A stretch of 64,000 bases of DNA from NCBI GenBank assembly GCA_050273025.1, contig CP158635.1:18290001-18354000 (forward strand). Direction: 5' to 3'. The notes beneath the pieces are model-generated. The model was not told the DNA's origin. It did not search any database and saw nothing but the letters and a program-made list of their open reading frames with translations. The translations under genes and the position numbers were made by a program. Shown here one piece after another: positions 1 through 64,000 of this stretch (within the stretch, counting starts at the first letter, position 1; every line of letters starts with the position of its first letter). The stretch is from Cenococcum geophilum (taxonomy: Eukaryota).

Positions 1-54
1 AGGATACCCCCTAAAGCAACACCCTATATATACCCCTTAAGCAACACTACTAGG

Positions 55-350
55 GCTCTATACGAGGCTTTATATATATAAAGCTCTACACGAAGCTCTA
101 TACAAAGCTCTACACGAAACTCTATATAAAGCTCTACACAAAATTTATACGAAGCTCTATACAAGGCTTTGTATAAAGCTTTGTATAAGGCTCTACACAA
201 AGCTTTACACAAAGCTTTACGCATAAAGGCTCTGTATAAGGCTCTACACAAGGCTCTACGCAAAGCTTTATATACGGAGGCTCTATACAAAGCTCTACAC
301 GAGGCTCTACGCGAAGCTCTGCGTACAAAGGCTCTATACGAAGCTCCGTA
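55..350. repeat. 12-bp minisatellite (AAGCTCTRCACG-type), RIP-eroded
   Basis: Recurring aagctctacac/aagctctatac units. Same unit as 11880-12292 and 18752-19147. Explains the overlapping low-complexity ORFs at 24-369. Confidence 0.9.
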
Positions 351-499
351 TAATATATATTACTATTAGGTCCCCACTATATTCCTAATAGCCCTACACG
401 TGCCTCTGTCAAGCTACCCCCTTTATAGCTACCTTATTTTTTACCCTTCCTTATATCCTCCCTACCTTAGGAGGTACTAGAACGGCAGCTAGTAGAGAA

Positions 500-740
500 C
501 CGTCGCTAGAACTAGACGTCTATTGCTAGAACTATATAACCGTCACTAGAACTAGATAACCGTTGCTAGAACTAGATAACCGTCCTAAAGCTAGACGACC
601 GTTACTAGAACTAGATAACCGTTACTAGAACCAGACAACCGTTACTAAAACTAGACAACCGTTACCAGAACTAGATAATCGTTACTAAAACTAGACGACT
701 ATTACCAGAACCATACGACCGTTACTAGAACTAGATAACG
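500..740. repeat. 20-bp tandem repeat (GTTACTAGAACTAGATAACC)
   Basis: About 12 consecutive units in register, differing mainly by transitions. Confidence 0.9.
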
Positions 741-1634
741 ACCTTTTAAAATAACCAGCTAGCGAATACTATAAACGATTTAATTAATTAATCGATCGAA
801 TTAAACCAGAGCTTTAATATTGGCCTATTACCGAATCGAACTAAGGCCTCCTAGGGAGGCACCCTAGACGACTACCGTTCGAATATACAGCTAATAAATG
901 GCCGTAGAGAACAATCTAAATCAATTAGAGCCTTTAATCGGGCCGACCCCTCCCCTAAATTAAATTAGATACTAATATAGGCAGGTAGGTAGGCAGGCAG
1001 ATAGGTAGGTAAGTAGGTAGGTAGGAGAGGACCGTCGCTAGAACTATCCCTTAACCCGTCAACTTGGGCACGCAGGTTATCGATAAGAGTCCACCAATCA
1101 GATCGGTAGGATTCGGTAGCCGTGCTTAGGAATATACAATTCGGGGAGTGGCCAAGGCTTCTGGGGGGTTTTTTTCGCCGTCTTATTTGGGGGAATCTTA
1201 TACTGAGTCTTCTAAACAGGATCTACATCAATTCTAGCGTGATTAGAAGGCATGGTGGTGGTATATTTAATGGTTTAATTCTACGCGTTGTTCTGATTCT
1301 GGTGTTCGCGCACGGGCCTTCCACTCTGCTCGCCCTAACGGGTCAAGGGATACGACCGTCGCCGTCACCAGACAATAATCGTTTAAACGACTAGCTAGTA
1401 AACACCACGATTAATTTAATCGATTGATCGAATCGAACTAGAGCCTTAATATTACCCTATTACCGAATTAAATCGAATTAGGGCCTCTTGGAGAGGCACC
1501 CTAGATAACTATTATTTAAATATATAGCCAGCAAACGCCCATAGAGAACAATTTAAATTAATATAATTAATTATAATTAAATTAAGCAGAGCCTTTAATC
1601 GGGCCGACTTCTCCCCTAAATAATAGATATAAAT

Positions 1635-1881
1635 AGGTAGGTATAGATAAGTAGGCATAACAGGTAGGCATAGATAGGTAGGCATAGACAGGTAGGCACA
1701 AACAGGTAAGTATAAATAGGTAGGCACAGATAGGTACAGGTAGGTAGGTAGGTAGGTAGGCAGGTAGGCAGGCAAGTAGGCAGGTAGGTAAGTAGGTAGG
1801 TAGGTAGGCAGGCAGGTAGGTAGGCAAGTAGGTAGGTAGGCAGGTAGGCAAGTAGGTAGGCAGGCAGGTAGGTAGGCAGGC
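1635..1881. repeat. (GGTA/GGCA)n microsatellite
   Basis: Visible tetranucleotide array; a shorter copy lies at ~979-1025. Confidence 0.9.
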
Positions 1882-2202
1882 ACTAGGCCTAGTTAGGAAA
1901 TCAGTACACAACCGGCGGATTATCGGGAATACCGCCAATTAACGATTTGGAGCCTCTGCGAAGGCTTCCCCCTTAATTAATCGCTTAACGCCCGAGCGAT
2001 CGTCCCCTTAGAATAACGTAGGGCTTCTATAATAGATACAGACACAAACACAGGTAGTAGGCAGGAAGGATTGATTTGGACTATTTAGATTCCTTATATA
2101 TAGAATAACGCCTAAAATTAAACTGGTTTTTATACTTATTAGCTAGCTATAAATACTAGAGCATTAATATACCTTATTTTTAAAATTTAAAATTTAATTA
2201 TT

Positions 2203-2370
2203 GTCCTAATTGTCCTAATTGTCCTAATAGTCCTAACAGTCCTAATGGTCCTAGAGGTCTTGGAGGTCCTAATAGTCCTAGAGGTCTTAGAGGTCCTAGA
2301 GGTCCTAATGGTCCTAGAGGTCCTAGAGGTCCTAGAGGTCCTAAAAGTCCTAATAGTCCGGGCGGTCCGA
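2203..2370. repeat. 9-bp tandem repeat (GTCCTAATN/GTCCTAGAG)
   Basis: Visible periodic gtcctaatt/gtcctagag units. Confidence 0.85.
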
Positions 2371-2479
2371 GCGACCTCCTAATAGGAAGCCGAGTATAAG
2401 TGTCTCCTGGAGCTCCTAACAGCCCTAATAGGAGCTATTAGGAACCTATTAGTACTATTAGGAGGTATAAACATTTTCC

Positions 2480-2732
2480 TGATATAGGGACTATGGTCCT
2501 TTAAATACACAACCGTACTCCTAAGAAATCCCCTTTATACGTAAGGTACGTGTTATACATATTATACGTACATTCCCTTTATATACTGCGTATAACGTTA
2601 TATAACCTTAGTTACTATTCCTTATTATATAGCTCTATCGGCTCCATCCTAGACCGTGCCTAAATTAACTAACTAGCTTCTTCCGACTCCTCTCTAAGTA
2701 GTTATAACATTGTACTTAAAGCGTCTATAACA
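2480..2732 (-). mobile_element. LTR fragment related to the gypsy-A LTR family
   Basis: Aligns by eye with 63670-63929 (ttaaatacacaaccgtactc...gtacttaaagcgtctataaca). The central part has diverged and no clean TSD is present. Confidence 0.75.
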
Positions 2733-3233
2733 CTAGTCCTAAAATAAGCTAAATCTAATACACTAAATATAGATATAGTTAACCTTCCTAAAAATAGGTT
2801 CTAGTTCCTAGAACTAGATCTAATTTTTAAAATTACGCCCCTTTTTATAGTAGTTAATTAGCCTATATCTAAAACAGGAATTAGGATCTAGTCTCTAGAA
2901 TTAAATCTAGTTTTTAGGATTATAATTTAAGCTAGAACCTAGAATTAAGATATAGTCTTTAAAATTAAAATATAGTCTTTAGAATCGGATCTAGTTCTTA
3001 AAATAAGATCTTATTTTTAGTTAAAACTTAGGCCAATATTAAGGGGTATATCCAATATTTATTCTTAATATTCCCACCCCATTAATATAAAATTTAGAGC
3101 CAACTCGCACCCTAGTTACCCCATAAAACGTAGGCTATTAATTATCTAGTACTATAGTAATATATCTAAAGTAAAGGTCACTACTAAGGTCAAATCGAGC
3201 TATAAATAAGAATTTTTAAAAGTAAAAGGAACC

Positions 3234-4391
3234 TGTATAATTACAGCACCTGTTATACCAACCGCGTGCTTACTCGTTTGGTACACCAACTACGCGTTTA
3301 CGCGTTTGGTGCACTAACCACCCGCTTACGCGTCTAGTGCACCCCTAAAGTACTGACTAATTAGGGGGAGGTCGCATTAGTGTATAGACCACGTAGTCTG
3401 CTTTAATATAAGAGACAGTTACCATTATCCTAAAGAGCATACAATACTATACGTATTTCGTGCCCTAGGATAGAAGTCTCCGCCAGATCATGCACGCCGC
3501 TAAGTCATGCACGCTTTCCAATATTTTTATATTTAAAAACTACCCTTTGAACAAAATGACCTAAAATTTAAATATAGTATATTTAAATATATAAAGTTTT
3601 GCAAAAAAATATAAAATATAAAAAAACTAGTAAATATGTTAAATTATTAAATTGTTAAACTTTTATATTAGTAAAGTAATAAGTTATTAAAATGATTTAA
3701 TTTTAATTCAATTTTAATTTTTGATACTTTTATTAAAGTATATTAATTCAATTTTTAAAAAAAGTCAACAAAATTTTATATTATTTATAATAAAATTATA
3801 ATTTAATAAGAATTTTTTTAAAAAATTATAAAAAATTATAAAAAAATGATAGATAATATAAAAATATAACTAAATATAGTTTTATTGTAAATTACAATTA
3901 TAATATATTATATTAAAAATATTTTTTGTAATATTAAAGTAATATTTATAATTTAAAAATAGAAATATATACTTTTTGTTAAATATTAATATAAATAATT
4001 CAATTATATAATTATAAAGCTTAAAATATTATAAAAACTTTTAATTATTTAATATATATATAAAATAAAATAATTTAGTTTAATAATAAGTAGTATATAA
4101 TTGTTATTAACAGTTATATTTAATATTAAATTTAGTATTTAATAAACTTAGTTTTTAATATGCATATATTACAATTTTATAATTTTTATTTCATAAAATA
4201 ATATATTTACTATTTAATAAATTATATTTAAAATTTTATATTAATATCTTTTATAATTATTAAGTTATAAGCTTTTTAAAAAGGTGTATTTTAATATATT
4301 TTGGTGGGGTTGGACCGTGCATTTCCTGGCGGCGTGCATTTCCTGGCGGAGACTTCTATAACTTACTTATACTATTAAGTTGGTATAAACA
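3234..4391 (+). repeat. 5' LTR of element D, split by a MITE
   Basis: Removing 3473-4358 gives 272 bp collinear with 21691-21962. Confidence 0.93.
3473..4356. mobile_element. Non-autonomous Tc1/mariner-type TIR element (MITE-like, 884 bp)
   Basis: TIRs GAAGTCTCCGCCAG...CTGGCGGAGACTTC with internal repeated ATGCACG motifs. TA TSD at 3471-3472 and 4357-4358. The empty site is visible in the 3' LTR (gggaTAtaac). The interior is extremely AT-rich. Confidence 0.9.
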
Positions 4392-4435
4392 CTAATCAGT
4401 AAGCGCGCATAGATCAGCAATCACTCGATACCTTC

Positions 4436-4617
4436 TGTCACGGCACTGACCTGACGCGTTGTTATGGCTACGCGTATGCATGAGCACGGACCTGACCCCT
4501 GAGCGACGTGTATATATACCACCTTACCTCCTACATAGATCCTCACACGACATCGTTTGTCAATGATATACAGTCACCTCGTACATCGTACCTTGACAGT
4601 CCGCACGTACTGTGACA
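4436..4617. mobile_element. Solo LTR (182 bp)
   Basis: TGTCAC...GTGACA termini, internal TATATATA, 5-bp TSD CCTTC at 4431-4435 and 4618-4622. Confidence 0.9.
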
Positions 4618-5029
4618 CCTTCCCCGAGCGATACTCGACAGCGACTACCCGTTTAGACTCCTAGTACGACCTACTAAAAGGTCGGAAGTTGGGGATTACG
4701 GACTATCACTAATTTTGTATACTTATTTAAGTCTTAGTACGGTTTACCGGAAGTTTATAGACGCGAATATAAACCCTTATAAAACCCCCTATCCTTAACC
4801 CCCTCGAACCTTAAACCCCTCCGGACCTCTTATGGAAACCCCCTACCCTTTTATAAAACGTTACAGACCCGTTAATCGCCTTTACGGACCACTATAAGAC
4901 CTCTCGAACCGTTACGGACCCGCTAATCAATTTTACGGACCGTTATAAGACCTCCTCCACCCGCTACAAGCTATTACCACCCACTATAGCTTATACAGAC
5001 ATACTACGCTATATAACATAGCAGATATA

Positions 5030-5430
5030 ACTAAGCAAATTAGTGAAGGTTAAAAGAAGTGGAGTTAGGGAGTCGACCTTACGTCTATAAGCGACGTTAA
5101 CGACTATATTAAGTTTAAAATCGTTAAATACGGATATTTTAAGCTTATAAACAATGACGACTTATAGGAGCAATACTAGGAAGACTTTGTAGACTTTACG
5201 GAAGCTACTTTTAAGGCTTATAACCGTATAGCTACCTATAACTTACGAACCCTTTTACGTCACTAAGGTGTATAGGTTAATAAGCGAGTTACTATTACAC
5301 AGTCTTTATACGATATATTATGCGAGGAGGACCAAACGAAATGGACTAAAGAGGAAGTCCTAGACCATATCAATACCAATAGATTCTTTACTTCTTGTAA
5401 ACTTAACGAGATCTTTATAGGACCTTTAAT
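5030..5430 (+). pseudogene. gag: gag N-terminal remnant of element D (continues 10866-11241 and 19573-20540)
   Basis: Reads ..EDFVDFTEATFKAYNRIATYNLRTLLRH*GV*VNKRVTITQSLYDILCEEDQTKWTKEEV with RIP stops. Confidence 0.7.
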
Positions 5431-5435
5431 ATATA

Positions 5436-8400
5436 TATTGGCTACGGAGGTAGCCTTACTACAGAGGTGCGACGGGTGCTGTTTGATATCAGTTTTAACC
5501 TGTATTATTACTCTCTAGGGACCCCTATAGGGGGTCAATTCTCTTATATATATTAGGGCTTTTAGAGCCACCTTAAATAAGACAGATTACTTGTATAATT
5601 CTGTATCTCTACCTACTAGCTAGCTTATATTATTTGTCTTAATACCTACCTAGCTGACAGTTATAAGCCTGGTAACCTTCTAAGCACTAGGGAGATCTTA
5701 GTGGCCAGACGACTACTACTAAGCCTCTTTAAGTATAGTTCGTTACGAAATATCGCGTGCTTTACGCGTAAGCGCGTCTCTTTACATAACCTTAAGAAAA
5801 TAATAAAAGCCACTATGGCACCTATAATAACGGACTCTACTAATCCTCTTTTGCTAACCTAGAAAGACTGGCCTATATAGTTTTAATTTATCCGCTAAAA
5901 AGCAAGTTTTGCGAAGATCTAGGACTATATTAACCCAGATAAGACGGAGAACGAAATTAAAGAAAATAATAAGCCAGCCATACCTTCGATAGCAGCAGCT
6001 CCTACAGCACCTGCAGTAGTAGCAGCAGCTTCTGTAACACTAGCAGTGGATTCTACAGCTCCTGCAGATCTAATAGTAACTCTAGTATCTACTGGAACAG
6101 CTATACCTAGGTTATCGAGTTAATAAGGATAACAAACTTAGCAACCTCTAGAGATATAGAGAATGCTCTTTAAGCTCTATAAGCTTTAATAACAAGATTA
6201 CCTAAAACGGGAAGAGAAGCTCTACACGTTTGCAGCATTTTTATATACCACCGTGGGCACCAACTTCTCTAGGTATCTCAAGAATCTTACTACACTACAT
6301 TCGGTTCTAAGACAGCTAAAGAAGGTAGTAAAGCCATTTTAAGCTACGTTGCAGCAAATGGTATTAGACGATCTTAAGAAACGGAAATAAGGGCCTAAAC
6401 GCCAGATACTGGAGTTATGGCTTTAGTTTTATATCACTATTATACAGAATGGCGAAGAGCTAGAGGAAGGGTTAATAGAGGTAACAGAGAGCAGCGTTAT
6501 ACGAGCCTTTATCTAGGACTATAAGGAAATCTGTCCAGCTCTATATTATGCCTTTATTTAAAAGGTAGTAAAAAGGTTAGAGAAGCTTAAAATGGCGATA
6601 ATAATTAAGGAATTTAACCTCCTTTATAAGCATCCGAATACGGGATATAACGCCTATACTATACTCTTAGGATAGCTATTTATAGATCCTACGACGTTTA
6701 CTACCCTAGTACCTTCTTAATTACCTAAGGCAAAGTGCTTTGCTTGTGGTTTACCCTATAAGTTAAAGAACTGCAAGTAACTGTTTTAGTCTCTTTAAGG
6801 TCCGAACTTTATACCGAATAACGGTTATTTAAGGAAGTGTTAAGAATAGCTTAAGGTCCTAATAAATAAGCAGTATTATAACAAAAGGCTTAAGTAGATT
6901 AAGCAGGAAGGTCCTAGGTTAAGGACGTCTCCGTTAGCTTCGTCTACTACTAAAAAGATTAAGGATCTAGACAGGCCCTGAGCTATAGCGGCTGCTGTAT
7001 TAATATCCTTCTTATTATTATCATCGCACGATTACCTAAATCTGTCGTTGATTAATGCCTAGGGGTACAACACTATGGTAGACACCCACTTCTATAACAA
7101 TATTAGATACTTCCGTAACTTTAAGCTAAGTATGTCTATAGCAATAGCTAGAGATTCTGGGGCAGAAATCTATGGATACGGTGATATTAACTTAGCAATT
7201 AAGGTGGGAAAATAACGCCTAACTTGGTATCTGACATTAAGGAACATAGCGTATACTCCCTATTTTTATACCAATCTAATATCCGCAGCAAAGCTCTGTA
7301 GGGTTAAAGTAATTATTAACTAATTTATAAATTATCTGCGCTATAGGGATAACGGAAGCCTATTTACTAACCTTATAGAATACGGAGGTCTCTATCTTAT
7401 TAATGCCATTACCTACTTACTACCTACTCCTACTACCTACGCTACTTCCACCAGATTCTTTAAGACCTTAGCATATAATAAAGTATAGCATTAACGCTTA
7501 CTATACTATGATATGGAGTTAGTGGATTATCTGCTAACTGCGGCAGATGGGGTTAAAGTGGTTAAGACGGACAGAGGAAGAACTCTATATAGTGTACCAC
7601 TTTGTAAACTATATGTTCTAGGAAAAATAACTTAGCAGATATCTTGTAGAATATTAATAAAGGGAACCTACCCTTTTAAACGTGTTTACTTTAATGTTAT
7701 TATAAAAGAAGACGGGTTTAATAGAGATACGTATATAGCTTACTTTTAGTATAACTATACAAAGTACTATTATGCTTTTCCTATTAAGAACTATGAGTAA
7801 GAGATACTACTCCTACTCTTTAAATCAATGATAGCATTTATAAAGAAATTTAATGCTTAAGGTATCCGTATTTAGTATATGGATAAGAAGTAAGATATAG
7901 GCGCTAGGGTAAAGAATCTTATCTAACTTAATGGAGGTGTTATTAAGCAATTAATACTATATACTTTAGCTTAAAATGGACCTATAAAGAGGTTAGGAAG
8001 AGCCATTTTTAAATAAGTAAGGACTATTGTTATTAAAGCAAAGTTACCCGTGGATCTATGGCCCGAGTTTGTGCTTTTAGTAGTATTCCTACTTAATCGA
8101 ACTCCTATTAAGTCCATTGACTAAAAGACCCTATTTAAGATACTTTATAAATGGAAGCTATAGCTAGTAGGACTTTATATAGCCGGATCTTTAACCTACG
8201 TGCTTATTAAATACGGCATTCCTAGGAAGGCAAAGTTTAAGCTATAAGCCTAAATAGGTTATCTTATTGGTATAGAAGCGTTAAATATCTATAGGATATA
8301 GATACTAACCACCAACCGTATTATCCGATCTCGTGATGTACAAATTAATAAGTTAAAGAGATATTAATCTCCCGAAACACTAGAACACCTTATTATCTTA

Positions 8401-10860
8401 TAGGCTTAAAAGAACTGTTTTTAACAAGTCTAGGACCTACTAGATAATCTTTAAGATGGCAGTAAGGACTAAATGGAGAACTTTAACAAAGAACTAGATA
8501 TAGGACTACCGCATTTAGCAAATATTAACGTTACTCCTATATTAAAAAGCATTCAGATCTTAATAGAAGAACTCCGTTAGCTACCTACCCCGGAGCTAAC
8601 TTTAGAACCGTTTAAACTATTAGCGTCTTCGGCGCCTTAGCAATTACCATCTACCGTAGTATCTACTTTATAGATATTATCTACCACTCGGTCATCTTCT
8701 GAAGTCACTAAACCACCGTTTATAGATCCTATACCTCGTTCCGAACCTTAGATGATAGCAGGCTCATCGTTAGGGGGTAAGAGACGTTCTGGCCGTGAAA
8801 AGTGGCCTACAGTAAAGAAGAAAGATATGCTAAATTAGGATCTACAATAACGAGCCTTTGCGGTTTAAATTAATAACGGTGATGATATTATTAATTTAGA
8901 TACGATACCATTGGCTTACGCTTTCTATACTGCTGCTATAAAGACGTACAGACATCGAGACGATTTTCCACCACCACTAAAGTTATGGAAAGAGATGCTT
9001 AATTATAAGTACGCTATAGAATTCAAAGCAGCTGCTTATACCGAGATAAGGGCCTTAACTAGAAAACAGACCTGGGACGAGGTACGACTAATTGGGAAGG
9101 TCCATCAACTTCCTACTATGTAGGTCTTTACGTATAAGGAAGATTTAGACGGCTTTATTATGAGATTTAAGGCTCGTCTAGTCGTCTGCGGAGACCTTTA
9201 AGTAGTCTCACAAGAGGAGGTTAAAGCTATAACGGCAGCCTATTGAACCTTCCGTCTACTATGCGCTCTTATCGCTGGCTTCGACCTCGATGTTATATAG
9301 ATTAACGCCGTTAACGCCTTCGTTAATGCCTTGGTTAACGATAAGGTCTACCTTATTCCCCCTAAGGGTATAGACCTACCGCCTGGATTCTCTCTCTGTC
9401 TAAGAAAGGTAATGTACGGACTACGGAAATCTCCTAAATTGTGGTTTTTAGAAATGTCTGCTGCTCTACGAAGTATAGGTTTAAAAGCGGTACTAGACGA
9501 GCTGTGTCTATATATTTACCCTACTAAACCTATCTTTATATTCTTTTATGTTGACGATATCCTAATTGTAGGACACCCGAGCTGTTATTAGCAGATAGAG
9601 GACATCCTAAAGTAGCTATAAGATCGATTCGAGATACGCCAAATACCTTAATTCACCTTATTCCTAAACACTCGTGTTATACGAGATTGATAAAAGGGAA
9701 AGCTCTAGCTCTGTCTAGATTAGTATCTTAAGAAGCTAGTCTTAATATACCATCTAGAATATCTAAAGCTATTAGCTACACCACTATCGGGCCAGGAATT
9801 AATACTATATAAGGGAGAAGCTACGCCGAATTAGATAAAAGGATATTAACGCTATATAGGTTTTATAACATATCCGGCATCTACTATACAACTAGACGTC
9901 GCCTTTTTAGTTAGTAGGCTGGCTAAGTTTTTATAAAATCCGTTGCCAGCTTATTTAGCGGAGATTAACTAACTACTTACCTATCTATATAATACCAGAT
10001 ACCTCGCTCTTAAGTTCTCTACTATTATGCTATATAAGATAAACTAGGTTCTAAAAGCTGCTTTTAATGCCAGCTTTGCTAACAATACTCTAACATGTTA
10101 GAGCTTATAGGGTTTCTTAATAAGCTTATTTAATGGGCCTATAGCATGGCAGGTAACTAGATAAAAGGTAGTTATTAAGTTTACTACGGAGGTAGAACTC
10201 CTAGCTCTCTTATATATTAGTAGGGAGGTTAAGTATATGGTTTAGATCTTTAAAGCTATTAGATTCGACCCAGAACAGGACATTATTATTAATTGTAATA
10301 ATTAGCAGTTAGTATGGATCGTGACGAAAGAGACCCCTACGGTATCTATAAAACTTTAATATATAGATATCTATTAGTTCTGGCTTCGCCAGGAGGTCTA
10401 AAACGGAAGCTTTGTTGTACAATGGGTACTAACGAGTAAGATAGCTGCAGATGGACTAACTAAAGCTCTCTTAAAGCAAAATTATTAAAAGTTCGTCAAA
10501 GTAGTAGGGCTCCGCGATATCAGATATCTGGTTAATTGACGCTTGGATAACAGCAAAGCTCACTACCAGCTCGTCTATCCCGACTGCCTAATCCGGTAAT
10601 CTAGCTCTGCCGCTCTGCGTCAGATCTAAGGGGGTGTGTTGGCCACGGAGGTAGCCTTACTACAGAGGTGCGACGGGTGCTGTTCGACATTAGTTTTAAC
10701 CTATATCATCACTCTCTAGGGACCCCTGTAGGGGGTCAATTCTCTTATGTATATTAGGGCTCTTAGAGCCACCTTAAATAAGACAGATCACTTGTATAAT
10801 TCTGCGTCTCTACCTACCAGCTAGCTTATGTCATTTGTCTTAATACCTGCCTGGCTGACA
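5436..10860 (+). mobile_element. Element E: full-length RIP-inactivated Ty1/Copia LTR retrotransposon
   Basis: 224-bp LTRs at 5436-5659 and 10637-10860. TSD ATATA. PBS-like GTTATAAGCC (cf. copia GGTTATGAGCC). PPT AAGGGGGTG before the 3' LTR. Confidence 0.95.
5815..10539 (+). pseudogene. pol: Copia gag-pol polyprotein of element E (many premature stops)
   Basis: ATG at 5815 and TGA at 10537 are in frame with RT YVDD (9547-9558). Other motifs: integrase-region LWPE..LNRTP, FKARLVVCG, MYGLRKSPKLW, RNase H AADGLTK. The IN-RT-RH order is that of Copia. Confidence 0.9.
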
Positions 10861-11879
10861 ATATATAAATCCACCATTACCTAGAGAAATAGGACTTTTG
10901 CTATACATAACGTCACATTCTTAATTTGCTTAGCAGCCTACTCAGCAGCCTGCCTAGTAGTATAACCCTCGGCAGCTTGGCCAACAGCAGTATACCCTAT
11001 AGCAGAACGGTTCTACGGAACGTCCTAGGGGGGTGGTTATACCAAAGGAAGAGCTGGACAAGACGTTAAAGGAAGAGACTATTGAGACGTTAGATAAGGA
11101 CGAGACGTAGGTAGACTCTGGTGGAAATCGACAGGTAGACTCCAGCGGAAATTAAGATTAAGCGACTGGTTAAGAAGAGCTTAACCCCTAAGACGATGAC
11201 GTAATAGGCCCATAAGCCTCGAAGGACGATCCTCTACTTAATTATCTCGGTCCCAGACGATCAACCAATCATAAGCTGCTTACATAACAGATTAATCATC
11301 TTATGTTGTTGTCGTCTGGTACACGGTTCGGAAATTTGTTAGTCCCTTGCGCCGATTTGTATGTAATTCTTATACAAACTCGCGCGCCATACTAAATTCT
11401 TTAGCTATTAATCAACAACGAACCAACGCCCTTATAAATAATCGGCCAACGTTATATTCTAGAACTTTATAGGGCGATTCTAATGCTACTAAAATTATTG
11501 TGATCGGCCTGGTGGTTACTACTACATTTCGCCTTAAATAAGCGAATCTCCTCTTTAAAGCTCTGCTTAAAACTCTACTACTATTAATTAATAATAAACT
11601 AACGCCTTTATAGATAATCGGCCAACGTTATATTCTAGAGCTTTATAAGGCAATTCTAACGCTGCTAAAATTATTATAAACGGCGTTATGGTTACTGCTA
11701 CATTTTGCCTTAAATATTACCACTAAAATAGTAAATATTTAGCCAGAGCTATTAACCATTACCAATCCTTAACATTTAACCTCCTATATTAATATTTATA
11801 GTAGATAAATACCTAAATAGCTAATGTATTGTATCTAGACTAACTCTGGGCCTTATTACCTGCTTTATTGCTCTTCCGC

Positions 11880-12292
11880 TGCCTGCATAAACGCCTGCAC
11901 GAAAGCCTGCACGAAAGCCTGCACGAAGCCTGCACGAAGCCTGCACGACGTCTGCACGAACGCCTGCACGAATACAAACTCTATATAAAGCTCTGCACAA
12001 GGCTCTGCACGAGGCTCTGCTTAAAGCTCCGGTCGAAGCTCCGGTCGAAGCTCTGGTCGAAGCTCCGGTCGAAGCTCTAGTCGAAGCTCTGGTCGAAGCT
12101 CTGGTCGAAGCTCTGGCCGAAGCTCTGGCCGAAGCTCTGCTCGAAGCTCTGGCCGAAGCTCTGCTCGAAGCTCTGCTCGAAGCTCTGCTCGAAGCTCTGC
12201 TCGAAGCTCTATACAAGGCTCTGCTCAAAGCTCTGCACAACGCTCTGCTCGAAGCTCTACTCAAAACCTTATATAGAGCTTTAAAGCTCTAC
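11880..12292. repeat. 12-bp minisatellite (AAGCTCTGCTCG/AAGCTCTGGTCG)
   Basis: Visible tandem array inside element F. Confidence 0.92.
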
Positions 12293-12348
12293 TAACACAG
12301 CACTAATATACTACGAAGGTTCTATAATTAGCTATATAACCACCTATA

Positions 12349-14112
12349 TAATTATTATTATTAATTCTATTTATTGCCCAATTTAGTCCCCTTTTAGGTC
12401 TATATAGGAAAAAGCCCTATAAGGGGAAAATCCTAAGTATTTCCTTTTAGCTAGTCCTATTTGTTCCGCCTTTACCTAGCTAGTATATCTTTATATCTTC
12501 TAGTCTACCTTATATACTATACTTCCTAGGTATATTAGAAAATCTAAAAGGAGTAGTAAAAGGGTTTAGAAATTCGCTAGTAAGCCGCCTATAGCTAGGC
12601 GGGGGTATTTAGTCCTTAAGGGGCTAGAATAGGGCGTATTATTTAGTATCCTCCTATTAGATCTTATATGCTATTTAAAACTACTAAAGAATTCCTTAGC
12701 CTATAAGCTATTTTACTACTATTTATAAGCCCCTACTTATAGAGAGTATCTAAGTAATATTATTTATACCTACGCTAGTAAGTAGCTAGTCCCTTACTAA
12801 TCGGTAGTTATAAAATAGTAGTATATAATATACTAACTAAATAGGCCACCGGTATATATATTAAGGTAACTAAAAAGTAGTCTATATAGGCCTAATAGGG
12901 ATCTAAATTAGACGTTAAGTAATAAATAAATATTATTATATATTAAGGTAAGATATTTAGAATATAGATATTAGCTATATATTTAGACCTAGGACCTTTA
13001 TCTATAGTAGAAAAACGGCTATAGATTTTACCCTCGTTAGTCCTTTATATAAAAAAAGAGTTAGTATTAACTATAGGGTATTGTTTGTATTAACTTAATA
13101 ATATAAGTAAGTTATATCCAGGGGCACGAAATACGTATAGTATCGTATGCTCTTTTGGATGGTGGTGACTTTTTCTTTTAATTATATATAAATAGGAGGA
13201 ATTTAAGGGGTTTCCTGAGCTTGCTTAGCTCACGTAATTACGTCTATAAATTCTCGTGCGAACTTATATAGACAGGTATTCTATATAGCTACGTCTTATA
13301 TTTTTACTACCTCCTTCTATTATTACTTCTATTTAAGATCTACCTATCTTATAATTAGCATAGTAAATCTCTATCTATATTAGTAACCTCCTATCCTCTA
13401 TTGCCATTATAGTACTCTACTAGTATAACGCTAGGTCTTTATCTAATAAGATAATTATTTCCTTATTTCCTTTTCTCTCTATTATTTATAGGTAAAGGGC
13501 TTCCTAGCTAGTATATTTAGGCATATTACCTCTTTAAGGAGCTATCGCTTCTTATATATATCTCGTTCCTTATATACGTTTTAGTATTTAGTATATATTT
13601 TCTTCTACTAGGTAGCCTTATACTATAACTACTCTCTATATAGTAGTTAAGTTACTATATAAGTCTAGTAGTAGAACTACTACTTCGCGTTTTAATATAG
13701 CGCGTAGTATTCTTCTATAGGCCCCTATAGTTCTATATAGGCACTAGTTTTATAGCTTAGCTAGTAGCGCTAATAAGCTTTTTACTAGTACCTTACCGCC
13801 TAGTCCTAAGCCCTAGATTTAGGAGCCGTATAGCATTATTAGCCTTACTACTACTATATATAGTAGGCGTATATATTTAAAAGAGGGTTCTTATATTAAG
13901 GTAGTTATTTATAATACTGCTAAAAGTACTACTCCTCCCTTATAAGTAGTCTATATAATATACTTATTCTAGTTTAACCTAGAGTCTACCTAAACCCCTA
14001 GGACCTTAAGGGTAGCTTCTAGTTTTACTTTATAGGCTTAGATATTTACTATTAAGACTAGGTTACTACTTACCCTTCTTTTCCTTATAAAGTAGATAAG
14101 CTAGTAATTATC
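12349..14112 (-). mobile_element. Tad1-type LINE, 5'-truncated 3' portion with (TAA)n tail
   Basis: Reverse complement of 16908-18300. Tail attattattatt at ~12350. Interrupted by the solo LTR at 13082-13274. Confidence 0.85.
13082..13274 (-). mobile_element. Solo LTR (193 bp) sharing its 3' part with the D LTR
   Basis: TG...CA ends and TSD GGTAT at 13077-13081 and 13275-13279. 13082-13170 is the reverse complement of ~21875-21962. Confidence 0.85.
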
Positions 14113-16761
14113 TTAGACTATATACCTGTATGGATAACGCTTAATGTTGCTATATGTGACGGCTCGAACTATTAAACAAATGTCTCGACAGAGACTTGAA
14201 TGAATGCTTGCAAGAAGAAGCGAACGAATGCTGTATTACGAAGATATTAAGCTAAGGAACAAGAGAAGGTGGTGAGGCCACGTCTATATATACATGCCAA
14301 GTCCTAAGCGAACCCCTGACTAGGTGACGCGCCCCAGCGCCGTCACACTATACTAGCGTAACAAACCTGCTAAAGATACGTTACTAAGAAATTTAACTTA
14401 AAAAAGTATACCTAGGAAGTTACTAATAGGCTAGTAGCTATACCTTAGGTATTACTAGAGAATATCTAAAGGATTATAAGTAACTACTTAAAAGAATACT
14501 ACCTAAAGGCCTAGCCTAGAAAATACGCCTACCGTAAATAGTTACTAGAAACGGCCTAACTACTTATAGGCGTAAAAAGGGTAAGGTAATAGTATAGCGT
14601 AATAAATAAAGCCTACTACTAATAGAGCCATAAGGCCCTAAAGAATAGGCCTAAGAAGATAATATAAAAGGAGGGTAGAAATAGCTAGCGCTAATTTCTA
14701 AAAGAAATTACCTTAGACCCTACTAAACTATATAATAAGGGACTCTAGTATATATTAAAGTAAAGTAGGCGAGCTGCTAAAGAGACGCTAGGGGACTTTT
14801 ACCTATTTATACTTTACTAGATAGAATAGGACTAGTATATAAATAATAAAAAGGAAAATATTAAAATATTAGTAGAGGTTCTTTTTAGGCGCGGGCTAAA
14901 CAGACCTATAGAATATTAGTAGCTAATTCTACCCCTTACCTATTAATATAAGTTATATAATATTAGTAAAAGAAATAAAGGACACTATATAAAAGCTCCC
15001 TACTAGTAAATCGTTAAGGCTAAATAAGGCAATTAAAGCTATAGTAAAAGCGGTAGTAATACTATTCGCTAACGTCGTAACTACCTACCTTTAGAGAGGC
15101 AAACTACCTAAATACTTTAAAGTAATAACTATAGTCGTCTTATAAAAGGTATAAAAAAAGACTACTCTATTTTAGAAAACTACTAACCCTAAAAAGGCTC
15201 TTAAAAAAGATAGTTATAAAACGTATATAAGAAGCGGCAGAAGTATAAAAGCTACTACCGTAGATATAAATAGGCTTAAGAAAGAAAATATTAACCCTTT
15301 TAGCCCTCTTCCTAATTACCTCTAGTATCTAAGCGGTATAGTAAGCTTACCTAGGATATATTATATCTATACTAAGCCTAGACCTAAGCGGAATATTTAA
15401 TAATATATTATATAAGAGACTTCTATAAATCCTAAGAAATAAAGGCCTACTAAACTAGATAATTAAGTTTATCTAAGCCTTTCTAATAGGGTGTACTATA
15501 AAAATTATAATTAAGGGCTATAAAAGCGAATTAATACTAATACCTATAGGTATTATATAGGGATTACCCCTATTTCTAATTCTAATTCTTTTCTTTATAT
15601 CTAAACTACTAGAGATATATAATAATAGCTAGAATAATAGCTATATAGAATTATAGGGGCCTATAAAAGGACACTATATGCCGTAATAGAACGTAAAGTA
15701 GTAGTACTGCTACTAGACGTATATATAGAAGCAACTGCTATATAGAGGGCATCCATAGTATAAGGCCACCTAGTAGAGAAGGAGATATACTAAATAGTAG
15801 AGCGTATATAAGAAGCAAGGGCCCTATAAAGAGGTATCACGCCTAAGCTTATAAGTTAAAAAGCCCTCTATTTATAAGTAGTAGAGAAAGAATAGGAAAT
15901 ATAAGAGCTACTATAATACTTACCGCCACGCTAGTAGAGCATTATAATAATAATAGAGGATATGGGGCCACTAGTATAAGTGGAGATCTACTATATACAT
16001 CGCAAGATAGGTAGATATTAAGTAGAAACGATGCTAAAAGAAAGCGGTAAAAGCATAAAGAGGAACTACGTGGAGCACCCTATAAATAATATTAACTTTC
16101 TCCCTATATAAAGGACAGATAAAGGCAGAATTTATAGCTGCCTTTCTATTATAGATAGAGGTCTTAGAACTAAACGTATATCTAATAAGCATCTATATCC
16201 TAAATACTATACTATACTATACCATACCATATGTATAAATAGCCTATATAGTTAGTACGCTATATAATACTCTTCTATAACTACTATATAGTAAAAAACT
16301 AGCTATTTACTAGGGCGGGCATAAATAATATTACCTAAATACTATTTATAAGTAGGGGCCTATATAAAACAGTATAATAGTTTATAGGTTAAGAAGTCCT
16401 CTAGTAGTTTTAGATAGCGTATAAGATCTAATAGGAGGATATAGGGGAATACGCCCCTTTTTAGCCCCTTAGGGACTAAACAACCCTACTAAGCTAAAGG
16501 CGGCTTATAGGCGACTTACTATACCCTTCCACTACCCCCTAGACCTTCTAAAATACCTTAGAAGTATAGTATAAAAGGTAAATATATTATAAAGGTAAAT
16601 AGGCTAGGCGGAGGCGGAGTGCGTAAGACTAGCTAAAAGGATACACTTAGGTTTTTCCCTTATTAGGGATTTTTCCTATAAATAGAAGATAGAAGCCTAT
16701 ATAGACCTAGTAAAGGGACTAAATCGGGCAATAAATAGAATAAATAAATAATAATAATAAT
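14113..16761 (+). mobile_element. Tad1-type LINE ORF2 remnant (end of APE endonuclease, RT, C-terminal Cys/His region) with (AAT)n tail
   Basis: De-RIP motifs: SDH.PV, LSLDLSG.FDNV, G..QGSPLSPIL, IIGAYK.T, FLL.TEVLGL. Internal deletion near 15640. Tail at ~16745-16761. Confidence 0.85.
14155..14347. mobile_element. Solo LTR (193 bp)
   Basis: TGTGACGGC...GCCGTCACA inverted termini. TSD CTATA at 14150-14154 and 14348-14352. Confidence 0.92.
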
Positions 16762-18302
16762 AGCTAGGATATAATAGTTCTAGAATTTATAGATAATATA
16801 AACTTAATTATATAGGGAAATATAGTAGTAGAAAACTATACTAGGCTAAACTAGGCATATAATAGGTACATTATATAGGCAAAACAATATAGCGCTAAAT
16901 TTGTATTAGATAATTACTAGCTTATCTACTTTATAAAGGAAAAAAGGGTAAGTAGCGACCTAGCCTTAATAGTAAATATCTAGAGCTGCGAAGTAAAACT
17001 AGAAGCTACCCTTAAGGGTTTAGATAAACTCTAGGTTAAACTAAAACAAGTATATTATATAGGCGACTTATAGAGAAGTAGTAGTATTTTTGGTAGTATT
17101 ATAAATTACTACCTTAATATAAGGACCCTCTTTTAAATATATACGCCTACTATATATAGTAGTAGTAAGGCTAATAATGCTATACGGCTCCTAAATCTAG
17201 GGCTTAGGACTAGGCGGTAAGGTACTAGTAAAAAGCTTACTAGCGCTACTAGCTAAGCTATAAAACTAGTGCCTATATAGAACTATAGGGGCCTATAGAA
17301 GAATACTACGCGCTATATTAAAACGCGAAGTAGTAGTTCTACTACTAGACTTATATAGTAACTTAACTACTATATAGAGAGTAGTTATAGTATAAGGCTA
17401 CCTAATAGAAGAAAATATATACTAAATACTAAAATATATATAAGGAATAAGATATATATATAAGAAGCGATAGCTCCTTAAAGAGGTAATACGCCTAAAT
17501 ATACTAGCTAGGAAGCCTACTACCTATAAGTAGTAAAGAGAGAAAAGGAAATATAGAAACTATTAGCTTACTAGGCGGAGACCTAACGCTATACTATTAG
17601 AGCGCTATAATGGTAATAAAGGATAAAAGGTTACTAATATAGATAGAAATCTATTACACTAATTATAAGATAGGTAGATCTTAAATAGAAGCGATAATAG
17701 AAGGAGGTAGCGAAAATATAAGACGCAGCTATAAAGAATACTCTATAGTTAATACTAATAAAGGTAAAATCTATAGTTGCCTTTCTACTATAAATAGAGG
17801 TTTTAGGCCTAAATATATAGCTAGTAAGCATCTATATTTTAAATACCTTACCTTAATATATATACGGGTGGCCTATTTAGTTAGTACGCTATATATTACT
17901 ATTCTACAGTTACCGCTTAGTAAGGTACTAGCTATTTACTAGTATAGGCATAAATAATATTACCTAAGTACTCTCTATAAGTAGAGGCCTATAGGTAGTA
18001 ATAAGATAGCTTATAAGCTAAGAAGTTCTTTAATAGTTCTAAATAGTATATAAGATCTAATAGGAGGATACTAAAGGGTACTCCATTTTCTAGCCCCTTA
18101 AAGACTAAATATCCCTACCTAGCTGTAGGTAGTATGCTAGCGAATTACTAGATACTTCTACTACCCCCCCCTCTAAATCTTCTAATATACCTAAAAAATA
18201 TAGTATATAAGGTAGACCTAAAGATATAAAGATATATTAGTTTGGTAAAGGTAGAATATATAAAACTAGCTAAAAGGAAATACTTAGGGTTTTCCCTTTA
18301 TA
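16762..18302 (+). mobile_element. Tad1-type LINE fragment (RT C-terminal half to 3' UTR)
   Basis: FIDN at ~16787-16798 (de-RIP F[V/A]DD), followed by ENC.RL, YGAKF..DNYQLIHF and IGAY. Confidence 0.82.
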
Positions 18303-18645
18303 GGTAGAGGGCTTCCTAGCTAGTATACTTAGGCGTATTGCCTTTTTAAGGGGCCCTCAATCCTTACATACGTTTTAGTATTTAGCATATATTTTCTTTT
18401 ACTAAGTAGCCTTATACTATAACTATTCTCTATATAGTAGTTATATTAATATATAAGTCTACTAGTAGAACTACTACTTTATATTCTAGTATAGCGCGTA
18501 ATATTCTCTTATAAACCCCTATAGTTCTATATAGGTACTAGATTTAAAGCTTAGCTAATAGCGCTAAGGAGCATTTTATTAATACCTTACTACCTAGTCC
18601 TAGGCCCTAGATCTAGGAGCCGTATAGTATTATTAGCCTTACTAT
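18303..18645 (-). mobile_element. Short LINE fragment
   Basis: Same-orientation copy of ~13490-13850. Confidence 0.75.
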
Positions 18646-18751
18646 AAATAAATTAATAAATATCTATATAATTTCCTATATAATTATTTCTATAAATTCT
18701 ATAATTAATTACTAGTATAAAAATATATATTTATACGCCTATATACTTATA

Positions 18752-19147
18752 TAAAGCTCTATATAAGGCTCTACACAAAGCTCCGCTCGAAGCTCTACTT
18801 AAAGCTCTACTCGAAGCTCTACTTAAAGCTCTACTCGAAGCTCTGCTTAAAGCTCTGCTTAAGCTCCTCAAAGCTCTGCACAAGGCTCTGCTCGAAGCTC
18901 TGCACGAGGCTCTGCACGAAGCTCTGCACGAGGCTCTGCACGAGGCTCTGCACGAAGCTCTGCACGAAGCTCTGCACGAAGCTCTGCACGAAGCTCTGCA
19001 CGAAGCTCTGCACGAAGCTCTGCACGAAGCTCTGCAGAAGCTCTGCACGAAGCTCTACGCGGAGCTCTGCGTAGGGCTCTGCGTAAGCCTCTACTAAAGC
19101 TCTACATAAGGCTTTATTAAAGCTCTGCGCGAGGCTCTACCTAAAGC
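18752..19147. repeat. 12-bp minisatellite (AAGCTCTGCACG)
   Basis: Near-perfect array, same strand as 11880-12292. Confidence 0.93.
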
Positions 19148-19633
19148 TTACCCCCTTCTATAAAGCAAATCTATACCTACTAGTAGTCCTTAGTTATTAT
19201 TTAAAGCTGGCTCGTCGGTTTGGGTACTCTGGCTGCGGTAGGAAGAGGTCGTGGGAAAGGTGCGGCTGCTACGACTCGGGGGCGTTGGGCGCGACGACGA
19301 GATAACGAATTGGAATCGGGCAAATCGGGCAACGTAGTCTTCTTCGCCAGGTTTAATTTGGTAATTCTAGCCATTAGGAATAGCTTAGGGAGCTATGGAA
19401 GTTAAGACAATTTGGCTCAAAGTAGGTGTATATAGGCCTAAATACCCCGCGCGGGACTAACAAAAATCCGAACCGTGTACCAGACCTTCTAACGAAGGTC
19501 TTGCCAAAAGCGGCTAGCGGCTTGGCAAAGTAAGCCTTGGCAAGAAGGTCTGGGAACGAGACAACTACTTAACCTTCCTACCCCAGCTTAGTCACCAGAG
19601 CCTTAACCAAATATCACAACTGCTCTGTCCCCA

Positions 19634-20152
19634 CAAGCTCCGCCCGCGCAAGCCCCGTCCGCGCAAGCTCCGCCCACGCAAGCTCCGTCTACGCAAGCTC
19701 CGTCTGCGCAAGCTCCGTCTACACAAGTCCCGTCCGTACAAGCTCCGCCCGTATAAGCTCTGTCTATATAAGCTTCGTCCGCACAAGCTCCACCTATGTA
19801 AGCTCCACCTACACAAGCTCCGTCTGCGCAAGCTTCGTCTACATAAGTTCCGCCCGCGCAAGCTCCGCCTATATAAGCTCCGCCCGCACAAGCTCCACCT
19901 ATGCAAGCTCCACCTACACAAGCTCCGTCTGCGCAAGCTTCGTCTATATAAGTTCCGCCCGCGCAAGCTCCGCCTATACAAGCTCCGCCCGCACAAGCTC
20001 TACCTATGTAAGCTCTACCTACACAAGCTCCGTCTGCGCAAGCTTCGTCTACACAAGTTCCGCCCGCGCAAGCTCCGCCTATACAAGCTCCGCCCACGTA
20101 AGCTCCGTCTATGCAAGCCCCGTCTGCGCAAGCTCCGTCCGCGCAAGCTCCG
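19634..20152 (+). repeat. 15-bp tandem repeat, in frame with D gag as (QAPSA/QAPPA)n
   Basis: Units caagctccgtctgcg/caagctccgcccgcg. Frame continuous with DDPLLN|LPTPA across the element F TSD. Confidence 0.85.
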
Positions 20153-21690
20153 CTAGCTTTACCCTCGTTAACTAAAGCTAAGGAGCCACGGCAGCCAAGC
20201 TCGTATAAACCTCCGTAACCACATAACTCTTAGCAATTACTGCCTGCGGCAACCGCCCCTACCCTTCCCCTAGTAACTGCTCCTACTCAACCTAGTCTTC
20301 CTCCCGCCCAGTATCTTTACCCTAGTACTGCTAACACCAACCCTAATATGCAGCTGCATATGGACCAACCCACGTACGACCCCTGCCTTCCCTAAAACGA
20401 GACCTTTACAAAGGCAAAGCAAAACGAGCTATATAAGGCAAAGCCTATAGCTAAGGAGCCCGTTGTATGGGAGAAGGAACACCCTAGTTAAGGAATATAT
20501 ACTACCTCCTTTACGGACCGCCGCTACCGCCAGCAGTACTAAAATCCACCACCTACACCGCCGTTTCGACTACCCCTGAGCTTAACCTACATTTAGGAAT
20601 CTTTCGACCATAACCCGTGCTACCTTACTAGTACGGAAATCTACCGCCTATACCGCCGTTTCGGCCACCCGTTAGCCGAAAAGCTGTATAGAGTCCTTAA
20701 ACGCTCTAGACATAATATCGACAAGATAGCAATCTACCGCTATCTACTGTTCTTTGCTAGCACTGTGGCGACTACTAGGGCAGAAGCTTACTTAGTTAAA
20801 ACTAAATACTCCCAGTATCTGAATAAGCTGACTTAGGAACGCCAAGCTTAAAACCTAAAGCCCGTTACAGCAAAGCCTACGGACCTTACTAGTTCCCGTA
20901 GAGAGACCCGTAAGACCGTAAAAACAAAGGACCAATACGTCGCCCAGCGCGCAAGAGGCGCCTATATTGCTACAGTCTGTTAACCTAAATCTGCCTACGA
21001 CTTATCCTTTACGGCCAAGGCAACAGATCCGTAAGAGGAAAATATCAAGCAGCTTAACCTAAATTCCCTTAGCTTACCAGTACTTACGGACACCCTAATT
21101 GGCCTAAAAAGCAAGTATATTACCCCGCTAATTATACGATGATTTGGACACCCGTTCCTTATGGGGAAAGGCTTTACAGACCTATATTTAGGAGTAAGAC
21201 TAATAGAGTACTTGCGGTTCATTTACGGCCCGTTAGAAGGCCGTACGGTTTATTATATAGTTCATTTACGGCCTATCGGAAGGCTGTACGGTTCATCTAT
21301 GGTCTATTAGAAGGCTGTATGGTACATTTACGGCCCGTCGGAAGGTCGTACGGCTTACTTTACGGACCGTAAGCAGGACTTACGGCCCGCTTAAAGCACC
21401 GTTTGGAAGGCCCTAGAAGACACCTCAGGAGGGATCTCCTATGGATTTCTTATGTATTTCTTTTACATTTTACGGTTTTATTAAAGTAAATTACGGAGGC
21501 TATACACAAGCGGTTCTATTTTCAAGTCCCGCTAGTATATAATTATAGCACCCACTATACGGAGGAATCTCCTATATATTTCTTGTGTTTTACAGTTTTA
21601 TTTCTTACGTATTTCTTTTATATTTTACGGTTTTATTAAGGTAATTACGGAGGCTATACATAGGTGGTTCTATTTTTCAAGTACCGCCAG

Positions 21691-21962
21691 TGTATAATTA
21701 CAGCACCTGTTATACCAACCGCGTGCTTACGCGTTCGGTACACCAACTACGCGTTTACGCGTTCGGTGCACCAACCACCCGCTTACGCGTCTAGTGCACC
21801 CCTGAAGCACTAACTAATTAGGGGGAGGTCGCATCAGTATATAGACCACGTAGTCTGCTTTAATATAAGAGACAGTTACCATCATCCTAAAGAGTATACG
21901 ATACTATACGTATTTCGTGCCCTGGGATATAACTCACTTGTACTATTAAGTTGGTATAAACA
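21691..21962 (+). repeat. 3' LTR of element D
   Basis: TGTATAATT...GGTATAAACA followed by TSD GAACC. Confidence 0.93.
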
Positions 21963-24431
21963 GAACCCTTTTTATAAAAGGCTAATAGATTAAAGTTCTA
22001 TCCCGCGTTAGTTAAAAAGACGCTAGTATATTTTAACTAGGTTAAAAAGGGTAGGCTAATAAAGGCTAATTCTAAGATATCCAGATTAGAAAGTAATAAA
22101 AGTCTTTTTATTATAAAGGACCAAACAAGTTATAAACTGGCTAATATATTACTACTAAGTATATATTAAGCTTACTATAAGCAAGTCTCTTAACTTTAGT
22201 CTAATATATAAAAACTTGTTCCTTTATATACAAATAATAATAAGATATTCTTAATATAGAAGTAACTAGATAGAAACAAAATACCAAGCTAAGGAAATCC
22301 TAATTAACGCCTTAATTCTTAATAAATACTAAAAGAGATAAGCGTAATTGCGAAAATCTATCCTTATAAGAAATTTATTATTTCTTAGGCTTCTTAAAAC
22401 CTTTATCCTTAGAACCTTTATCTCTAGTATAAACTGCCTTTCTCTTACATATCCTTTTCCTTAATAGCTCTTTTAATAAACCCTCTAATAACCTCTTAGC
22501 TATCTCTATTATAATATCTTAAAGTAGTTTATATATTTTAGTATAACGACAGAGGAAATAAGTATTCTTAGTATAGTATATTATAAGTCTCTCTTGCGGT
22601 ATATCTACGGCTAAAACCTAGGTAGGATACTAGTATATTACTACAATAGGACCGTATAAAGATATAATTCCTTTATAACTCGGGTTTTAGAGATATATTA
22701 TATCCTCTATTATATAATAAGTAGGTAATCAGGATATAAGATACTTTACTTATCCGCTTAAGATCTTAGTATTAGAAATTATTAATACTTTAAATAGATA
22801 TATATAGACTAAACCATTCTCTGCTTAATTATTAGTATTGCTAAATAATATAGGTGTTTTATAAATATACCTCTAGGTACTAGTAAAGTATATTTAGAAC
22901 CTATAACTGTATTTATCTATTAAGATAAGCCTTTAAAGTAGTTTTTATTTAGTTAAGGTAAGTCTATCTTAGCCTTACTATAGTCCTCTATTAGCTTAGG
23001 TAAGTCTATTTTAGTTTTGCTATAGCCTTTTAAACCCCTAAGGTAACTAAGGTATATTTTTTATATACTTACCTAAACTGTATCTTCTTGTATATCATCC
23101 TTTATATTATTATCCTTTTTGTAAAAACTAGCCTTATTAGGTGTTTAGGTAGGTATCTACTCCTATATATAACTAGAAAACTACAATTATTTCTCCTCCC
23201 TACTATTAGATACTATATCTTTAGTGTTAATACAATTTTAAGACGATCTAGGGTTTCTAATAGGTTAATAATTAGGTATAATATCTTCGGGGAGGTAGTA
23301 TATAGTAATATCTTTATAAGCACTAGTAATGTCTTTATAAGCACTAACTAAGGGCCTATAAGCTATATTAGTAACGTATTTAAATTTAGTTAAGGTAATA
23401 TATATAATGTCTAGTATTTTTATAAGGATAGTAAGGGATATATAGTTAAGAGGTCAAATTTAAAGGTAAGTTAAATTAATAGCATATAAGAACTAGGAGC
23501 ATAATGTTTATATTCTATTTTTCTACCGGGGTAGAGTTAAAATAGAAGGCAAAAGGGAAAGGCGGAGTATACTAGCCGCCCTCTTCTACTTTATATGGTG
23601 TCTGTAGTACAATATTTAGTAGCTATAATTACTCTTAGCTTACGTATTATCTGCGCCCGAGACTATAGGTGCCTAGAGTAATCCATAAGTAAAGCATTAT
23701 TAGGGGTAGCTATTAGCTAAGCTGCTGCTAAACTTAAATAGCTAACAATCCCTAACGGACGCCGTATACCTTAGTAGGGTTTAGAAGCGTTCATATAAAG
23801 TTATAAACTAGAATTAGAAGTTAACAATAACCCCTAATAACGCCTCTCTTAGTAGGAATAGTATTATATAATCTACTTCCAACGCCCGTCCTTTTTAGGA
23901 CAAGATACTACCTAAGCAGTAGACTTATCCTAGCTAGTTAATCTTATATATTAACCCCCTATCTGTAGTAAAGGAGCTATTAGTACCTTTAGGGTGGTTT
24001 AATTACTATTTTAGCTAAGCCCTTTATAAGCGCTCCGCCTTATACAGGCGGTAATTAACTCCTATTAATCTACCTTACGTTAGGGGAGATCTTTTACTTA
24101 AAGCGCTAAGCAGCCAGTACTTAGAAGTCTATAGGCTTATTCTATATCCTAACAACATTAACTATAATTTCTCCTTAAGTGGTATCCGTAACCCTAAGTA
24201 CCTATAAGCGCAGCGTCCCTAAGTTATTAGCTAGTAAGTAGGCGTTTATAGATAGAGAAACTAACTTTAGAGATAACGGCAACATAAAGGCGTTAGCTAG
24301 TTAGGAAAGTAACTTTAGTAATAAGGATTAAGAATAGGACGTAGAGATATTATATAATAGAGAAAATGGTTTTAGTACTAAAGATTAAGAAATAGGGGCA
24401 GATAGTAATAAAGAGATATTAAGCGACAAGG

Positions 24432-25378
24432 CAGTGTGGCTAACAGGCAGCGTCGCTGGCAGCGAGCTGCTGATGTAAGCAGTCAGTCAGCGTACATAGT
24501 TATAACAGTTAGTCAGCGTATATTTATGCAGCGCGCTAACAGCTCGCTGCATAGATAGTAAGGAAGGACTAATTTAGTAGTATTTTAAAGCCTTTAGCAG
24601 AAGTTAAGAACCCCTAGATCTTTAGCTGTAATGCCTTAATTACGTAGTACCCTATAAGGCGCCGCGTGAACTTATTTAGGTTCTACTACCTCTGCTTAAT
24701 GTCTACGAACTGCCTCTGCAAGCACGCCCGCGCTCACGCCTATGCCCGCGCACGCGCCCGCGCGCACGCGTAGTATACCCAGTATTCTGTCCAAATACTA
24801 ATTGCTCACAACGAGTTAATATATTAATGCGAATAGAGCCAGCCGGGCGGCCGTGGCGGCGCTTAACAGTTAGAGGCTAGGGTGGGCATAGGTAAGGCAA
24901 ATGCGAGGTAATGTTTTGGGTATACGCGCGACGGTTGCTCACTAATACAGATACAAATAACTTAAATTCACGTAATATTCTAACTTAATCAGGAAGGAAC
25001 TAAACTTAATCAGTAGGGAGTATCCGTGTATTAATTAGGGTGTCCGCGTAGTGTCCCTCTACTACTATCCTTCTTTAAAGCCTCTACAGCGTACTAATTA
25101 AATTTAATAATATTTAAACACTATCTAAGGTTAAATAAGGTAGATTTAAGACTAGGTAATACTACTATTTATATATATATATATACTACTAAAAATATAA
25201 AATATAACTCTATAACTCTACTAGATCTATATAATTACCCAATTAGGATAAGCGCGCTGACAGCTTTGCAGTCAGCGTATATACTTTTCCAGCGAGCGTC
25301 TAGCGAGCGGCTTGATTGGCTGCAGTCAGTCAGCGGAAGACGTCTTCGCTTGCTGAACGCTAACTATTGGCCACACTG
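24432..25378. mobile_element. Non-autonomous hAT DNA transposon (947 bp)
   Basis: TIR CAGTGTGGCYAAYAG at both ends. 8-bp TSD CGACAAGG at 24424-24431 and 25379-25386. Subterminal GTCAGTCAGCG repeats. No transposase recognised. Confidence 0.9.
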
Positions 25379-26109
25379 CGACAAGGCTATATAGGCGACG
25401 GTTAAATACAGTAGCCTTAGCTTTACAGTCTTAAATCTATAAATATAGGATATAAATATAAAGAAGATTTCTAATAAAAGCTGGTAAAAGGGTTAAAACT
25501 TTAGCCACTTTTCGTTTAGCCTATCGCGAAATAAAATAATATTTTACTATTTCTACCAGAGTCTCTACCTACTTGACTTATAGCGAGTTATAAAGCATTT
25601 ATAATAATCTATACTTTTACTTAAATAAATTTATTTACTACCTTAAAAGCAATAATAAAAGGTAAATCTATGCTAATAACCTAGGATTTTTTAAATTTCT
25701 TATAGACCTAGGACGTATACTACTTTAGTAACTATTAGTCGTGTTTAAGACTACGGTACTTATAAATTTATATCTTAAGGATATAAACATGTTTTTTTTA
25801 TAGTGTTTTCTTTTTTTTTTTTAATTATTTCTCTACTTATAGTATATAGCGGTTGTTTATCTATTCTAGTGTAGTAGGGAGGGGTAGTTAGGTTATGTAA
25901 GAGGGCTTAGACTTATAGCTACGCTTATAGGGCTATTTATATAGGAACTTCTCTAAGTATATATAAGGGGTCTTTATATAGGAACTTCTTTAATATTTCT
26001 AGATCTAGGACTTATATATTTCTTTTTTTTATAGTTTTAGTATTTTCCTAATATTTACTTCCTATTTATATACTAGGCGTTAATAGAGGGCGCTAGGTTA
26101 GATTACCCT

Positions 26110-26430
26110 ACTTATATAATTACTCTACTCGCATAATTGCCTAGCTTATATAATTACCTAATTCGCATAATCGCCTAGCTTATACAATTACTTAGCTTGT
26201 ATAATCGCCTAGCTTATATAATCACCTAGCTCGCAAAAGTACTATACTTGCATAATTACCTAGCTCGCAGGATTAAAGCCGCGAAGTTATTAAATCCATT
26301 AATACCCTATTTACATACTAGGTATTAATTAGAGGGCGCTAGGTTAAACTACTTTACTTATATAATTACCTAGCTTATAGGATCCCCTAGCTTTTATAAG
26401 CCCCTAGCTTCTACAACCTCCTAGCTTATA
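26110..26430. repeat. 21-bp degenerate tandem repeat (CGCATAATYGCCTAGCT..)
   Basis: Visible periodic ataattacctagct units. Confidence 0.75.
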
Positions 26431-29258
26431 AAACTAAAGCTATAGCCACTAAATTCGTTAAGATCCTAGCTATATGTTTAGAGGACGCTACGCCTAACTA
26501 CCTAGTTTGCTATTTTTATAGAATTCCTTAATTAATTAATGGTGCCTATTCGGAAAATATCCCTTAATAACTTTCTATAATAGAAATTTCTTATTACGCA
26601 ATTCCACAAGGAGATTTACTTCCTTAACTGTCTATGCTAACTCTTTAGCGCGAAGGATATAGCTATAATGGCGCTAACATACACCCAGTATTCTCCTCAA
26701 TAGGGCTTTTATAATATTATTCTATAATAAAACTATAAGTAATACCTGGTAACCTAGCTCTATAAGGATTTAATCTTTATAAGGTGTCTAATTTTAAGAC
26801 TAGGGCTCCTATAAGGCTTTATTTACAATAACACTCTTTTTAAAATATTAGTAAAGCTATTAGAAGTTACATCTAAGAAAAGAAACTAATTAGCGATATA
26901 TGCTAAAACTCTATATCTAGGTTATAGGGTTATAAGAGATCCTATATGTTATTTAACCTAGTAAATATAAGTAATATATAGCCTTAGTAGGATAAGGTAT
27001 AAGATATATAGGATTAGGTATATCTCTAAAATTTAAGCTAGCGAATACGGTATCTATTTAGCAATATTTATAAATAGAAACCTATATTACCTTAAAAAGT
27101 ATATAATAGCTTTCTCTTTATTTGTCTATTTCCTACTTACTCCGGTATTAAGAAAAAGGCTATAATATTTCTGCTTATAACCTAATATTGGTCTATTAAG
27201 CTTAGACAAAATACTGCCCTAACTATTACCACCCCTAAAGGTTATGTTTATTAACTTAAATTATTCCTTAACTAATTAAGACTTATATATAGATGCTAAG
27301 GGCTCGTTATTTATATAAGAGCTAGTCGAGTTATACTTTATAAAGTATTAGTAGAGTCTTACTAGGGAAAGGCTAATAGTGTAAACTAATAGTTTAGGTA
27401 GTTTTTAGAGAGCTAAGTTAATTAATATTAAGCGGGTAATCAGCGCTAGTAGCTCTAGATTAACTATTATTAGTAAAACCCTCGCTAGACGCTAGACTGG
27501 TCACTCTTAACTTATTAGGAATATCTATAAAGTAAACTTTATTATCTGGATTAATAGATTTTATTAATATTAAAAATAATAGTAATAGATTACATTGCTA
27601 GAGTAATTAATTAAAGTGTATCTTATATTAAAACTATAAGAGGTATATTAGGAGCGTTAGCAGTAATTAGGAAGATATTTAGCGAAATATATCTATTTAA
27701 TAGAGCACTAGGCGGCTAATAAATGTAATAACACTATTAATACGACTCCCCCTTAATGCACAAGCGCTATAATTTTAAGAATTTCGGACGCATGTATATA
27801 AATTCACATTATAGTATAAGCGGATTTATTTAAAGACAAGGATTAATTTTAATTATATACCAAAATCTTAACTTTAAGCTAGATATAAAAAAACTACTAT
27901 TAAAGGTCCGTAATATTTAATGAGTGGATATAGCTTCTATAAGAGAGTACTATATACACCTTTCTCTTCAATATAGTCCTGTAAGTCTTAGAGAATCGCC
28001 TAGATTATAGTCTATAATTTAATTAGAATAGATACTATATAGGAGATATTAAATATACTTAGACTTATAATGCGTTAGAGCGATTATATATTAACTTAGA
28101 AAAAGCAGATATATAGATAATATTCTATACTTTTTACTCTCTAGTTCTTCTATAAAGAATACTAAGGAAATCCTATAGAGGCTTAGGGAACGAATAAATT
28201 ATTTTATAAGAGAGTATATCCGCAGTCTTCTTATAAGTCGGAGTCTTATCTATTAGAGTCTTATTTAGGCAAGTACTAAGAATTTCACTTAATATTATAT
28301 TATTAAGTGTTTAGGGGACTTATTAGTATTATATATATATAGGATTTACCAGACCCCTAAATGCCCTTTACTAGTTACTTAGGCCTATAGTAATTTAATT
28401 AGACGATAAACTAGTGCTAAAATGCTTAAAATTATCTAATTTAGAAGGTATTATTTCTTTACTTTACGAGCTCTCTATAGGCCAACTAATTCTAGTAATA
28501 GAAGACGCCTTTTTTAGATCTACCTTAATAGATTATAGGGTATTCGCTCGTTAATAAAGCTTAGTAATCAATGCACTATATTTAAAATCTTAATCCTAAC
28601 TGTAAGCGGCTGTTAAAGTACTAATAATTAATATAAGAGGCAGCTAAATATAACGCTTTAAGAAATTAATAGTTGGCGTAATCTAGTAAGTTGCGGCTTT
28701 AATAAGTAAGCTAATAGTTAAATAAGCATCTATATTAAAGAGTAAAGAGCGGCTATAAATAGTTAGCGGAAATAGGATAAGCTAGTAAATAGTTTAAAAG
28801 GAGTGGTAAAAATAGTAAAGTAGGGTAGTAATAAATAAAAGATATAGAAGACGCGTTAAGGTAATTAGTAGAGTGGGTAATAAAGGTAATTATATATCCC
28901 TAGTATAATAGGGCAGAAATCAGCTCTATATATTAGGTATTTTCGTATCCTTTTCTTTAGATAGTATCCTTAGATCTATTAAGGCGTCTTACTCTTTAGC
29001 TCCTTAAGGAAAAAATTATTATAAATTATATATCCTACGCGTTAGTTAGAAAAGGAATCCTCTAATAATATTAAGGCTTACGGCCTTTTATAACGGAATA
29101 AGCTATATTATTAAATATTTTATATTATACGCCTAATTAAGTTTGCAACTTATATTACCTTTTATCTTAGCTATAAAAAAAGGTCTAATTTTTAACTATG
29201 TATTATAAGCAAAAGCGAGGTTAATAATTGCTACTATATTAGCGCAGCTCTAATAAAG

Positions 29259-29329
29259 GCCTTACGCTAATTATATCGCTTTAATTGGGTGCGTGATACT
29301 TAATTAAAGCGATATAATTAGCGTAAGGC
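29259..29329. repeat. Perfect 28-bp inverted repeat with 15-nt loop
   Basis: GCCTTACGCTAATTATATCGCTTTAATT (29259-29286) and its exact reverse complement (29302-29329). Confidence 0.95.
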
Positions 29330-29634
29330 TTTTCTAAGTTTTAGGGGCGCTAGCGACCTACTAGGGAATTAAAAGCGGAGGGGAACTACACTTAACTACA
29401 CTTTTATCTTAATATAAATTATATAACTTATAACCTACTATTATAGACTTTAGTATTATAATAGCCCTAGATCTTATCTATAATACTTTTAATAAGTAGC
29501 TTTAACCTTATCTCCCTAATATTATATATACTATTTAAAGGCTCTAGAAGATTTTTAATAACACCTTTTAATATTTACCGCCTCTTTTAGAGAATAAACA
29601 CGGCTACTATAATTTGCTCTATGCTCCTTTGGAA

Positions 29635-29890
29635 AGTAAGAATATTTAGCCTTTTTTAGGGAATTAGAATATTGTCTAGCCTTTTTTAGGGAGTAAGGAT
29701 GTCTAGCCTTTTTTAAGAAATAAGGATAATGCCGTCTAGTCTTCTTTAGGGAATGTTTAGCCTTCTTTAGGGAATAAGGATATTGTTAAGCCTTCTCTAA
29801 AGAGTAAAGATATTTAGCCTTTTTTAGGGAATAAGGATAATATTGTTTAGCCATCTCTAGGGAGTGTTTAGCCTTCTTTAGGGAATAAGG
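29635..29890. repeat. Irregular ~24-30-bp tandem repeat (TTTAGCCTTCTTTAGGGAATAAGGA)
   Basis: About nine degenerate units visible. Confidence 0.8.
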
Positions 29891-30601
29891 TTGCTTCTCT
29901 ACTTTCCCTTTTACCTAGATATATAAACCTACTTAACGTATTATTAGTAAACCTCTTTAAGATTCAGATATTAATTAATATATCTATAGGGAAAGATCTA
30001 AAGGCTATTATTAGTAAACTAAAGTGGTTAAATAAATATCCCCTTATTAAGGATCTTATTACTTATTACGGACGCTTTAAGTACAATGTTACGACTACTA
30101 GGAGAGGAGTCGGAAGAAGCTAGTTGGTTAATAAGAGCACGGTCTAGGATGGATTTGGTAGAGCTATGTGACGAGGAATGGTAACTAAGGTCACATAATA
30201 TAATCTATATAATCTATAGGATCTGTGTAATCTGTAACAGAGTAGATAGAGCGCACGTATATTACGTATAAGAAGGATTTTATAGGAGTATAGTTATGTA
30301 TTTAAGGACCCTTAGTCCCTACCTAGATAGTTCCTTCCTTGTAGTAATTCTTAGAATATAATTAGAGTTAATCTATTAGGCAACCACTCTACCAGTTATT
30401 ATTCGTTGTTGACTTTAATTTGTATTACCTACACACCTAGCCTATTAATAGAACCCACCGTAGTACTTGCTATAAGGTTCCGTTATATAATTACTACCTA
30501 GTTACGGTATTAAATATAGAAAGTTAAATAACACGCCACTAAAAGCAGCCACTATAACGCTATCGACGGCGGCAACTACTTTAAGGTCAGGTGACACTAG
30601 T

Positions 30602-33520
30602 ATGGCAGACACTGACTTATAGCAACCTGTAACGGTTAGGTAGTTACAAGAAATAGTTAACTAGTTAATGGAAAATAATGCAGCACTTAAAGTAAGGATT
30701 AATGGGATAGGCGTAGTAAAGGTTAAGTTACTATCAATTAAAAGATTCTTAGGAGAGAGATTAAAGCTTAAAGGATTTCTTACGTAAATGCACTTTAAGG
30801 TCGCGCAAGAAGGAGCGAAGCTGGCGACACCTATGGATTAAATAGCGTATGCAGGGCTATTCTTGATAGGAAGAGCACTTAAATGGTTTAAGTTTTACCT
30901 TATGGAGATATAAGCAAACGGAATAATAACTACGAACTAAGAAGTACGGTTTATGTTTTTAAGCTAGAACAGATTTATAGAACGACTTACGCAAATGTTT
31001 AGAGACCTAGAGGCGACGACTATAGCAGAAAGAAAACTCTAAGATATTACGTAGTGAACCTTAGCAATTAAGTATATAACGTAGTTTTAAATATTAGTAA
31101 TATAAGTAGAGTGGAATAATAGGGCGCTTATAGCACAGTATAAGTAGGGACTTAAGGCTAAAGTCTAGGATGTAATTATTTTAATAGAAGATGCGGACAC
31201 CCTAAGGGAATTAATAGATTAAGTGATAAAGATTAATAATAGGATCTACTAAAGGGAATAGACTAAGAGAGGTTATGATAGAGTTCTATAGTTGTATAAG
31301 ACGTAGAGCACGTAATGACTAAAGCTAAGTTAGAAACTATAGTATAGCGCAAAGCTAATGGACCTAAGTAGTACTAAAGAAGCCTATAAGAGATGGAGTA
31401 AAAGACTATAAAAACCTAGAGGTTAAGGATCTAGTAATTATAGGACTAAGGAGTAGAGGCTAAACTAGGGATCTTAGTAGTAGAAGATGTTTAGGCGGAC
31501 TCTATAGCAAAGTTAATGGTTTAGAGATAGAGCTTATATAAATTACGGAAAATAAGGTTACTTCGCGAGGGATTATAAAGATGGTTAGAGTTATTATATA
31601 ATAAAGGGAACTAGACTAGCGGTAGGAGACACATACGTATAGAGAGATGATAGTGTACTACGAGGAATAAAGGAATGTTTAATTAGAAGTTTTGCGTTTT
31701 GTTATAACAACGCATGCTAAATTTATAAAGACGCTAAGTACGGCGTAAGCTATTAGCTATAGGAGCTAAAATCTATAGAGTATAGAGGGACTAATGAACT
31801 AGTTCGCAGATTGGACATTAAGGACGATAAATTTAATATAGGCGAAATATTCTATAATGATAAGGTAATAGAGGCGGCTTACTAGGAGTATATAGACCTT
31901 AGAGATGTTATACTAGAGGTAGAGGATAATTCCACTATAGAATAGGGAACATTAGTAGGGATTAAAACCCCACTAGATACGATGTTTATTGCTTTATAAG
32001 ACGTAAGAGAAGTAGGATAGCGAACTACTTCGGCACTTAATAAAGGCAAAAGGCTAAAGGCTTAAGATTCTTAAGATGAGATAAGAGATAACTAAGATTC
32101 TTAAAACGAGATAAGGTATACCTAAGGACCTATAATAGACAAAAACCAATGGAGCAGGGTAGTAGCTTAGTTTAAAGATATACGAATAAGCTTAGGATAA
32201 GAATTCCTAACGGCATAAGATTCCTAAGATGGGATGAGTAAGATTTAAGACTCTTAAGACGAAATGAGAATACTATGGATGCTTAGTTAGACTAAGGCGG
32301 GAGCTAAACTTAAGTTAAAAGTAAGCTTGGGATTAAAGAATCTAAGGGACAAAGAATTTGGAGCGCGAATTAGGATACCTATAAGTAAGAGGCAAAAGAC
32401 TTCTTTATAGATTAGAGAATCTGTAATATAAATAGTAGTTAGACTAGGAGACAGATATATAAACCTAGAAGACTTACTAGGAAAACATAGTATTTGGCCT
32501 AAAGATTAAAAAGTTAATACTAAGATTAAGAAGTAGGAGGACTTTAAGGATCTACTCGCAAGACGCAATATAAAGGAAACTATGGCAGAATTTAGAGCAA
32601 GAATTACTGTATGGCAAGAATAGAAACTAGATAAGAGATTTAGTATATTGGGACGTATAAGGGATAGAGCGCTAGTATAAAGGATTACTAATAGGCCTAG
32701 AGTAGGCACACTAAGAGCTAAGTAGCTTACTAAACTGGAATAAGAAGAGGATTTAGGGATTCCTACTAGGTTTAAGGAACGACATACTAAAGGATGTTAC
32801 GACGCAGTAATAAAGAGATATTTCCTTACGGATAAGCCGTATATACTTAAGCAGTTGTACTAAAAGTAGTATAGGCAACGATATAATGATAAGTAGGAAG
32901 ATTTCTATATATAGCTGAACGAAAAAGTTATCTAAGACTACCCGATTATAAAGAAGGCTATAACTTATATTAAGGGAGCCTTAATTATAACGTTAAAGGA
33001 TCTAGAGGAGTAATTAGAGGACTAGAGAAGCAAAAGGTGAATCTTAGTACCTGCGAATAAAGTTGCAACGCTTAGATTAATACGAGAAAGGTTTAAACTT
33101 AAGGATAAAGACGAGCCGAGAGTTAACCTAAGATACTAAGTATATTACACACTATTGTGGATAGTATATATGGATAATGCGTGTAATATGCATAGAGCAC
33201 TAAAGGATAAAAATTGGAAGTATTTAATAAGGATATATTGGATGACGGATAAGGCGAAGTATTAAAATGCTAAGTATATGCATAGTTGGCACCTAGTAGA
33301 AGTTTAAGAGTAAGGGGACTTGATACTTTAACTAGGAAGATTCCTTACGGAAGAATGCCTAGATAGACGATAATGGTGGGAATATCTAGAGAATACCTAT
33401 TTATGGCATATTAAAGATAAGAAGCGAACTAAGTATTGGCCTAAGTTAAACTAAGTATAAATAGGATCTAGTAGCTAATAGTTAGGAAAAGTAGAGGCCT
33501 ACGGGACTAGAGGGAGCTAG
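30602..33520 (+). pseudogene. gag: Long gag of element A (~970 codons, RIP stops)
   Basis: RFLGERLKLKGFLT capsid motif. Zinc knuckle at 31535-31576 (de-RIP CINCGKQGHFARDC). Ends after a GGAAAAG slippery-like site at ~33485. Confidence 0.8.
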
Positions 33521-35714
33521 TGGTAGAGCCTTAGACCCTTAAAGGAATTTAAGGGCGATACCTAAATTTATAAGTAAAGTAGTAAGATTAACAGTTTAAG
33601 GTACTAATAGATAGTGGAGTAATAAGGAACTATATCTTACTAGTAGTAGTTAAAAGAATGGAGTTACTATATAGACAGAAGGAACGTCCTTACTTATTAG
33701 TAATAATTTTAGGAGATCTAATAGCCTATAGAGGAGGCATTATTAATCTTAAAATAAGACCTATTTAGCTAACTATTAAGGGAAGACAAATCAAGATGTC
33801 TTTTAATATATTACTATTAGGGAATAATAAGGCAGTATTAGGAATGCCTTAGTTACAGGAATATAATCTAAAGATTAATTGGATTATAGGTTAGGTCGAT
33901 ATTAGGGATACTTAACGCCGCAAGATGTAATAATAAGCTAAGTTAGTATAGTACTAAGTAGGAGCGACCTACAAAGAAACAGAAAAAGGGCTGAGCTATA
34001 TACTAAAAAGATACTATAAGTATGGTAAGAAACTATAGTCACTAGAGAGTAAAAAGCTATTAGAGTATATAGTATAGGACTATAAAATAGAATTAGAACT
34101 AGGAATAAGTCTAAGATTTTTTCTAATCTATAAGCTTACTAAGGAAGAGGGTAGAGTACTAAAAGAGTTTATCTAAGAAAACTTATAAAAGGGATATATT
34201 AGATTATTGTAGTTATTAGCGGGTTATCTAGTACTATTTATACTAAAGAAAAATGGCAAACTAAGGCTATATATTGACTATAGATAGTTAAACAGTACCA
34301 CTAAAAAGGATAGGTATTCTTTACCCTTAATTAGCGAAATCTAAGATAGGATAGGTAATATGTAAATCTTTACGAAGATAGATCTAAGATAGGCGTACCA
34401 TTAGATTAGAATTAAGGAAGGCAACGAGTAGAAGGCAGCCTTTAGGTTAAAGGAAGGACTATATAAACTATTAGTTATATAATTCGGGCTTATAAACGTA
34501 CTAGCAACGTTTTAAAAGCGAATTAATAATATATTAGGAGAATACTTAGATGAATTTATTATAGTATATCTTAACGATATTATTATCTACTTAATAACTA
34601 AGGAAGAATACGGAGAATATATTAAATGGGTCTTAAAGAGACTATAAGAAGAATAGATGCTAGTAGTAATTAAGAAATGCGAGTTCTTTACTAGGAAGAC
34701 CGATTTTATAGGATTTATTATTAAACTAGGCCAACTTAATATAGATTTAAAAAAGATTAAGGCTATAGTAAATTGGTAAGAACTAGAGAATGTTACGCAG
34801 TTAAGATTGTTTTTAGGGTTTTGCAATTACTGTAAAAGGTTTATAGCGTAATAGTTAAAGGATATTAAACTATTTACACGACTAATAAAGAAAGAAGAAC
34901 TATGGGTATAGGGAAAGGAGCAATAAGAACTATTTAAGGAAGTTAAGAGGTTGTTTACCTAGGAACTAGTTCTTAAAATCTATTAACTAGGACTAGAGAT
35001 AGTTATAGAGATAGATGTATTAGACTTTATATTAAGGGCATATTTTATATAAAAGTATCTAGATAGATAGTACCTAGTGGTATATTATAGTTAGAAGATA
35101 ACACCATTAGAGTTAAACTATAATATTTATAATAAGGAGTTATTAGGTATAGTTACAGTATTAAAGAAATAGAGAGTATTCTTATAAGGTATAGAGAAAC
35201 TATTTATAGTTAAAATAGATTATAAGAACCTAATAGGATTTTTAATAATAAAGGAACTTAACTAAAGATAAGTTAGATGGGTAGAGATGCTTATAGAATA
35301 CTATTTTAAGATTTAGTATACTAAGGGCATAGACAATACGCGAGTAGATGCGTTAAGTTAAAAGGCTAAACTATAAAACGATAAGAAGCTATTAGGGGCT
35401 TTACTATAAAAAGATATAGACGGATTAATTAGGTATAATTATCTAAAAATTATAGTAACTTAAGAAAACGAGTTAGAAAAGGTCTATAAGATACTAGAAA
35501 GCTTTTAGGTATAAAGAATTTTAGAAGTATAACTAGAAGATCTATAGTTAGATATATATAAAAACTAAGAAGTAATATATATCCTAAAAAGCATAGTAGA
35601 GTAGTTTATAGAGGATTTCTATAAGGGATTAACTTAAGGACATAATGGAGCTATAGGCTTAGTGTTAAGACTTTAAGAGGAGTATATTATTAATAGAATC
35701 TAGAGGATAGCTAG
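33521..35714 (+). pseudogene. pol: pol part 1 of element A: protease, RT, RNase H, start of integrase
   Basis: VLIDSG at 33601; LRLYIDYR.LN; YLND(=YLDD) at ~34567; EIDVLDF(=ETDASDF); NYNIYNKELL. Confidence 0.9.
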
Positions 35715-38172
35715 TGTGGGAGGGTACGACCACTCTTAGATAGGAAAGTCATAGTGCCGTCTATCTGTCTGTTGGTCGGTCAGTCAGTTAGTTAGTCGGT
35801 CGTTAGTTGTAATTAATTAGTAGGAAAGCAGTCAGTAAGAAGAAAGGAAAGAATGTATTCCAGTAGGTCGTAATAGAGAGAAGGAGAGAAGCCGAAGGCT
35901 CGATATATATAGGAAAATGCCAAGGCACTAAGCAGTGGCCTATTTTACCCTACCACATACCTCCCCTACTAAGAACGTTGTCCCCTAACGTTCTATACTA
36001 TAAAAGAATAGCCAAATAAAAGTAAAGCAAAAGCAGAATAGAAAAAGGAAAGCACACCCCTAAAAGAACTCAGATAACCCTATCCTCAGCTCTCCTATAG
36101 AACTGTTCTATAGTGCCCCTTTATTACCTATAGCTAAGATCTAACCTAGTAACTAGGACAGTAGTAAACTAGAAACAATAACGGTAGCAGTAATAGTAGC
36201 AATAGCAGTAATAGCAACGGTAATAGAAATAGTAATAAAAGCAGACAGTTAGCGTGGTAAGATAAAGCAAAACAGTTAGCGGTAGAGCGGTCAGTAATAA
36301 AACAGTTAGTAGAAGAACTCGGTCTATATAGTAAGCAGTAGGATATCTAGCAGTAGAGCTTTTAATAGCAGAACACTCGGCAGCGGTAGACGGTTAGTAG
36401 CAGTTAGTTGGTAGTAGTTAGTAAGAACGGTAGCAGTAGAACAATCGGAATAATATAACGGAACAGTTGTAATAGTAATAGTAGTAGTAGCAGCGGCAGA
36501 ATAGCTAGTTGGCAGTAATAGAATAAATCGGTTGGAATAGTAGTATAGAACGGCATAACAGACCTAGTAGATCTAGCAGTAAATAGACCTAGCAGCGGTA
36601 CAGATCTAGGACGGTAGAGACAGCAGTCGGTTAAGATAGTAGGGACAGAACAGTCAGACGGAATAGCAGCAGCGGCGGCGGCGGTAGTAGGGCAGTCGAT
36701 CAAAATGGCAGAGACTACGGCCCGACTCAGTGGTTCGGCTAGTTATTTAATATCAGGACTCTGCATCTAGCTCTGCATCGGTCTGCATTATACACGGCTC
36801 TCAATTAAGGCTCTATCGGTGGCTTTGCATCAGGTCCTGCATCATTAGGCTTTACGTCCACATCGTTCTGCATCTAGCTATGCATTAGGCTACGCATTAG
36901 GCTGTGCATTAGTAGCTCTGCATTGCATACTCTGCGTGCGTGTCTATATGCCTGCTTTAACTGCTAGCTAAAGACTGTCTAATTGGTCGGCAACAACGTG
37001 CTGCAACTAATCGTTCGGTCATTCGATTAAGGTAGAAAGTTAACCCGGTTAAAGGCCCTAATTATCCTGATTTAAATGCGGAGACAGCGTTTAGCTAATC
37101 GAGATTTAATAAGGTCCTGGCTTAACTTAAGGTGTCTTCTGCTGTACGTACGACCTAGGCTCTGCATCCGTAGGCCCTGTATCTACAGACAATTAATTAA
37201 GACTTTGGCTATGCAGTCGTTCTATTAAAGCTTTATATCCATATAGTTAATTAATTAGGGCTCTGCATCCGTAGTTGATTAAGGCTCTTAATATCTACTA
37301 GACGTCTAATCTAGAGACCTATCTTAAGACGTCCTTCCTTATAGGCATAAACGGCAGCTTTTTAGTTATAACTACCTCCGTCGCATATCCCTTGCCCTTA
37401 CGTCTATAATACAGTCCTTTTATTAAGACAATCTTTAAGAGGTGCTGGCTCCTATACATCCAATTCCTATTTCCCTTATAATCCTTAACAAGGTCCTTTA
37501 CTAGCTTAGTTAGATACGGCTTTATCCTGTCTTTAGTCGCATAAGGATAGCTTGGGCTTAATATAGTTAGCTATACCCTATGTATAATCTCTCGCAGAGC
37601 ATCTTTATCAGTGCCTCTTCATATGCTACTTTACGATTCCGCGGTACTTGTTTCCAATATCGTGCTACTATCCTTATATAGGCCCCTTCCTTGCCGCGGT
37701 ATCCGTCCTTGTCTTGCAGCTGGCGCAGTACTAAATTCGGGTGGTAGTGGCAGAGTTGTAATTAGCTGTCATTTAAATAAGGAACAAAGTCGGCCCAGCT
37801 AAAGGCTCTAATTTAACGACATTTGACTGATTCAATTCAGTAACGGCGACGTGCTGATATTAAGGCTCTGGCTTGATTCGATCCTTTGACTAACTATAGC
37901 TTTTATACGGTTATTCGAGACCAAGGCTTCCGTATAGTCGTTTAATTAAGGCTCTACGTACAGCTCTGCATCTAGCTCTGCATTATACAATCAGCTCTAT
38001 ATCCGTACAATTAATTAAGGCTCTTAGTGCCGTTCTTGTTATACAGCTAGCGCATTATTAAATTCCGGGGGCGGTGTAGAGTTCTGCCGGTTCTACTGCT
38101 GAATGGACTAATTAGGATTTTCCGTGCCGGGTATAGAAAATCGCTATTAGCTTGGCGACAGGCGGTAAGCTA

Positions 38173-41100
38173 TGTTGGAATTACAAGGTTATAGGGTCAC
38201 AGCGGAGCTTTCTTGAGGGTCTACTTGATGATAGAGATGACGCAGACGATGAATATTGATTGATTCGTGATGCAGTAGATGCGGTTGATGTCTATCTAGA
38301 TTGCATGCAGAGCTTGACCTCATAAGGTGTCCAGAGCTTAGTCAGCACCTTATCGCTAATTTCTAACACTCCCCCATGCTGACGACGCTCTCCTCGTCTG
38401 TCCCAAATAGGCAATAATAAAGCTATTCCCAAATACCTTGCAAGTGCCATTCGGCCTACGTACAGAGGGAAAACCTAGTAGGCAAAAAACCTCTGTTACC
38501 TGCTCCGTCAGTTACTAATTCCTAGCGTTACACAGTGCTTCGTAAATTGGTCAATTAGTAGCTGCTTTGTAAGCATATCTCCCGGCTGATCTTTACCTGG
38601 TATATATACTACTTTAAGTTGATCTCGCTAAACCATGTCGTTTCGTACGAAGAGGTATTGAATCTTAATATGCTTGGCTTTCTGGTAGTGTCTCGTGTCG
38701 TATGAAAGGTTGACTGTACCCTTATTGTCACAGTAGAGCGTAGGGATAAAAGGGTCGTCGTCGTCTCTCTCCCCTAGATCTCTCGTTAGCTTCTCAAGCT
38801 ATACTGTTGACCTTGCTCCTTCTAATACTGCCATAATCTCTGCTTCTATTAAGCTTAATGCCGTTAACCTCTGTCTTTGAGCCATCTAGATCACCGCTCC
38901 CCTATAGCGTATAACTGCTATACCTTAGAATAATATCCGATCGTGTTCTATTCCCTATATAGCGTCAGTAAAGATACTATAGCTGGTAGGCAGGTTAGTC
39001 AACGTAAGCTTATATAGAGGTAGGTAAATCTCTCAATTTAAGTAGGTAATTCCTATTTCAAGAGTGCCGTTTAGATATCATAGTAGTTGCTTACTTAAGC
39101 AGTAGTGTAATTCTCCTAGTGCTGCTATAAACCTAGCTAGCTAACCAACAGCATAGCTAGTATTAGGACGCGTGTAGTTTAAGAGGTAGATTATAGAGCT
39201 AATAATCTATCGGTATACCGTCGCATTATTATACTTAAGGGGACTTTTAATATCAGGTTTCAGAACAGTATTAGCTGGTATTAGTAGCTTAGCCAGATTA
39301 CAGTTATCCATTTTTAACCGTTTAAGTAGCTTCTTAGTATATATCATCTAATATAGCTTAAGGGTTCGGTTTGTACGGTCTTAATAGATTTAAAAGCCTA
39401 TAAATACTTCTACAAGACCTAGGTCTTTACATCTCCATTCTCTTAAAATTCTTACCTTTATAATATCAAGGTATCTACGCTTTCCTGTAATCAGCATATT
39501 ATTAACAAATAATAAAATATACACTTCATTTCCTATAAAGAGATTAGGGTTAGCGTCAGCTAATATTAAACCTATACTCTTAAAGAACTTCTTAACCATC
39601 TAAAACCATTCTCTTGGTGCCTGCTTTAGGCCGTAAAGTAACTTATTTAGCTTTAAGTAAGCGTCTTTTACCTCCTTAAGGTTAGGCTTAAAGTCTCTCA
39701 ATAGGTTAGGAATCTGCATATAAACCTGCTCTTGTAACGGCGGGTTTAAGAACGCTGTTTTAATATTAACGTGGTTAAGTTTAAGGTCTTCAGCTACTAT
39801 CTTTACCATTAAGAACCTAAAGGTGTCGTATTATACAACAGACGCAAACATCTCAAAATAATCGATATCGGGGGTCTGCTTATCTCCCCAAATATATAGT
39901 CTTACCTTCTTACGAATTACTTCTCCCTTAGCATTATACTTATGCTTTAGTACTAGCTTACTTAGAAGTAACGACCTTCCTTCTAGTACTCTCCCCCTTA
40001 TAATAGTATAGGTATACATTCTCTTCAGGGAGAGAAATTTTTTAAAGATAGCTTTCATCCAGCCAGGAGCGTCCTCCCTTAAGGCCTAATCTAACTCAAT
40101 AGCGTCAAAAGGTGCTGTAGGTGCTCCTATAGAGGTAGTGTTCTCAGCTTCTAGGTAGACAGCTTTTATAGCTATTACTAACTAAACCACTATATCGTTA
40201 AAAACCCTTATATTTAGTAACCTTCTAGACCTTATTTTCTGCGTATAAGGAATGCGTATTAATATGCTTTGTACAGGCGTCCTACCCTTTATATTACCTT
40301 AATTCAAACATCCCGCTTAATCTTAACCTAGGCTTCCCACTTAATTTAAGCGGCCTACTTAGTCTTAACCTAGGCTTCCTACTTAGCTTAAGCGGCCCAC
40401 TTAGTTACCATCTGGCCTACTTTTAGTTCTCGCAACTAGAGTCTCTATTAGCGCGTTTAAGGTAGTAGGGGGAGGTCTAGGTCAGTTTAAAGCTTAGCTT
40501 ATAGCTTATACCTAAGGTGCTCTATAAGGGAACCTATACTTATTTACTTTAGCATCTCTAAAGAGCTTAATTGCTTATATATATAGGTTTATCATTTTAA
40601 ATTAACTACTGCCTTTTAACCCCATAAAAACGTAGTTAGGTCTTATTCTTAAATTATACTTTCTAGGGTGTTTCTTAAGCGTATTAATCAGGTTAGCATA
40701 GCACCTAAAAACAACTAGATTCTTAAAGTTAGGGACTTGACGGGTATATACCTCATAGGGTGTAATAGCACCACTATACTCGTCGTTAAATAGGAGAGCT
40801 AAGGTTAGTACTCAATTCTTAATCCAAATAGCATATTTAACTACGTAGCACCAAAGTTTAACTAGTATATTTCCTTAAAATAGAAGTAACCTTATCTTAT
40901 AGTTAACTATATAGATTACACACTTAATTACACTATTATATAAGTACTTATATAGCGGACAAGGCTTAAAATTAATACCTTAGGGTATTAATTCGTCTTA
41001 AAATCTACGGCCGAATTCCCCCTTTTTATTATCTGCTTAAATCCAGACAGCTCTATTACTAGTAAATCTCTCTACTCTTACGATAATCTCTTTAATATAT

Positions 41101-43090
41101 AGCAGTACTTCTTTAGTTTAGAGGGTTTTAAGAGGAATAACCTAGGTATAGCGTGTGGCGTTATTTAGGGCTAGGAGGTAGTAGTTATAACCTCTAATTA
41201 ATATACTAATTCATCCCGTAGTATTAAGGTGTAGCCCTTAATTAGGTACCTTCTCACGCCTAGTCATCTTCTTACTTAGTATTTCTCGCATCTTCCCTAC
41301 TAGGCAAGCTTCGCATATACTCTTACTAATTAGTACTACTCTCTTCTTAAGCCTTATACCTAGTAAGGAATGCTATAGCTTAAACAGGTCGCTATAATTT
41401 ATATATCCAGTTCGGCGGTGCTATAGCTTAGCATCTGTTTTACTAACGTTTAGTTATAAATTATATACTTTTACTATTGTATTAAATGCTTCCTAATACT
41501 CTTATAGTACATAGAGGTTATTTCTTATAATAGCCTTAAATATTACACCTAATCTATACTTGCTAGTAGCTTAATCGTCCATATTAAAAGTAATTAAGTA
41601 GCCTTCCTAAGTAAGAGTCCTTACTAAGATCAGCTTAATTGTCTTAAACGAAGGTATAAGCCAGACGTCTTTTAGCTTTAGGGTACCGATTTAAACTTAA
41701 CCATAGCCTATAGTAGGTACAATAGTCCCATTCGCAGTACGGACCTATTATGGCATATTCCATCTCTTTAAGTATATTAGGTCTAATTGGTTACTAGTAA
41801 AATACTTAGTTGCTCCTAAGTCAAGAGCCTAAGCTAAAGACATCGTTATAAGTATAGCACGTTTAGGGTCAGGGTTAAGGTAGATCAAATCGCTATTAAA
41901 TTCTTCCTCAGCTATTGCTATATTCCCTACTTCCTCTACCTTAGAAGTACCTTAATCTATCTTCTTAGCATTATTAAGTTGGAATTATCTAAGCAGGGGA
42001 TAGTCCTTTTAGTAGTGACCTTTCTAATAACATATTCTATACTCGTCTCTTTCTAGTTGTCTTAGCTCTTTACTTACTTAAGATAACAAGCTATGGCGAT
42101 TACGTAAGGAATGGTTAAATCTACCAGTACGACCTCTGCCCCTTATTCGACCTTAACCTTAGTTTCCCCTTCTCCCCCTAGGTTCGTCTTTCCTCTTATA
42201 TACGAGTGCAGCAGTCTATATAGGGAAAGCAGTCTCTTGCTCCTAAAGAAGGGTAATACAGCTCTTAAGGTCTTGTTTGTCTTGTAGGCACTAGGTCTTC
42301 GTATTCTACCACGTAACATCGCTTAGTAGGGCTAGAAGGAGTTGTTCTTTAATATCGTTGTTAGTTAGTGCTTAAGATGTTAAGGCTAGATTAATCTTAA
42401 ATCGATTCAGTATAGTCAGGAACTTAATAATTCGCATCTTTATAGGGTTGAATATAGTGCTATAGAACTCTCTGCGAAGTCTAGAGATATAGACCTTGTC
42501 ATTAGCCTTATTAAACTTCTTTATTCCTTCCCACATTTCTTAAATATTATACGCCTTTATTATTATACGCATCTCTTCCTAACGGTCGTCTCCTATTAAA
42601 TTATAAATGATCTTATTTGCTTCCCCTCGTCTTCTTCTCCTATTAGCTGAATTAACTCAAGCTGGGTCTTCTATACCGGTGACGAAATCCCATCCTTCTG
42701 CCATAATTAGGGCTGCCTCGCAGGTGCGCTCCCAGTCTGCAAAGTTATCTCCATTAAAAATGACAATTTTGCCTACCTTGTGATCGTACGTAGGTGTTGT
42801 TGAGGTTGAGGTAGAGGAGGTCATTTTTAGGGGTCGATTTTTGAGTTAGGAGGTATTGCTACCCAGGAGAGATTTGCTACCCGGGCTCATAACCTGTTAG
42901 AATTACAAGGTTATAGGGTCACAGCGGAGCTTTCTTGAGGGTCTACTTGATGATAGAGATGACGCAGACGATGAATATTGATTGATTCGTGATGCAGTAG
43001 ATGCGGTTGATGTCTATCTAGATTGCATGCAGAGCTTGACCTCGCAAGGTGTCCAGAGCTTAGTCAGCACCTCATCGCTAATTTCTGACA
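38173..43090 (-). mobile_element. Element G: full-length Ty1/Copia LTR retrotransposon (4918 bp)
   Basis: 196-bp LTRs at 38173-38368 and 42895-43090 with 5 transition differences. TSD AGCTA. PBS GGTTATGAGCCC. PPT GGGGGAG. The empty site is visible in B2 at ~49541. Confidence 0.96.
38508..42824 (-). pseudogene. pol: Copia gag-pol of element G (RIP stops)
   Basis: Starts MTSSTSTSTTPTYDHKVGKIVIFNGDNFADW. Motifs LDLGAT (protease), RRTGY (pre-integrase), LYGLKQAPREW, FVNN(=VDD), GDMLTK. Start and stop are in frame (4317 nt). Confidence 0.9.
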
Positions 43091-43599
43091 AGCTAAGCTA
43101 ACATCTTATAGCAGGTCGTCGCAACTAACGCGTCTTAACGCATTACGATTAAGAAAGTAAATAAGAAAAGGAGCTTTAGGAAATACTATAACTAAGCAGA
43201 CAAATAGAAATCTTCTATACGGCCATTACCTACATTCCCTCCCCCACCTTAGAACTTAACTATCCCCTAGTTAAACATCCTACACCTACGGCGAAGCCTA
43301 CTACGGAGCCTACTACAGAGCCTATTACTTAAGCGTCCGTCTCCAAAACCATCTCTAAGGATTAGACGATTCATTCTTTTTCCTAGCTTTAGCTGTCTTA
43401 TCTATAGGCTATAACCTAATCTAGATGTAATCTCCTAGTTATACATTCCTCTCCTATAGCTGTGCCTGCTGCTGCTTAACGGTTGTCCTAGTTATACGGC
43501 TGTCTCTAAGGGTTAAGCAAGTCTGCGGATATTGCTAGCTAGGCGTTACTAAGTCCATAGGCCGTACTTAATAGCAGTCCTCCTAGTTCGTCTATATTT

Positions 43600-45050
43600 C
43601 GTTATTATTCTATAGTACTACTCTATTATAGAAAGCTGGTTGCTACATCTGTTCTTTCCTTAGTTTATCTAGGTTAATTCCTTAGTATATACAAAGCTAT
43701 TCCTTAATACCCTCTAGCCGTGCTTTATTACCGAGCCACGGAAGTACTAGTCTAGGTCAATCGCGCGTCCCTACTACTAGCCTTTCTTAATTAAACAGAT
43801 ATACAAGTCCTTGCTAGATAAGATCCTTAAGCCCTTAGCATTTATACTTAGTGAAATAGTGTTTGCCTCCGCATCCAAAACAGGTCTACGGGCCTTGTCC
43901 TTACGGGCCTTGCTAACCCTATATATCCTACTATAGCCGTCTAAAGGTAGTAGAATCTTATAGATATTAAGAGCTTTACGGATATTAAGAACCTTATAGA
44001 GGTTAAGAGTCTTACAAATATTAGGTGCTATTCCGCTAGTCTTTATATCCTAGTGCTGGGCTATATCCTTATACTAGGCCTTAAGCTAGGCCTTAAGCTA
44101 GGCCTTAAGCTAGGCCTTAAGCTGCAGCCTAATTTAATAGCGTTGTAAGCTCCTTTAGGTCTATCTATATTTAATTAAAAAACGGTATCAATTGTGCAGC
44201 TACCGCAAGCTCCGTCTTAGTCGGTTTTAGACCCCTTAGCTAGCTTACCATTTCGTCCATTTTCTGGTCTACGGTAGGGGGTAACTACTACTATATTAGG
44301 GCTCCTCCGTATATACCTAGTCTTTGCCGCCGTAGCTCTTATATAAGCTAGATATTTAGGACATCTTCTTCCAGAAGGACATCCATTCGCTTAGCGCCCT
44401 CTATAGCCACTATTCTTAACTCTACGGCCTCCTTTAGTCTTTCAAATATAAGGGTTCTAGGCTCGTCTGCTACGGCCCCTGTCTTTTCTATTACGTGCCT
44501 ATAGAATTTAATAGGGAGACCTTACATAAACCACCGCCCCTTCTCTTGCTTAGTAAGGTTTCCTACGGCTACCGCTTTAGCTAAAAAGATAGTAAAGTCC
44601 TACACATAGTGATGTAATTCGCCTGGCTGCTTCGCTAACTTTCTAACAAATGCTTCCACAAAGTCTCTTATCTCTATACGTCAGTAGTAGTCCTTAGCTT
44701 AATATTCGGCTTAAAGTTTAGTTACTAGTCGGCTCCAGTCGTCCTATTTAAATTCCGGCATCATCTAAATAGCTTCCGCGTATAAGCCTTCGTAATAGTT
44801 AGGGAGACACGCGAGCCTACGATCTTCGCCTACGTAGTACCTTTAATATATGCCCTCGTAGTCCTTAATAAACCTAGAGATATTCTTTCCGTTAAACTGT
44901 GGAACTCCCTACCTAAAAGGATCTGGTATTGCTACCGTTAGAATAAATACGTAGTGTACTTCCCTTGCTGCCTAAATAGGTAACTACTGCGGTTGGTCTG
45001 CTTGTATAGCTATCTAAGGTAAGAGTATCCCAGATAGCTGTCTTAGTGGT
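43600..45050 (-). pseudogene. gag: gag of B1
   Basis: GVPQFNGKNISRFIKDYE, GRWFM*GLP, and zinc knuckle CFGCGGKH....C at ~43840-43885. Boundaries approximate. Confidence 0.75.
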
Positions 45051-46152
45051 ACTTTAGTACGTGTATGCTACGGCTAGTCCACTTATATATCTATATCCCT
45101 AACGGAAGGCACCTACTTCTTAACGCCTAAGGGGGGGTCTCCCTAAGAAAGTATAGAGTCTTCATTATCTATAGCCGCTGGGCCTTAATACGTCCGTCTG
45201 TTTTAGCCTACTATTATTCCACGCGGTAGGGTACTGCTACGCCTTAGGCTTCCGCTTGCATCTGCTCCTTTATAAAACGCCTCTAGAGCCGCCGCTAATA
45301 TAATCCGGATAACTTAAAAGAAGATAAAGCTAAGCCAGAATAGGAAGCTTTTAAGGACAGATCCGATCTCGTGTGCTTGCGACCTTACTTAGTATTGTCT
45401 CTGTTCTTAAAGGACAGTACTAACTTCCTCTGTCGCCAGATGTCTTAGATCTCATTTCTATCTAATTAATTGGCCCTTAGCTACCTGTCGTCTCTATATC
45501 TTTAACAAAGCTCTAGCTATGTCCGTGCGCAGGTAGAAGAAATATTAGCCGCTGTTAAAGTTGTCTAATTGGCTCACTGGTTCACCTAACGTCCTTACTC
45601 ATAACTTTCCAAGACACTCTTTTGCCACTCTTTAGCCTATACGTCGAGTCTAATGTCTATCTTTTTCGCTATCTTTCTATTTAGGGACTACCTAATTCCC
45701 CTTGCTATCCGATACTGCCTAGTTCTCTACTTTCGTCTCGTCTATCTAGCTGGTCGTTCTTCTATAGCTGTCCGTTCCTTTACAGCTAGTTGTTCTTCTA
45801 TAGTCGTAGTATATTCCTACATATCTTCTATATATAGAGTTGTGTATAGAATACCAGACTTCTAATCTAAAGAGCTTGCCGTCGTCCCTATATGGAATGC
45901 CATAAAATATATAGGAGGGTACGACCACTCTTAGATAGGAAAGTCATAGTGCCGTCTATCTGTCTGTCGGTCGGTCAGTTAGTTAGTCAATCGTCAGTCG
46001 TAATCAATCAGTAGGAAAGCAGTTAGTAAGAAGAAAGGAAAGAATGTATTCCGGTAGGTTGTGATAGAGAGAAAAAGAGAAGCCAAAGGCTCGATATATA
46101 TAGGAAAATGCCAAGGCACTAAGCAGTGGCCCATTTTACCCCACTACACTAG

Positions 46153-46490
46153 GAAGGTTACTAAGGAGTATTTAAATTATTAAAGAAATAAGCTAATAAG
46201 GTATAAGCTATATAGAGGGCTATAACCTATTAAAATACTAGAGAGATTATAGGAGGTTATATTATAGGACTTTATTATTAAGTTACTAAAATTAAGAGAC
46301 CTTATTACTGGATAAGATCATGACGTGATTTTAGTAATAGTAGATAAGCTTATAAAGTGGGGATACTTTATAGTATGCACGGAAGAAATCTTAGCGGAAG
46401 ATGTTGCTAAAATCTATATTAAGGAAGTGTTTATAAGATATAGAGCACTAAGTAAAATTATATTGGATAGAGATCTAAGATTCGTAGTAG
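46153..46490 (+). pseudogene. pol: pol part 2 of element A (integrase core)
   Basis: DFIIKLLK, ILVIVDKLIKWGYF, I.LDRDLRF. Confidence 0.88.
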
Positions 46491-49400
46491 TATAGGAGGG
46501 TACGACCACTCTTAGATGGGAAAGTCACAGTGCCGTCTATCTGTCGGTTGGTCGGTTGGTCGGTTAGTCGGTCAGTTAGTCAGTCGTTAGTCGTAATTAA
46601 TTAGTAGGAAAGCAGTTAGTAAGAAGAAAGGAAAGAATGTATTCCCGGTAGGTTGTAATAGAGAGAAGGAGAGAAGCTAAAGGCTCGATATATACAGGAA
46701 AATGCTAAGGCACTAAGTAGTGGCCCATTTTACCCCACTACATACCTCCCCTATTAAGAACGTTGTCCCCTAACGTTCTATACTATAGAAGAATAGCAAA
46801 AGTAAAATAGAAAAAGGAAAGTATATCCTTAAAAGAATACAGGTAACCTTATCCTTAGCCTTTCTATAGAACTATCCTATAGTGTCCTTTTTACTAGCGG
46901 TAACTAAAATAGCCGTAAACCAGAAATGATAATAGCAGTAGCAGCAGTAATAGTAACGGTAGTAGTAATAGTAAAAGGTAGATAGTTAACACAGTAAGAT
47001 AAAGCAAAACGGTTAGTAATAGAACAGTCGGTAAAAGAACTTAGTTTATATAGTAAGTAATAGGACATCTAGCAGCAGAACTTTTAGTAGCAGAAATCTT
47101 AGTAGTAGGACGGCCAGTAGCAGTTAGTTAGTAGTAGTTAGTTAGCGGCAGTCGGTCAGAATAGTAGCGGTAAAATAGTTGTATCGGTGGAATAAAACGG
47201 TGAAACAGTAGCAGTAGAATAGCTAGTTAGAACAATAGTAGTAGTAGCAATAGTAGTAGAATAGTCGGTTGGCGGCGGTCGGTTAGAGTAGCGGTTGGTG
47301 GAAACTAGAACGGAACAGGTTAGTTAGAATAATTGGGCGTTATAGCAGATCTAGTAGATCTAGCAGTAAAATAGATCTAGTAATGGTATAGATCTAGAAT
47401 AGTAGAGATAGAGCAATTGGTTAAGATAGTAGGGATAAAACAGTTGGATGGAATAGTAGCAGCGGCGGTGGTAATAGGGTAGTTAATTAAGACGGTAGAG
47501 GCTATAACCCGACTTAATTGTTTGGCTGCCGTTTAATATTAAAACTCTATATTTAGCTCTATATTAGTCTGCATCTAGCTATACATCTAGTTGTGCATTA
47601 ATAGCTCTGTATTGTATACCCTGCGCCTATATCTGCGTCTGCGTATATACGTGTATGGCTGCCTTAACTGCTAGCCGAAGACTATCTAATTGGTTGGCGA
47701 CGATATGCTATAACTAATCGTTCGGTTGTTCGATTAAGATAGAAAGTTGGCCCAATTGAAGGCTCTGACTATTCTAACTTGTATGCGGAGACGGCGTTTA
47801 AACTAATTAAGATTTAATAAGGCCCTGGCTTAACTTAAGGTATCCTCTGCTGTATATAAAGCTCTATATCCGTAGGCAGCCGATTAAAGCTTCTATATAG
47901 ACGTCTGGTCGGTTAAGGCTTCGCATCTACCGTTTAATTAAGGCTTTGCATATATAGGCGTCTAGTTAAGCTACCGTACTGTTATCCAATTAAGGCTCTG
48001 TACCTATATACTTACTATTTATAGACTCTGCGTATAACTCCGTGTAAGACTCTGTGTAAAGCTCTATATCTATATCTATAGGAAAGATCGTTCTAGGTAA
48101 CTAATCCGTGGGTGTTAAGATAGGCGGCAATTGATCTATAAGGGGAGGGGTAGTTAAGGGAAGAGGCTCTTATAAAGGCTCTAAAACGTTAATTAACCGT
48201 GTTTCTAACGTTCTTTTAGCCATATACTGGTTTCTTAATTAATCTAACTTGACTGCGGAGACGGCGTCCGATTGATTAAGATTTAACTAAGGCTCTAGCT
48301 TAACTTAAGGCATCCTCTACTGCACGATTAATTAAGGCTTCGCATCCGTAGGTTCCGCATTCGTAGATAATTAATTAAGACTCTAGCTGCGTAGTTGTTC
48401 TGTTAACGCTTCTATATCTATATAGTCGATTAAGGCTCCGTATCGTATAATTAGGGCTCTTAGTGTTTACTAGATGTCTAATCCAGAGGCCTGTCTTAAG
48501 ACTTCCTTCTTTGCGAGCACTAACGGTAGCTTTCTCTAAACCACTATAATAGGCCTAGTGCTTTTTTGGGATGTCCTTAATAGCTGCTTCCTTCTCTTTC
48601 TAGGCCGTCTTTATACTTAGCTTCCTTAGTATATCCTTAGGCTTTTGCGGCTGCTTCTTTGTTCCCGCTGCTAGCAGTACACTTGCGTATCCTTAATCTT
48701 CTTCCAGCTTAAGAACCCTCTTAAGATTGTCTTCTGCTTTTAGTCTCTTTATTACTATCCTACTAACTTTATACTTTATTTAAGTCGTCCTTCAAAACCA
48801 TCCGGTGGCAGCTTCTCGGCTATTATAACTACCTTTGTTGTATATCCCTTGGCCTTATATCTATAATGCAGCCCTTTATTAGACAACCTCTAAGGAAAAG
48901 CGCTGGTTCCTGTACGTCTAATTCCTATTCCCTTTATAATCCCTAATAAGGTCCTTTACTAGCTTAGCCAGATACGGCTCGGTCCTATCTTTAGTCGCAT
49001 GAAGATGGCTTAGGCACGCGGTGCTTTGTTACTAATATCGTGCTACTGCCTTTGTATAAGTCCCTTTCTTGTTACGGTGTCCGTTCTCGTCTTATAGCTG
49101 GCGCAGTACTGAATTTAGATAGAGGTTGCGAAGCTATAATTAGCTGTCGTTTAAATAAGGAATAAAGTCGGCCTGGTTAAAGGCTCTAATTTAACGATAT
49201 TTAACTGATTTAATTTAGGGACAAGACGTGCTAATATTAAGGCTCTGGCTTGGTTCTTTAGCTGGCCGTAGGTCTGCATCTATATACGGCTGATTATGGC
49301 TTCTATATAGTTGTTTGATTAATGCTTTATATATAGCTCTACGTCTAGCTTTATATTATACGACCGGCTTTATATCTATGCAATTAATTAAGGCTCTTGG

Positions 49401-51534
49401 TGCCGTTCTTATTGTATAGCTAGTATATTACCAAATTCTAGGGGCGGTATAGAGTTCTGCCGGCTTTACTGCTGAATAAACTAATTAGGATTTTCCGTGC
49501 CCGGTATAGAAAATCGCTATTAGCTTAGTAATAGGCGGTAAGCTAAACTAATATCTCTGCAGTAGGTTATCTTAATTAACGCGTTAACGCGTTGTAATTA
49601 GGAAAGTAAATAAGAAAGGAGCTTTAGGAAATACTGTAATTAAGCAGATAAATAAAAATCTTTTATACGTTACCTACGTCCCCTCCCCCACCTTAGAACT
49701 TAACTGTCCCCTAGTTAAATATCCTACCCCTCGGTAGAGCCTGTTGCGGAGCTTACTATAACACCTGCTACAGAGCCTACTGCGGAGCTTACTGGTTAAG
49801 CGTCTGTCTCCAATGACCGTCTCTAAGGGTTGGACGATTCTAATAGTAGTCCTCCCTAGCTTTAGCTGTTTTCTTTATAGGCTGTAACCTAATCTATATA
49901 TAATCTCCTAGTTGTATATTATTCTCCTACAGCTTAGTAGCTGTCCTACTGTCTCTAAAGATTATGCGATTTTAATAGTAGTCCCCCTAGTTTATACTTT
50001 TCTTATTACTAATCTTTAGCGCTACTCCGTTATAGAAGGCCCGCTATTACGTCTATTCTTTCCTTGGTCTGTTTAGGTCTGTCCCTTAATATATATAAAG
50101 CTAGTCCTTAATACCCTTTAGTCGTCCTTTATTACCAAGCCATGGAAGTATAGGTTTAGGCCGCTCGCGTATTTTAGCTACTAGTCTTTCTTAATTAGAC
50201 AGATATATAAGTCCTTGCTAAATAAGATCCCTAAGCCCTTAGCATTTATACTTAGTGAAACGGTAACTCCCTCCGTATCTAAAACAGGTCTATTAGCCTT
50301 GTCCTCGCGTGCCTTGCTAACCCTATACGTCCTACTACAATTGTCTAAAGGCAGTAGAATCTTGCGGATATTAGAAGTCCTACGGATATTAATAATCCTA
50401 TAGAGGTTAAGAGTCTTACAGGACAAAGGGAGCTTAGGCACTGTTCCGCTAGTCTTTATATCCTAGTGCTAGGCTATATCCTTATGCTAGGTCTTAAACT
50501 ATAGCTTAATCTAATAGCGTTATAAACCTGTCTAGGTTCTTTTAAATTTAGTTAAGGAACGGCATTAACTATATAGCTGCCGTAAGCTCTATCTTGCTTA
50601 ATTTTTAACTTAACTAGCTTGCCATTTCGTCTATCTCCTGGTCTATAGTAGGTAGTAACTGCTACTATATTAGGGCTCCTCTATATATACCTGGTCTTAC
50701 TAGGTCTAGAAGTCTTCCTTCTCTCCTATAGTTAAGCTCCTTAAGTTCTAGGTCCGTTTCCTAGCTAGCTTAACGGGCGTTAGCTATCTTATTTGGCTAA
50801 AAGATCGTAGGTAGTTAAAGGGTAGTATCTTTACTTATAACTATCTGCTAATTATAAAACTACTTAACTAGCTAATAAAGGCCCTAATCCTTGGGGTCTA
50901 TTTTTAATAGACGATCTGCGCCCTTATATAAACTAAGTTTGTCCTTTATAGCTTTTTACAGCTAATAAAAGTCAAAGGACGTTTGTCTATCTAGGTTAGC
51001 TCCCGTTTTAGCTATGGCGTATCTTTAATATTTAAGCGGAAGTCCTTTTATAAACCAGTATCCTTGCTAACCGTTATCTAAATTACCAGCTTTATGTTAC
51101 GGGACGGGGCAGTGGCTACAAGACGTATGTATTCGAGGAGTCTACAAGACGTTGCGCGATCGATCGTAAGGGTCGAGGGCGTAAGGAGGTGATATACCTA
51201 CGCGTAGCTGATATAAGCTATACGCGAGGTGTACGCGAGAGCACGGGGCTCTCCTATGGAGGCCCCTACAGTAAGGTTCCGTAACACTACCCCCCCTCCT
51301 ATAGAGGCGGAGCTCCGGCGACGCTGTGGTTACTATATACATATAGAAGGGACACTTAGGGTATAGAAAAGAAGAAAAGGGGGGTATTACTAAAGGCTTA
51401 AAACAACATCATATAATAAGGCTTGGCATCTAAGAATTTAACCAATTAAACAACTTCGACCGCCGGTCGAAGTTCCTAGACATCTCAACAATATTCCAGT
51501 TACGTAATCGCACTTTACCGCAATCTAACGGCAA

Positions 51535-54500
51535 TCTAACGGCAATTTGCCCCTACGTGGCAATATATAACGGTTTAACTCTATAAGGGCTCCCATAGAG
51601 GATTAGGTATAAAATCTCTACTTAGGCCCAGTTTCTATAGGTTCGTGTGGTAAAAGTCGCTAATTAAATCCTTTGCATTTTTAAAGTCTTTCTATAGTTG
51701 CCATTCTAGCTGGTCTATGTCAAATCCTATATATATAGCTCTATAGTAGAGCCGTCGTCCTCTACCTTTACTAAAGTATTTAGAGTTAATAATTCGTTTA
51801 ACGGTCCACTCCTTATGGTTCTCGTCTTTATTCTTATCTTAGATTAGTACTAGTAGGGGTTTAGGCTATATCTACCCCGGTAAGGGGTTAGGCTAATAAA
51901 GGTATAGTAGCTATAGGTAAAATACAGGCTATATCCTATAGGTGGCTAGGGCAGGCGGGAGCTCTAGCTCGTATACGGCTCCCCTATTAATAACTCGTTT
52001 AATTAGGTAGGGGCCAAGGTTCTTATAATTAAGTGACTTTATAGGCCTCTGCGTAGAGATATTGCGTGCATTTAGCCATACCTAGTCGCCAACACGCATC
52101 TCCGGTGGTAGCGTTCTATAACAGTCAGCGAAGTAGGCCTACTTTACTTAAGCCTAGGCCATTTCTCCCTTACAGTAGTTGAGTAGATTTTTTATGCGGT
52201 CTACATGCTGGTCGGTAAGTAATATCTTAAGGCGTTTTCCATATAGTAGTTTCTTATTAATAGGTTCTAGTGGTTCTATGCCAGATTAGGGGTAATATCC
52301 CTTGTTCGCGAAGAACGGGGTAAGTCCTATAGTAGTTAAGACGTAGTTATTCGCTACGAATTCACCTAGTAGGAGGTAATCCACCCAGTTATCTTAACTA
52401 TAGGCAACTACCTATTGTAGGTACGCTTTTATGCTAGCATTAGCGTTTTCCGGTTGCCTAGTAGTTTTATAATAGAAGAATATAGACATCTTAACGGAGA
52501 TACTAAGGCGTTAGCAGATTTATCTCTATATATTAGAGCCGAACTATATGCCTTAGTCGGACGTAATTAAGTTAGGTAACCCATATAATCAGTAGATTTC
52601 GCGGAGGAAGGCGTTAGTAACGTCGCTAACGGCTACGCCTTTAGTTAGGACGTAGTGGCGCTCTTTTATAAGTCGGTATATTATTATAAGGATATTCTTA
52701 TAGGTATGGCCATGTTGCTTATAGGGTAGTAGGTTAACAACGAAATCTATGGCGATATCTGCCCATCGTCGTATAAGTACTAGTAGAGGGTGCAGTAGTC
52801 CTTAGTACTTTGTATTAAAGGCCTTAGCGCGCTTATAACCGTAGTAGGCGCCTATAAAGTGTTTAACTAAGTCTATTATTTTAGGCTAGAAGTAGTATCG
52901 GCTAAGAAGCTTATAGGTTCCTTTTCTGCCTAGGTAGCCGCTTAATTGGAGGTCGTGGGCCATTTAGATTAGTTGCCGTTATAGATTTTCTAAGTTAGGG
53001 ACGAATAGACGGCCTCTATAATAGAGCCTATTTTCTTTTACTTCTAAGGCTGCTATATTAATCTAGCCTAAGCTTTAGAGTTTAGTCGGCAGCGTATGGG
53101 CGCTAGCGGTCTTTACGGCAATAAGTTAATACAGTAATAGGTTAACAGAGGTGTTATATACCGTAGTGATAAGCTCGTTAATTTTAGGAGGTAATTTTAG
53201 TTCTATGGTATAGAGCTGAGGTACAGTTAGCTCTATTATAGGTAGCATACCTAGGGCCAAATTCCGTGCTTTTAGGATTGTCTATTGTTGGAACTAGTTA
53301 TAGGGGTTATCTTTAGACTAAGGAAGGTCTTATAAGCAGCGTATTAGGCTATTAGGCTTAGTACCTTATACTCCTAGCCTGTATACAATTTTAAAGTTAA
53401 AACTAGAAAGGAACTCGTTCCAGTGTACTTGGCGTTAGTTTAGCTGTTTTATAGTTATAAAGTACTTAAGGTTGCAATAATCCGTAAGAACTTTAGTTGG
53501 CTAGTTAGGTTCTGCTAAGGAGAGTTCCGGTTGGAATTCCTTAAACGCTTATATAATTATAAGAAGTTCCTTATTATAGATCTTATAGTTATATTCTTAT
53601 AGTGTAAGCTTAAATAAATAGAATATGACTAGGTAGAGGAGACCGTCGTCGCCTATTTAGAAGAGGACGCCTGCGTTAATATAGTCTAAGGAGTTAGTCT
53701 TAAGATAGAGTTATTGTCCTGGTATAAAGTAAGCTAGAATAGGTGCTTTAGTAAAAGCATCTTTAAGATCTTAGAACGCCTTCTTATATTTAGGCATCTA
53801 GATAAAACGTAGATATATTTTTCTTCCTTTTATAAAAAGGCCCTTTGTTTGTATTATTACTATAAGTGGTGCTATAACACCTAAAAAGTTATATATGAAT
53901 TTTTAATAGAAGTTAGCAAAACTAAGGAAAGCTTGTACGTCTTTAATACAGTTAGGGGTTTGCTATTTGGTAATTATATGTACCTTTTTAGGGTCCATAC
54001 GGACACCCTTAGTAGTAACGATTAGTTTAAGGTATTTTACTTCTGTAACTAAGAATTTACACTTCTTTAAATTAATATAAAGTCCTATATCCCTAAGGCG
54101 CTGTAGGACCTTTTAAACGTGCTTAGTATACTTAAAAGGGTCATCGCTATAAATAAGTATATCGTCTAGGTACGTAGAGTAAAAGTCGTTAAGGTAGTCC
54201 CGTAAGGCGTTATTAATATAGCTTTAAAAGCTGCCTAGGCCGTTATATACGCTAAAGGGCATAATAGTATATTTGAATTGGCTAAAGCGTAATACGAATG
54301 CGGTTTTCTATTTATCACCTTCTCGTATTTAGAGGCGGTTAAAGGCGGCAATAATATTAAGCTTAGTATAGATTTTGGCTTAGCTAAGCCGCTTAAGAGT
54401 CTCACGTATAAGCGGTATAGGGTATTAGTTTTTAATCGTAATAGCGTTAAATCCTCTATAGTCAACATAGAATTAAATACCTCCTCCTAGCTTCTTAGTA

Positions 54501-55555
54501 AGGAGAATAGGGGCGGCTGCTAGGGATATACTAGGGCGAATAAACCCTTTATTAAGGTGTTTGTTAATATACTTTTTAACAACTAGAAGTTCGTCTTTTA
54601 ATATTAGGTAGGGTCTCTTATAAGATAGCGTTTTTCCTTATTTAATATTAATGGCATAGTTATTAGGTCAATATAGGGGGAGTGTATCTACGCTCTTTTA
54701 TAAGTATATGTTAATAAAGTTATAGTACCTCTTAGGGAGGAGCTTACGGAGTTCCTCGTTGGTAAGTCCTTTTTTAAGCTTTATAAACTTCTTAAAGTCT
54801 AAAGGTAAAAGTCCGTAGAGTTCTGCGGGGGTATCGTTTTCTAAAAGGTTAATTATGTCTATCCTATTACTATAGAGGATATGGTCCTATTCTTTATCAA
54901 GCTTATATAGTTATAATTAGGAGGCTACGGTAACGGTCTAGCCTTTCCTACATGCTATGCGGTAGAAGGCCGCGGCACTTATATAGTAGCAGTTAGTTAT
55001 AGGTAAGGTAATAAGGGGTTCCTTAAGTTAGTATCCTAGGGAGTAAATAGAGGCGGCTAGGCTATGTCCTAGGCAGGTCTCTCTACAGTATTTAAAGTTA
55101 AAGGTTACTTCTCTCTTTTTCTAGTCAATAGCGGGGTTATATTATTTGAGCCAGTTTATTCTAAGGATAATAGGGTAGTTAGTAAGTAGTATAATATAGG
55201 CCCAGAGTTCTTCCTAGTGCCCATTTATATCTAGGTAGAGTTGTGCTATATAGGTAATCTTCTATGCGGTATAACTACCGTTAGCGAGTTATAGGGCGCG
55301 GGCTTTAGTAAGGGGTAAGGTAGGTAGGTTATAAGTACGCACGAATTAGGTATCTATAAATTTATTAGTAGCTCCGCAATTAATTATAAAACGGCTTTTA
55401 TATTATTTTTTAGCAGTAGTTCCTATTATAGGTAAAACTATCTATTTCCGTCCATTTATCTTTATTAAGTTATCTATTAAGCAGGCTAATATATAGATCC
55501 CCTTATCGTCAGGGCATCCTAACCTGCGACTTAGGGCTAGGACTTGGCGTTTTCC
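51535..55555 (-). pseudogene. pol: pol of element C (PR, RT, RH, IN, chromodomain)
   Basis: INCGAT(=DCGA) at ~55370; YLDD at 54161-54172; WADIAIDFVV; GPYLI; chromodomain EWTVKRIINS at ~51600-51810. Ends approximate. Confidence 0.9.
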
Positions 55556-57090
55556 ATTTCCATATCTAACTCTACCGCTATTACTACATCTTCGTCTTAT
55601 ACGGTAGTGGCATATAGCAATATATTTGGTGTTTAAGGTACTAGGTTAGGTATTAGGCGGCAGCTGCTAAACCTAGCTATTAGGCAGTTTAGGCTATAGC
55701 TATAATAGCCTTCTTAACAACATCTATAGCAACGCTTTAGCTTCCAGAGTAGCTCGCGTTCTCCGTCTAGTAGCTTCTACGGGAAGGTTAGTATAAAAAG
55801 GTCAATATTAGGACCAGTAGTGTTACTTAGGGTAGTAGGCGTTAGTGGTTTAGTAGGTCCGGAGGGCTTCTATAGGGAGGTCTTCAGGCGGGGGTTTACA
55901 GTAGCAATCTAATTTAGTTATCGTTTAATCTTCTATATAGCTGCTACCATATTATAAATATTATTATAGTTATAGCTGGCAGCTGCGTAACTAAGGCGAT
56001 AAGTGACTTTTTTAAGGAGATCTTCCTAGTTTTTAGTATTATCTCGGGCAAGGGCTCCGGTATATTCCTAGAATTTAATATAGAACTTATTAAATAATTC
56101 GGTAGGGCTTATCTTTAGGGCACATAGTTTAGCTCAGTTGGTAGCTAGTAGGTTATAGTCGCGGTATATTAGGTTAAGATCATTAAGGACTTCTTAGTGG
56201 GACTACCACTTCTAGGGGCTATTGGTCTCCCATTAGGCGAAGAGTCTATTAAATAGTGTACCCTTTATTCGCCCAATAATGTAGCCAATCTTAATATCTT
56301 CCGTAGGAAAAAGGCAGGCGCTCTAAGTTAGTTTCTCGCGGATTTACATCTTCCAGTGGCTATATTCTTTGCGGTCTCCCTAGAAAACTAGGGGATTAGG
56401 GTAACGTACATTAGACCCTATAGTAGCAGCTTAGGTTTAGTTATTATAGCTTTTATTATCGCTTTAGTAGGGGTTTCTATTAGGTAAGGCTACTCGGCGC
56501 TAACTCTCTATTAAGCGTTAAGTAGGTGAAGTTGCCGGGGACATAGAGACTTAAGTGGCGTTATATACAGTAGAGAGGTATCTAGCATTATTACAAATAT
56601 GCTCATTAAGCTAAGATTATAGGTATTTAATTATGCCTTCTCTTTTAGTAACTATAGCAATAAGTGCAATCTTAGCCTTCTTTAACTATTAGACGTCGCG
56701 TTTAAACATACGGAGGTTGTCTTCAGTTTCTTAACGCGTGTTATCGGCGAGCGCCTCACGAGCTTGTAGGTCTTAGATGATATCGTGATCTTAGGTAGTA
56801 TGCATCTTGGCTTATATAAGCTTTAGGTGGTAGTTCTATAAAAGGCGGTAGTATTTATCAGGTTCTTATGCTACCATTTTTACAAACGTCTCGGCGTCTT
56901 ATATTTTAATTTCAATAGATAGTAGCCCTTCCACTTGCTTATCCGTAGTTATATAGTTAATAAAAGATAAGACATTATTAGTGTTTATCTCCTTAGGGGT
57001 TAAAGCTAGGGCTAATAAATCAAATTCTCCTGGAATTAATTGGCGTTGTAGGTTAAGTATAGGTATTGGATTATTCTTTAGGTTTAATAT
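55537..57090 (-). pseudogene. gag: gag of element C
   Basis: PNPLVF*GDRKEYSHWK, zinc knuckle CYRC at ~55730, and a G GAA AAC -1 frameshift-like heptamer at 55549-55555. Start approximate. Confidence 0.78.
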
Positions 57091-59130
57091 AGTAGCTAGT
57101 AAGAAATATTGTCTTACTATCGTGGGTTCCTTAGAAGTATAAAGTAAGGTAACTCATAGGCACGCTACTTTTAGCAGCGCCTATAGTATTACAGAAACGT
57201 AGAATTAGTTATAGGCTAGGTGTTAGTAGTAAAAAGGCGCAACGTAATATCATGGGACGGGGCAGTGGCTACAAGACGTATATATTCGAGGAGTCTACAA
57301 GACGTTGCGCGATCAATCGTAAGGGTCGAGGGCGTAAGGAGGTGATATACCTACGCGTAGCTGACATAAGCTGTACGCGAGGTATACGCGAGAGCACGGG
57401 GCTCTCCTATAGAGGCCCCTGCGGTGGGGTTCCGTGATATTTAGTAGCCTTTTAAAAGATTAATGCGAACTATCTATAGTACTCGCGTATGCTATTTAGC
57501 GGATTGTCCCTATACTACTATATATAGGCTTCTAAGAATTCTACCGTTTCTATTTATTAAAATTAGTCACTTTCTTAGTATTCTGCCCTAAGCTTTCTTA
57601 TAAGCTCCGTCTAGTTACTAGCTATAAATTTAGGCAAGCTTCGGATCTACATCCCTATTTAGTAATTATAGTACTTTAAAAGGCCCTAGTACTTTTCCTT
57701 ACTTATTATATAGTGTTGGACGTATAGCCGTTCGTACTGCTTAATAAACTATAATATGTTCTACCCTATAAAGTACGGAGTTCTAACGGTTCCTAGGGCT
57801 AGTATAGGCTGGACTATAATGTAGACCTTATCTTAAGCCGTTAACCGCTATCTACGTATATCTAGAGCTTCCTTAGGAGCTTGTAGGTGGTCCTTACGGC
57901 TCTTATCCTTTATCTACTAAGGGCTATTGGTCCTAGGTGTTATGGGTAAGCGCTGCGGTAGGTTTACTTATATGGCCGTAGTCTTAATAGAGGGTATCCT
58001 AGATAGCTGTCCTAGTGTTAGTTTATACTTAGCAAAAGAAGTATAGGCTTTAGTTCCTTCTGGCTGCTTCTTAACGCCTAGAGGTCGGTCTTTGTAAAAG
58101 AGTATAAAATCGCCATCTTTTACTACTGCTGGGTCTCGATACGTCCGTCTATTTTGGCCTGCCGTTACTCCGCGCGGTAGGGTGCTGCTAAGCCTTACAC
58201 TTCCGCCTGCATTTACTTCTTTATAGAACGCCTCTAGAGCTACCGCAGATATAATCTGGATAACTTAAAAGAAGATAAAGCTAAGCTAGAATAGGAAGCT
58301 TTTAAGAGCAGATCTAATCTTATATGCTTATGACCTTACTCGATATTATCTCTATTCTTAAAGGGCAGTACTAACTTCCTCTACCGCTAGATATCTTAGA
58401 TCTTGTTTCCATTTAATTAACTAGCTCTTAATTACCTATTGTCTCTACATCTTTAATAAAGCTCTAGCCATGCTCGTGCGCGCGCAAGTAGTAAGATATT
58501 GGGTAACTCTAACTACCAGTCAACGTCGTCTAATTGGCTCGTTGGTTTGCTTAACGTCCTTATATATAACTTTCCAAGACCTTTACCACTCCTTTTTGCC
58601 ACTGTTTGGCCTATGCGTTAAGTCTAATGTCCGTCTTTTCCGCTGTCTTTCTGTTTAGGGACTACCTGGTTCCCCTTACTATCCAATACTACCTAGTTCT
58701 CTACTTTCGTCTTATCTGTCTAGCTGGCAGTTCTTCTATAGCTAGTCATTCTTCTACAGCTAGCGGTTCTTCTATAGTCGTAGTATGTTCCTATGCGTAT
58801 ATAGTTATATATAGAATGCCAGACTTCTAATCTAAAGAGCTTGCCGTTATCCCTACGTGGAATGCCATAAAATATGTAGGAGGGTACGACCACTCTCAGA
58901 TGGGAAAGTCATAGTGCCGTCTATCTGTCGGTCGGTCGGTCAGTCGGTCAGTCGGTCGGTCAGTCGGTCGTCAGTCATAATCAATTAGTAGGAAAGCAGT
59001 TAGTAAGAAGAAAGGAAAGAATGTATTCCCGGTAGGTTGTGATAGAGAGAAGGAGAGAAGCCAAAGGCTTGATATATACAGGAAAATGCTAAGGCACTAA
59101 GTAGTGGCCTATTTTACCCCACTACAGTAG

Positions 59131-59975
59131 TATTTTAGGAAGTATTTTTAGCGGAATAAGGAGTTTAAGTAGTAACTTCTACCGTATATTACCCGCAGAC
59201 AGACAGTTAAATAGAAAGATTAAATTAGATACTAGAGCAGTATCTAAAGTATTATATTAATTACGTATAGAATAATTAGGTATCGTTATTACTAGTTATA
59301 TAGTTTGTATATAATGCAACACTATAAAAAGGAATGGGTATATTACTATTTAAGGCGAATTACGGATATAAGCTAAAGACATTACTATTGCTATATTAAG
59401 CGAAGAAGATAAGTAGTAGAGCTAATTAAAGAATAGAGACTTTAATAAATCTTTATATAAACCTTATAAAAATAGCTAAGGTAATATAGCAAAGAATAAA
59501 AAAATACTATAACGCTAAGAGATCTAAGGGACTAGATCTTAAGGAGGGAGATAAAGTATAGCTACTATATAAAAATTTTAAGAGTTAATAACTAAGTAAG
59601 AAGTTAGACTATATTAGACTAGGACCTTTTAAAATTACATAGAGAATTTTACTAGTTATATTTAAGTTAAACCTACTAGCTAAGATAAAAATCTACCCTA
59701 TATAGTATATTGTAATACTAGAGCTAGCATACGGGAATATTAAACTATTAGCCTATAAAGCAGATACGTATAGAGGATAAGAAGAGGATAAATAGTAAGT
59801 TTTAAAGATTATTAATTATAAGGATATCGATAATAAAATATAGTATAAGGTTAAGTGGATAGGCTATAATAAGACTACCTAGGAGCTACTAGAAAATCTA
59901 AAGAATGCTATAAGAAAGGTATAGGAGTATTAGAAGAAAATAGGTTAGGCAATATTAATAAGGAAGGATTGCTAA
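59131..59975 (+). pseudogene. pol: pol part 3 of element A (integrase C-terminus, GPF motif, chromodomain)
   Basis: STVYYPQTDS*IERLN, KKLDYIRLGPFKI, YKVKWIGY..TT*ELLENLKNA. Confidence 0.9.
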
Positions 59976-60580
59976 AGAATAAGTTACCTAAGGGGGACCT
60001 AGGAAGAGCGACTACTAAACTACTTAGAGTTGTTCCCTTTATTATAGGAAGAGAGTTAGTTCTCTTATTACTAAGTTCCTATAGACCTTGTTCTATAAGT
60101 TTCTACTCCTTAAAATAGACCTTCTTATGTACTTTCTTAAGACGAATTAACTAAGTAGACGTAGCAAGACGAGACTCGAGGGCCCGTTGTTAAGTATTGG
60201 TGGCCTCTTTCTTAGCGTCCTAAGAACAATGAAGTTCTGCTAGCGTAACTAAGAGCTTATTATTAAGCTTTGTAGTAGCAAATTAAACGCAAGACCCTAT
60301 AATAGATTACTTAGGGAACTTAAAGACTATTAAGAGTTATAGGGCGTGTATATTTAGCGTTAGAAATAGAGCGAATATTATAAGATAATTGAATATTTGC
60401 TTTAGTGCACTCTAAATAAGAGAATAGTTGCCGAGATAAAGGACTCGCCAGCGTAATATAAACTAACCCCTTTTTCGCATAACGAGAACATGGAGACGGC
60501 ATTATTTCACCTAGTAATAGTATAGAGGCAATTGTACGCGCACGACAAAGGGTTAAAGAAGAAGAAATTGCTTTAGGTAT
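59908..60580 (-). pseudogene. Antisense two-exon gene in the 3' region of element A: six-Cys zinc-cluster-like domain plus coiled coil
   Basis: Exon 1 contains the track ORF MPSPCSRYAKKGLVY...SYLECTKANIQLSY. Putative 55-nt intron at 60297-60351. Exon 2 reads ..LIRLKKVHKKVYFKE*KLIEQGL*EL. The 3' end is uncertain. Confidence 0.65.
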
Positions 60581-62034
60581 TATAAGTAACGATATTAACC
60601 AAATTAATTAGACGGATATTATACCTCTAGTAAATAACTTAGAGATACTAGGAATCTTTAAGGACGAAGATAAAGAGAAGGGAGATGGTGTTATAGATGC
60701 TTTAAGTACAATATTATAACTACTAGGAGAGGAGTTAAAAGAAGCTAGTTAGTTAATAAGAGCACGGTCTAGAATGGATTTGGTAGAGCTATATAATAAG
60801 GAATAGTAACTAAGGTTATATAATATGATCTATATAATCTATAGGATCTATATAATCCGTGATAGAGTAGATAGAGCGTACATATATTACGTATAAGAAG
60901 GATTTTATAGGAGTACGGTTGTGTATTTAAGGACCCTTAGTCCCTACCTAGATAGTTCCTTCCTTATAGTGATTTTTAGAATATAATTGGAGTTAATCTA
61001 TTAGGCAACCACTCCACCAGTTATTATTCGTTGTTAACTTTAATTTATATCACCTATATACCTAGCCCATTAATAGAACCTATTATAGTACTTGCTATAA
61101 GGTTCTGTTATATTACTACTAATAATAATTTATTAAATAACGCTATTTTTTAAAAACTTTTTAGCTAATAAACGCTTGCGGATTCTTTTAAGAAATAGTA
61201 ATTAAAGTCTATAGGTGCGTTAGGGATTAAAAGTTTAGTTAAAAGTTAAGCCGCTTCTATAAAGAGAGTTAGCTATATTATATTATTTATAAGAAGTATA
61301 GGATATTACAATATTACTAAAGCGGCTTTAGCTATTAGATATAAAATTAAGCTTTATATTATATAAAGGCCTAAAGGGGTAGGGCTATTAGTTCTTTTAG
61401 CCTTTACCTATAACGCTTCCTAGAGATTAAATTTACCTAATATTAACAATTTTCTTATAGCTTTACGGCACCGGTCTTATTTTATAATATTTAAAATTGT
61501 ATAAAGATATTTAGTTTAGATAGGATAGTATTAAGAGCTTTATTTTAGTTAGATACTTTCTTTTAGACTAATATATTTTAGCACTACTAACCGCCCTAGC
61601 TAAGCCTAAAAAAGCGAATATCCTCCCCTTATAAACGCCCCTATATAGAAGTTACTAAATATAAAGATCCTATATTAGCGTATAATTACTAACACGTAGA
61701 TCTAATAATATTATACCCTCTTTAGCTACTAATAACGGCCTTAATGAATAGCATGTAGATATATAAGAGTAGAGTTATACTTCTAAATAGTAGTATCTCT
61801 AATTTATTATAGGCTATAGAATATCTTCTCTATAATTTATTAAACAATATCCTTAAGCCTTTAAGCCGGCGGGCGAATCCCTTATACTATACCTTAGTTA
61901 AAAACGCTTATTATAAGATTTCCTTACCCCTTTTAATACCTACGGCAACCTTATGTAAAGATACCTAAATATAAATAGTATAGCGTGTTTAAATGGAAAC
62001 CCTAGCGGCTCTAGTTCTATAGACGTTAGTAGTA

Positions 62035-62300
62035 ATAGTAAATAAATAAGCTATAATAAGGCGTAATAGGTATCTAGAGACTAAATTAACGGTAATACAC
62101 TACTAGTAATTAGAAACAGTAAATAGATAAGCTATAATAAGGCGTAATAGATATATGGAGACTAAATTGACGGTAATATACTACTAAGAATTAGTAACAG
62201 CGAATAGATAAGCTATAATAAGGTGTAATAAGTATATAGAGACTAAATCAGTAATAATACGCTACTAGTAATTAGCGACAGCGAATAAATAAGCTATAGC
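62035..62300. repeat. 81-bp tandem repeat (3+ units)
   Basis: Units start at 62041, 62122, 62203 and 62284 (aatarataagctata...). Confidence 0.85.
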
Positions 62301-63505
62301 TCTGCATAATAGGTATATAATAAGTCCTTTAATAGTGCGGTTGCTATAAATTCTACTTATATATATTAATAAATTTCTTCTAAAACTCTTATATCGTTAT
62401 ATACCCTAGTTTTAGGTTTTTAACGCGGTATAATAATAGTTTAATAGTATCCCTTATTAAGCAGAACTAGTAGTTTAAGCTTAGCTAATAATCGGCACCG
62501 TAATTATTACACTAATACTATTTCTACTCCCGTTCTATTCTACCCATTATAAACTAGCCTAGTAATAGCTCTACCTACTCTCTAAATACGGGATAGTATA
62601 ACTAAGTAGGACTTAGGAGTCCTAATAAGGGCCAAAAGCTAACGTATATACTACTAAATTATTTAGATATTATATTAAAATGCGTCGTCCCGTAAAATAG
62701 ACTATTGGGCCTATATATAAAGAGTTTATATTAACTGCTTTAACTCCTAACTTTAGTAGTATATCTAATATCTTTAACTTAAATTCCTTATTTGCGTTAG
62801 CCGCTAGAGTTACTATACTAAAGTAAACTATGTTAAATATACTATTTTCGTAAGCTTATACGCTTTATTACTTTCTATAGTATCTGTTAAGGTAATAATA
62901 GGTATAGTTTTGGTTAGCGTAGTCTTCTAAATCTTCTATATTGTCTCCTTTAGGCTAAATTATACGAGGTTTATATACGACTTATTAATTACAAATACTA
63001 TATATATCCTATTCCGGTAATCCTTTATTAGAGTTTTATACTTACTTATTTTTTATATTACTATATCTAATTTTACAAGCTTACTATAAGTAAAATTGTC
63101 TAAGTAGTAGGGCAGTTTAGAGGGGTAGGCTTATTAGCCTATTTATATTTTACGCACTAGGTATACTAATTCACCAACACGCACGGATATTAAAATGCTT
63201 GGCATTTTAAATAAGCCTTAAACATTTAACACCCTAATGCTTAGGCTTTACCATTTTTATTAGCGAGGATTTAGTAGTAATGTTTTTAATGCCTTAAATA
63301 TACCGCTAAAGGTAAGCAACTATATAACCTATGTTTCTCTACCTATAATAGGCTACTAACCCTTATTTTTTATAGGCATACTTATAACGTCCCTTCTTAT
63401 CCTTTATAATATTTAGCGGCCTAATATAAACCCTATATATGCTCTAATAGAAACTACTACGCTATATAACCCCCCGTAACGGGACTAGCCTAATTATAGT
63501 AGAAA

Positions 63506-64000
63506 TGTAACGGAACCTTATAGTAAGTACTATAATAGGCTCGTTAATGGGCTAGGTGTGTAGGTAATGCAAATTAAAGTTAATAACGTAATAATAACTG
63601 GTAAAGTGGTTGCCTAATAGATTAACTCTAATTATATTCTAAGAATTATTATAAGGAAGGAATTATCTAGGTAGGGACTAAGGGTCCTTAAATACACAAC
63701 CGTACTCCTATAAAATCCTCCTTATATATAATATACGTACGCTTTATCTACTCTGTTACGGATTATATAGATCCTATAGATTATATAAATTACATTATAT
63801 AACCTTAGTTATTATTCCTTATTATATAGTTCTACTAGATCTATTCTAGACTATACTCTTATTAACTAACTAGCTTCTTCTAACTCTTCTCTAAGTAGTT
63901 ATAACATTATACTTAAAGCGTCTATAACACTATCTCCCTCCTCTTTATCTTTATTCTTAAAGATTCCTAGTATCTCTAAGTCGTTTACTAGAGGTATAAT
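63506..64000 (-). mobile_element. 3' LTR (63506-63929) and PPT of another A-family chromovirus running off the window
   Basis: 424-bp reverse complement of the A LTR, followed by the reverse complement of the sequence just upstream of 60689. Confidence 0.93.

Follow-up and report, generated by a model that had tools for sequence, protein, structure and literature searches.

The antisense locus and its host element

The window analysed here is a stretch of 64,000 nt from Cenococcum geophilum (assembly GCA_050273025.1, contig CP158635.1, positions 18,290,001-18,354,000, forward strand), and all positions below are those of the window. The TA/AT ratio lies between 1.45 and 2.05 in 32 of its 32 bins of 2 kb, and the entire window has therefore been RIP-mutated. 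The minus strand of an LTR retrotransposon carries, in the interval from the chromodomain to the polypurine tract, what is very probably a RIP-destroyed two-exon accessory gene of a chromovirus, lying tail-to-tail with pol and encoding a Cys module and a coiled coil (Table 1).

By predicted domain content the host element, a member of the A family, is a high-copy ascomycete Ty3/gypsy chromovirus, as the initial annotation had proposed: a full copy (L003) carries protease, RT, RNase H, SH3_Tf2-1, and Chromo domains in a single frame according to Pfam, with E values of 1.1e-7 for SH3_Tf2-1 and 9.2e-5 for Chromo, and the pol end of the window copy, translated with X at stops, still gives E 0.0016 and E 0.3 for the same two domains. 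The stretch is high-copy in three DNA sequencing runs (48,078 contigs matched in run X1), and the differences are mostly transitions. The first internal part of the window element is interrupted by a nested insertion. No second copy of 59130-60618 was found elsewhere in the 64-kb window; an inverted A-family copy at the right-hand end aligns with the element (60618-61126 against 64000-63493, 89.4% identity by blastn within the window), and its antisense gene would fall just past the window end.

Table 1. Features of the A-family element and of the antisense gene in the window
Feature	Position	Strand	Basis or remarks
5′ LTR (30064 to ~30497) and first internal part, A-family element	30064..35714	+	blastn with L003: element 28-2186, 2238-5466
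337-nt middle fragment, A-family element, between two nested insertions	46157..46493	+	blastn, element 5471-5807, 82.8% identity
pol 3′ end: integrase C-terminus, SH3_Tf2-1-like part, chromodomain (59799-59936)	59123..59937	+	Pfam, synonymous excess
Exon 2, antisense gene	59908..60296	-	ends with stop TAG 59910-59908
55-nt intron, antisense gene	60297..60351	-	donor AT here (once GT), acceptor TAG, ancestral in-frame TAA 60313-60311
Exon 1, antisense gene	60352..60580	-	Ser/Arg-rich N-terminus and Cys module; last base is first base of junction Trp codon
Cys module C-x2-C-x6-C-x13-C-x2-C-x8-C	60380..60490	-	codon comparison of 89 sequences
Polypurine tract directly 5′ of 3′ LTR	60672..60688	+	read from sequence
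3′ LTR, A-family element	60689..61121	+	copies 30064-30497 (+), 2485-2735 (-), 63505-64000 (-)
3′ LTR and last 78 internal bases, second, inverted A-family copy	63505..64000	-	blastn

Copies compared

Over a length of 2 kb, we aligned the window with 88 copies found in metagenome contigs, giving 89 sequences in all; 79 of the loci were chosen as the best tblastn matches to exon 1. An exon 1 relative is encoded in 590 of the 614 matched stretches in metagenome contigs, and both exons and the intron are present in 89/89 aligned sequences. A single RIP-corrected consensus (10% threshold) has 54% G+C and long open frames in all six frames, so that open frames in it are uninformative and we used shared transversions, indels, and a sub-family consensus instead. 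Because RIP does not produce transversions, the selection test counts only transversions, and only those common to at least 3 copies. The most conserved stretch of the alignment is the polypurine tract, with a transversion share of 0.003-0.008 in the two bins of 60600-60699.

Exon 1 and its cysteines

The 67-residue peptide from which a zinc cluster had been proposed is an exact minus-strand reading of 60378-60580, and sits in a stop-free frame of 95 codons (60320-60607) which in the window's own version matched no Pfam family. Within the window a frame of this length is not unusual: frames of at least 95 codons number 21, against 2.0 per shuffle. The corresponding [C/Y] spacing pattern without stops occurs 3 times, against 0.18 ± 0.43 per shuffle in 100 dinucleotide shuffles, of which 16 contain it at least once, and taken alone is only mildly unusual. 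Comparison with other copies, rather than the pattern in the window, is what raises the peptide above chance. All six Cys sites hold TGY or TAY only among the 89 sequences, never CGY or CAY, and from so pure a mixture it follows that the ancestral residues were Cys, as had been supposed when the Tyr codons were reverted; the window copy has Tyr at four of these sites (codon starts 60481, 60460, 60418, and 60382). The six Cys are intact in the database proteins P0222, P0158, and P0135, and the same spacing persists in element families that are clearly more remote (P0158, P0135, and P0136).

Exon 1 is 229 nt long in the window copy. Its start codon is ATG in 20/89 sequences and ATA in 68/89, the window copy included, which points to an ancestral ATG; an in-frame stop lies upstream at 60610-60608 in 87/89.

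The intron and exon 2

The segment following exon 1 on the minus strand, which had been taken for an intron with a TAG acceptor, is 55 nt long in 88/89 sequences. Its acceptor dinucleotide is AG in 86 and AA in 3, and its donor GT in 11, AT in 77, and AC in 1; the donor was thus once GT, as proposed, but the ancestral sequence was GTGCGC and not GTAYGC. The codon at 60313, within the intron, is a stop in 84/89 (TAA in 81). The intron shifts the reading frame by one, and third-position variation changes phase between 60331 and 60270. A seventh Cys codon overlaps the donor (TGY in 11/89, TAY in 78/89) and is Cys in many relatives.

Exon 2 comprises 386 nt plus the stop in the window copy, whose register predicts a product of about 205 residues. 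It encodes a linker and a long coiled-coil helix whose middle varies in length, then a stretch rich in Ser and Pro, and a conserved acidic-hydrophobic C-terminus. The final stop at 59910 is present in 88/89 sequences (TAG 87, TAA 1). We found no ATG near the beginning of exon 2 from which it might be separately translated, and an ancestral stop (60309-60307) lies just before the acceptor. Six internal stops interrupt the window copy (codon starts 60285, 60222, 60192, 60153, 60105, and 60081). All were initially said to be revertible to CAA, CAG, or CGA; that is incorrect for 60105, which was ancestrally TGG and remains so in 33/89, and the remark carries no force in any case, since every stop codon is of that type.

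The helical frame that splicing was expected to open is borne out by AlphaFold2, run with alignments of 88 and 13 rows, which predicts for P0222 a helix at residues 77-151 (pLDDT 95-98) beginning seven residues past the sixth Cys. In a structure search this long helix alone superposes on solved dimeric coiled coils (Z ~7), a generic match.

Selection on the antisense frames

Several observations bear on coding in the antisense frames: i) the shared transversions in exon 1 are 32 synonymous and 20 non-synonymous (expected synonymous share 0.25, p 2.7e-8), and informative transversions at codon positions 1, 2, and 3 number 17, 3, and 32; ii) those in exon 2 are 46 synonymous and 59 non-synonymous (expected 0.24, p 7e-6), whereas the pol frame read over the same stretch gives 20 and 85 (p 0.90); iii) the pol control (59123-59937) gives 26 and 24 (p 7e-9), an LTR control gives p 0.03 or weaker in all six frames, and within the intron a synonymous excess is significant in none of the frames; and iv) all 10 shared indels in 59941-60580, 8 of them in exon 2, are multiples of three, as against 6 of 25 in the LTR, and 86/89 sequences have a coding length divisible by three. 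The choice of loci by tblastn match to exon 1 could have inflated the synonymous share of exon 1, but not those of exon 2 and pol, which were absent from the query. On the evidence of substitutions and indels shared among copies, both exons were under purifying selection in their antisense frames while the family multiplied, as strong as that on pol.

With these results in hand, the attribution of exon 1 to chance has next to no probability left. It would hold that an open frame and a Cys/Tyr pattern arose fortuitously in AT-rich, RIP-mutated DNA, where 95-codon frames abound, Tyr accounts for 7.1% of the residues read in all six frames, and the pattern is found twice more in the window; as judged by sequence comparison it is already refuted by the six ancestral Cys, the selection signal, the pattern of indels, and the unmutated relatives described below.

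A mirror image of coding on the other strand deserves closer attention. The signal might come from pol running on past its C-terminus, or from a third ORF in the sense direction, and sense frames with the same third positions do give 22 synonymous against 36 non-synonymous transversions in exon 1 (p 0.005) and 43 against 62 in exon 2 (p 1.6e-4); moreover, the first ancestral stop of the pol frame comes only at 60138, and the window contains an 81-codon sense frame at 59873-60118. The pol-frame tail (59911-60140) shows only 4 synonymous against 28 non-synonymous changes (p 0.92), however, where the antisense frame gives 15 against 17 (p 0.0014); the nearly invariant codon position of exon 1 is the second position of the antisense frame; over exon 2 the sense frame lacks a Met and is broken by an ancestral TGA near 60283-60285; and all unmutated database proteins read the antisense frames. 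Sense coding is thus highly improbable. The synonymous test alone does not settle the strand of exon 2, because of the result for the sense frame, and the antisense assignment of exon 2 rests on the database proteins and the ancestral stops.

The initial annotation had named four properties by which the gene could be refuted among the copies (the GT donor, the six cysteines, the frame, and selection); all four were examined, and each was found as predicted.

Unmutated relatives and splicing

A profile search of 1.84 billion representatives returned 264 proteins at E ≤0.001, and all of the best 150 of the 264 are members of the family; cluster look-ups name relatives only as 'hypothetical protein'. 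P0222 (152 aa, all six Cys) is 56% identical to exon 1 of the window (E 2e-21), matches exon 2 at E 3e-10, and reads SDAEWSRVQSAAAKLDGEL across the exon junction, with Trp exactly where splicing was predicted to create a Trp codon. In both P0222 and P0127 the Cys module runs directly into the helical part and the 55 nt are absent; placed on genomic copies, each of the two proteins aligns in two segments that lie in different frames and are separated by about 55 additional bases. Their junctions differ by one residue and several substitutions. The source contigs of P0222 and P0127 are 1246 and 2113 bp long, and could be either RNA-derived or intron-less DNA.

RNA run X21, of which some 12 in 100 were read, yielded 73 reads on the 2 kb, all partial and none at least 95% alike, and the joint 60351/60297 had no RNA reads among the best 15 of 45 joints.

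It could be argued that there is no splicing, and that an unspliced antisense ORF of 89 codons, carrying the Cys module only and ending at TAA 60313-60311, is followed by an unrelated conserved stretch. The stop which closes the unspliced frame is ancestral, many database ORFs have the unspliced form (86-93 aa), the donor carries the seventh Cys codon, and the RNA joint went unseen in the joints just mentioned. Against this, exon 2 lacks a start and has a stop before its acceptor, yet shows coding selection and indels only in multiples of three; the spacer is fixed at 55 nt in 88/89 sequences while both exons vary by whole codons; and P0222 and P0127 join the two parts. We therefore regard an unspliced gene as improbable. 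An intron-retaining short isoform may nonetheless exist alongside the spliced form.

Very improbable, too, is the idea that the element picked up part of a host gene on a single occasion and has since carried it as a passenger that does nothing for the element. Capture of cellular sequence by retroelements does occur, as a review states (PMC7264820), and the architecture resembles that of host zinc-cluster factors; but a passenger would hardly be present in nearly all the matched stretches and in every aligned sequence, be constrained by purifying selection to the same degree as pol during sub-family divergence, or keep its Cys spacing in the more distant element families, and the family profile found no longer, host-type or fused, forms among proteins of 294-2000 aa.

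Is the Cys module a Zn2Cys6 domain?

PROSITE and Pfam give the spacing of Zn_clus as C-x2-C-x6-C-x5-12-C-x2-C-x6-8-C. The spacing C-x2-C-x6-C-x13-C-x2-C-x8-C, found in the window, P0222, and distant relatives, had been called close to Zn(II)2Cys6, and so it is in its other intervals, all of which fit; the 13-residue loop is one residue too long, and the module falls outside the strict spacing. It also stays below the gathering cut-off of Pfam Zn_clus (PF00172): P0222 reaches 13.6 bits against 21 (E 0.075), over model positions 18-36 of 39 only, and P0127 gives E 1.5. When 75 RIP-mutated members were scanned, 2 of them matched Zn_clus (best E 0.079); no other family was matched more often, ScfRs also reaching 2.

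That the protein is real and its Cys module something else is a possibility to be taken seriously, if on the doubtful side: a different small zinc-binding or disulfide module, zinc-ribbon-like (CxxC...CxxC) or akin to DUF3716, a family of Cys-rich ascomycete proteins, might bind protein or RNA and serve in assembly, transport, or anti-silencing instead of as a transcription factor. Besides the sub-threshold Zn_clus score over half of the model and the long loop, this would fit equally weak zinc-ribbon matches in single RIP-mutated members (Zn_ribbon_IS1595, E 0.031; Zn_ribbon_Elf1, E 0.17), the single Lys between the second and third Cys where canonical Zn2Cys6 domains have several basic residues, and an ESM Atlas search with the Cys part, whose named clusters are hypothetical ascomycete proteins and include DUF3716 at score 0.76 (on 28% of one cluster's members) but no Zn_clus cluster. 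The order of Cys6 module, short linker, and long coiled coil is, on the other hand, that of Gal4-type factors; the best PDB sequence match of P0222 is the zinc-cluster factor Ppr1 (E 0.56); the closest whole-protein cluster in the ESM Atlas (score 0.90, 200/256 features, a 204-aa representative, Ascomycota) has been named automatically as a 'Zn(2)-C6 fungal-type domain-containing protein'; and DUF3716 (Pfam PF12511) gave no match at E ≤10 to P0222, P0127, P0223, P0158, or P0135.

Other comparisons bear on the same issue. The family profile found no match among PDB sequences at E ≤10. Its 264 protein matches are fewer by far than would be expected had the profile been matching the Zn2Cys6 superfamily, which is very large. 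The Zn2Cys6 fold has two short helices, each beginning at a CxxC, around two zinc ions, and the AlphaFold2 models of the Cys region contain two short helices, one at 32-36 or 35-39 and the other at 56-71 or 59-69, where pLDDT is only 48-74 (residues 29-70 of P0222). CGG/CCG pairs occur in the RIP-corrected LTR, a few of them and without clear pattern.

Gal4-type factors typically consist of a Cys module, a linker, and a dimerising coiled coil, and P0222 has its Cys module, a linker, and then the predicted long helix, whose best structural matches are, generically, dimeric coiled coils. Like the Gal4-type factors (PF00172), the antisense product is confined to fungi and has six cysteines in two CxxC...C halves at its N-terminus with linker and coiled coil next; it differs from them in its sub-cut-off score, 13-residue loop, and few basic residues in the first half, and also in being only about 205 residues long, lacking the middle homology region, and being encoded by a retrotransposon.

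A putative mechanism

To judge from its lesions, the antisense gene is dead in every copy examined; the window copy combines an ATA start, Tyr for four of six Cys, an AT donor, and six stops in exon 2. While still alive, the gene would have been transcribed opposite to the genomic RNA, from the 3′ LTR or the adjoining 108 nt before the start codon. We propose that every copy inherited the intron because, being antisense, it was never removed from the RNA that is reverse-transcribed. The spliced message would have been translated into a small Gal4-like protein in which a linker connects a zinc-binding Cys module to a coiled coil for dimerisation. With this protein, acting in the nucleus and probably bound to DNA, the element may itself have regulated LTR-driven transcription or silencing. 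This regulator function, inferred from the architecture, is plausible and we put it forward tentatively.

Comparison with known antisense genes

The brtn gene of Boty-like elements was reportedly described by Zhao et al. (2011, Virology 417:248). According to the portions of three later papers in which it is mentioned, brtn is an antisense gene between pol and the 3′ LTR of Boty-like Ty3/gypsy elements, reported in 2011, and no domain or function is given for it there (PMC7264820, PMC8365987, PMC4227169); a passage in a fourth describes a Monilinia transcript resembling a truncated Pol and BRTN (PMC5987419). As brtn is presented in those portions, the Cenococcum gene resembles it in being an extra antisense gene between pol and the 3′ LTR of a fungal chromodomain Ty3/gypsy element, and in being present in family copies: the gene at 59908-60580 (-) lies between the chromodomain (59799-59936, +) and the LTR (from 60689), and is found family-wide. 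None of the listed hits of the database searches carries the name BRTN. Since an antisense brtn was reported in Boty-like elements in 2011, this kind of gene is already known.

Plant Ty3/gypsy elements have antisense ORFs between pol and the 3′ LTR as well, namely gene23 of maize Grande, rice RIRE2, Silene Retand, and Phaseolus PvRetro13; the section of PMC7264820 concerned with them states that they are kept in most copies of a family, that some of the products are nuclear, and that Grande has its own promoter upstream of the antisense ORF, and it reports no similarity of the products to known proteins and does not mention introns. Place and orientation are as in the Cenococcum element. The hosts are plants, however, and Retand is a non-chromovirus; and the Cenococcum element differs from the plant ORFs in having a recognisable Cys6 module with a coiled coil and a fixed 55-nt intron.

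A third case is HBZ of HTLV-1, a complex retrovirus: this bZIP gene is read in antisense from the 3′ LTR, and its transcript is spliced. By analogy, the present gene would also be an antisense, spliced gene near a 3′ LTR, encoding a small factor with a putative dimerising helix; the two have no sequence relationship, and a Cys cluster takes the place of the basic region. Antisense promoters in retroviral 3′ LTRs are the subject of one review (PMC10186651) and are mentioned in another (PMC7264820). We found no description of a zinc-cluster gene inside a retrotransposon in the literature searched.

What the gene may mean for the element and its host

We wish to stress that a dead gene can be reconstructed, splice sites included, by comparing copies which RIP has mutated, and that intact relatives such as P0222 offer a short, testable protein. 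LTR retrotransposons are usually taken to encode gag and pol only. In this element family there was a third gene, which selection preserved as strongly as it did pol; its intron would persist only because it is antisense, and its product apparently follows the design of a fungal transcription factor. Were the protein to act on the element's LTR or on silencing, the element would have its own control switch, like complex retroviruses, and this would bear on how such families attain hundreds of copies before RIP kills them, and on whether they scatter sites to which their own factor binds.

A bolder proposal, which we consider rather unlikely as a whole, is that a widespread group among the ascomycete chromoviruses consists of 'complex' retrotransposons with their own dimeric zinc-cluster factor, a counterpart of HBZ that would be expressed from an antisense promoter in the 3′ LTR, spliced, and act on the element's own LTR or on host silencing loci so as to activate or protect the element. 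If that were true, such elements would provide a possible route by which zinc-cluster factors, together with their binding sites, have spread through fungal genomes.

Host element in the window

The entire 64 kb is RIP-mutated repeat DNA (TA/AT 1.45-2.05 and (CA+TG)/(AC+GT) 0.20-0.80 across all 32 bins of 2 kb). Mapping of L003, a full-length copy from elsewhere, shows that the A-family element of the window is broken into three pieces (30064-35714, 46157-46493, and 59123-61121) by two nested insertions, 35715-46156 and 46494-59122. In L003, protease, RT, RNase H, SH3_Tf2-1, and Chromo all share one frame, which makes the A-family element (about 7.8 kb, LTRs about 435 bp) a Ty3/gypsy chromovirus; in the pol end of the window copy, SH3_Tf2-1 matches at E 0.0016 and Chromo (59799-59936, plus strand) at E 0.3.

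Several other features surround these pieces. The second nested insertion contains a minus-strand Ty3/gypsy element, and over 52000-64000 the RVT_1, RNase H, protease, and integrase zinc-binding matches lie in one minus-strand frame; a search of this second family with P0127, a database relative of the antisense protein, matched no antisense gene. Copies of a repeat of about 200 nt (45954-46152, 46547-46746, and 58931-59130) adjoin the A-family fragments, and three tandem units spaced by 81 nt and 80-87% alike (62030-62318) lie between two inverted A-family LTRs. Within the 3′ LTR, 60800-60899 (plus strand) is variable: small repeats occur there, and its indel lengths are not divisible by three. 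After RIP correction the LTR has few CGG/CCG pairs, and these are grouped in that stretch at 60841-60874.

Features of the antisense gene and its surroundings (window coordinates)
Feature	Position	Strand	Remark
pol 3′ end: integrase C-terminus, SH3_Tf2-1, Chromo	59123-59937	+	Pfam matches
Gene-end stop	59910-59908	-	kept in almost all copies
Exon 2	59908-60296	-	
Intron	60297-60351	-	
Stop in exon 2 frame just before acceptor	60309-60307	-	kept in almost all copies
Stop inside intron	60313-60311	-	kept in almost all copies
Exon 1	60352-60580	-	
Bounding stop, upstream of start	60610-60608	-	kept in almost all copies
Purine tract	60672-60688	+	3′ of pol end
LTR	60689 to about 61121	+	after purine tract

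A dead copy and its relatives

The peptide quoted in the initial annotation is the exact minus-strand translation of 60378-60580, and is contained in a 95-codon frame without stops (60320-60607); the window has 21 frames of at least 95 codons, so that such a length is ordinary. The stop-free pattern [C/Y]-x2-[C/Y]-x6-[C/Y]-x5-13-[C/Y]-x2-[C/Y]-x6-8-[C/Y] occurs 3 times, as against 0.18 ± 0.43 per shuffle in 100 dinucleotide-preserving shuffles, and taken alone the window exceeds chance only mildly. The two other matches are at 6003-6092 (plus strand) and 60796-60882 (minus strand); one is Ser-rich and of low complexity, the other due to a short repeat within the LTR. The antisense gene of the window copy is dead, with an ATA start, Tyr at 4 of 6 Cys sites, an AT donor, and six stops in exon 2. 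No second copy of 59130-60618 was found inside the window.

Protein search with the 95-codon frame returned 74 short ORFs from metagenome assemblies, and a scan of metagenome contigs gave 614 stretches, 590 of which encode a relative; 79 loci were retained, and the window was aligned with 88 copies over 61126-59130. Differences among these copies are chiefly transitions, as RIP would be expected to leave, and we therefore limited the evidence to three kinds that RIP cannot produce: ancestral states, shared transversions, and indels. Exon 1 lacks stops in 10 of the 89 sequences, and exon 2 is in frame in 86, every one of which carries at least 3 stops in it. The single RNA run examined did not support expression.

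Ancestral states, selection, and indels

RIP turns TGY into TAY, never the reverse. Specifically, i) the six Cys sites are exclusively TGY or TAY in all 89 sequences (TGY in 40, 42, 6, 19, 78, and 34), unlike formerly Arg sites, which are mixtures of R, C, H, and Y; ii) 20 sequences start with ATG and 68 with ATA; iii) the splice donor is GT in 11, AT in 77, and AC in 1, and the acceptor is AG in 86; and iv) at the stops bounding the gene, CAA, CAG, and CGA are absent or nearly so. At the exon 1-intron border (60352-60311, minus strand), a seventh Cys codon overlies the donor (TGY in 11/89), and many relatives have Cys there. Left unspliced, the frame extends to an ancestral TAA to give an 89-codon product, and a short intron-retaining isoform is possible.

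Transversions were counted only if common to at least 3 copies. Antisense exon 1 has 32 synonymous and 20 non-synonymous changes (expected synonymous share 0.25, p 2.7e-8; codon positions 1/2/3, 17/3/32), a share that may be raised because loci were chosen for how well their protein matched exon 1; this choice does not inflate the share in exon 2, where the frame proposed by the initial annotation has 46 and 59 (expected 0.24, p 7e-6), or in pol, the control, with 26 and 24 (p 7e-9). The intron gave no synonymous signal, and none of the six LTR frames gave one stronger than p 0.03. The most variable position class moves by one base between 60331 and 60270, the effect expected of a 55-nt intron.

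Could selection on pol account for the signal at 59911-60140, where the ancestral pol frame has no stop before the TAA at 60138? The pol frame has 4 synonymous and 28 non-synonymous changes (p 0.92), the antisense frame 15 and 17 (p 0.0014), and the selected reading is therefore antisense; the pol tail past the chromodomain is without constraint. This tail has no ancestral stop over about 68 codons (59937-60140, plus strand); pol and the antisense gene, lying tail to tail, thus share a minimum of 29 nt and perhaps about 230 nt.

Between 59941 and 60580, 10 indels are common to at least 2 copies, and every one has a length divisible by three (33, 21, 21, 12, 12, and five of 3), versus 6 of 25 shared indels in the LTR. 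Exon 1 varies from 223 to 241 nt and exon 2 from 350 to 410 nt, and their sum is divisible by three in 86/89; the intron is 55 nt in 88/89. The coiled-coil middle (60145-60253, minus strand) is hypervariable between sub-families, with a transversion share of 0.146 versus about 0.02 in the Cys module, and changes by whole codons only.

Joined forms and the protein

Searched with the family profile, 1.84 billion representatives yielded 264 hits (E up to 0.001), among them P0127, in which the Cys module is continuous with the helical part. Searching with P0127 found P0222 (152 aa), essentially unmutated and with all six Cys, whose identity to window exon 1 is 56% (E 2e-21) and to exon 2, the six stops read as X, 37% (E 3e-10). 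Over the junction P0222 reads SDAEWSRVQSAAAKLDGEL, and its Trp is the predicted codon, to which exon 1 contributes its final base and exon 2 its initial two. On genomic copies each protein aligns in two parts that lie in different frames and are separated by about 55 additional bases, and none of the 79 loci lacks the 55-nt spacer. P0127 and P0222 come from short contigs, either RNA-derived or intron-less DNA; whichever they are, a natural sequence with the 55 nt precisely removed at GT and AG exists. Another relative, P0076 (117 aa), has two tandem Cys modules within one ORF, where the family profile matched two stretches.

In the register of the window copy the product is about 205 residues long. 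Its Ser/Arg-rich N-terminus is followed by the module C-x2-C-x6-C-x13-C-x2-C-x8-C, and a short linker leads into a helix of about 75 residues, the middle of which varies by whole codons across sub-families; a Ser/Pro-rich part and a well conserved acidic-hydrophobic end complete the protein. AlphaFold2 models residues 77-151 of P0222 as a helix (pLDDT 95-98) and the Cys module at pLDDT 48-74 in both runs; structure search matched generic coiled coils only. The Zn_clus score of 13.6 bits falls below the cut-off of 21, the match to the zinc-cluster factor Ppr1 has E 0.56, and the nearest Atlas cluster (score 0.90, 204-aa representative) carries a Zn(2)-C6 name; an Atlas search with the Cys part alone found no Zn_clus cluster. 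These results suggest a Zn2Cys6 domain but are insufficient to establish it.

The initial annotation had built its gene from a single wrecked copy, and had its structure right: strand, start, six cysteines, intron borders, junction Trp, and helical second exon.

Known antisense genes

Any function of the protein is one that we infer, and its closest functional analogue is HTLV-1 HBZ. Antisense genes at this site in Ty3/gypsy elements are already known: brtn (published in 2011) lies antisense in Boty-like elements of Botrytis and Sclerotinia, with pol on one side and the 3′ LTR on the other (PMC7264820, PMC8365987, PMC4227169), and plant Ty3/gypsy elements have antisense ORFs of unknown function at the same place (PMC7264820). 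The likeness to brtn, compared by description rather than by sequence, is one of site and orientation; the HBZ theme is treated in a review (PMC10186651). The value of the present analysis lies in a clean comparative proof of the gene and in pointing out intact relatives that are open to testing.
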